32,000 nucleotides of DNA, from NCBI RefSeq assembly GCF_014696625.1, contig NZ_JACJQL010000033.1, positions 34,777 to 66,776 of the forward strand, given 5' to 3'. Made by a program: the position numbers and the translations under genes. Numbering within the stretch: the first letter of the stretch is position 1; each line of letters starts with the position of its first letter. The notes below the pieces were generated by a model. It saw only the letters and a program-made list of their open reading frames with translations, did not search any database and was not told the origin of the DNA. This document shows, one piece after another, positions 1 through 32,000 of this stretch. The DNA is from Nostoc parmelioides FACHB-3921 (GTDB taxonomy: Bacteria > Cyanobacteriota > Cyanobacteriia > Cyanobacteriales > Nostocaceae).

Positions 1-1190
1 TGGTAAAAATTTTAGTTATTGATGATGATCCGGTTGTGCGGACGGTGCTAAAAAGAACGCTTGAGAATCAGGGCTACGAAACTACTGTCGTCAATAATGG
101 GGAGGAAGGAATTATTCAAGCAAAACTCCTCCGTCCCGCATTGATTATTTGTGATTGGGTGATGTCTGGGTTAGATGGGTTGGAAGTATGTCGTCAAATT
201 AAAGCAAATCCAGAGTTAGCAACTAGTTTTTTTATTTTGTTAACTGCTAAGGGAGCAGCACCAGGAGAGGAGAAAGACAGAGTTAAAGGACTAGATGCTG
301 GAGCTGATGAGTTTATCTCTAAACCAATCGAAATGATTGAATTAAAAGCGCGGGTAAGAGCAGGACTCAGGTTATATCAACTCAATCAGGATTTACAAAC
401 CCAAAAGCAAACTTTAGAAATACTCAACCATGATTTACAAACCCAAAAACAAACTTTAGAAGCAGACTTAGCCGAAGCTGCTGATTATGTGCGATCGCTT
501 TTACCCAAACCCCTGGAAGGAAAAGTAAATACAGAAGCTTTATTTATTCCTTCAACCCAGTTGGGGGGTGATTGCTTCGATTATTACTGGCTGGATGACG
601 AGCATTTGGCAATTTATCTATTGGATGTATCAGGACATGGAATAGGTTCTGCTTTATTATCTGTCTCTATCTTGAATATTCTGCGATCGCAATCTTTACC
701 TAAGACTAATTTCTACAAGCCTAGAGAAGTTTTAAAGGCGTTAAATCATGCTTTCCAGATGGCAAATCACGGTGATAAATACTTCACAATTTGGTATGGA
801 GTTTATCACTGTATTCAACATCGACTTGTCTATGCTAGCGCCGGACATCCCCCGGCTGTAATTCTATCTGGTACACCTGAAACTGGTTTTCAAGTTAAAC
901 GACTCAATTCTCTAGATTTACCTATAGGATTTTTACCTGATGTGCAATTTGAGGATGCTGTCTGGGAAGTGAAAAAAGACAGCACTCTTTATATATTTAG
1001 TGATGGCGCTTATGAAATTAGAGAGCCAGATGGCAACATTTTAGGACTCGATGCTTTTATTGAAATACTAACTAACTCTAGCCAGGCAGAACCATGTAAT
1101 ATTCATTATGTATTAATGCAAATAATGACCTTAAATATTCAACAGATACTTGAAGATGATTTATCATTATTAAAAATTACTTTGACTTAA
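1..1190 (+). CDS. Response-regulator receiver (REC) domain fused to a PP2C/SpoIIE-type Ser phosphatase (RsbU/HsbR-like); 5' end cut by the window edge
   Basis: The frame is open from nt 3 (VKILVIDDDPVV...), so nt 1-2 'tg' are probably the last two bases of the start codon. The listed GTG at 36 is an edge artefact. REC residues are present (DDD, ICDWVMSGLDG acceptor Asp, LLTAKG, ISKP). PP2C motifs are GGDCFDYYWLDD, YLLDVSGHGIGSALL and IFSDGAYE. Confidence 0.9.
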   Translation, partial: VKILVIDDDPVVRTVLKRTLENQGYETTVVNNGEEGIIQAKLLRPALIICDWVMSGLDGLEVCRQIKANPELATSFFILLTAKGAAPGEEKDRVKGLDAGADEFISKPIEMIELKARVRAGLRLYQLNQDLQTQKQTLEILNHDLQTQKQTLEADLAEAADYVRSLLPKPLEGKVNTEALFIPSTQLGGDCFDYYWLDDEHLAIYLLDVSGHGIGSALLSVSILNILRSQSLPKTNFYKPREVLKALNHAFQMANHGDKYFTIWYGVYHCIQHRLVYASAGHPPAVILSGTPETGFQVKRLNSLDLPIGFLPDVQFEDAVWEVKKDSTLYIFSDGAYEIREPDGNILGLDAFIEILTNSSQAEPCNIHYVLMQIMTLNIQQILEDDLSLLKITLT

Positions 1191-1214
1191 TAGCATAATG
1201 TTGAATTATTTTAA

Positions 1215-1553
1215 TTATGAAATAGCTCTTGTAGCAGTCAGTATTTGCCGTTTAAAGTCATCTTGATCGATAAAGGTTTGGAAAATTCTATCCATTTTAG
1301 TTAATTCAAATAACATCTTAACTTGGTCATTCATTGAGCAGATAAAAAGTTGGGAATTAATAGAGCGTAACATTTGCATTGCTGACACTAAAGAGCCTAA
1401 TCCAGAACTATCCATAAAGGTGACCGCATTCATGTCTAGCAAAAAAATATTGTTACCATCAACAATCAATTCGCTAATTTCACGACGTAGTTGATTACCC
1501 CTAATTCCATCTAAAATTCCCGATAATTCAATGATTTGAAAGTTTGTATTCAT
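1215..1553 (-). CDS. STAS-domain anti-sigma-factor antagonist (SpoIIAA/RsbV/HsbA-like)
   Basis: 112 aa with LLDMNAVTFMDSSGLGSLV, carrying the conserved phosphorylatable Ser in DSSGLG. It is convergent with the phosphatase gene, with 24 nt between the stop codons. Confidence 0.9.
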   Translation of the reverse strand: MNTNFQIIELSGILDGIRGNQLRREISELIVDGNNIFLLDMNAVTFMDSSGLGSLVSAMQMLRSINSQLFICSMNDQVKMLFELTKMDRIFQTFIDQDDFKRQILTATRAIS

Positions 1554-1839
1554 AAGCCAGTTTTTTCTGTAAATAAATTGTTAAAGTACCATTACTGTAC
1601 TATTTAATTTTTGAGTTAAATATAGGCATTGAACAGCATACTAATAATTATATTTTCATATGCAATCTCACGGTGTAACAATAATTGCATTGATTTATAC
1701 ATTCTGGCATTATTATATTGAAACGGCAAGGTAGTTAACTATGCAAAAGTAAAATTTAACAAAAATATTAAAATCATAATTATTGAACAAATTTAACTTT
1801 AACTATATATAGGACTCATACTTGATTTTTCAAATACAC

Positions 1840-1939
1840 GTAGGGTGGGCATTCCCCACCATCTCATGGTTTTGGTGGGCATTACAGATACTGAGAATTT
1901 TATGCGCTAGCGCAGGCTACGCCAACAGAAATCAAATCG
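1840..1939. repeat. Dispersed repeat family 1, copy A (GTAGGGTGGGCA..CCCACC palindrome module plus GCAGGCTACGCCAACAGAAATCAAATCG module), inverted relative to copy B at 14466-14562
   Basis: The reverse complement of 1911-1939 (CGATTTGATTTCTGTTGGCGTAGCCTGCG) is identical over 29 nt to 14466-14494. The AAATTCTCAGTATCTGTA and ATGCCCACCAAAACCAT blocks are also shared. Confidence 0.75.
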
Positions 1940-1947
1940 GATTCCTA

Positions 1948-2085
1948 TATGAGGTTGCACATAATATAAAATCCGTTGATTTATCCGCGTTTCTCTGTCT
2001 TGAAAAGTTTCCTACGGAGGGAAACCCTCCTACAGAGCTTTTCGCTGCGTGCATCTGCGTTCAATTATTCTATGCAGCTTCATAT
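1948..2085. mobile_element. MITE-like element with imperfect about 19-nt terminal inverted repeats (ATATGAGGTTGCACATAAT / ATTCTATGCAGCTTCATAT); its interior belongs to repeat family 2 (GAACGCAGA.G.ACGC)
   Basis: The termini are inverted repeats. The interior 2041-2063, reverse-complemented (TGAACGCAGATGCACGCAGCGAA), resembles 25778-25796 (TGAACGCAGAGGGACGCGG). There is no coding capacity; the listed ORF 1822..2088 is built from these repeats. Confidence 0.5.
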
Positions 2086-2129
2086 TAATTAAGATAAACT
2101 CCCGACAATAAAAAAGTTCCCAATCTGTT

Positions 2130-2153
2130 AACAGTCAACAATCAACAGCAATC
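2130..2153. repeat. Degenerate STRR-like heptamer run (AACAGTC AACAATC AACAGCA)
   Basis: Three tandem 7-nt units lie just downstream of the GT2 stop codon on the minus strand. Confidence 0.5.
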
Positions 2154-2176
2154 ATGATGAATTGTGCAACTTAAAA

Positions 2177-4273
2177 CTAGAGTAGCTTACCCATCTTTGA
2201 ATGATCTTTTGGTAGTTGCCAAACGGATGCACGAATGATGCCTGATAAAAGTAGCAAGTTATAGACAGCCCAAGAACTATTGAGTAGGTTAACCCAAGGG
2301 TGATTGAGATGACCAATCACCAATCTATAAAGGCTCCATATTATTCCTATCATAGTCAGAAAAAAGAAGATTAATTGTGGCCAAATCATTTGCAGATAAA
2401 TTCCTGACTGTCGTTGTTTAGGTGTAACTTGAAAGTTAATTTTTTGTCCAGTGAATACACTCCAAACAGCTTGAATAAATATGGGAAATAAAGCGATCGC
2501 ATATTGTTCAGAACGCCAAATTTCACTAGCTGGAATGCCCCATATTGCCACAATAAAGGTTAGACGATTGATGATAAACGTGGGGAAGAAATGTAGAATA
2601 AAATCAATACCGTATGTTTTTACAGGAGCAATTTCTGTAAAAAAATAGATAATTGGGCAAGAAATAAAAATAAGTGTAGCAAAACCAGAAAAATAACTAT
2701 ACATAGTCTTAAAATATTGCAGACGTTGGCAAAACGTGAGTCCTTGTTTCCTGAGTGGGTTTTCTTGAACTAGTACTTGGATTGTTCCTTGCGCCCAACG
2801 TAGTCTTTGTTTCAAAGTAGAACTGAGGTCATCAGGTGCTAAACCTTCTGCCAAAAGTTCATGATGATAAACCGATTTCCAACCAGCACCATGTAGACGC
2901 ATAGCGGTATTCATATCTTCTGTAATACTGTTGCTAGATAAGCCACCGACCAATTGAAATTCATCTAATCGTTTTTCATCTTTGGTAAAATCATCAGCAA
3001 AATATTGTAGTCCCACGTTAATTAAAGCCTCACGTCGCAAAATGGCATTAGTACCTGTATAAAATGCCGCATTCATCCCATCTTTACCCTGTTGTAGCGG
3101 CCCATAAAATAAACTGGCTCGATGCCCAAAGGGGTCGCCTGGGGGAAGATTATAAAAGTCCTGAGGTGTCTGTACAAAAGCAATGCGGTTCTGTTCGTAT
3201 TTGCCATTAAACAGATTGTATGTGTAGAAATATGGCAAAATCCGTTTGAGAAATTGGGGTTTGGGAGTATGATCAGCGTCTAAAGTAAGAATAAATTCTC
3301 CCGAAGTTTCGCCAGAAAAAATTGCGTAATTGAGGTTTCCCGCTTTCGCATGGTGGGGTACACCCACAGGTTTGGGACGAGCAATATAACGCAATCTAGC
3401 AAGTTCGACCAATTCCAGTTCTTTTTGGCGAATGGCGGCTGTTAAAACTTGGCGTTCAGTTTTGAGTCGTTCAGTAACACTATGATGCTTGGGAGATAAC
3501 CAACGAATAAACTGTTGCAAACTCTGCGCTAAAACTTCAGTTGTGGTTTTGTCCTGGCTAGGAACTGATGACGATTTTGACAACCATTCTTCAGCCACTT
3601 GAATATTAGGGGTGAAACTTTCTAGATTTTGCAGACGTTCTACCAAGTGTGAGCGTTCTGCATCAATGCGGTTGGCTTCTTGCTGTAGTAGTGGTGACTG
3701 TAAATCTGCAATACATAACCTTTCCGTCATGGCTCGCATAGTGGGGGAATTACCATCATCCAAAACATAAACATACAACTTAGTTGGCGGATAATCTATG
3801 GCTAAAGCGGCTTGGGCTGTTTGTTCGACTATCTCCGGCGGTTCGTTGTAACAGGTGATAAAGACATCTACAATTGGCCAATCCGTTGGCGGTAGAGATG
3901 GAGTCAACTGGTCAAGTGACTTAATCTGCCGGACTAAAGGTCGCCATAAGCCAATGACAAACATCACTCCGCCAATGTAGCTATAAATTTCTGCCAGCAA
4001 CAACGGAATCGAGAGCCATAACGCATCAAAATTGATGGAGTTGGTAATGCGCCATTGCAAATACCACAGACCAAAAATTAAATTGATTTCTGCGAGGTAA
4101 CGAAATAGCAGTGTTCTTTTTTTGAGGGTGGAACGACTGTTGCCAGAAAAAGTTGGAGAGTCATTAATAGATATAAAAGTCATTTTGACAATGGTAATAA
4201 AATTATCGTCGAAAACAAAACTCCCAATTCCTGCTACATCACTGGGAAGAATCGGACATCCAATAACTGCCAT
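2177..4273 (-). CDS. Membrane-embedded family-2 glycosyltransferase, cellulose-synthase-like (BcsA/CesA catalytic core), no PilZ domain, about 105-aa insertion in the catalytic domain
   Basis: Motifs are VDVFITCYNE, LDDG, HAKAGNLN, LDADH, ITEDMN (TED), QRLRWAQG (QxxRW) and FQVTPK (FxVTxK-like), with TM helices on both sides. The start is uncertain: ATG 4273 overlaps the upstream ORF by 35 nt, and ATG 4183 (MTFISIN...) is the alternative. Confidence 0.9.
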   Translation of the reverse strand: MAVIGCPILPSDVAGIGSFVFDDNFITIVKMTFISINDSPTFSGNSRSTLKKRTLLFRYLAEINLIFGLWYLQWRITNSINFDALWLSIPLLLAEIYSYIGGVMFVIGLWRPLVRQIKSLDQLTPSLPPTDWPIVDVFITCYNEPPEIVEQTAQAALAIDYPPTKLYVYVLDDGNSPTMRAMTERLCIADLQSPLLQQEANRIDAERSHLVERLQNLESFTPNIQVAEEWLSKSSSVPSQDKTTTEVLAQSLQQFIRWLSPKHHSVTERLKTERQVLTAAIRQKELELVELARLRYIARPKPVGVPHHAKAGNLNYAIFSGETSGEFILTLDADHTPKPQFLKRILPYFYTYNLFNGKYEQNRIAFVQTPQDFYNLPPGDPFGHRASLFYGPLQQGKDGMNAAFYTGTNAILRREALINVGLQYFADDFTKDEKRLDEFQLVGGLSSNSITEDMNTAMRLHGAGWKSVYHHELLAEGLAPDDLSSTLKQRLRWAQGTIQVLVQENPLRKQGLTFCQRLQYFKTMYSYFSGFATLIFISCPIIYFFTEIAPVKTYGIDFILHFFPTFIINRLTFIVAIWGIPASEIWRSEQYAIALFPIFIQAVWSVFTGQKINFQVTPKQRQSGIYLQMIWPQLIFFFLTMIGIIWSLYRLVIGHLNHPWVNLLNSSWAVYNLLLLSGIIRASVWQLPKDHSKMGKLL

Positions 4274-7058
4274 AACTATCAGAAATTAATCGGACTCTTG
4301 ATTTAGCAATTCTTGGTAAGCCTCGGCCAGAGTCCCCTTGCGCCACAGCTTGCCACCAAGGTGATTGCATGGCAGTAGATGGACGAATTAAGGGTTGGCG
4401 GTTGGTGACTTTGTACAGTAAGGATTGTAAAATCATACTGTTGGTGCTGCTGGTGAAACCAACGGCTGTTTTACCGGTGGTTTCATAAAAGCCTTCGTAA
4501 AATCCTGCTAGTGGGTTATATAAGTCTGTGGTTCCTGCAAATAACTTTTGACTATATTGATTTTCTGGTAGTAGAGAATGATAGGCAAAAGCTACGGCTG
4601 TACTTACCATTCGCCCTTGGGGTACAGTTTGCCCGTCATCACCTAAAACTTGCCAAGGTTCACCCTTACCAGTAATTGTGCTGTGGACAGTGTAAGGCTT
4701 GCGGTCTATGAGAGTGGTAGCTGAGGCTGTGAGGGTGTCGGTGCGGCGGTAACGCTCTGCTTGTGCTTGAAAAATTGACTCAAAGAGCGATCGCATTTGT
4801 GGATCTAAGCCAAATTCTAGGGCGTAAAGTAAGAAAGGATTACTAACTGTATATTGGTTAACCTTGGAGTTAGTATCTGTGCGGCGGCGTTGGGTAGGAA
4901 CCTTTACCCCTTCCACCAAGGTAGTTTGATATTCACCACCAACAGCCGAACCCTCTACCTCAAATCCCCATAGTTGAAAACCACGAGCAGCGTATTCTTC
5001 ATAACCCAAGCGGGTTTCTAGATTGACGCGGGTAAGATATCTTCCTTCCTTACCTGGGGTAACTGTGGCGCTGGAAAGAACTTTATCCCGCACCACCCGC
5101 AAGTATGACCAATCTAAAACAATTTGATCAACTGCTTGAGTATATTCTGGGTGACAGCTTTTTAAGTTATACAGTGCTGCTAATAACCTACCTATATCTA
5201 AAGCTGACCAACCGTTACCCTGGGGAACCGGATTCCCACCATAATCAATCGGTTGGAGAACTCGCGTATCATAACCTCGATTCGGTAATTCTCCGGCAAA
5301 TAAGGGTAGCTGGCCTAAGGCTGCTAATAAATGCCGGGTACGCTGGTCAAATTCCTTCGGGGAAATAATCTCCAGCGATCGCACCACATGAAGCGCCGCT
5401 AGATAATCTCCCAATCCCCAAAGAGTAGCGCCCTGAAAATCGCTGCGATCGTCGATTAACCCACTACGAGCATGATAATTGGCTTGAAAGTACCTCCATG
5501 CTGCTTCTGCATAGCGCCGTTCCACTACCGTTAGAGGTCGAGCGAGTTTCAAGGTAGAAGATGGGTCTGGATTACCCACTGGGGGAATGGGTGCGATCGT
5601 CACTTCCCCAACCTGAGGAGTATTTCCTGATATTGGAGGGCTAGAATTTGTTGGGGTTGTAGATGTTTGCGCCACCTTGGGAGTTTCTCCTGGTGGGGGA
5701 GTCGCAGCAGAGGAAGTATTGTTGTTTGCTGGTTTGCTTGGTTGACTAACAGCACTCGAACCAATTAAAGGACGATTTCCTCTGGCTTTGTAGTATAAAA
5801 TCTCCAAAATTAGCCCATTGGTATTGCCAGTTAAAGCTTTATTCGGCTGCTTTGATTCCTCATAAATACCAGCGTAAAAACCACCGCCATCGGGACTGCG
5901 GAGATCCTTGACCGCATCGAAAATCTTTTGTGCATAAGCATTATTTGGGAAAAGATAGCGCCAACCAAAAGCCGCTTTGCTACTAACACTACGAAACTGG
6001 GGGTAAGGTTGATTTGTATCGGTGATAGTTGCCCAATTTTTACCGTTGGCATAAACGGTGTTGTAGAGAAAATAAGGTTCTTGGTCAATGTTGTCTTCCG
6101 TCACCGCAGTTAACTGACCTGTCGCATCGTAGCGCCGCTTCTGTACCTCCAAAACCCTAGCAGCAAAATCGCCTAACTCTCCCTGAAAACCAAATTCGAT
6201 GCCTTCCAGGATATAAGACTCACTCACGACATAATTATTCGCATTGGTGCTTTGGAAATCGCGGGTATCAACGGGAATCTGTACACCATTAATTTCCACC
6301 ATCTTATATGGTTCTAAAGCCAGAGCTTTGGGCGCGGCAAAACCCCAAAGTTGATAACCCCTAACTGCATATTCTTCATAGCCGAGTCGTCCCTCTTGTA
6401 CCAGTAATGTGGTGTTATCTGGGAGGACTGTTGCGCCAAAAAGTTGTTCATCTTTGAGCGATCGCCCTACTTGCCACTTAGCTACAATCCCTTTGAGCCA
6501 ATCATTATATTGAGGGTGACAAGTGCGAATTACATCAAAGGCCGCCAATATCCGACCGACATCTAAGGCAGACCAGCCAATACCCCGTTCAATGGGAGTA
6601 TTAGTGTAATCTACCATCTGTCCAGTAGCTGCGTTGTAGACTTTATTCGGCAAAGCATCCTCAAACAACTTCAGATTTCCCAGACCCGTCAAAAACTTAT
6701 TCAGGCGAGCGTCAAAGTCTGCTTGATCAGTGAGATTCAACCACCGCGCCGCATTCAACGCCATTAAGTAGTTCCCCATATCCCACAGCGTACCGGAAGG
6801 ATAACCCCCTGTAGAATTAGTAAATCCTGTTGCTGGCTGATAGTTTTTCACAAAATATTGCCAAGCCGCACGAGCATAAGTTTGTTCCTCAGGGCTGAGA
6901 GGAGATGTAATACTGCTACAACTGGCGGAATTAGCAGCAAAATTAGAACTCTGTGCTAAGGTGCGTACTGGAACATAGAACAAAAACTGCAACAATGTCC
7001 CAACTAGGAACAATGCCATCCATTTCCACAGCTTTTGTTGGCGTTGCTTGTATAGCAT
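4239..7058 (-). CDS. Exported or membrane-anchored protein with two tandem DUF3131-like domains joined by a Pro/Ser/Thr-rich linker
   Basis: 939 aa with an N-terminal hydrophobic segment (WMALFLVGTLLQFLFYVPV). Domains at about aa 55-432 and 503-900 share TLWD/TLWG..YL.AL, ELPN, GWSALD[VI]GR and RLGYEEYA.RG.QLWGF. The linker at aa 433-502 (nt 5553-5762) is PSKPANNNTSSAATPPPGETP... The family name is a recollection. Confidence 0.8.
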   Translation of the reverse strand: MLYKQRQQKLWKWMALFLVGTLLQFLFYVPVRTLAQSSNFAANSASCSSITSPLSPEEQTYARAAWQYFVKNYQPATGFTNSTGGYPSGTLWDMGNYLMALNAARWLNLTDQADFDARLNKFLTGLGNLKLFEDALPNKVYNAATGQMVDYTNTPIERGIGWSALDVGRILAAFDVIRTCHPQYNDWLKGIVAKWQVGRSLKDEQLFGATVLPDNTTLLVQEGRLGYEEYAVRGYQLWGFAAPKALALEPYKMVEINGVQIPVDTRDFQSTNANNYVVSESYILEGIEFGFQGELGDFAARVLEVQKRRYDATGQLTAVTEDNIDQEPYFLYNTVYANGKNWATITDTNQPYPQFRSVSSKAAFGWRYLFPNNAYAQKIFDAVKDLRSPDGGGFYAGIYEESKQPNKALTGNTNGLILEILYYKARGNRPLIGSSAVSQPSKPANNNTSSAATPPPGETPKVAQTSTTPTNSSPPISGNTPQVGEVTIAPIPPVGNPDPSSTLKLARPLTVVERRYAEAAWRYFQANYHARSGLIDDRSDFQGATLWGLGDYLAALHVVRSLEIISPKEFDQRTRHLLAALGQLPLFAGELPNRGYDTRVLQPIDYGGNPVPQGNGWSALDIGRLLAALYNLKSCHPEYTQAVDQIVLDWSYLRVVRDKVLSSATVTPGKEGRYLTRVNLETRLGYEEYAARGFQLWGFEVEGSAVGGEYQTTLVEGVKVPTQRRRTDTNSKVNQYTVSNPFLLYALEFGLDPQMRSLFESIFQAQAERYRRTDTLTASATTLIDRKPYTVHSTITGKGEPWQVLGDDGQTVPQGRMVSTAVAFAYHSLLPENQYSQKLFAGTTDLYNPLAGFYEGFYETTGKTAVGFTSSTNSMILQSLLYKVTNRQPLIRPSTAMQSPWWQAVAQGDSGRGLPRIAKSRVRLISDSYGSYWMSDSSQ

Positions 7059-7299
7059 ATACGGAGAGTTAAAAATCAGTACATTGATAGCACTGCGGTA
7101 GAAATGAATTGAATCGCATTAGCGAATCACATGAAATTGCGGACTCATGACTTTAGATGTTAGGCGGAAATTTTTGCTATATCAGCGAGGAATACACTGA
7201 ATCTCTTGTACTTAGGTACAAAATACAAGTTAATATACTGATATATTCTGGGTATAATGCTTTATTTACTTTTAGTTCACAGTAATCTTGACTTTGAAA

Positions 7300-8784
7300 C
7301 TATTGCTCAGGTGCGATCGCTCCAACACCTCCGCTTTCAAGCTTAACTCCTGCCCAAACAATGAGGGGTTTACCCACTTGCTTATAGAGAAAACTTTCTA
7401 AAATTACGCCATTATTATTAGCTGTGAGCGCTTTATTTGGCTGACGTAAAGATTCATACAATCCGTTGTACCAGCCTTTATCAGATTTCAGTTGCTTGAA
7501 AACAGTGTTAGATAAAGCGCTTGTGTAATCAGTGTTGTAAAGCATATGCCAGCCGATCGCCGCTTTGGCACTGAGAAAACGTAAATTATTGTACTGTTGT
7601 CCGGTGTCTGTAATCGTTGCCCAAGGTTTACCGTTCACAAACAAGCTGTTGTAAACAAAGTAAGGCAGACGGTCTACATTGTCTTCTGTCAAAGCGGTTA
7701 ACTCTTGTGTTGCTTGATAACGGGCTACTTGAGCGGCTAAAACTCTATCAGCATAAACTTTAGGCAAAGCCTGAAACCCAGTTTCTATGCCATCCAGAAT
7801 ATAGGGTTCGCTGAGAACATAGTTATTTGCGCCTGAGTTGTTAGCATCGCGGCGATCATAAGGAACACCTTGCCCGTAGAGATTGACAAAGGCGGTTTGC
7901 GAACGATAATCTAAGGCTTGCTTGACATCTAACCCCCATAGTTGCAAACCGCAGGCGGCGTAATTCTCATAGCCTAAGCGCCCTTCTTGGTGATATTGTT
8001 CTTGACCTTGAACAACGCTAGTGCCGTACATTTGCCCGTTTCTGGTGAGGCGCTTGACTTGCCAATGCTTCCAAACAGCTTGCACAGGCGATCGCATTTG
8101 GGGATACTTGGCTTCGACAATTTTTAGCCAGATAGCCATTCGTCCTAAATCAATTGCTGACCAGCCAATTTCTTCTCGTTGCTCTAATTTTCCATAATTA
8201 ACAGGAAGGAGAGTTTTGGCATTGTAGACTTTGTTGGGCAGTTCACCTTTATATAAAGGTAGGGTTGCTAAAGTCTGCAACATTTTACTCATCTTTGCCT
8301 CAAATTCTGCCACTGGAATGAGATTTAGTTCTCTAGCACTCACCAAAGCAGCGATCGCCGCCGCCTGATCCCACATAGTGACAGAACTAAAGCCATCGGC
8401 GGAATTAACTAAGCCGGTTTCATCGTTCCAGTTGTGTTGAAAATATGACCAAGCTATCCGAGCGTTAGCCATATCTACCGCATCCAGTTTGCCAAGTTTC
8501 ACCCCGATGTAAGGTGTTTTAGTTTTGGTTAATTCACTAGTAGGAACCTCTGTTCCTGGTAGAACTACAGATTTAGCATCAAGTTTTGCTACCTTTTGTG
8601 ATTGTGTTTCCACATTAGCGGTAGGAGAAGTTTGAGGTGTTGATATTGCAGATATTGACGTATTTTGAGCCAGACGACTAGACAAAGAATTTAACCCAGC
8701 GATCGCTATCACTGCGGTAACCACCCCTCCAACAGCAGCTAGTATAGACAAGCCTGGAGGTGGGGGTTGAAAGTCGGAACTCAT
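7300..8784 (-). CDS. Membrane-anchored single-domain DUF3131-like protein (paralog of both domains of the 939-aa protein)
   Basis: 494 aa with an N-terminal TM (LSILAAVGGVVTAVIAIAGL). Shared blocks are TMWDQAAAIAAL, ELPNKVYN, GWSAIDLGR, GRLGYENYAACGLQLWGL, LSEPYILDGIETGF, TEDNVD, NGKPWATITDT and QPNKALT. Confidence 0.8.
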   Translation of the reverse strand: MSSDFQPPPPGLSILAAVGGVVTAVIAIAGLNSLSSRLAQNTSISAISTPQTSPTANVETQSQKVAKLDAKSVVLPGTEVPTSELTKTKTPYIGVKLGKLDAVDMANARIAWSYFQHNWNDETGLVNSADGFSSVTMWDQAAAIAALVSARELNLIPVAEFEAKMSKMLQTLATLPLYKGELPNKVYNAKTLLPVNYGKLEQREEIGWSAIDLGRMAIWLKIVEAKYPQMRSPVQAVWKHWQVKRLTRNGQMYGTSVVQGQEQYHQEGRLGYENYAACGLQLWGLDVKQALDYRSQTAFVNLYGQGVPYDRRDANNSGANNYVLSEPYILDGIETGFQALPKVYADRVLAAQVARYQATQELTALTEDNVDRLPYFVYNSLFVNGKPWATITDTGQQYNNLRFLSAKAAIGWHMLYNTDYTSALSNTVFKQLKSDKGWYNGLYESLRQPNKALTANNNGVILESFLYKQVGKPLIVWAGVKLESGGVGAIAPEQ

Positions 8785-8863
8785 GCTGTATCAAGCCTTA
8801 TTGTGTAATTTACTCAAAGCTTTAACAACGTTATCTTTCCCAATTCGCAAATTTAACTAACAT

Positions 8864-10159
8864 TTAAAATCTCATCCTTAACTGTCCCGTCAAAGAACCT
8901 CCACTGTAATCACTTCCGCCTGTATCTTGATTTCGCACATTACTAAAGCCATAGCCAATATCAGCCTCTATTTTTGGCGATAACTTGACTGTACAACGAC
9001 TTTGATAAGTGTTGGCGTTATCAGTTTCTCCATTAATTCGCTGTTGTCCCACATTGGCTGACAGCCGACACTGCAAGAAATTAGCAATATCGCCCTGCCA
9101 AGCAACTTCAGCGTTGTATGCGAGAAAATCTGGAGGAGAAAAATAGCCGCTAGTGCTTTCCAGATTGCGACTGTAACTCCAATTGAATAAGTTAGCCGCC
9201 AAAGAAAATTGTCCAAACTTGCGTTCTAGCCTGCTAAAAGACTGAATTTCAAAATTGCGATCGCTATAGTTACCCAAACGCAGCGATGAGAATAAACTAG
9301 TGTCACGATCAATTTGCCAATATAAATTAGGCCCAAACCGCCAAGCTGTAATTTGATTTTCTAAGGTTTGAACATTAGATTTATAAGGGCCTTGTTCTAA
9401 GTTAGCTGATATGATTAAACCCGATACTAATTGACCTGAAGAAGAAATTTGTGGTGGTATAATAGGAGCTTCCATCTGAGCATTGAAATTGATAGCTGTC
9501 GGTAATCGATTAAAGACATCAACTCCTACTGTTGTTTGTAGAGTTATTTCATCTACTTTTCCTTGCCATCCAATTTTCACGGGAATGTTAGTAACCGATT
9601 CCACATCCCGTTGTTCAAACAATTCTAAACCTGTTTTGAGAAATATTTTATTGCCGTTAGGCAATTTAAACTGAATTGTTGGTTCAACGAGTAAGTTACT
9701 TTGACCAAAGTTATTAGTATCATTCACGAAGTCTGTTTGAATACTTTCTAATACTGTCACTGGCTTAACCGATTCGGTGGGATTTGCAGGTGGAATCGGG
9801 TTAGGCTGTATTGTGGGTGGTATTGGTATAGCTGGAGGTAATCGTAATCCAGGATTGAAGTTTTCCGGGGCAGCAATTAAGATATGTTTTTTATCTAATT
9901 GATTTAAAAGTATATTGGGGTGGCGTTGATTATTCTGGATAGAGAATAAATCAACATTTTTATTATTAAAAGTGATATTTTCTAGCGATTTCGAGAATTT
10001 ATCCCAATTACTGTGTATTGGAGCAGCTTGTGAATTTGCTGTTAATAATCCCCAAATACCGAAACTCCAGAATAAAATAAGCTGAATTTTTAGTCCTTGC
10101 GAAAAGGGTTTAGCATACTTGTATCGATATACAAAGTTATAATAGGCTCTAATTTTCAT
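8864..10159 (-). CDS. Secreted outer-membrane beta-barrel candidate (possible exit porin of the glycan cluster)
   Basis: 431 aa with a signal peptide ending ..LLTANSQA/AP and a Pro-rich linker (LPPAIPIPPTIQPNPIPPANP). The C-terminal two thirds show an alternating hydrophobic pattern rich in G/S/N/Q/Y, ending in the terminal aromatic signature ..GQLRMRF. Confidence 0.65.
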   Translation of the reverse strand: MKIRAYYNFVYRYKYAKPFSQGLKIQLILFWSFGIWGLLTANSQAAPIHSNWDKFSKSLENITFNNKNVDLFSIQNNQRHPNILLNQLDKKHILIAAPENFNPGLRLPPAIPIPPTIQPNPIPPANPTESVKPVTVLESIQTDFVNDTNNFGQSNLLVEPTIQFKLPNGNKIFLKTGLELFEQRDVESVTNIPVKIGWQGKVDEITLQTTVGVDVFNRLPTAINFNAQMEAPIIPPQISSSGQLVSGLIISANLEQGPYKSNVQTLENQITAWRFGPNLYWQIDRDTSLFSSLRLGNYSDRNFEIQSFSRLERKFGQFSLAANLFNWSYSRNLESTSGYFSPPDFLAYNAEVAWQGDIANFLQCRLSANVGQQRINGETDNANTYQSRCTVKLSPKIEADIGYGFSNVRNQDTGGSDYSGGSLTGQLRMRF

Positions 10160-10845
10160 AATGAAATATCATACTTTGTAGTATTAGCAACAATCTCAGA
10201 ATTATTTTTCTGCTGTTGCTCACTTTAACTTAATCGACACTATAGAAATTTCTTTCAATGTTTGGAAAAATTAAATAAATTTTAACTTCGTTTTCATACC
10301 AATTAAAAATTTAAAAATCCATACTTTACAAGGGTTTCTAGTTTCATAACCACCGTAAAATCGGAGATTAAGTATGATTTTCGTTTAGCACATACTACAC
10401 AAAAATTCATCCAGTCAGATATACATATTTAAATTTTTGCAAGCATTACCCTAAATAATATAGTTTTAATTCCGAACAAAAATTATTTTTTAGATAGAAT
10501 ATATATATACAAAAATGCCCCAACAAGTTGAATATAATTTTGGACGGCTCGTTCATATTTATCAAATAAAAATTAGAATTCAGGAGCCTGAAATCAGCAA
10601 AAATTATGTGCAAATTACGGATGCAGCTAGCTTCTCCTCATCCTTAACCAAAACAAGAGGATTTAAGCGCACACTAACTAAGTTCGATTGCTGAAATTTA
10701 TTTACCCTGATAGTTATCGCAGGCTGCTGAATCATATTTAAAGCGTTATCATTTTGGTTTTTTAAATAGGTCAATTCTTTAGTTACCCATTCTCTTTTGA
10801 TAAATACAGACCTAGTTAATCTATTGAAATCACCCAACATCAAAC

Positions 10846-11637
10846 ATGAACAAAACACATAAGCAGACTGCTCTAATTACTGGTGCAGCTAGTGGTATTG
10901 GTTATGAATTAGTGTGTATTTTCGCTGAAAATGATTACAATCTCGTATTAGTAGATCGAGCAAAGGAAAAACTAGAAGAAATAGCGATTGAGTTTCAAGA
11001 TAAATTCGGAATTTCTGTTAAGCCTATTGTCCGAGATTTATCTAAAACAACATCTCCTGAAGAAATTTTCCAAGAGGTAGAACAGGCAAATATTAAAGTT
11101 GATGTGCTAGTTAATAATGCTGGGTTTGGTACCTATGGATTATTTAATGACACTAACCTGACTGATGAACTAGAAATGCTACAGGTAAATTTGGTATGTA
11201 CTACCCATTTAACTAAGTTATTTCTCAAAAATATGGTTCAGCAAGGTGAGGGCAAAATCTTAAATGTCTCTTCTGCTGCGGCTTTTCAACCAGGGCCTTT
11301 GATGGCCGTTTATTTTGCGACTAAAGCCTACGTATTATCTTTTTCTGAAGCACTCGCCAATGAATTAGACGGTACAGGTGTCACTGTGACAGTTCTTTGT
11401 CCCGGAACGACACAGTCTGCTTTCCATCAGAGAACGGGGATGGCAGATTCTAAGCTAGTTAAAGGTAAAAGGATGATGGATGCAGCAACTGTAGCCGATA
11501 TTGGTTATCGTGGTTTGATGCAGGGCAAAACAATTGTTATTCCTGGTTTGATCAATAAAATAATGGCGAAAAGTATCAGATTTATCCCCAGGAAACTAGT
11601 AACTAAAATTGTCAGGAATATGCAGGAAAATAAATAA
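10846..11637 (+). CDS. Short-chain dehydrogenase/reductase (SDR) family oxidoreductase
   Basis: TALITGAASGIGYEL (TGxxxGxG), NNAG, the catalytic SSAA...YFATK (YxxxK) and PGTT. Confidence 0.9.
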   Translation: MNKTHKQTALITGAASGIGYELVCIFAENDYNLVLVDRAKEKLEEIAIEFQDKFGISVKPIVRDLSKTTSPEEIFQEVEQANIKVDVLVNNAGFGTYGLFNDTNLTDELEMLQVNLVCTTHLTKLFLKNMVQQGEGKILNVSSAAAFQPGPLMAVYFATKAYVLSFSEALANELDGTGVTVTVLCPGTTQSAFHQRTGMADSKLVKGKRMMDAATVADIGYRGLMQGKTIVIPGLINKIMAKSIRFIPRKLVTKIVRNMQENK

Positions 11638-11668
11638 TGATCTATTTAGTCAATAGTCATTAATAGTT

Positions 11669-11708
11669 AAGTGTTGAGTTGAAAATTATTGCTTCCAACC
11701 CAACACTT
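11669..11708 (+). terminator. Hairpin between the convergent SDR and DUF2808-like genes (12/13-bp stem, 14-nt loop)
   Basis: AAGTGTTGAGTTG ... CAACCCAACACTT followed by TCTAATTTT. Confidence 0.45.
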
Positions 11709-11744
11709 TCTAATTTTCCTGAGACATTGAATTAGCAAACGGAG

Positions 11745-12311
11745 TTAGTATACTTGAAACTGAGCTAAACCATAAGGAATCTCTCGGTTAAAGCCAATAT
11801 GTCCACCAGCTAATTCATAATTAAAAGTACTTTTGGAGGGATAGGGATAACCAAATGCCAAATCTGTGAGGGCAATTTCTAAAGTGCTTCCTGGGGCTAC
11901 TGGTTGAGCAAAGCTAATTCTCACTCGCTCTCCTTCTCTGGTAACGTTGGCATTGATGCTTTGACCAGATTGATCTGTGACTGTAATATTGTCACCAATG
12001 CTGATATTTTCTTGCGGTAAAACCGTCACGTAGGCTAAAGGTTGACTACCTGTGTAGAGACTGATGTAATTGGTGGTACGAGATGTACTTGTATGTTTAA
12101 TTCGAGGTGCGCCAAAACTATCTTGAGTTATTGGTGTAGTTTGTGGAATTTGGGTTCCTGGGGTTTGAGTGTTGGGAATTTGAGTGTCAGGAATTTGGGT
12201 TCCTGGGGTTTGAGTTTCAGGTATTGGAGTTACGGGTGTTTGGGCTACAACAGGTAAACTAGTTGCAGCGATCGCCAAACCTAATGTTGATAACCAAAAT
12301 AATTTTCTCAT
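11745..12311 (-). CDS. Secreted protein, DUF2808-like (cyanobacteria-restricted), with a TQxPx pentapeptide repeat tract
   Basis: The likely start is ATG 12311 (MRKLFWLSTLGLAIAATSLPVVAQT signal peptide; AGGA lies 9 nt upstream); the listed 12344 is a TTG. The repeat is TQTPG TQIPD TQIPN TQTPG TQIPQ. The family call is a recollection. Confidence 0.7.
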   Translation of the reverse strand: MRKLFWLSTLGLAIAATSLPVVAQTPVTPIPETQTPGTQIPDTQIPNTQTPGTQIPQTTPITQDSFGAPRIKHTSTSRTTNYISLYTGSQPLAYVTVLPQENISIGDNITVTDQSGQSINANVTREGERVRISFAQPVAPGSTLEIALTDLAFGYPYPSKSTFNYELAGGHIGFNREIPYGLAQFQVY

Positions 12312-12472
12312 GATGAATGTCCTGTAACTAACGTAATTTATCAATCAAATCAAACTCACTTTAAAAAATATCAGCAGCCAATACGTCCCACTAATGGGAT
12401 ATTTAGTCGATTTTTCTCCAGTTTTTATTCCTATCTTTTGAAAGAATTACTACTATTCATTAGTTATAAAAA

Positions 12473-12503
12473 ATCGGGCATTGATCAAAATTCAATGCCC
12501 GAT
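12473..12503 (-). terminator. Rho-independent terminator of hemH
   Basis: A perfect 12-bp stem ATCGGGCATTGA / TCAATGCCCGAT with a 7-nt loop. On the minus strand it is followed by TTTTTTATA. It lies about 80 nt downstream of the hemH stop. Confidence 0.75.
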
Positions 12504-12583
12504 TTATCACTCCAATTAATATTTTTTTGTGATAGAAATATTACAGCGACGCTCTCAGATGGGATGTCATCGTTTTTCTCTCA

Positions 12584-13750
12584 CTACTGCAAAAGCCCAA
12601 TCATATGCAGTAGGCCTTGACCCGTCACTAACTCGATGATTAGAGCAATAAAACCTAACATCGCAATCCGTCCATTCCATACTTCCGCACTAGTAGTCAT
12701 ACCCCATTCCCAACTTTCGGGAGGGTACATTTTTACCCGCTTTTTCATTTGGGCTGCTTGCGACAGCTTGAAGCTGGGTTTGTTGAGCGCATCAATTACT
12801 AAATTCGCCAAAGCTCTAATAAATACTGGATGGGTATTAGGTGCAGGGACGCGACGGAAATTGTGGATTCCGGCTTCTTCTGCTATTTCCCGATACTCAA
12901 TATCAATTTCTTGTAGTGTCTCAATGTGTTCGGAGACGAAACTGATAGGTACAACAACTAAATCTTTGACACCTTGCGCGCCTAGTTCTTTGAGTGCATC
13001 TTCAGTATAGGGTTGCAGCCATTCAACTGGGCCGACGCGACTTTGGTAGGCTAAAGTGTGAGGATTTGGTCGATTGAGGGTTTGCATAATTAATGCAGTA
13101 CATTCCTCAATCTCTTGCTGATAGGGGTCGCCTGCTTCTTCAACATAGCTTTTAGGTACACCATGAGCGCTGAAGAACACATGAACTTGATCAGGATCAG
13201 AAAATTGGTCTACTTCTTGGCGGATGAGTTCCGCCATCGCCTGTAAATAACCTGGTTCTTTATACCAAGAGGGAATGACGGTGTATTCCAGACGTTGTAG
13301 TTTGGGGTCTTCTTGCCAAAGTCTTTCTAGTAGACGGAAGCTAGAGCCACTAGTGCTGATGGAGAATTGGGGGTATAGTGGCAAAATCACCAAGTTATCA
13401 AGGTTATCTTGGGTCAAAAGAGCGATCGCTTCTTCCGTATATGGGTGCCAATAACGCATTCCCACATAAATATTCGCTTCTTGACCCAAATAATGCAACT
13501 GTTCCTTTAAAGCTTCTCCTTGGGCTTCCGTAATTCGCCGTAGTGGGGAGCCACCGCCAATTTGTTTATAGTTCTCTTGGGAGGTTTTAGTGCGTCGAGA
13601 AGCAATAAACCAAGCCAAGGGCTTCTGCAACCACCGGAATGGTAAGCGTATAATTTCCGGATCGGAGAATAGGTTAAACAAAAAAGGCCCTACATCCTCC
13701 AGCTTATCGGGACCACCGAGATTGAGTAATAATACGCCTACACGACCCAT
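12584..13750 (-). CDS. hemH: Ferrochelatase with a C-terminal CAB/HLIP-type chlorophyll-binding helix
   Basis: [34 protein letters not shown]..., FSAHGVP and VSEHIETL. The C-terminal helix is [26 protein letters not shown]. Confidence 0.95.
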
Positions 13751-13843
13751 AGCAGTTATTTTCCCCCAACCTTTTCAGATTTTTTACTAATGTTAACAAT
13801 ATATCTTTATTAAATATAAAGCTTAACAGTTAGGAATAGTACA

Positions 13844-14473
13844 ATGGCAACAATTTTCAGGGATTTAAGTTATCGCTATCAATGGCTGTACGATTCCATA
13901 TCTCGCGTAGCTGCGCTGACTGTAGGTGGAGAAGCCAGATTTCGGGAATTAGCTTTGCAAGGATTAACCATTGAGGCAAATACTTCTGTGTTAGATGTTT
14001 GTTGTGGTAGTGGTCAAGCAACGCAATTATTAGTGAAATATTCACAAAACGTAACAGGATTAGATGCTTCTCCCTTATCTTTGCGACGGGCTAGACAAAA
14101 TGTCCCAGAGGCTAATTATGTAGAAGCTTTTGCGGAGAAAATGCCATTTCCAGATAACCAGTTTGATGTAGTGCATACCAGTGCGGCTTTACATGAAATG
14201 GAACCGCAACAATTGCGAGAAATTATTCAAGAAATTTATCGCGTGCTGAAACCGGGAGGAGTGTTTACATTAGTAGATTTTCACACTCCTACTAATCCCA
14301 TCTTCTGGCCTGGTTTAACAGTATTTTTACTGTTATTTGAGACAGAAACAGCTTGGCAGTTATTAAAAACAGATTTAGCTGGTTTACTCACTGAAATTGG
14401 TTTTGAAGTAGGTAAAACCACTTTATATGCGGGTGGCAGTTTACAGGTGATTCAAGCTAAGAAATCGATTTGA
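13844..14473 (+). CDS. Class I SAM-dependent methyltransferase (Methyltransf_11/UbiE-like)
   Basis: Motif I VLDVCCGSGQ, then GLDASP and LKPGGVFTLVDF. It is divergent from hemH (93-nt gap). Confidence 0.85.
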   Translation: MATIFRDLSYRYQWLYDSISRVAALTVGGEARFRELALQGLTIEANTSVLDVCCGSGQATQLLVKYSQNVTGLDASPLSLRRARQNVPEANYVEAFAEKMPFPDNQFDVVHTSAALHEMEPQQLREIIQEIYRVLKPGGVFTLVDFHTPTNPIFWPGLTVFLLLFETETAWQLLKTDLAGLLTEIGFEVGKTTLYAGGSLQVIQAKKSI

Positions 14474-14562
14474 TTTCTGTTGGCGTAGCCTGCGGTTGTG
14501 CAGAAAATTCTCAGTATCTGTAGGGTGGGCAATGCCCACCAAAACCATTAGTTGATGGGCAT
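14466..14562. repeat. Dispersed repeat family 1, copy B; overlaps the last codons and stop codon of the methyltransferase
   Basis: CGATTTGATTTCTGTTGGCGTAGCCTGCG ... AAATTCTCAGTATCTGTAGGGTGGGCAATGCCCACCAAAACCAT. It contains the near-perfect palindrome GGTGGGCA-A-TGCCCACC. Confidence 0.75.
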
Positions 14563-14704
14563 AGAGAATAGACATTATCACCACAATTGCTGTTTATACC
14601 AATTCTCTATGAAGTTGCGCCAAATAAATGATGTAGAGACGTTGTATGCAACTTCTCTAAAGTACTACTAAATTTGTGTGTACACCGTAGCTCTTTGGAC
14701 AAGA

Positions 14705-16105
14705 TTAAATTAAACCCATGACTGTGCGGTAATGAAGCTCGAATTGTTCCACTGTTTGAGATTGGCGATTAGTAGCCCATTCACTGAGGTGGAATAATTC
14801 TGCTCGCAATTTCTCAACGTCAATTGTACTTACTTGACCATTGTTGATGATTTGCTGACCATTTACCCAAGCACTATCAACAACATTTGTAGGACGACCT
14901 AAAACTAATAAACCAATGGGATCTGTACGCGGAACTAATGATAAGTTAGTGAGATCATACAGTATTAAATCGGCTTTTTTGCCAACGGTAATTGAACCGA
15001 GTTGATCCGCCAGATTTAGTCCCTTGGCCGCGCCTAAAGATGCCATTTCTACTGCTTGTCTGGGAGAAATCCAAGAGCGATAATCAAAGTCGGTGACGTT
15101 ATGTAAAATAGACCCGATTTTAATAGCTTCTAATAAATCCTGTGAGTCGTTACTAGAAGCACCATCACAACCAAAAGTAACATTTACCCCGGCTTGGCGA
15201 TATTTTAAAATTGGGGCAATTCCACTACCTAAACGTAAATTACTTAAAGGATTGTGGACGACTGTCGATTGGGTTTGTGCGAGGATATCGATATCAGCAT
15301 CATTTAACCACACACAATGAGCTAAAGAAGTGCGATCGCCTAAATAACCAATGCGTTGCAGATGGGTAACAGCACTACAACCGTATTTCTCTTGGGCGAG
15401 TTTTTCTTGGGCTTTGGTTTCTAATAAGTGAGAGTGACGACAAAGATGATAGCGATCGCTTAATTCAATACAACCTGTGAATAAAGCATCAGTACACAAC
15501 TGTATCCCCGTAGGAGCGACTAAAATACTCACACCTGCATCTGGACGATGAAACTGTCTCACAGCCTCTTCTACCAATTCTAAGGTGGCAGTAGTTGAAC
15601 GGAAAAAAGGCTCATGGGTTTGGGTCGATTCCCCCGCAGGTAGCCCGGCGGAGAGGGATTGGTCTTGAATTAGGGGGGCGATAAAAGCCCGAATCCCGAC
15701 TTCTTGATAAGCGCGGACTGCACTGGCGATAGTTTCTAACTCCTGACCAGGAATTAATACCAGATGATCTACTACACTGGTTCCCCCAGACAGTAAAGTT
15801 TCTACCGCCGTACCCAAGGCGCTGAGATAGACCTTCTCCGTATCCAAAGGCGCAAAATCATACAATTCCGCCAGCCATAACTCTAAAGGAAAAATAGAGA
15901 TTAAGCCTCTTTGCCACATTTCTGATGAGTGGGTATGAGCATTGACAAAACCAGGTAGTAACAGTTTATGTTTACCGTCAATGGCAGTACCGACAACATC
16001 TAAATTCGGGGCAATAGCGGCGATTTTATCACCCACAACCTGAACATCGGCAGTGGTGTAACCGTCATCAGTAGCTAGTAGAACATTTTGGATAGTGAAA
16101 CTCAC
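14705..16105 (-). CDS. Metal-dependent amidohydrolase / aminohydrolase (ATZ/TRZ, guanine/cytosine-deaminase-like subfamily)
   Basis: HxH motif FVNAHTHSSEM, then HLLET, VHNPLSNLRLGSG and the terminal Asp motif FGCDGASSND. Confidence 0.85.
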   Translation of the reverse strand: MSFTIQNVLLATDDGYTTADVQVVGDKIAAIAPNLDVVGTAIDGKHKLLLPGFVNAHTHSSEMWQRGLISIFPLELWLAELYDFAPLDTEKVYLSALGTAVETLLSGGTSVVDHLVLIPGQELETIASAVRAYQEVGIRAFIAPLIQDQSLSAGLPAGESTQTHEPFFRSTTATLELVEEAVRQFHRPDAGVSILVAPTGIQLCTDALFTGCIELSDRYHLCRHSHLLETKAQEKLAQEKYGCSAVTHLQRIGYLGDRTSLAHCVWLNDADIDILAQTQSTVVHNPLSNLRLGSGIAPILKYRQAGVNVTFGCDGASSNDSQDLLEAIKIGSILHNVTDFDYRSWISPRQAVEMASLGAAKGLNLADQLGSITVGKKADLILYDLTNLSLVPRTDPIGLLVLGRPTNVVDSAWVNGQQIINNGQVSTIDVEKLRAELFHLSEWATNRQSQTVEQFELHYRTVMGLI

Positions 16106-16188
16106 AGATTTTAACCTTAATTAAGTAATTAAACGCTCAATATGATTTCAAGGTACAAAATAGTAATTATGTTGGGTGATGCAATTTT

Positions 16189-16983
16189 ATGGATCAGTCT
16201 TTACGCACATTGGGAGTAGCGCCAAATGCTTGGATGGTGAATCAAGCGATCGCAGATATCACTCGTCCGCAAAAGACTCCACAACCCGTTATCTTATCAA
16301 CAGAAACCAAAACTCTGCGTCTAGACTTGGCAAAAACAGCCATTATTGTCATAGATATGCAGAACGACTTCTGTCACCCAGATGGCTGGTTAGCCCATAT
16401 CGGCGTAGACGTGACACCAGCTACTAAACCCATCGTACCTTTAAATAATTTACTGCCAGAATTGCGTGCTGTTGGTGTGCCTGTAATTTGGTTAAATTGG
16501 GGCAATCGTCCCGACTTACTGAACATTAGCGCCAATTTACTTCATGTTTACAATCCTACAGGGGAGGGGGTGGGGTTAGGCGATCGCTTACCCAAAAACG
16601 ATGCTAGAGTACTGATGGCAGGTAGTTGGGCGGCAGCAGTCGTAGACGAACTCCAGCAATCACCACAAGATATTTGTGTGGATAAGTACCGCATGAGTGG
16701 CTTTTGGGACACACCTTTAGATAGTATTTTAAAAAACCTGGGAATTACAACAATATTGTTTGCTGGTGTTAACGCTGATCAATGTGTACTGACTACCCTA
16801 TGTGATGCTAACTTCTTAGGATACGACTGCATTTTAGTCAAAGATTGTACTGCTACAACTTCCCCTGATTATTGTTGGTTAGCGACCTTATATAACGTTA
16901 AACAATGCTTTGGTTTTGTTAGTGATTCACAAGCAATTTTCACAGCCCTAAATCACCCTGAAGCCACAGGAAGGGATAAATAA
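16189..16983 (+). CDS. Isochorismatase-family cysteine hydrolase (RutB/biuret-hydrolase/nicotinamidase-like)
   Basis: TAIIVIDMQNDFCHPDGW and the nucleophile Cys in GVNADQCVLTT. The stop TAA is directly followed by the ATG of the next gene. Confidence 0.85.
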   Translation: MDQSLRTLGVAPNAWMVNQAIADITRPQKTPQPVILSTETKTLRLDLAKTAIIVIDMQNDFCHPDGWLAHIGVDVTPATKPIVPLNNLLPELRAVGVPVIWLNWGNRPDLLNISANLLHVYNPTGEGVGLGDRLPKNDARVLMAGSWAAAVVDELQQSPQDICVDKYRMSGFWDTPLDSILKNLGITTILFAGVNADQCVLTTLCDANFLGYDCILVKDCTATTSPDYCWLATLYNVKQCFGFVSDSQAIFTALNHPEATGRDK

Positions 16984-17439
16984 ATGCAAGCTACTCGTTG
17001 CGTAATTCCTGTTATTAAATCTCCCAAAGATTACCAAGTATATCGTATTAGCCCTCACGATACAAATCGGTTAGCAATTATTTTTGATTCCACCAACGCC
17101 AACACTTCCCTCACCTGCTGCGTAGAAATTTTTGAAGTCGGCGGACAAACACCACCTAATCGTCATCAATGGGCGGTAGAAATGTTTTTTGTCATTAAAG
17201 GGGAAGGCATAGCCATGTGTGACGGCAAAAAAGTTCCCATCAAAGCCGGAGATAGTTTATTAGTACCTCCCACCGGCACCCATTTAATCAAAAATACAGG
17301 CTCTAGTCGCCTGTACACATTAACAATTATGGTTCCTAACGAAGACTTTGCAGAACTAATTCGTAGTGGTACACCCTTAGAGTTAGATGCAGAAGATATG
17401 GCAGTACTTGGCAGATTAGATGCCTTGATGCCTTGTTGA
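16984..17439 (+). CDS. Cupin-domain protein
   Basis: Cupin motif 2 is AGDSLLVPPTGTHLIKN. Motif 1 is only partly retained (GGQTPPNRHQWAVEMFFVIKGEG). Confidence 0.75.
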   Translation: MQATRCVIPVIKSPKDYQVYRISPHDTNRLAIIFDSTNANTSLTCCVEIFEVGGQTPPNRHQWAVEMFFVIKGEGIAMCDGKKVPIKAGDSLLVPPTGTHLIKNTGSSRLYTLTIMVPNEDFAELIRSGTPLELDAEDMAVLGRLDALMPC

Positions 17440-17582
17440 ACCAATTCGCAATAGCCTGCGGCATCTCTACGAGAGGCTTCCGCCAACGCGTAGCGTCTGT
17501 CTACGACACGCTCCGCGAACGTAGAGAAGGCTAACGCAATTCGCAATTCGCCGTTACGTGTTGTAAAGGGGATTTAGGATTA

Positions 17583-17608
17583 GTAGGGCGGGCAATGCCC
17601 ACCAAAAC
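17583..17608. repeat. Dispersed repeat family 1, copy C (palindrome module only)
   Basis: GTAGGGCGGGCAATGCCCACCAAAAC matches 14520-14545 at 25 of 26 positions. It is preceded at 17450-17560 by further GC-rich repeat-like sequence (GCCAACGCGTAGCGTCTG...). Confidence 0.7.
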
Positions 17609-17695
17609 AATGATTACTAATAATTTAGAGGTAAGTATTTTTTACTTTGCACTCAGCACTTGCTAATTTATAAAAATCTAATTTATAAAAATTTT

Positions 17696-19081
17696 ATGCA
17701 CCTACCAAAAGGCCCCCAAACTCCCGTTTTTGTCCAAGTACTGCGCTGGGTTTTTAGCCCCATGTCCTTTCTGGAAGACTGCGCTAAACGTTACGGAGAC
17801 ATTTTCTCGATAAAGTTAGCCAAAGATGTCCCACCGATAGTATTTCTCAGCAACCCCAAAGACATACAGCAAATTTTAACCAACGATAACAACCAACTAG
17901 ACTCACCAGGTGATTGGAATGATTTATTTGAACCTTTATTAGGTAAACACTCTGTAATTACTCTTTCTGGTGCAGAACACCAACGCCAACGGCAATTATT
18001 AATGCCTCCTTTTCATGGCGAAAGAATGCGGGGTTACAGTCAGGTGATTACCGATGTCACAGAAAAAGTTATCGGCCAATACCAGATAGGTCAACCCTTT
18101 CAAATCCGTTCTGTGACCCAGGCTATTACCTTAAGGGTAATTATGCAGGCAGTATTTGGTTTATATGAAGGTTCCCGTGCTGAGACACTACAACATTTGT
18201 TGTCTGACCTTTTAGAAAAAAGCAGTTCCCCTTTTAGTGTGGCTTTGCTTTATTTCCCTGCCTTACGCCGGGATTTTGGCCCGATTAAATTTTGGGGTGA
18301 ACAAGTACAAATACAACAGCAAGTTGACGAACTTATCTACGAAGAAATTCAAGAACGTCGAGAAAATCCCGACCCATCACGCACCGATATTCTTAGCTTA
18401 CTCATGGATGCTAGGGATGCAGACGGTCAACCAATGACCGATGTCGAGTTACGCGATGAATTGATGACCCTGTTAGTAGCAGGTCATGAAACCACGGCTA
18501 CAGCCTTAGCCTGGGCTATGTATTGGATTCATAAATTACCCGCAGTCAAAGCCAGATTACTGCAAGAATTAGATAGTTTAGGAGATAATCCAGACTCCAC
18601 CACCATCTTCAAACTGCCCTATCTCAATGCTGTTTACTCTGAAACCCTGAGAATTTACCCAGTAGCAATGCTAACTTTCGCCAGGAGAGTCATCGAAACT
18701 ATGGCATTGGGTGGTTATGAACTCCCACCAGGTACACCAGTTTTAGGTTCAATTTACTTGACCCACCAAAGGGAAGATTTATATCCAGAACCGAAAAAGT
18801 TTAAACCAGAAAGATTTTTAGAAAGGCAGTTTTCACCCTATGAGTATCTACCCTTCGGTGGTGGTACAAGGCGCTGTCTTGGTCTAGCTTTTGCCCAATG
18901 GGAGATGAAATTAGCACTTGCTAAAATCATGACTAGCTACGAATTAGAATTAGCTAATAGTGTGGAAGTCCGCCCAAAACGTCGTGGTTTAGTAACAGGC
19001 CCACACCGTCCTATCGAGATGGTGATTAAGAGTCAGCGTCAAATCACATCTCGGATTCTAGAAACAACTACTGTAAGCTAA
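17696..19081 (+). CDS. Cytochrome P450 (CYP110-like)
   Basis: Heme-thiolate loop FGGGTRRCLGLAFAQWE, I-helix LVAGHETTA and ExxR SETLRIYP. The likely start is ATG 17696 (MHLPKGPQ...); the listed 17660 is a TTG inside an AT-rich tandem repeat. Confidence 0.9.
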   Translation: MHLPKGPQTPVFVQVLRWVFSPMSFLEDCAKRYGDIFSIKLAKDVPPIVFLSNPKDIQQILTNDNNQLDSPGDWNDLFEPLLGKHSVITLSGAEHQRQRQLLMPPFHGERMRGYSQVITDVTEKVIGQYQIGQPFQIRSVTQAITLRVIMQAVFGLYEGSRAETLQHLLSDLLEKSSSPFSVALLYFPALRRDFGPIKFWGEQVQIQQQVDELIYEEIQERRENPDPSRTDILSLLMDARDADGQPMTDVELRDELMTLLVAGHETTATALAWAMYWIHKLPAVKARLLQELDSLGDNPDSTTIFKLPYLNAVYSETLRIYPVAMLTFARRVIETMALGGYELPPGTPVLGSIYLTHQREDLYPEPKKFKPERFLERQFSPYEYLPFGGGTRRCLGLAFAQWEMKLALAKIMTSYELELANSVEVRPKRRGLVTGPHRPIEMVIKSQRQITSRILETTTVS

Positions 19082-19100
19082 TTTGCACAATCTATCGTGA

Positions 19101-19123
19101 GGGCTGTTGACTGTTAACAGCCC
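19101..19123 (+). terminator. Hairpin downstream of the P450 gene
   Basis: GGGCTGTT(GA) ... (TT)AACAGCCC followed by TTATT, 20 nt after the stop codon. Confidence 0.5.
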
Positions 19124-19397
19124 TTATTAGTAATTATGCAATTCAGATGTGCATCAGCTTATAGCAATGTGAAAAAAGAATGCGATAGATATACTGTCAA
19201 CAGTCAAGAGCTATATTTCTCAAGAATGGTCTAATTTTCATAAATCATTCTTAGGGCTTATTGAATATTAATGACTTGCCTGAAAAATGCTTTGATAGAA
19301 ACTATTTGTTTTTTTGTATATACCATATTGTAGATCCGATATTGACCACTGAGAGTTTAAAGTTATTAGTGAGAGGAAACTAGGAAAATATGAGTTC

Positions 19398-20156
19398 ATG
19401 CCAGATAAGCAGAATTTAGAAGAAAAGTTAATATCTCAGGTGGCTGAAAGAAGCATAACAAATCAGCTAGATACAGCCGAGCAAATTGACATTTATGTCC
19501 AGACTGATATTTTAAAAGTATTTCAAGGACAAGCCGATGGTGTAACAGTTAGCGGTCAAGGCTTAGTTACTAAGCAAAATATCCGTGTTCAAGAAATCCA
19601 AGTAAAAACGGATAGTATCGCTATCAATCCACTAAGTGCCATTTTTGGAGAAGTTCAACTAGATAAGCCTGTAAATTTAACTACTCGTGTCATTCTCACA
19701 GAAGCCGATATTAATTCTGCACTTACATCTGATTTTACTCGTAATTTCATGCAAGATTTCGAGTTAAATATAGATAGAGAAATTATTAGTTTTGAAATGC
19801 AAGATATGCAAATATTTTTGCCTAGTGATGGGCAGATGGGCTTTCGTGGTAATTTTATATTAAAGGAAAAGAATAATAGGCGATCGCTCGGTTTTACTGC
19901 TATGCTTCGTCCCCGGACTCATTCCCAACCTATAATATTAGAAAGCTTCCATTGTACACAAGGGGAAGGAGTTTCTTTAGAATTAATTACCTCATTGATG
20001 CAGAAAGCTAAAGAACTAGTAAATCTCCCTTATTTTGTTTGGGAAGGTATGAAGATTCGTATTAAAAATATGGAAATTCGCCAAAGTATATTAATAGTTT
20101 TATTAGAAGTGAATCTCGCTCAATTACCAGAATCAATTATGGAAAAATCTGATTAA
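19398..20156 (+). CDS. DUF2993/LmeA-like protein (possible lipid-binding); function unknown
   Basis: 252 aa with no TM segment. The pattern VAERSITNQL..IDIYVQTD..VFQGQADGVTVSGQGL..IRVQEIQVKTDSIAINP resembles the cyanobacterial DUF2993 architecture as I recall it. Confidence 0.55.
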   Translation: MPDKQNLEEKLISQVAERSITNQLDTAEQIDIYVQTDILKVFQGQADGVTVSGQGLVTKQNIRVQEIQVKTDSIAINPLSAIFGEVQLDKPVNLTTRVILTEADINSALTSDFTRNFMQDFELNIDREIISFEMQDMQIFLPSDGQMGFRGNFILKEKNNRRSLGFTAMLRPRTHSQPIILESFHCTQGEGVSLELITSLMQKAKELVNLPYFVWEGMKIRIKNMEIRQSILIVLLEVNLAQLPESIMEKSD

Positions 20157-20264
20157 AAATACCAGTAAGATTACCTGGAGTTTATTTACTAATAACTATC
20201 AAGGTTGTAATTTCGTTTTACCCTTTGTAATATTATCAAGCCACTCTAATTCAAAATAACAAAT

Positions 20265-21962
20265 ATGCAGGAATATGATGTTGTAATGATTGGTGCAGGA
20301 CATAACGGGCTAGTTTGTGCCGCTTATTTGCTGAAAGCTGGCTATAGTGTCCTGCTACTGGAAAAGCGTTCTGTTCCGGGTGGTGCAGCTACAACAGAGG
20401 AGTGTTTGCCAAAAGAAGCACCAGGGTTTAAATTTAATTTGTGTGCCATTGATCACGAATTTATTCACTTGGGGCCAGTTGTTGAGGAATTAGAACTGGG
20501 TAAATACGGCTTAGAATATCTAGAGTGTGATCCAGTTGTTTTTTGTCCTCATCCCGATGGCAAGTATTTTTTAGCTCATAAATCTTTAGAAAAAACTTGT
20601 GCAGAAATCGCTCGGTACAGCGAACGTGATGCTAAAAAATACGCCGAGTTTACCGAATACTGGCAACGGGCAATAGGTGCAATGATTCCTATGTTTAACG
20701 CGCCACCAAAATCAATTATTGATATTGTTGGTAATTACGATATCACGAAATTCAAGGACTTATTTTCAGTCATCGGTTCTCCTAACAAAACGCTGGACTT
20801 CATTCGCAATATGTTAACCAGCGCAGAAGATATTCTCAATGAGTGGTTTGATTCGGAATTTCTCAAAGCACCCTTAGCAAGATTAGCATCAGAACTCGGC
20901 GCGCCTCCATCGCAAAAAACGATCGCTATTGGTGCAATCATGATGGCAATGCGTCACAATCCTGGGATGGCTAGACCTCGCGGTGGTACTGGCGCATTGG
21001 TCAAAGCCTTGGTGAACTTGGTCACAAGTAAAGGCGGTGTGATTCTCACAGACCAACACGTTGAAAAAGTTTTAATTGATGACGGTAAAGCCGTTGGTGT
21101 GCGGGTAAGTGGTGGTACAGAATATCGTGCTAAATATGGTGTCATTTCTAACATCGACGCGAAACGGTTGTTTTTGCAAATGACCGATAAAAGTGATGTA
21201 GATGCAGCCGACCCAGATTTATGGGAAAGGTTGGAACGGCGCATTGTTAACAACAATGAAACCATTCTCAAGATAGATTTGGCATTAGATGAACCTTTGC
21301 GTTTTCCTTTCCACGCCCATAAAGATGAATACTTGGTTGGGTCTATTTTAATTGCCGATTCTGTAGCTCATGTGGAACAAGCACATAGTAAATGTACATT
21401 GGGAGAAATTCCTGATTCTGACCCATCGATGTATGTAGTTATGCCTAGCTATCTCGACCCCACACTAGCACCTTCTGGCAAACATACAGTGTGGATTGAG
21501 TTTTTCGCCCCTTATCAAATCGCTGGTGCAGAAGGTACTGGTTTCAAAGGTACTGGTTGGACGGACGAATTGAAAAACCAAGTTGCAGACAAGGTTGTTG
21601 ATAAATTGGCAACCTATGCACCAAATGTCAAAACAGCAACAATTGCCCGGCGTGTAGAAAGCCCGGCGGAATTGGGAGAAAGACTAGGTGCATACAAAGG
21701 AAATTATTACCACATTGATATGACCTTGGATCAAATGGTCTTTTTCCGTCCCTTGCCAGAAATAGCCAACTACAAAACCCCCATCGATAATTTATTTCTC
21801 ACTGGTGCAGGTACTCATCCCGGTGGTTCGATTTCGGGAATGCCTGGACGCAACTGTGCGCGGGTATTTTTGCAGACTAAGCACCCCATTACTCAGACTC
21901 TCAAGGATGCGAGGGATTCGATTAAGTCAACGGTTGAGTCAGTGTTTGGGATTCATCAATAG
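20265..21962 (+). CDS. crtO: CrtI-type FAD-dependent oxidoreductase, most likely beta-carotene ketolase CrtO
   Basis: The N-terminal dinucleotide fold is DVVMIGAGHNGLVCAAYLLKAGYSVLLLEKRSVPGGAATTEE and the C-terminal signature is LTGAGTHPGGSISGMPGRNCARVF. The length of 565 aa fits. I recall CrtO lying next to an arsR-like gene and a psbA copy in Anabaena PCC 7120, which matches this neighbourhood. Confidence 0.65.
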   Translation: MQEYDVVMIGAGHNGLVCAAYLLKAGYSVLLLEKRSVPGGAATTEECLPKEAPGFKFNLCAIDHEFIHLGPVVEELELGKYGLEYLECDPVVFCPHPDGKYFLAHKSLEKTCAEIARYSERDAKKYAEFTEYWQRAIGAMIPMFNAPPKSIIDIVGNYDITKFKDLFSVIGSPNKTLDFIRNMLTSAEDILNEWFDSEFLKAPLARLASELGAPPSQKTIAIGAIMMAMRHNPGMARPRGGTGALVKALVNLVTSKGGVILTDQHVEKVLIDDGKAVGVRVSGGTEYRAKYGVISNIDAKRLFLQMTDKSDVDAADPDLWERLERRIVNNNETILKIDLALDEPLRFPFHAHKDEYLVGSILIADSVAHVEQAHSKCTLGEIPDSDPSMYVVMPSYLDPTLAPSGKHTVWIEFFAPYQIAGAEGTGFKGTGWTDELKNQVADKVVDKLATYAPNVKTATIARRVESPAELGERLGAYKGNYYHIDMTLDQMVFFRPLPEIANYKTPIDNLFLTGAGTHPGGSISGMPGRNCARVFLQTKHPITQTLKDARDSIKSTVESVFGIHQ

Positions 21963-21975
21963 TCTGTGGTCAACA

Positions 21976-22003
21976 GTTGACGGTTGACGGTTGACGGTTG
22001 ACT
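21976..22003. repeat. STRR-type tandem heptamers (GTTGACG x3 + GTTGACT)
   Basis: Four perfect or near-perfect 7-nt units start 14 nt after the crtO stop. Confidence 0.9.
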
Positions 22004-22085
22004 ACTGATGACAAACTTTAATCGTATTTAGCTATAATACCAACTAGTTATTAAACGCTTTTTGTGTCGGCAATTAAATCTCACT

Positions 22086-22448
22086 ATGCCAAAAATAAAG
22101 CCATCCCAGGCTGATCCCTCTGTTCTTGTGGCGGTTGCTGACTATTTTAAGGTACTATCGGAGGCCAGTCGATTACAGATTTTGTCTTGTCTCAAGTCAG
22201 GGCCGATGAATGTCATGGAAATTGCGGAGGCGACTGGCTTAGGACAGGCAAATTTGTCTAAGCATTTGAAAGTGTTAACTCAAGCAGGTCTGGTATCTCG
22301 TCAGCCTAAGGGTACCAGCGCTTATTACGAGATTACTGATCCAATGATATTTGAACTTTGTGAGTTAGTATGCGATCGCATTAGTCAACGTTTACTACAG
22401 CAGGCTAAGAGTCTAAAAGCCCTTCAAGAGAAAACACCAATTTTTTAA
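22086..22448 (+). CDS. ArsR/SmtB-family HTH transcriptional regulator
   Basis: ASRLQILSCLKSGPMNVMEIAEATGLGQANLSKHLKVLTQAGLVSRQ. The likely start is ATG 22086 (MPKIKPSQ); the listed 22062 is a TTG. Cysteines are present at LSC and in the C-terminal FELCELVCD. Confidence 0.85.
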   Translation: MPKIKPSQADPSVLVAVADYFKVLSEASRLQILSCLKSGPMNVMEIAEATGLGQANLSKHLKVLTQAGLVSRQPKGTSAYYEITDPMIFELCELVCDRISQRLLQQAKSLKALQEKTPIF

Positions 22449-22473
22449 AAATCACATAGTCATCTAAAAATAA

Positions 22474-22495
22474 AGCACCCTAAAATTAGGGTGCT
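22474..22495 (-). terminator. Rho-independent terminator of psbA (placed between convergent genes)
   Basis: AGCACCCTA-AAAT-TAGGGTGCT. On the minus strand the hairpin is followed by TTATTTTTAG. Confidence 0.7.
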
Positions 22496-22522
22496 ATCTA
22501 CTAAGCAGCATACCAGGAGAAA

Positions 22523-23605
22523 CTAACTAGCGATCGCTGGAGCAGCCAAAGCAATTGGTTGAACTTCACCAGATGCTAAATCTAGCGGGAAGTTGTGAGC
22601 ATTTCGCTCGTGCATCACTTCAATCCCTAAGTTGGCTCTGTTGAGCAGGTCTGCCCAAGTGTCAATTGTCCGTCCTTGGTGATCCAAAATTGAGTTATTG
22701 AAGTTGAACCCATTCAAGTTAAAGGACATGGTGCTGATACCCAAAGCCGCAAACCAGATGCCAATTACTGGCCAAGCTGCTAGAAAGAAATGCAAAGAAC
22801 GGGAGTTGTTAAAGCTGGCATATTGGAAGATTAACCTACCAAAGTAACCATGTGCAGCTACGATATTGTAGGTTTCCTCTTCTTGACCAAACTTATAGCC
22901 AGTATTGGCTGATTCTACTTCTGAGGTTTCCCGCACTAATGTAGATGTCACCAAGGAACCGTGCATTGCCGAGAATAATGCCCCACCAAAGACTCCAGCC
23001 ACACCAATCATGTGGAATGGGTGCATGAGAATATTATGTTCCGGTGAAAACACAATCATAAAGTTGAATGTGCCAGAAATACCCAGCATCATCCCATCGG
23101 AAAAACTGCCTTGCCCAATGGGATAAATCAACAGCACGGCTGTTGCAGCCGCAACGGGAGCAGAAAAAGCTACAGGAATCCACGGACGCATCCCTAAGCG
23201 ATAACTTAGTTCCCATTGCCGACCCATATAAGCATAGATGGCAATCAGGAAATGCAGGACAATCATTTGGTAAGGGCCGCCATTGTAAAGCCATTCGTCT
23301 AAAGAAGCCGCTTCCCATATAGGGTATAGATGCAGGCCAATAGCGGCTGAAGTTGGCACTACAGTAGCAGTAATAATGTTATTACCGTAGAGCAAAGAAC
23401 CTGATACTGGTTCACGAATGCCATCCACGTCAACTGGTGGCGCGGCAATAAACGCAAGGATAAAGACAATTGCCGCAGTTAAGGCTGTGGGAATCAACAA
23501 TACTCCAAACCAACCAACATACATTCGATTTTCCGTACTGGTAATCCAGTTAGCGAATCTATGCCATAAATTAGCGCTACCACGCTGTTCTAAAAGTGTT
23601 GTCAT
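22523..23605 (-). CDS. psbA: Photosystem II reaction-centre protein D1, D1' (low-oxygen type) isoform
   Basis: 360 aa from ATG 23605 ([14 protein letters not shown]...); the listed 23650 is a TTG extension. All Mn4CaO5 ligands are present (D170, E189, H332, E333, H337, D342, A344), as are Y161/H190. The isoform signature is A80, L158 and A286, plus P144 and M173. Confidence 0.95.
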
Positions 23606-23654
23606 TTGTTGTGATGATTGCGAATGTGATGGTGAAATATCAACTGACAAGGGT

Positions 23655-23668
23655 GTAACTTGTCGTAC
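23655..23668. promoter_or_regulatory. GTA-N8-TAC palindrome (NtcA/CRP-family-type site) in the psbA / NMO divergent intergenic region
   Basis: GTAACTTGTCGTAC lies 50 nt upstream of the psbA ATG. No convincing -10 box sits at the canonical 22-nt distance. Confidence 0.25.
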
Positions 23669-23803
23669 AATTATTATATAACTTTATAGTAATATAGTTG
23701 TCAATTAAAGTAAGTAAAATTTTTCGGCTGAGTACATAAATGTTATCCTCATAACAATTGACACCGAGATGTTAAAATTACTCTAAAGTTATTTAGTTAA
23801 TGA

Positions 23804-24931
23804 ATGAATAGTTCTGTAAAAACCCGTATCCTCCAGCCTTTACGGATTGGTAAACACATTGCCCGCCATCCCATCATTCAAGGGGCAATGGCCGTGCGGG
23901 TATCGGGAGCAAAATTAGCGGGAGCCGTTGCCAATGCTGGGGGTGTGGGCGTGATTGCTTCTTTGGGACTGGGTTTAGATTCGCCCTACTTTGACAAACG
24001 CAAAAAACGCAGCTTTTTTACAGCCAATCGCCTAGCTTTAATAGATGAACTAGCAGCAGCCCGCAGTATCAGCCCTGATGGGGTGATTGGAGTAAACATT
24101 CTGGTTGCTACCAAAGATTATTCTGTATTAGCCCAAACTGCTGCTGCCCAAGGAGCAGATATCATCATCACTGGTGCAGGATTACCCCTAACTTTACCAG
24201 AGTACACCGCCGCATATCCCGATGTGGCACTAGTGCCGAGTGTGGCGAACATGGAAGCGGCTCAGTTGATTTGTGAAACTTGGCAAAGTCGGTATCATCG
24301 TTTACCAGATGCGTTGATTGTGGAGAATTGCCAACAGGTAGGGGGACACTTTACCCAGTGTGAGCAAGTTAATGTTCCGGGATTTTCTTTTGAGTCGGTG
24401 ATTCGTCAACTGCGGGATTATTGCCAAAATCATTTAGGTGCAAGCATACCATTGATTGTGAGTGGGGGAATTAGCGATCGCACCGATATTGATCGGATGA
24501 TAGCAATAGGGGCTGATGGTGTGCAAATTGGTACGCGTTTTGTGACCACAGTAGAATGTGATGCCGACCAACGTTATAAAGATTATCATCTACAAGCCCA
24601 GCCAGAAGATATTGTGACTGTACCCAGTCCAGTGGGCAAACCCAGTCGTGCTTTACATAATTTGTTTACAGAACAGGTAATGAGTAATTCATCAAACTTA
24701 GAAAAGCGATGTATTGCCAACTGTTTAGAAACGTGCTTATGTAGAGATCAAGGGAAAACTTATTGCCTTTTGCAAGCACTTGCTCAAGCAGCCCGTGGCG
24801 ATGTGGAAAATGGCCTAATTTTTTCGGGCGCGAATGCTGGTTATACCCAAGACATCATATCTGTCCCGGAACTGATGACAGAACTCACTCAAGCTCATAC
24901 CATTGAAGTTTCATCTAGTGACAAATACTAG
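23804..24931 (+). CDS. Nitronate monooxygenase / FabK-like FMN-dependent oxidoreductase (NMO family)
   Basis: IIQGAMAVRVSGAKLAGAVANAGGVGVIAS and SGGISDRTDIDRMIAIGADGVQIGTRF. Confidence 0.8.
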   Translation: MNSSVKTRILQPLRIGKHIARHPIIQGAMAVRVSGAKLAGAVANAGGVGVIASLGLGLDSPYFDKRKKRSFFTANRLALIDELAAARSISPDGVIGVNILVATKDYSVLAQTAAAQGADIIITGAGLPLTLPEYTAAYPDVALVPSVANMEAAQLICETWQSRYHRLPDALIVENCQQVGGHFTQCEQVNVPGFSFESVIRQLRDYCQNHLGASIPLIVSGGISDRTDIDRMIAIGADGVQIGTRFVTTVECDADQRYKDYHLQAQPEDIVTVPSPVGKPSRALHNLFTEQVMSNSSNLEKRCIANCLETCLCRDQGKTYCLLQALAQAARGDVENGLIFSGANAGYTQDIISVPELMTELTQAHTIEVSSSDKY

Positions 24932-25029
24932 ACAGGAGCATCTGCATCGGCCAAGAATCAGAAGAAAAGAAATTTAAAGAGTGGGTATCATACCCTTTAA
25001 ATTTATTAATTATTGAATTTGAATTATTT

Positions 25030-25743
25030 ATGAATGTGGGTGAAATTCTGAGACATTATGCTGCTGGCAAACGCAACTTTCAGCATATCAATCTGCAAGA
25101 AGTAGAATTAACAAATGCAAGCCTCACAGGTGCAGATTTGAGCTACGCCGATTTACGTCAGACGCGACTTGGTAAAAGCAACTTCAGCCATACCTGTTTA
25201 CGAGAAGCAGACTTGAGCGAAGCCATTCTCTGGGGAATAGATTTGAGTGAATCCGATTTGTATCGCGCCATTCTCCGCGAAGCAGATTTAACAGGTGCAA
25301 AGTTAGTCAAGACTCGTTTGGAAGAAGCCAACTTAATTAAGGCTAGTTTGTGCGGAGCTAATTTGAATAGCGCTAATCTGTCTCGTTGCTTACTCTTTCA
25401 AGCAGATTTACGTCCCAGTTCCAACCAGCGCACAGATTTGGGCTACGTGATGTTAACTGGGGCAGATTTAAGCTACGCTGACTTGAGAGCCGCTTCTCTA
25501 CATCACGCCAATTTAGACTGTGCAAAGCTGTGTCGAGCAAATTTTGGTCGGACAATTCAGTGGGGAAATCTGGCGGCGGATTTAAGCGGGGCTAGCTTGC
25601 AAGGTGCAGACTTGAGTTACGCAAATTTGGAAAGTGCCATTTTGCGAAAAGCAAATCTGCAAGGAGCAGACTTAACAGGGGCAATTCTCACAGATGCTGA
25701 ACTACAGGGAGCTATTATGCCTGATGGTTCGATTCATGATTGA
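25030..25743 (+). CDS. Pentapeptide-repeat protein
   Basis: Uninterrupted A(D/N)LXX repeats: GADLSYADLRQTRLGKSNFSHTCLREADLSEAILWGIDLSESDLYRAILREADLTGAKL... Confidence 0.9.
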   Translation: MNVGEILRHYAAGKRNFQHINLQEVELTNASLTGADLSYADLRQTRLGKSNFSHTCLREADLSEAILWGIDLSESDLYRAILREADLTGAKLVKTRLEEANLIKASLCGANLNSANLSRCLLFQADLRPSSNQRTDLGYVMLTGADLSYADLRAASLHHANLDCAKLCRANFGRTIQWGNLAADLSGASLQGADLSYANLESAILRKANLQGADLTGAILTDAELQGAIMPDGSIHD

Positions 25744-25777
25744 GATTTTACAGGATTCCTGGGAAATGGTGGTTTTA

Positions 25778-25866
25778 TGAACGCAGAGGGACGCGGTAGA
25801 CGCTTTTGCGGCTTGCCGCAGGCTGGTTAGCGCGGAGGTACGCAGGGTTTTTTTACGAACCGCTCG
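25778..25866. repeat. Repeat family 2 copy (TGAACGCAGAGGGACGCGG...) between the convergent pentapeptide and obg genes
   Basis: Similar to the reverse complement of 2041-2063. It contains small GC hairpins (GCGGCTTGCCGC) and a T7 run. Confidence 0.45.
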
Positions 25867-25877
25867 CTATTTTGCTG

Positions 25878-26906
25878 CTAACTAAAAACTTCTGCTTCCT
25901 CAAGAGCATTTACTTGGTCAAGAATCCCCCAAACTTCTTGTAACATTGGTTCTAAGCCGGTGCGAGTTACCGCAGAAATTAAGAAAACTGGGGCGTGAGA
26001 AAGATGATTTAATTGGGTGGCTAGTGCTTCTAAGTCTACAGTTTCCCTGTCAACTGCATCAATTTTATTCAGGGCTACAATCTGCATTCGCTCACTTAAA
26101 CCCCGTCCGTAAGCTTGCAATTCCTGCTCAATTGTGTTGTAGTCTCTGATGATATCGTCACTGGTAGCATCAATTAAGTGCAGGAGTACTCGCGTCCTTT
26201 CAATGTGACGTAAAAAGTCATGTCCTAATCCCGCACCGTCGGCTGCACCTTCAATTAAGCCGGGGATATCGGCAAATACTGTTCCATCTCCTGTTGGTTT
26301 GCGTACTACACCCAAATTTGGAATTAGTGTTGTAAAGGGATAGTCAGCAATTTTCGGACGCGCTGCTGATAAAGATGAGATCAAAGTTGATTTACCTGCA
26401 TTGGGTAAACCAATAATTCCTACTTCCGCCAATAATTTCAATTCTAAACGGAGTAGCTTTCTTTCCCCTGGTAATCCTGGGAGAGAATATTCTGGGGCGC
26501 GGTTACGGTTACTCAAGAAGTATTGATTTCCCAAACCACCTTTACCACCTGCTGCAATGATTAGCTGTTGGTTAGGTTTAGTTAAATCACCAAGTAAATC
26601 ACCTGTTTCCGCATCATAAATTGTTGTTCCGCAGGGAACCTGGACGATTAAATCTTTGCCGGAAGCGCCTGTACAGTTATTGGGGCCGCCACGACCTCCA
26701 TCATCCGCTTTAAATATATGCTTGTATCGGAAGTCTAACAGGGTTTGCAGATTTTCCACAGCAACGAAAATGACTGAACCACCCCGTCCACCATTTCCAC
26801 CAGAAGGCCCGCCAGCAGGTACATATTTTTCACGCCGGAAGGCGACGATACCATCGCCACCTTTACCAGCTTCTACTTCGATTTGTGCTTGGTCGATAAA
26901 TTGCAT
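25878..26906 (-). CDS. obg: GTPase Obg/CgtA
   Basis: The Gly-rich Obg fold is [33 protein letters not shown]1 is [10 protein letters not shown]3 is DIPGLIEGA and G4 is NKID. Confidence 0.95.
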
Positions 26907-26910
26907 AATT

Positions 26911-26945
26911 AGTCAATTGTCAGTAGTCAGTTGTCAGTCGTCAAT
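26911..26945. repeat. STRR heptamer array (AGTCAAT TGTCAGT AGTCAGT TGTCAGT CGTCAAT)
   Basis: Five tandem 7-nt units sit immediately upstream of the obg start. They are inverted relative to 27194-27225. Confidence 0.85.
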
Positions 26946-27105
26946 GCTTATTGGTTAGTCGTTCGTTGGAATGCTCTCCATTGATCATGATGTCTTCTTC
27001 ACAACGTAACGCATCAGCAAAAGTTTATGTTTGTTTAGTTTATCTACTTAACAGGTTACGCCTAAGTAGTCACTCTTTGCCAGTGTTGAGTACCGACTTT
27101 TAAGT

Positions 27106-27170
27106 GGGGAGCAGGGAAGCGGGGGAGCAGGGGAGCAGGGGAGCAGGGGGAGCAGGGGGAGTAAGGGAAG
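27106..27170. repeat. G-tract tandem array, about 8 units of GGGGAGCA (7-9 nt)
   Basis: GGGGAGCA GGGAAGC GGGGGAGCA GGGGAGCA GGGGAGCA GGGGGAGCA GGGGGAGTA AGGGAAGCA. Confidence 0.9.
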
Positions 27171-27193
27171 CAAAGAAGAATAACTATGGAATA

Positions 27194-27225
27194 TTGACAA
27201 CTGACAACTGACAACTGACAACTAA
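27194..27225. repeat. STRR heptamer array (TTGACAA CTGACAA x3 CTAAC..)
   Basis: Four or five tandem 7-nt units abut the stop codon of the 27226-27900 gene. Their reverse complement TTGTCAG matches the 26911-26945 array. Confidence 0.9.
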
Positions 27226-27900
27226 CTAAATATAAGGCGAAATGTCCTCTTTACATTCATCTGCCAAATAGGAGAGGGCGCGGAAACGTAAACCTACGAG
27301 TTGTTCATAGAGTGGGTTGATTTTACATAAGGGGGGAATATGAACAATTTTGCGTCCAAATAGGGTGACATCCCGTTCAAAGGGGCATTGAGGCGGAATC
27401 ATTTTACACAAGAAACGGGCTACTCTGGGGTCTTGAATGTCTAACCCATCTAGCCAGTCACGGAGGGGGTCAAGTACTTCTAGCGGGGGGGCGTGAGGTG
27501 CTACTAGCCCAGAAGAATGTGTTGGTTCTTTGACTATTAAAGTTTGGCGTAGGGCTTCCAGTATGTCCTCTGGTTCTCCTAAGGCTTGACATAACTGGTG
27601 CAGTACTTGATCTTCGCTGGCAGAATAGGTACCATCTGCGATCGCTACCATAACAGCTGTACGCAAAAAGTTTTCTGCTGCTGGTGTATTCTTACCCAAA
27701 ACCGTCGCTAATTCTTCTGGTGTGATTACTTCCAGTGAATCCCACTCGATACTAGGGGCTAATTGATCTTTGGTAATGCTGGCAATTGATGCTTTTTCTT
27801 GCTCATCAAAGTTACCATCAGCCCAAGCTATTGTCAGCAATCCACGCAACCAAGCGGCTATTTGTTCGCTACTGTAGGGAGAATGAACGACACTTGTCAT
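27226..27900 (-). CDS. TerB-like N-terminal domain fused to a Mo-dependent-nitrogenase C-terminal (Mo-nitro_C) domain protein
   Basis: The likely start is ATG 27900 (MTSVVHSPY...); the listed 27918 is a TTG. The N-terminal part reads LLTIAWADGNFDEQEKASI...VMVAIADGTYSASEDQVL. The C-terminal part reads RFLCKMIPPQCPFERDVTLFGRKIVHIPPLCKINPLYEQLVGLRFRALSYLADEC. Confidence 0.7.
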   Translation of the reverse strand: MTSVVHSPYSSEQIAAWLRGLLTIAWADGNFDEQEKASIASITKDQLAPSIEWDSLEVITPEELATVLGKNTPAAENFLRTAVMVAIADGTYSASEDQVLHQLCQALGEPEDILEALRQTLIVKEPTHSSGLVAPHAPPLEVLDPLRDWLDGLDIQDPRVARFLCKMIPPQCPFERDVTLFGRKIVHIPPLCKINPLYEQLVGLRFRALSYLADECKEDISPYI

Positions 27901-28000
27901 AAACTCACGCTTCACCAATTCAATACTAAGTTAGCTTTCATGAGGCTAAACTGTTAAAGGGCTAACTTCCCAAGTCTTAAGCTTTGTTTTGCGATCGCCT

Positions 28001-28585
28001 TTAATTAGCAGCTTGATGTACTTCAAATGTAACATCTTCATAGACGTTAGCGATCGCACAACGCAAATCTACACTAGCTATATGTATCTCTTCTCCTTGT
28101 CCGTAGGGATAAAGTACCCATTGTCCTTCGGAGTTGCGGCGAAAACACTCTACACTTTGGCGATTTTGACTCACGAGTACATACTCTTGTAATGATTTGA
28201 TTTGGCGGTAGTGAGCAAATTTCTCTCCTCTGTCAAAGGCTTCGGTGTTGGGAGATAAGACTTCGATAATTAAGCCAGGATAACGGAGAAAGTTATTAAA
28301 TGTTCTATCTCGCTGGTCACAAGTAACGGTAACATCGGGATAGTAGTAGATATCGAGTAACTCGATATGGACTTTAGTTGCTGAGATGTAAGTCTGACAT
28401 CCGCTTCCGCGCAAATGATTTTTCAGCATAGAAGCCATATTCAGAGAAATGACTACATGAGTATTACTCGCCCCCGCCGTTGCGTCAATCTCTTCCTGGC
28501 GATATGCAGGCCTGATGGAACTGCTGTCCTCTGCTTTGAGATATTCTTCGGAGGAAATATAGCTAGAACTGGGAGTTGCAACCAT
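28001..28585 (-). CDS. Uma2-family (DUF820) PD-(D/E)xK-type putative endonuclease
   Basis: SSEEYLKAED..., AGASNTHV, YYPDVTV, LIIEVLSPNTEAFDRGEKFAHYRQI and LQEYVLVSQ. Confidence 0.75.
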   Translation of the reverse strand: MVATPSSSYISSEEYLKAEDSSSIRPAYRQEEIDATAGASNTHVVISLNMASMLKNHLRGSGCQTYISATKVHIELLDIYYYPDVTVTCDQRDRTFNNFLRYPGLIIEVLSPNTEAFDRGEKFAHYRQIKSLQEYVLVSQNRQSVECFRRNSEGQWVLYPYGQGEEIHIASVDLRCAIANVYEDVTFEVHQAAN

Positions 28586-28780
28586 TTGTTAGCACCTTGT
28601 GTAATGTCTTGTATCTAGTTTATGAAGAACTCATAATTGAGGACGCTGCTCATCGCCCCGCCAAAGGTAACACAACTCGTTACCGAGGGCTGATTTTAGT
28701 CAACTTTCTAAATATATATTTTTACAAATCTAGCTATTGCTAGATGCTGTGATTCTCTTGGAAGTCTTAATCTACAACTG

Positions 28781-30130
28781 TTGCACCGTAGAAATAGACC
28801 TGTGGATGAGATATTAGAGCGATCGCACGAACTTAAACAAGCCTTAATGGATTTTGTTCTGGATGCGGAGGGTGACATAGCCCAAGCGTTAGAAACCTAT
28901 GCAGCAGAAAGGTTACGCCGTGGTAGTGGGGATAATACACAGCAAGACTTAACAATTGACAGCTTTTTGATTGAGGGAAAAGTTGGTGATGAGTCGCCAC
29001 TAGATTTATTTATCGCTAGTCAGGTAAACTTATCAGAGAGCGATCGCCATCTTCTCAACAGTTGGCATCGTAGTTTTATGGGTTTATTTGCTATTAGTCA
29101 AATTTTACCTGATGGCTTGGAATTGCTCAACTGGTTAACGAATAAATCTTATATCGTTAAGCCAAATAATTCCCAAATGTTACAAGCAATTGAACGATTA
29201 AAAATAGGCGAGATTTTACTAACTCGCATTGCTCCTGTTACCGATAATTATTGGACATTTTCTAGTCCATATATATTGTTAGGTAAATTGGGCAAACCAA
29301 AATTAGCTGTAGCTATTGGTAATTTTAAAGAAAACTATAAGAATCATCTTTACAGTGATGCGCCTGATGTCCTAGAAGCAGCCTGGAATTCTGTATATCA
29401 ATATCATCAGGATTTTATTGACTTTTTTGGCAGTGATGAAATTACTCTACCCGGATATCAACTTAATAAAAAAATAGCTGATTTTCAAGAATTAATTACA
29501 GAGAAACGTTTGGCAGGTTTAGGAATTGATCAGACAAAATCCCTGAGTGAATTAGCAATAGAAGCTGGTGTTCAAGAAGAGGATATTCAAGCCGCCGTTA
29601 AAGAAACTGGTGCAGATGTCAAGATAGTTTCCCAGATATTAAATAATAAAAGTGGTAATACCAAAATGGTAATGCCAAAAGTTGATTTACCTGTGGAACT
29701 GAAAAAAGCGGAACAAGTAACAGCTATTTCTCATCCCCGTTGGGGACAAATGTTTTTACCAACATATAGTAAATTTCAATCTTTATTATCAGCAGAAGAT
29801 TGGCAAAGTGTTGATGGGGCTGAGAAATTAGTTCGCTATTATCTGGAAAATAAAAGTATTAATGCGTTTATTTGGGATCGTTTAGCCGAACAGTATCCAA
29901 GTTCCTTAGAAAAAGTTTTACAAACTGTGTTACAACGCCCAGATTTCAACATTAGTAATGACTTGGATGCACTTTTACAAGAATTTAATAAACCTCTTGA
30001 ACCAGACTTACCAGATATTGCTAGTGTGCCGATACACCTGCATGAATTATTTCAGGAAGCAGTTGCAGAAGTTCACAAATCTAAGCCCAAAGGCAAGATA
30101 CCGAAAAAGGCAGAGAAAGGTTTCAAGTAA
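28781..30130 (+). CDS. Hypothetical soluble protein of about 430-449 aa with a Lys-rich C-terminal tail; no family recognised
   Basis: A long open frame with normal codon texture. The start is ambiguous: TTG 28781, GTG 28802 or ATG 28847. It is separated by 66 nt from the downstream aldolase gene on the same strand. Confidence 0.7.
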   Translation: MHRRNRPVDEILERSHELKQALMDFVLDAEGDIAQALETYAAERLRRGSGDNTQQDLTIDSFLIEGKVGDESPLDLFIASQVNLSESDRHLLNSWHRSFMGLFAISQILPDGLELLNWLTNKSYIVKPNNSQMLQAIERLKIGEILLTRIAPVTDNYWTFSSPYILLGKLGKPKLAVAIGNFKENYKNHLYSDAPDVLEAAWNSVYQYHQDFIDFFGSDEITLPGYQLNKKIADFQELITEKRLAGLGIDQTKSLSELAIEAGVQEEDIQAAVKETGADVKIVSQILNNKSGNTKMVMPKVDLPVELKKAEQVTAISHPRWGQMFLPTYSKFQSLLSAEDWQSVDGAEKLVRYYLENKSINAFIWDRLAEQYPSSLEKVLQTVLQRPDFNISNDLDALLQEFNKPLEPDLPDIASVPIHLHELFQEAVAEVHKSKPKGKIPKKAEKGFK

Positions 30131-30196
30131 ACATTTAAAACTAGTAAGATGCTATCTTGAAAGCAAAATCATTTTCTCAGATTTGAGGAAACCCTT

Positions 30197-31279
30197 ATGA
30201 CTACCACACTCTTAGAATCTAATTCTATCGAGTCATTGCTAGGGCATGAAGCAGAAGACTTGCTGACGTACAAAGCTAAAGTCTCTCAAGACTTATTACA
30301 TCTACCAGGCTCTGATTTTATTGATCGAGTTTGGTTAAATAGCGATCGCAATCCTCAAGTCTTGCGAAATCTCCAACAGCTTTATTCTACAGGTCGTTTG
30401 GCACATACTGGCTATCTTTCAATTTTACCAGTAGACCAAGGTATTGAACACTCAGCCGGAGCATCTTTTGCACCCAATCCTATTTATTTTGACCCAGAAA
30501 ATATCATCCGTTTAGCAATCGCTGGTGGTTGTAATGCTGTCGCTACAACTTTAGGTGTATTGGGTAGTGTTTCGCGTAAATATGCCCATAAAATTCCTTT
30601 CATTGCTAAACTTAACCATAATGAATTGTTAACCTTTCCCAATCAATTTGACCAGGTATTGTTTGCTGATGTAGAACAAGCTTGGAATTTGGGCGCTGTG
30701 GCTGTGGGTGCAACAATTTATTTTGGTTCCGAACAGTCCACCAGACAAATTCAAGAAATTAGCCGCGCCTTTAAACGCGCCCATGAACTAGGGATGGTGA
30801 CAATTCTCTGGTGTTACTTGCGGAATAACGCTTTTAAACAAGACAAAGATTATCACCTGGCGGCTGACCTCACCGGACAAGCAAATCATCTAGGTGTAAC
30901 AATTGAAGCCGATATTATTAAACAAAAGTTGCCCGAAAATAACAATGGCTATGGTGCAGTAGCCAAAGCCACAGGTCAGAGTTACGGCAAAACTAATGAA
31001 AAAATCTATACAGATTTAACCACTGACCACCCCATCGATTTAACGAGATACCAAGTACTCAATTGCTATTGTGGACGCGCAGGCTTGATTAATTCTGGGG
31101 GTGCATCCGGTAAAAATGACTTTGCAGAAGCAGTCCGCACCGCAGTTATTAATAAACGGGCTGGTGGTACAGGATTAATTTCTGGGAGAAAAGCTTTCCA
31201 GCGTCCTTTTGAGGAAGGTGTGAAGCTGTTCCACGCGATTCAGGACGTTTATTTGTCGCCAGAGGTGACGATAGCTTGA
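30197..31279 (+). CDS. fbaB: Class I fructose-1,6-bisphosphate aldolase (FbaB/DhnA type)
   Basis: Colinear with E. coli FbaB as I remember it. Shared blocks are [87 protein letters not shown] and [19 protein letters not shown]. Confidence 0.93.
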
Positions 31280-31298
31280 GTCAGCACTGATTAGTAAT

Positions 31299-31431
31299 AG
31301 GACTTACGCACCGGGGTTGTCTGTTGAGACTGGGTATAGGGGTGTAGGGGTGTAGGGGTTTAGGGGTTTTAAATTGACAACCCTACACCCTTGTCCAAAC
31401 TCTTGATATTTCGTTTTCATGCGTAAGTTCT
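31299..31431. mobile_element. MITE-like 133-bp element with 12-nt terminal inverted repeats (AGGACTTACGCA / TGCGTAAGTTCT) and an internal GGGGTGTA tandem tract
   Basis: The TIRs match at 11 of 12 positions. The interior reads GGGTATA GGGGTGTA GGGGTGTA GGGGTTTA GGGGTTTT, followed by the complementary AACCCTACACCC. Confidence 0.55.
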
Positions 31432-31535
31432 AAGTCGGGGCTGTCCATAGTCAAGAGTCCAGAGTCAAAGGCCGGCTTGGACTGTGGACTTTTGACAATC
31501 TGAGTGCGAAATATACAATTTAAATGCGTAACAGC

Positions 31536-32000
31536 TTAGTTTTTTTGCAGTTCCATCAGCAGATATGTATAGAACTCGTAATAGGGTCGAACTGAGGCAA
31601 CGTAAGCAGTACGTAGTTCTTCGTTAGCTATTTTGGCTCGTAAATCTTCAATTATTTTAATAGCTGATTGAATATGTGTTTGGGCTTGTTGTAGATTACC
31701 CCGACTGTGTTCTAAGGCAGCCATGTTAGAGAGAGTGACAATTTCCCCTTCTGTGTCCCCCACTGCACGGCGTATGGGTAAAGCTTGGTTATAGTATTTG
31801 AGCGCTGCTTCCTTGTCTCCGAATGAGTTGTAGATACCACCAATATTGTGCAGGATAGTGGCTTCTCTTCTGCTTTCACCCACTGCGCGGATTATGGGTA
31901 AAGCTTGATTGAGGTATTTTAATGCTGCTTCCTTGTCCCCTAATGCGCTGTAGAGAGTGCCAACATCGTTGAGGGTACGAGCTTCTATTTTTTTGTTCCC
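31536..32000 (-). CDS. Tetratricopeptide-repeat protein, C-terminal part (gene continues beyond the window)
   Basis: The minus-strand frame stays open past the listed GTG at 31883 to nt 32000. About 40-aa units repeat: ..GDKEAALKY[YL]NQALPI[IR]RAVG[ED]..EA.TL.N[IM]... Confidence 0.8.
   Translation of the reverse strand, partial: GNKKIEARTLNDVGTLYSALGDKEAALKYLNQALPIIRAVGESRREATILHNIGGIYNSFGDKEAALKYYNQALPIRRAVGDTEGEIVTLSNMAALEHSRGNLQQAQTHIQSAIKIIEDLRAKIANEELRTAYVASVRPYYEFYTYLLMELQKN

Follow-up and report, generated by a model that had tools for sequence, protein, structure and literature searches.

Conserved periplasmic DUF3131 proteins, an outer-membrane barrel and adjacent partner-switching genes accompany a PilZ-less cellulose-synthase-like GT2 in Nostoc

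Which proteins process and export the product of a cellulose-synthase-like GT2 that lacks a PilZ domain, and what controls such an enzyme, are questions raised by a four-gene cluster in Nostoc parmelioides FACHB-3921. In the 32,000-nt stretch analysed here (the window), the minus strand encodes a 431-aa outer-membrane barrel protein (8864..10159), a 494-aa DUF3131 protein (protein 1; 7300..8784), a 939-aa DUF3131 protein (protein 2; 4239..7058), and a 698-aa PilZ-less processive GT2 of the BcsA/CesA family (2177..4273). These open reading frames, and the gaps of 79 nt and 241 nt separating the first three, are as described in a first-pass annotation, which proposed an undescribed glycan secretion system without Bcs-, HlyD- or TolC-type partners. 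A Pfam-type domain search likewise detected no BcsB, BcsZ, TPR, HlyD or TolC partner encoded in the cluster. The overall interpretation is partly supported: co-conservation, a carbohydrate-active fold and the barrel all came out in its favor, but the GT2, the BcsC-like barrel and a related Klebsiella gene block already appear in the literature, so that the system is only partly undescribed. The best reading is a synthase-dependent β-glucan system in which the periplasmic and regulatory components are new.

The GT2 contains every motif of the processive-synthase set quoted for it, with VDVFITCYNE at residues 135-144, VLDDG at 170-174, HAKAGNLN at 308-315, LDADH at 331-335, ITEDMN at 450-455, QRLRWAQG at 489-496, and FQVTPK at 614-619. 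Hydropathy places transmembrane helices before and after the catalytic domain, with the protein stopping right after the last helix, and because the alignment with E. coli BcsA reaches residue 685 of 698, no room is left for a PilZ domain. The protein matches PF03552 at 1e-37 and TIGR03030 (CelA) with 330 bits, below that model's cut-off of 699, and among solved structures it is closest to BcsA of E. coli and Rhodobacter, with plant CesA next. Sequence and structure prediction therefore identify a processive synthase of the BcsA/CesA type that is complete, has a gating loop, and lacks PilZ. Alignments with most homologues span just 95% of the open reading frame, and conservation begins at approximately residue 36; the true start is therefore probably Met31 (nt 4183), in which case the GT2 gene would no longer overlap the upstream gene by 35 nt. 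Among cyanobacterial GT2s, all 43 keep TED, QxxRW, and FxVTxK, and each has its C terminus 4-19 residues past the column aligned with residue 685 of the window GT2, in the last transmembrane helix.

Between the DDG and HAKAGN motifs, the GT2 has a cytosolic insertion, or "PCR-like" region (3359..3751, minus strand, residues ~175-305), with detectable similarity neither to the plant P-CR nor to any PDB chain. The plant P-CR and the GT2 insertion reportedly occupy the position of PilZ in BcsA. The window proteins are ~95% identical to those of Trichormus variabilis, and alr3754-alr3757 in Anabaena PCC 7120 appear to be the orthologous cluster. The GT2 is therefore not a new enzyme but the "CesA with PCR domain" that has long been known from cyanobacteria; it is a close homologue, 95% identical to the Nostocaceae protein of this class, and it is PilZ-less and carries the insertion. 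The class includes alr3757, Npun_F1469, and SYNPCC7002_A2118, and has been treated as an enzyme alone, its partners being called unknown (PMC12430437).

The 431-aa protein has the signal-like N terminus, the Pro-rich stretch (residues ~100-135), and the C-terminal GQLRMRF claimed for it, and narrowly passes the Pfam BCSC_C model, at 23.8 bits against a cut-off of 23.5. Its AF2 model (mean pLDDT 60.8 overall, ~70-88 in the barrel) has 16 strands starting near residue 136, within the 16-18 expected from the first pass. The best Foldseek matches are the PgaA barrel (4y25), then BcsC (9b8a and 6tzk) and PelB (9h80), with the TM values behind the BcsC link at 0.36-0.54 and moderate confidence in the barrel model. 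No TPR was found in the protein, the family profile has no sequence-level match in the PDB, BcsC included, and some of the 583 homologues are annotated as "BcsC-related outer membrane protein". The protein is thus predicted to be a 16-strand barrel of the PgaA/BcsC/PelB type that lacks TPRs. It appears to be the orthologue of alr3754, which was previously flagged as BcsC-like and is induced ~10-fold by nitrogen step-down (PMC4365693).

The two proteins encoded between the barrel and the GT2 contain three copies of DUF3131, correctly named in the first-pass annotation as PF11329: one in the 494-aa protein (E 1e-156) and two in the 939-aa protein (envelopes at residues 8-438 and 488-897). The copies are paralogous, with 31-44% mutual identity, and the sequence blocks said to be shared are visible in their alignment, except that domain 2 has ALPNK instead of ELPN[KR]. 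Protein 1 consists of a membrane anchor (residues 11-29), a ~60-residue linker, and a single (α/α)6 domain, and protein 2 of a signal peptide, domain 2 (nt 5745-7037, minus strand), a Pro/Ser/Thr-rich linker, and domain 3 (nt 4368-5597, minus strand). Both are predicted to be periplasmic because each has an N-terminal anchor or signal, the hydrophobic N termini having been recognized earlier. In the AF2 model of protein 1 (pLDDT 82.6, pTM 0.89), the DUF3131 domain forms the anticipated toroid, an (α/α)6 barrel, and Foldseek places it with β-1,2-glucanases of the SGL clan (E 1e-10, TM 0.6-0.68), a carbohydrate-active clan of glucanases and transglycosylases rather than a characterized non-carbohydrate family. 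The likeness to this clan (GH144, GH162, GH189, GH192-194; PMC12102758) is at the level of the predicted fold, with 10-13% identity and the clan-defining residues not placed on DUF3131. At the sequence level, the family profile matches the GH189 domain of cyclic glucan synthases (E 2.4e-7 and 3e-4), although the genomic partner here is a BcsA-like GT2 and not a GT84 cyclic glucan synthase.

Could these proteins be structural rather than enzymatic? A non-enzymatic scaffold that substitutes for BcsB and TPR domains, activates the synthase through the transmembrane helix of the anchored subunit, and passes the chain to the barrel would account for the lack of encoded BcsB and TPR domains and for the membrane anchor of one DUF3131 protein. 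The number of domains, 3-4 per locus and at times fused in chains of up to four, also suggests a conduit, and the loss of conserved acidic residues is clear in one domain class: in the C-terminal domain of 36 orthologous two-domain proteins, D216Q occurs in 58%, E232N in 94%, E273T in 100%, and D274T in 94%. Domain 3 is, from these losses, probably non-catalytic. However, the other classes retain these four positions within a set of acidic and aromatic residues that is strictly conserved across phyla (D118, E173, E179, D216, E232, E240, E273, D274, and E350), as is typical of an active site. The domain of protein 1 keeps all of the family-invariant acidic residues, and the first domain of protein 2 all of the conserved ones. 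In one family member DUF3131 is joined to a GH26 domain, and the close structural relatives are all enzymes, which makes a purely structural role unlikely.

The cluster is real and widely conserved. A GT2 gene adjoins DUF3131 in 41 of 56 cyanobacterial loci, with ~12 of the remaining 15 stopping at a contig edge, and in 17 of 18 non-cyanobacterial loci, which are mostly proteobacterial; the barrel gene occurs in 38 of the 56, as expected from the proposed co-conservation. Counting against this association, Gloeocapsa (L004) and two other loci have barrel and DUF3131 genes without an adjacent GT2. The same module is also found on a Salmonella IncFIB plasmid, and tblastn matches to DUF3131 occur on Pantoea, Paracoccus, and Nostoc plasmids, some next to an annotated glycosyltransferase. 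In Klebsiella, a block of a GT2, three copies of DUF3131, and anti-sigma/antagonist genes has been listed in passing (PMC12974863).

Compared with the Bcs system (BcsA-BcsB-BcsC-BcsZ), the cluster shares the logic of synthase-dependent secretion: a processive GT2 with D, D, D, TED, QxxRW, and FxVTxK and a transmembrane channel, periplasmic (α/α)6 protein, and a 16-strand BcsC/PgaA-type outer-membrane barrel. It differs in having no PilZ domain, no BcsB, no TPR on the barrel, three periplasmic SGL-clan domains in place of GH8, and, probably, a partner switch in place of c-di-GMP as the control module. The XcsA-XcsB-TolC model for the PilZ-type cellulose synthase of Thermosynechococcus also has a BcsA homologue without BcsB and BcsC, but its partners are absent here.

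The product of the same architecture could instead be a β-1,2-, β-1,3- or mixed-linkage glucan that is mostly periplasmic and osmoprotective, like osmoregulated periplasmic glucans (OPGs), with DUF3131 sizing or transglycosylating the chain and the barrel serving as a side exit confined to cyanobacteria. The closest characterized structural relatives of DUF3131 act on β-1,2-glucans rather than cellulose, including the β-1,2-glucanotransferase domain of cyclic glucan synthases, and BcsZ ranks only 45th in the Foldseek search; both facts count against a cellulose-type product. The OPG succinyltransferase-family gene opgC lies within the Salmonella and Klebsiella (PMC12974863) modules and directly upstream of a DUF3131 paralogue in Nostoc linckia, Vibrio has a GH16 gene after its DUF3131 genes, and non-cyanobacterial GT2s have SED and QRFKY instead of TED and QxxRW, with no barrel detected beside them. 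The DUF3131 genes of Shewanella are co-expressed as a module under salt shock (PMC8371737). OpgH-OpgG/D-OpgC is no more than an analogy. It likewise combines a membrane GT2 with periplasmic glucan-processing proteins, and the association with opgC and a low-osmolarity phenotype are further points of likeness, but OpgG and OpgD are GH186 β-sandwich proteins in contrast to the (α/α)6 barrels of DUF3131, and the window GT2 matches the OpgH model weakly (E 7e-5). The phenotype is that of Synechococcus 7002, where CesA is needed for growth at low salinity and for a layer between the peptidoglycan and the outer membrane that is labeled by a cellulose-binding domain and sensitive to cellulase (PMC4851311). 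The low-salinity defect and the periplasmic location of this polymer fit an OPG-like product, but its cellulase sensitivity and labeling do not, nor do the canonical cellulose-synthase motifs of all cyanobacterial GT2s, their best characterized matches in BcsA and CesA, and the BcsC/PgaA-type exit barrel in cyanobacterial loci. A non-cellulose product is rather doubtful, and we consider it reasonably probable that the region encodes a synthase-dependent β-glucan system, most likely for cellulose or a cellulose-like polymer, with DUF3131 processing and partner-switch control.

The control module is suggested by the genes beside the GT2, which are its most conserved companions and were overlooked in the first-pass annotation. 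A 112-aa STAS protein of the RsbV/SpoIIAA type (1215..1553, minus strand; PF01740 at 9e-20) is encoded on the GT2 strand, 620 nt downstream, and has the DSSGLG phospho-serine motif; of 58 STAS proteins linked to such clusters, at least 80% keep it. Its expected counterpart in PCC 7120 is Alr3758. Convergent with it is an RsbU/SpoIIE-like PP2C phosphatase gene with Response_reg and SpoIIE domains (1..1190, or 36-1190; plus strand), the first codons of which are probably cut off by the window edge. No RsbW-like gene is present in the 32,000-nt window, which counts against partner-switch control; in the near-identical contig L001, the PP2C gene (396 aa) stands ahead of genes for a 138-aa HATPase_c_2 protein and a CHASE3-PAS-GAF sensor kinase, and the cognate kinase would lie just beyond the window edge. 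A STAS gene adjoins the GT2-DUF3131 pair in 36 of 41 loci from cyanobacteria and in 15 of 17 from other bacteria, and the full set of STAS, response-regulator PP2C, and RsbW-like kinase is almost always beside the GT2.

The RsbW-like kinase is a stand-alone protein adjoining the GT2 in Nostocales, whereas in nine cyanobacterial loci an RsbW-like HATPase_c_2 domain of ~135 residues sits within the PCR-like loop of the GT2 itself. The window GT2 lacks this insert; alignment with the longer GT2s of L005, L027, and L050 puts the junction after residue 249 (nt ~3527). The stand-alone L001 protein is 48% identical to residues 217-347 of the L005 GT2 (E 5e-37, BLASTP). The CesA of Synechococcus 7002 shares 54% identity with its PCC 7120 counterpart and is "larger by an insertion of ~90 aa" (PMC4851311), and from length only we infer that SYNPCC7002_A2118 belongs to the inserted class. 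In the HenR-All4160-Alr3423 system (PMC13555669), an Anabaena heterocyst polysaccharide enzyme is the direct target of a SpoIIE-type phosphatase, a STAS domain, and an RsbW-like kinase. There, STAS is fused to a Bac_transf-type sugar transferase, whereas in window-type loci a BcsA-type synthase has the kinase-like domain built in or encoded next to it. Alr3760, the RsbW-like protein of PCC 7120 that would act with this cluster, and All4160 did not interact in that study (PMC13555669).

An ordinary sigma-factor switch that merely adjoins the cluster, leaving the GT2 unregulated or under transcriptional control only, might be expected in cyanobacteria, where partner-switching genes are abundant, with five RsbW-like kinases reported in PCC 7120 (PMC13555669). 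Transcriptional input is also on record, in the nitrogen step-down response (PMC4365693), HetR binding to the stretch between alr3757 and alr3758 (PMC4192349), and binding of a FUR-family protein to the alr3756-57 promoter (PMC12267927). Yet the linkage persists across cyanobacteria, α-, β-, γ-, and δ-proteobacteria, and plasmids, the kinase-like domain is physically inside the GT2 in nine loci, and the annotated or Pfam-scanned loci showed no sigma factor gene next to the cluster, making chance adjacency highly improbable. A phosphorylation switch probably replaces c-di-GMP in controlling the GT2.

In the cellulose-like system that we favor, the GT2 would polymerize UDP-glucose and thread the chain through the inner membrane. 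The anchored protein 1 and domain 2, the first of protein 2, could cut, release or transglycosylate the nascent glucan, a role like that of BcsZ or OpgG, while the degenerate third domain may only bind the chain. The barrel would pass part of the polymer outward to the sheath or glycocalyx. GT2 activity would be set by the neighboring module and not by c-di-GMP: the sensor kinase would control the response-regulator PP2C, which would dephosphorylate the STAS protein, allowing it to engage an RsbW-like kinase domain docked on the cytosolic insertion of the GT2. The cyanobacterial CesA "with PCR domain" can now be seen with its conserved partners, and the switch genes are the most informative clue to how this PilZ-less synthase is controlled.

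The four open reading frames that the first-pass annotation had drawn on the minus strand were recovered with exactly those boundaries, and encode a 431-residue barrel protein (10159-8864), two DUF3131 proteins of 494 (8784-7300) and 939 residues (7058-4239), and a GT2 of 698 residues (4273-2177). The families put forward for these proteins were borne out by Pfam, with matches to PF11329 (DUF3131), to cellulose-synthase GT2 and, just above its cut-off, to BCSC_C. The proteins encoded in the window share ~95% identity with their counterparts in Trichormus variabilis ATCC 29413 and other Nostocaceae, and a near-identical contig (L001) has the same gene order. Judged from published gene descriptions and gene order, the cluster appears to be the orthologue of alr3754-alr3757 of Anabaena PCC 7120. 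There, alr3754 encodes a beta-barrel with a BcsC domain that is induced ~10-fold under nitrogen starvation (PMC4365693), alr3756-alr3757 form a predicted operon of an 'unknown protein' and a cellulose synthase with a promoter bound by a FUR-family protein (PMC12267927), and HetR binds a region between alr3757 and alr3758 (PMC4192349). An Rfam scan of the whole window returned 0 families, hence no c-di-GMP or other riboswitch. Promoter and terminator counts in positions 1500-10900 equaled the shuffled expectation, so that operon structure could not be inferred, and the two larger intergenic regions held only short, chance-level repeats.

The outer flanking genes in the window are unrelated housekeeping genes. 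Ordinary genes of this kind, among them those at 22523-23650 and 12584-13750 on the minus strand, encode a psbA-type photosystem II reaction-centre protein, ferrochelatase, an Obg GTPase, a protein with pentapeptide repeats, and an aldolase of the DeoC/LacD family; these genes have no apparent connection to the cluster. A cytochrome P450 gene (17660-19081, plus strand) lies between cupin and LmeA-like genes. The corresponding gap in L001 (1866-2386) is only ~520 nt long, and the P450 gene thus appears to reflect an insertion or deletion specific to the strain.

The GT2 belongs to a known enzyme class and hence is not itself new. All of the expected motifs (D, DxD, TED, QxxRW, and the FxVTxK gating loop) were located and aligned with E. 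coli BcsA, with FQVTPK of the GT2 falling on the BcsA gating loop FNVTAK. Against solved structures, E. coli and Rhodobacter BcsA gave the best matches, followed by plant CesA; in Pfam, the protein matched plant-type Cellulose_synt (PF03552, 1e-37) and general GT2 models, and in NCBIfam it is nearest to the cellulose synthase catalytic subunit. Its scores fall below the curated equivalog cut-offs of TIGR03030 CelA (330.5 bits vs 699) and PRK11498 (240.7 vs 992), as is to be expected of a protein that lacks PilZ and carries an insertion. Hydropathy places hydrophobic segments on both sides of the glycosyltransferase domain, at residues 89-109, 528-549, 559-580, and 627-653, and the BcsA transmembrane region aligns over residues 441-685. 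The alignment with BcsA stops at residue 685 of 698, and the remaining 13 residues leave no room for a PilZ domain; Pfam detects none, and the same is true of all orthologues, in agreement with the PilZ-less architecture first read from the sequence. The true start of the protein is probably Met31 (nt 4183), since homologues cover only 95% of the reading frame and conservation begins near residue 36. The reported absence of BcsB, HlyD, and TolC partners also held, with no such family match among the scanned ORFs of the window. The alr3757 class includes Npun_F1469 and SYNPCC7002_A2118, and its partners and mechanism have been called unresolved (PMC12430437). In Synechococcus 7002, CesA has 788 residues, is 54% identical to the 693-residue PCC 7120 protein, and is larger through 'an insertion of ~90 amino acids' (Zhao et al., PMC4851311).

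The 494-residue protein contains one full-length PF11329 DUF3131 domain (521.7 bits, E 1e-156, cut-off 20.3), and the 939-residue tandem protein contains two (1070.6 bits, same cut-off of 20.3), with matches spanning positions 2-367 of the 367-position profile. We refer to the domain of the shorter protein as domain 1, and to the N- and C-terminal domains of the tandem protein as domains 2 and 3. Hydropathy indicates an N-terminal anchor in the 494-residue protein and a signal-like segment in the 939-residue protein. Nearly all single-domain members of the family likewise start with a hydrophobic anchor or signal, and DUF3131 is therefore expected to be extracytoplasmic. In an exhaustive search the family comprised 974 clusters at 50% identity, with tandem chains of three or four domains in some proteins and one protein fused to GH26. 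The single-domain and tandem genes are 241 nt apart in the window but 1.5-4 kb apart in several Nostoc genomes (L006, L008, and L010), which points to inserted elements or additional genes between them. In many Nostocales a fourth DUF3131 gene, absent from the window, lies just upstream of the GT2.

The repeated domain had been expected to form an alpha/alpha toroid, and the AlphaFold2 model of domain 1 (pLDDT 82.6, pTM 0.89) does match the (alpha/alpha)6 enzymes of the SGL clan, which act on beta-1,2-glucans. In a Foldseek search of the PDB, the top 20 matches were all SGL-clan enzymes or uncharacterised GH144-like 'putative glucoamylases' (E 1e-10 to 4e-6, TM 0.6-0.68, identity 10-13%). They included EeSGL1 (8xuj), Chitinophaga GH144 (5gzk), fungal GH162 (6imu), and XcSGL (8xul), together with the GH189 cyclisation domain of cyclic beta-1,2-glucan synthases (8wy1, 8rf0). 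The GH8 enzyme BcsZ is not the closest fold, ranking 45th with a TM of 0.46. A profile of diverse DUF3131 members searched against the PDB reached GH189 (8wy1, E 2.4e-7), Agrobacterium Cgs (3e-4), and 4gl3 (0.12), with the match to GH189 limited to the first ~100 residues; a DUF3131 protein used as a single-sequence query gave no PDB match, so that GH189 is reached by profiles only. The study that defined the SGL clan, with E239, F286, and Y367 of XcSGL as its defining residues, does not mention cyanobacteria or DUF3131 (PMC12102758), and we found no functional account of DUF3131 in the literature searched.

Across the family, W18, Y93, D118, R121, E173, E179, D216, E232, E240, E273, D274, and E350 are invariant (numbered on the translation of window positions 7303-8502). 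Domains 1 and 2 keep all of these residues, and domain 3 has Q216, N232, T273, and T274 at invariant positions, losses that recur in 58-100% of 36 orthologous two-domain proteins. This pattern suggests that domains 1 and 2 are potentially catalytic and that domain 3 may serve for binding only. Alternatively, DUF3131 could be a non-enzymatic substitute for BcsB or for a TPR scaffold, but its strictly conserved acidic residues speak for an active site, and we consider this role improbable.

The 431-residue protein is predicted to be a barrel, as had been proposed: its AlphaFold2 model has 16 strands between residues 136 and 430, and the protein ends in a C-terminal Phe, the last residue of RMRF. 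Confidence in the model is moderate (pLDDT 60.8 overall, ~70-88 within the barrel), with a disordered Pro-rich segment before the strands and the N-terminal 135 residues modelled at low confidence. The best Foldseek match was the PgaA barrel (4y25, E 3e-5), followed by BcsC (9b8a, 6tzk) and PelB (9h80), among generic barrels. The Pfam BCSC_C match is slight (23.8 bits, cut-off 23.5) and spans residues 317-390 only; a profile of 32 barrel homologues found no BcsC chain in the PDB, and no TPR domain was matched in the protein. The predicted barrel type is consistent with the exit pore of a synthase-dependent system.

The grouping of GT2 and DUF3131 genes that had been put forward from the window recurs widely. 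We scanned one genome per species with a DUF3131 profile, obtained 581 confirmed matches, and analysed the best 79 loci of these, using profiles or sequences of the individual window proteins as queries against the six-frame ORFs of the loci. Window-type loci numbered 56 in cyanobacteria (Nostocales, Chamaesiphon, Pseudanabaena, Acaryochloris, Thermosynechococcus, Pleurocapsales, and Phormidesmis), mostly with three or four DUF3131 domains per locus. Within these best 79 of 581, a GT2 is adjacent in 41 of the 56 cyanobacterial loci and the barrel is present in 38 of the 56. About 12 of the 15 loci with no adjacent GT2 break off at a contig end just past the DUF3131 genes, leaving Gloeocapsa and two others as genuine cases. 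The same best-79 set contains 18 loci from outside the cyanobacteria, most of them proteobacterial (Vibrio, Shewanella, Noviherbaspirillum, Thiothrix, Leucothrix, and a deltaproteobacterium). In 17 of these, one to four DUF3131 genes directly follow the gene of a homologous PilZ-less GT2; the barrel was not detected in any of the 18. TED, QxxRW, and FxVTxK are kept in 43 of 43 cyanobacterial GT2s, and in 16 of 16 non-cyanobacterial GT2s SED and QRFKY replace TED and QxxRW. The latter form a sister subfamily, and their product may have a different linkage. The module is also plasmid-borne, on a Salmonella IncFIB plasmid, and tblastn with a DUF3131 protein found matches on Pantoea stewartii, Paracoccus, and Nostoc plasmids, some adjoining an annotated glycosyltransferase.

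A second type of DUF3131 locus occurs in cyanobacteria (L057, L058, L060, L064, L065, L068, L071, and L076). In the Nostoc linckia example (L060, 8646-11137), a single-domain DUF3131 paralogue (~48% identical) lies immediately after an OpgC-family acyltransferase gene. A barrel paralogue is found a few kb away in seven of these eight loci, and a GT2 only in L057, which overlaps the main cluster in L050.

The next gene downstream of the GT2, at 1215-1553 on the same strand, encodes a 112-residue STAS protein and is convergent with a plus-strand response-regulator/SpoIIE-PP2C gene (about 1-1190). The STAS protein contains the sequence FMDSSGLGS, and the DSSGLG phospho-serine motif is present in at least 80% of 58 linked STAS proteins. 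In L001 (18712-20831), the STAS and RR-PP2C genes are followed by a 138-residue HATPase_c_2 (RsbW-like) gene and a large CHASE3-PAS-GAF sensor kinase, positions that lie just past the edge of the window, and the same set of switch genes follows the cluster in Hapalosiphon and Symplocastrum. The RsbW-like kinase is present in 30 cyanobacterial loci, or else is inserted in the GT2. A STAS gene is found with the GT2 at 36 of the 41 cyanobacterial loci and at 15 of the 17 non-cyanobacterial ones, again from the best 79 of 581. In the Vibrio operon, the gene order is RR-PP2C, STAS, sugar nucleotidyltransferase, HATPase_c_2, GT2, three DUF3131 genes, one further gene, and GH16. On the Salmonella plasmid (L085, CP053577), opgC, an RR-phosphatase, STAS, and an 'ATP-binding protein' are divergent from the GT2 and three DUF3131 genes. 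The accessory genes thus differ between the proteobacterial versions: those of the Vibrio tetraodonis locus (L070, 13959-17168) encode the sugar-1-phosphate nucleotidyltransferase and the GH16 glucanase, a second GT2, and a 324-residue protein, and those of the Salmonella plasmid are opgC and genes for a globin, a large response regulator, and GH2.

The output of this partner switch would be the GT2, and the decisive evidence is an RsbW-like domain within the synthase. In nine cyanobacterial loci (L005 at 14466-16865, L020, L027, L029, L034, L042, L047, L050, and L051) the GT2 is ~800 residues long and contains a domain of ~135 residues with 48% identity to the stand-alone RsbW-like protein (E 5e-37). 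This domain sits exactly within the cytosolic insertion that separates the DDG and HAKAGN motifs. The GT2 of the window keeps the flanking helices with a clean gap after residue 249, and in Nostocales, including the window, the kinase is a separate neighbouring gene. Such fusion and fission argues that the kinase-like protein acts on the synthase itself. The ~90-residue insertion of Synechococcus 7002 CesA may be the same RsbW-like insert, judging only from its published length and identity. The GT2 insertion gave no match to the plant P-CR at E up to 10, so that the label 'PCR' is positional only; reviewers have noted that P-CR and PilZ overlap in space within the fold (PMC8892547). That the switch is instead a sigma-factor system that merely neighbours the synthase appears very improbable: the RsbW-like domain is fused into the GT2, the linkage holds across phyla, and none of the annotated or Pfam-scanned loci L001, L003, L005, L070, and L085 has a sigma factor gene next to the module. 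A precedent for partner-switch control of a polysaccharide enzyme exists in Anabaena, where HenR, the STAS-glycosyltransferase All4160, and the kinase Alr3423 constitute a partner-switching-like module acting on an enzyme (PMC13555669). The Anabaena genome encodes only five RsbW-like kinases, among them Alr3760 (PMC13555669), which by gene numbering and strand labels is the kinase beside alr3757.

Taken as a whole, the observed domain families, predicted folds, topology signals, gene linkage, and fusion are best explained by a synthase-dependent beta-glucan system with DUF3131 processing, barrel exit, and partner-switch control, a reading that we consider probable. In this mechanism, the GT2 would make a beta-glucan and translocate it, domain 1, on the anchored protein, and domain 2 would process the glucan in the periplasm, the degenerate domain 3 would bind it, and the barrel would export part of it. 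A chain from the sensor kinase through RR-PP2C and STAS to the RsbW-like protein would set the activity of the synthase, replacing c-di-GMP. The product is most likely cellulose by homology, given the canonical motif set of the cyanobacterial enzymes and the Synechococcus 7002 relative (SYNPCC7002_A2118), which is needed for a cellulase-sensitive, CBM-labelled layer between the peptidoglycan and outer membrane and in the glycocalyx (PMC4851311). The product could instead be a non-cellulosic or largely periplasmic glucan resembling osmoregulated periplasmic glucans (OPGs). The beta-1,2-glucan affinities of the DUF3131 fold point in this direction, as do the opgC genes of the Salmonella and Klebsiella modules and the one that directly precedes the Nostoc linckia DUF3131 paralogue, the GH16 in the Vibrio locus, the defect of the Synechococcus 7002 mutant at low salinity (PMC4851311), and a salt-shock co-expression module in Shewanella (PMC8371737). 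We regard such a product as less likely. A bolder proposal, which we offer only tentatively, is that the GT2, DUF3131, and STAS/PP2C/RsbW genes are one ancient cross-phylum module, sometimes plasmid-borne. Here the RsbW-like ATPase domain would gate the synthase directly from the 'PCR' loop, the PilZ region of BcsA according to the reviewers; DUF3131 would be a new SGL-clan family of hydrolases or transglycosylases tailoring the nascent glucan; and many hosts would make an osmoregulated periplasmic glucan instead of secreted cellulose.

Plant cellulose synthases are usually traced back to PilZ-less cyanobacterial CesA, whose partners and regulation are unknown according to a 2025 review (PMC12430437). 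The GT2 and the logic of synthase-dependent secretion are already known, the barrel had been flagged before, and the gene block has been listed once previously in Klebsiella (PMC12974863); the undescribed part is the function of the neighbours of the GT2. New with respect to the literature searched are the model-based placement of DUF3131 in the SGL-clan fold, its systematic association with PilZ-less BcsA-type synthases in different phyla, the degenerate third domain, and the proposed partner-switch coupling, with a kinase-like domain inserted in the 'PCR' loop. Together these provide a concrete parts list for PilZ-less CesA: three periplasmic domains with a predicted SGL-clan fold, a TPR-less candidate exit barrel, and a putative phosphorylation switch whose kinase-like domain is built into the synthase itself in some lineages. 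The stated open question on the partners and regulation of plant-like CesA thereby becomes testable by direct experiments, with a bearing on engineered cellulose production in cyanobacteria. If confirmed, the model would account for the Klebsiella accessory gene block, which is also on Salmonella plasmids, and for the DUF3131 matches on Pantoea plasmids. It would also give the DUF3131 family a function, reinterpret the cyanobacterial 'PCR domain', and establish a second regulatory principle for synthase-dependent polysaccharide secretion besides c-di-GMP/PilZ.
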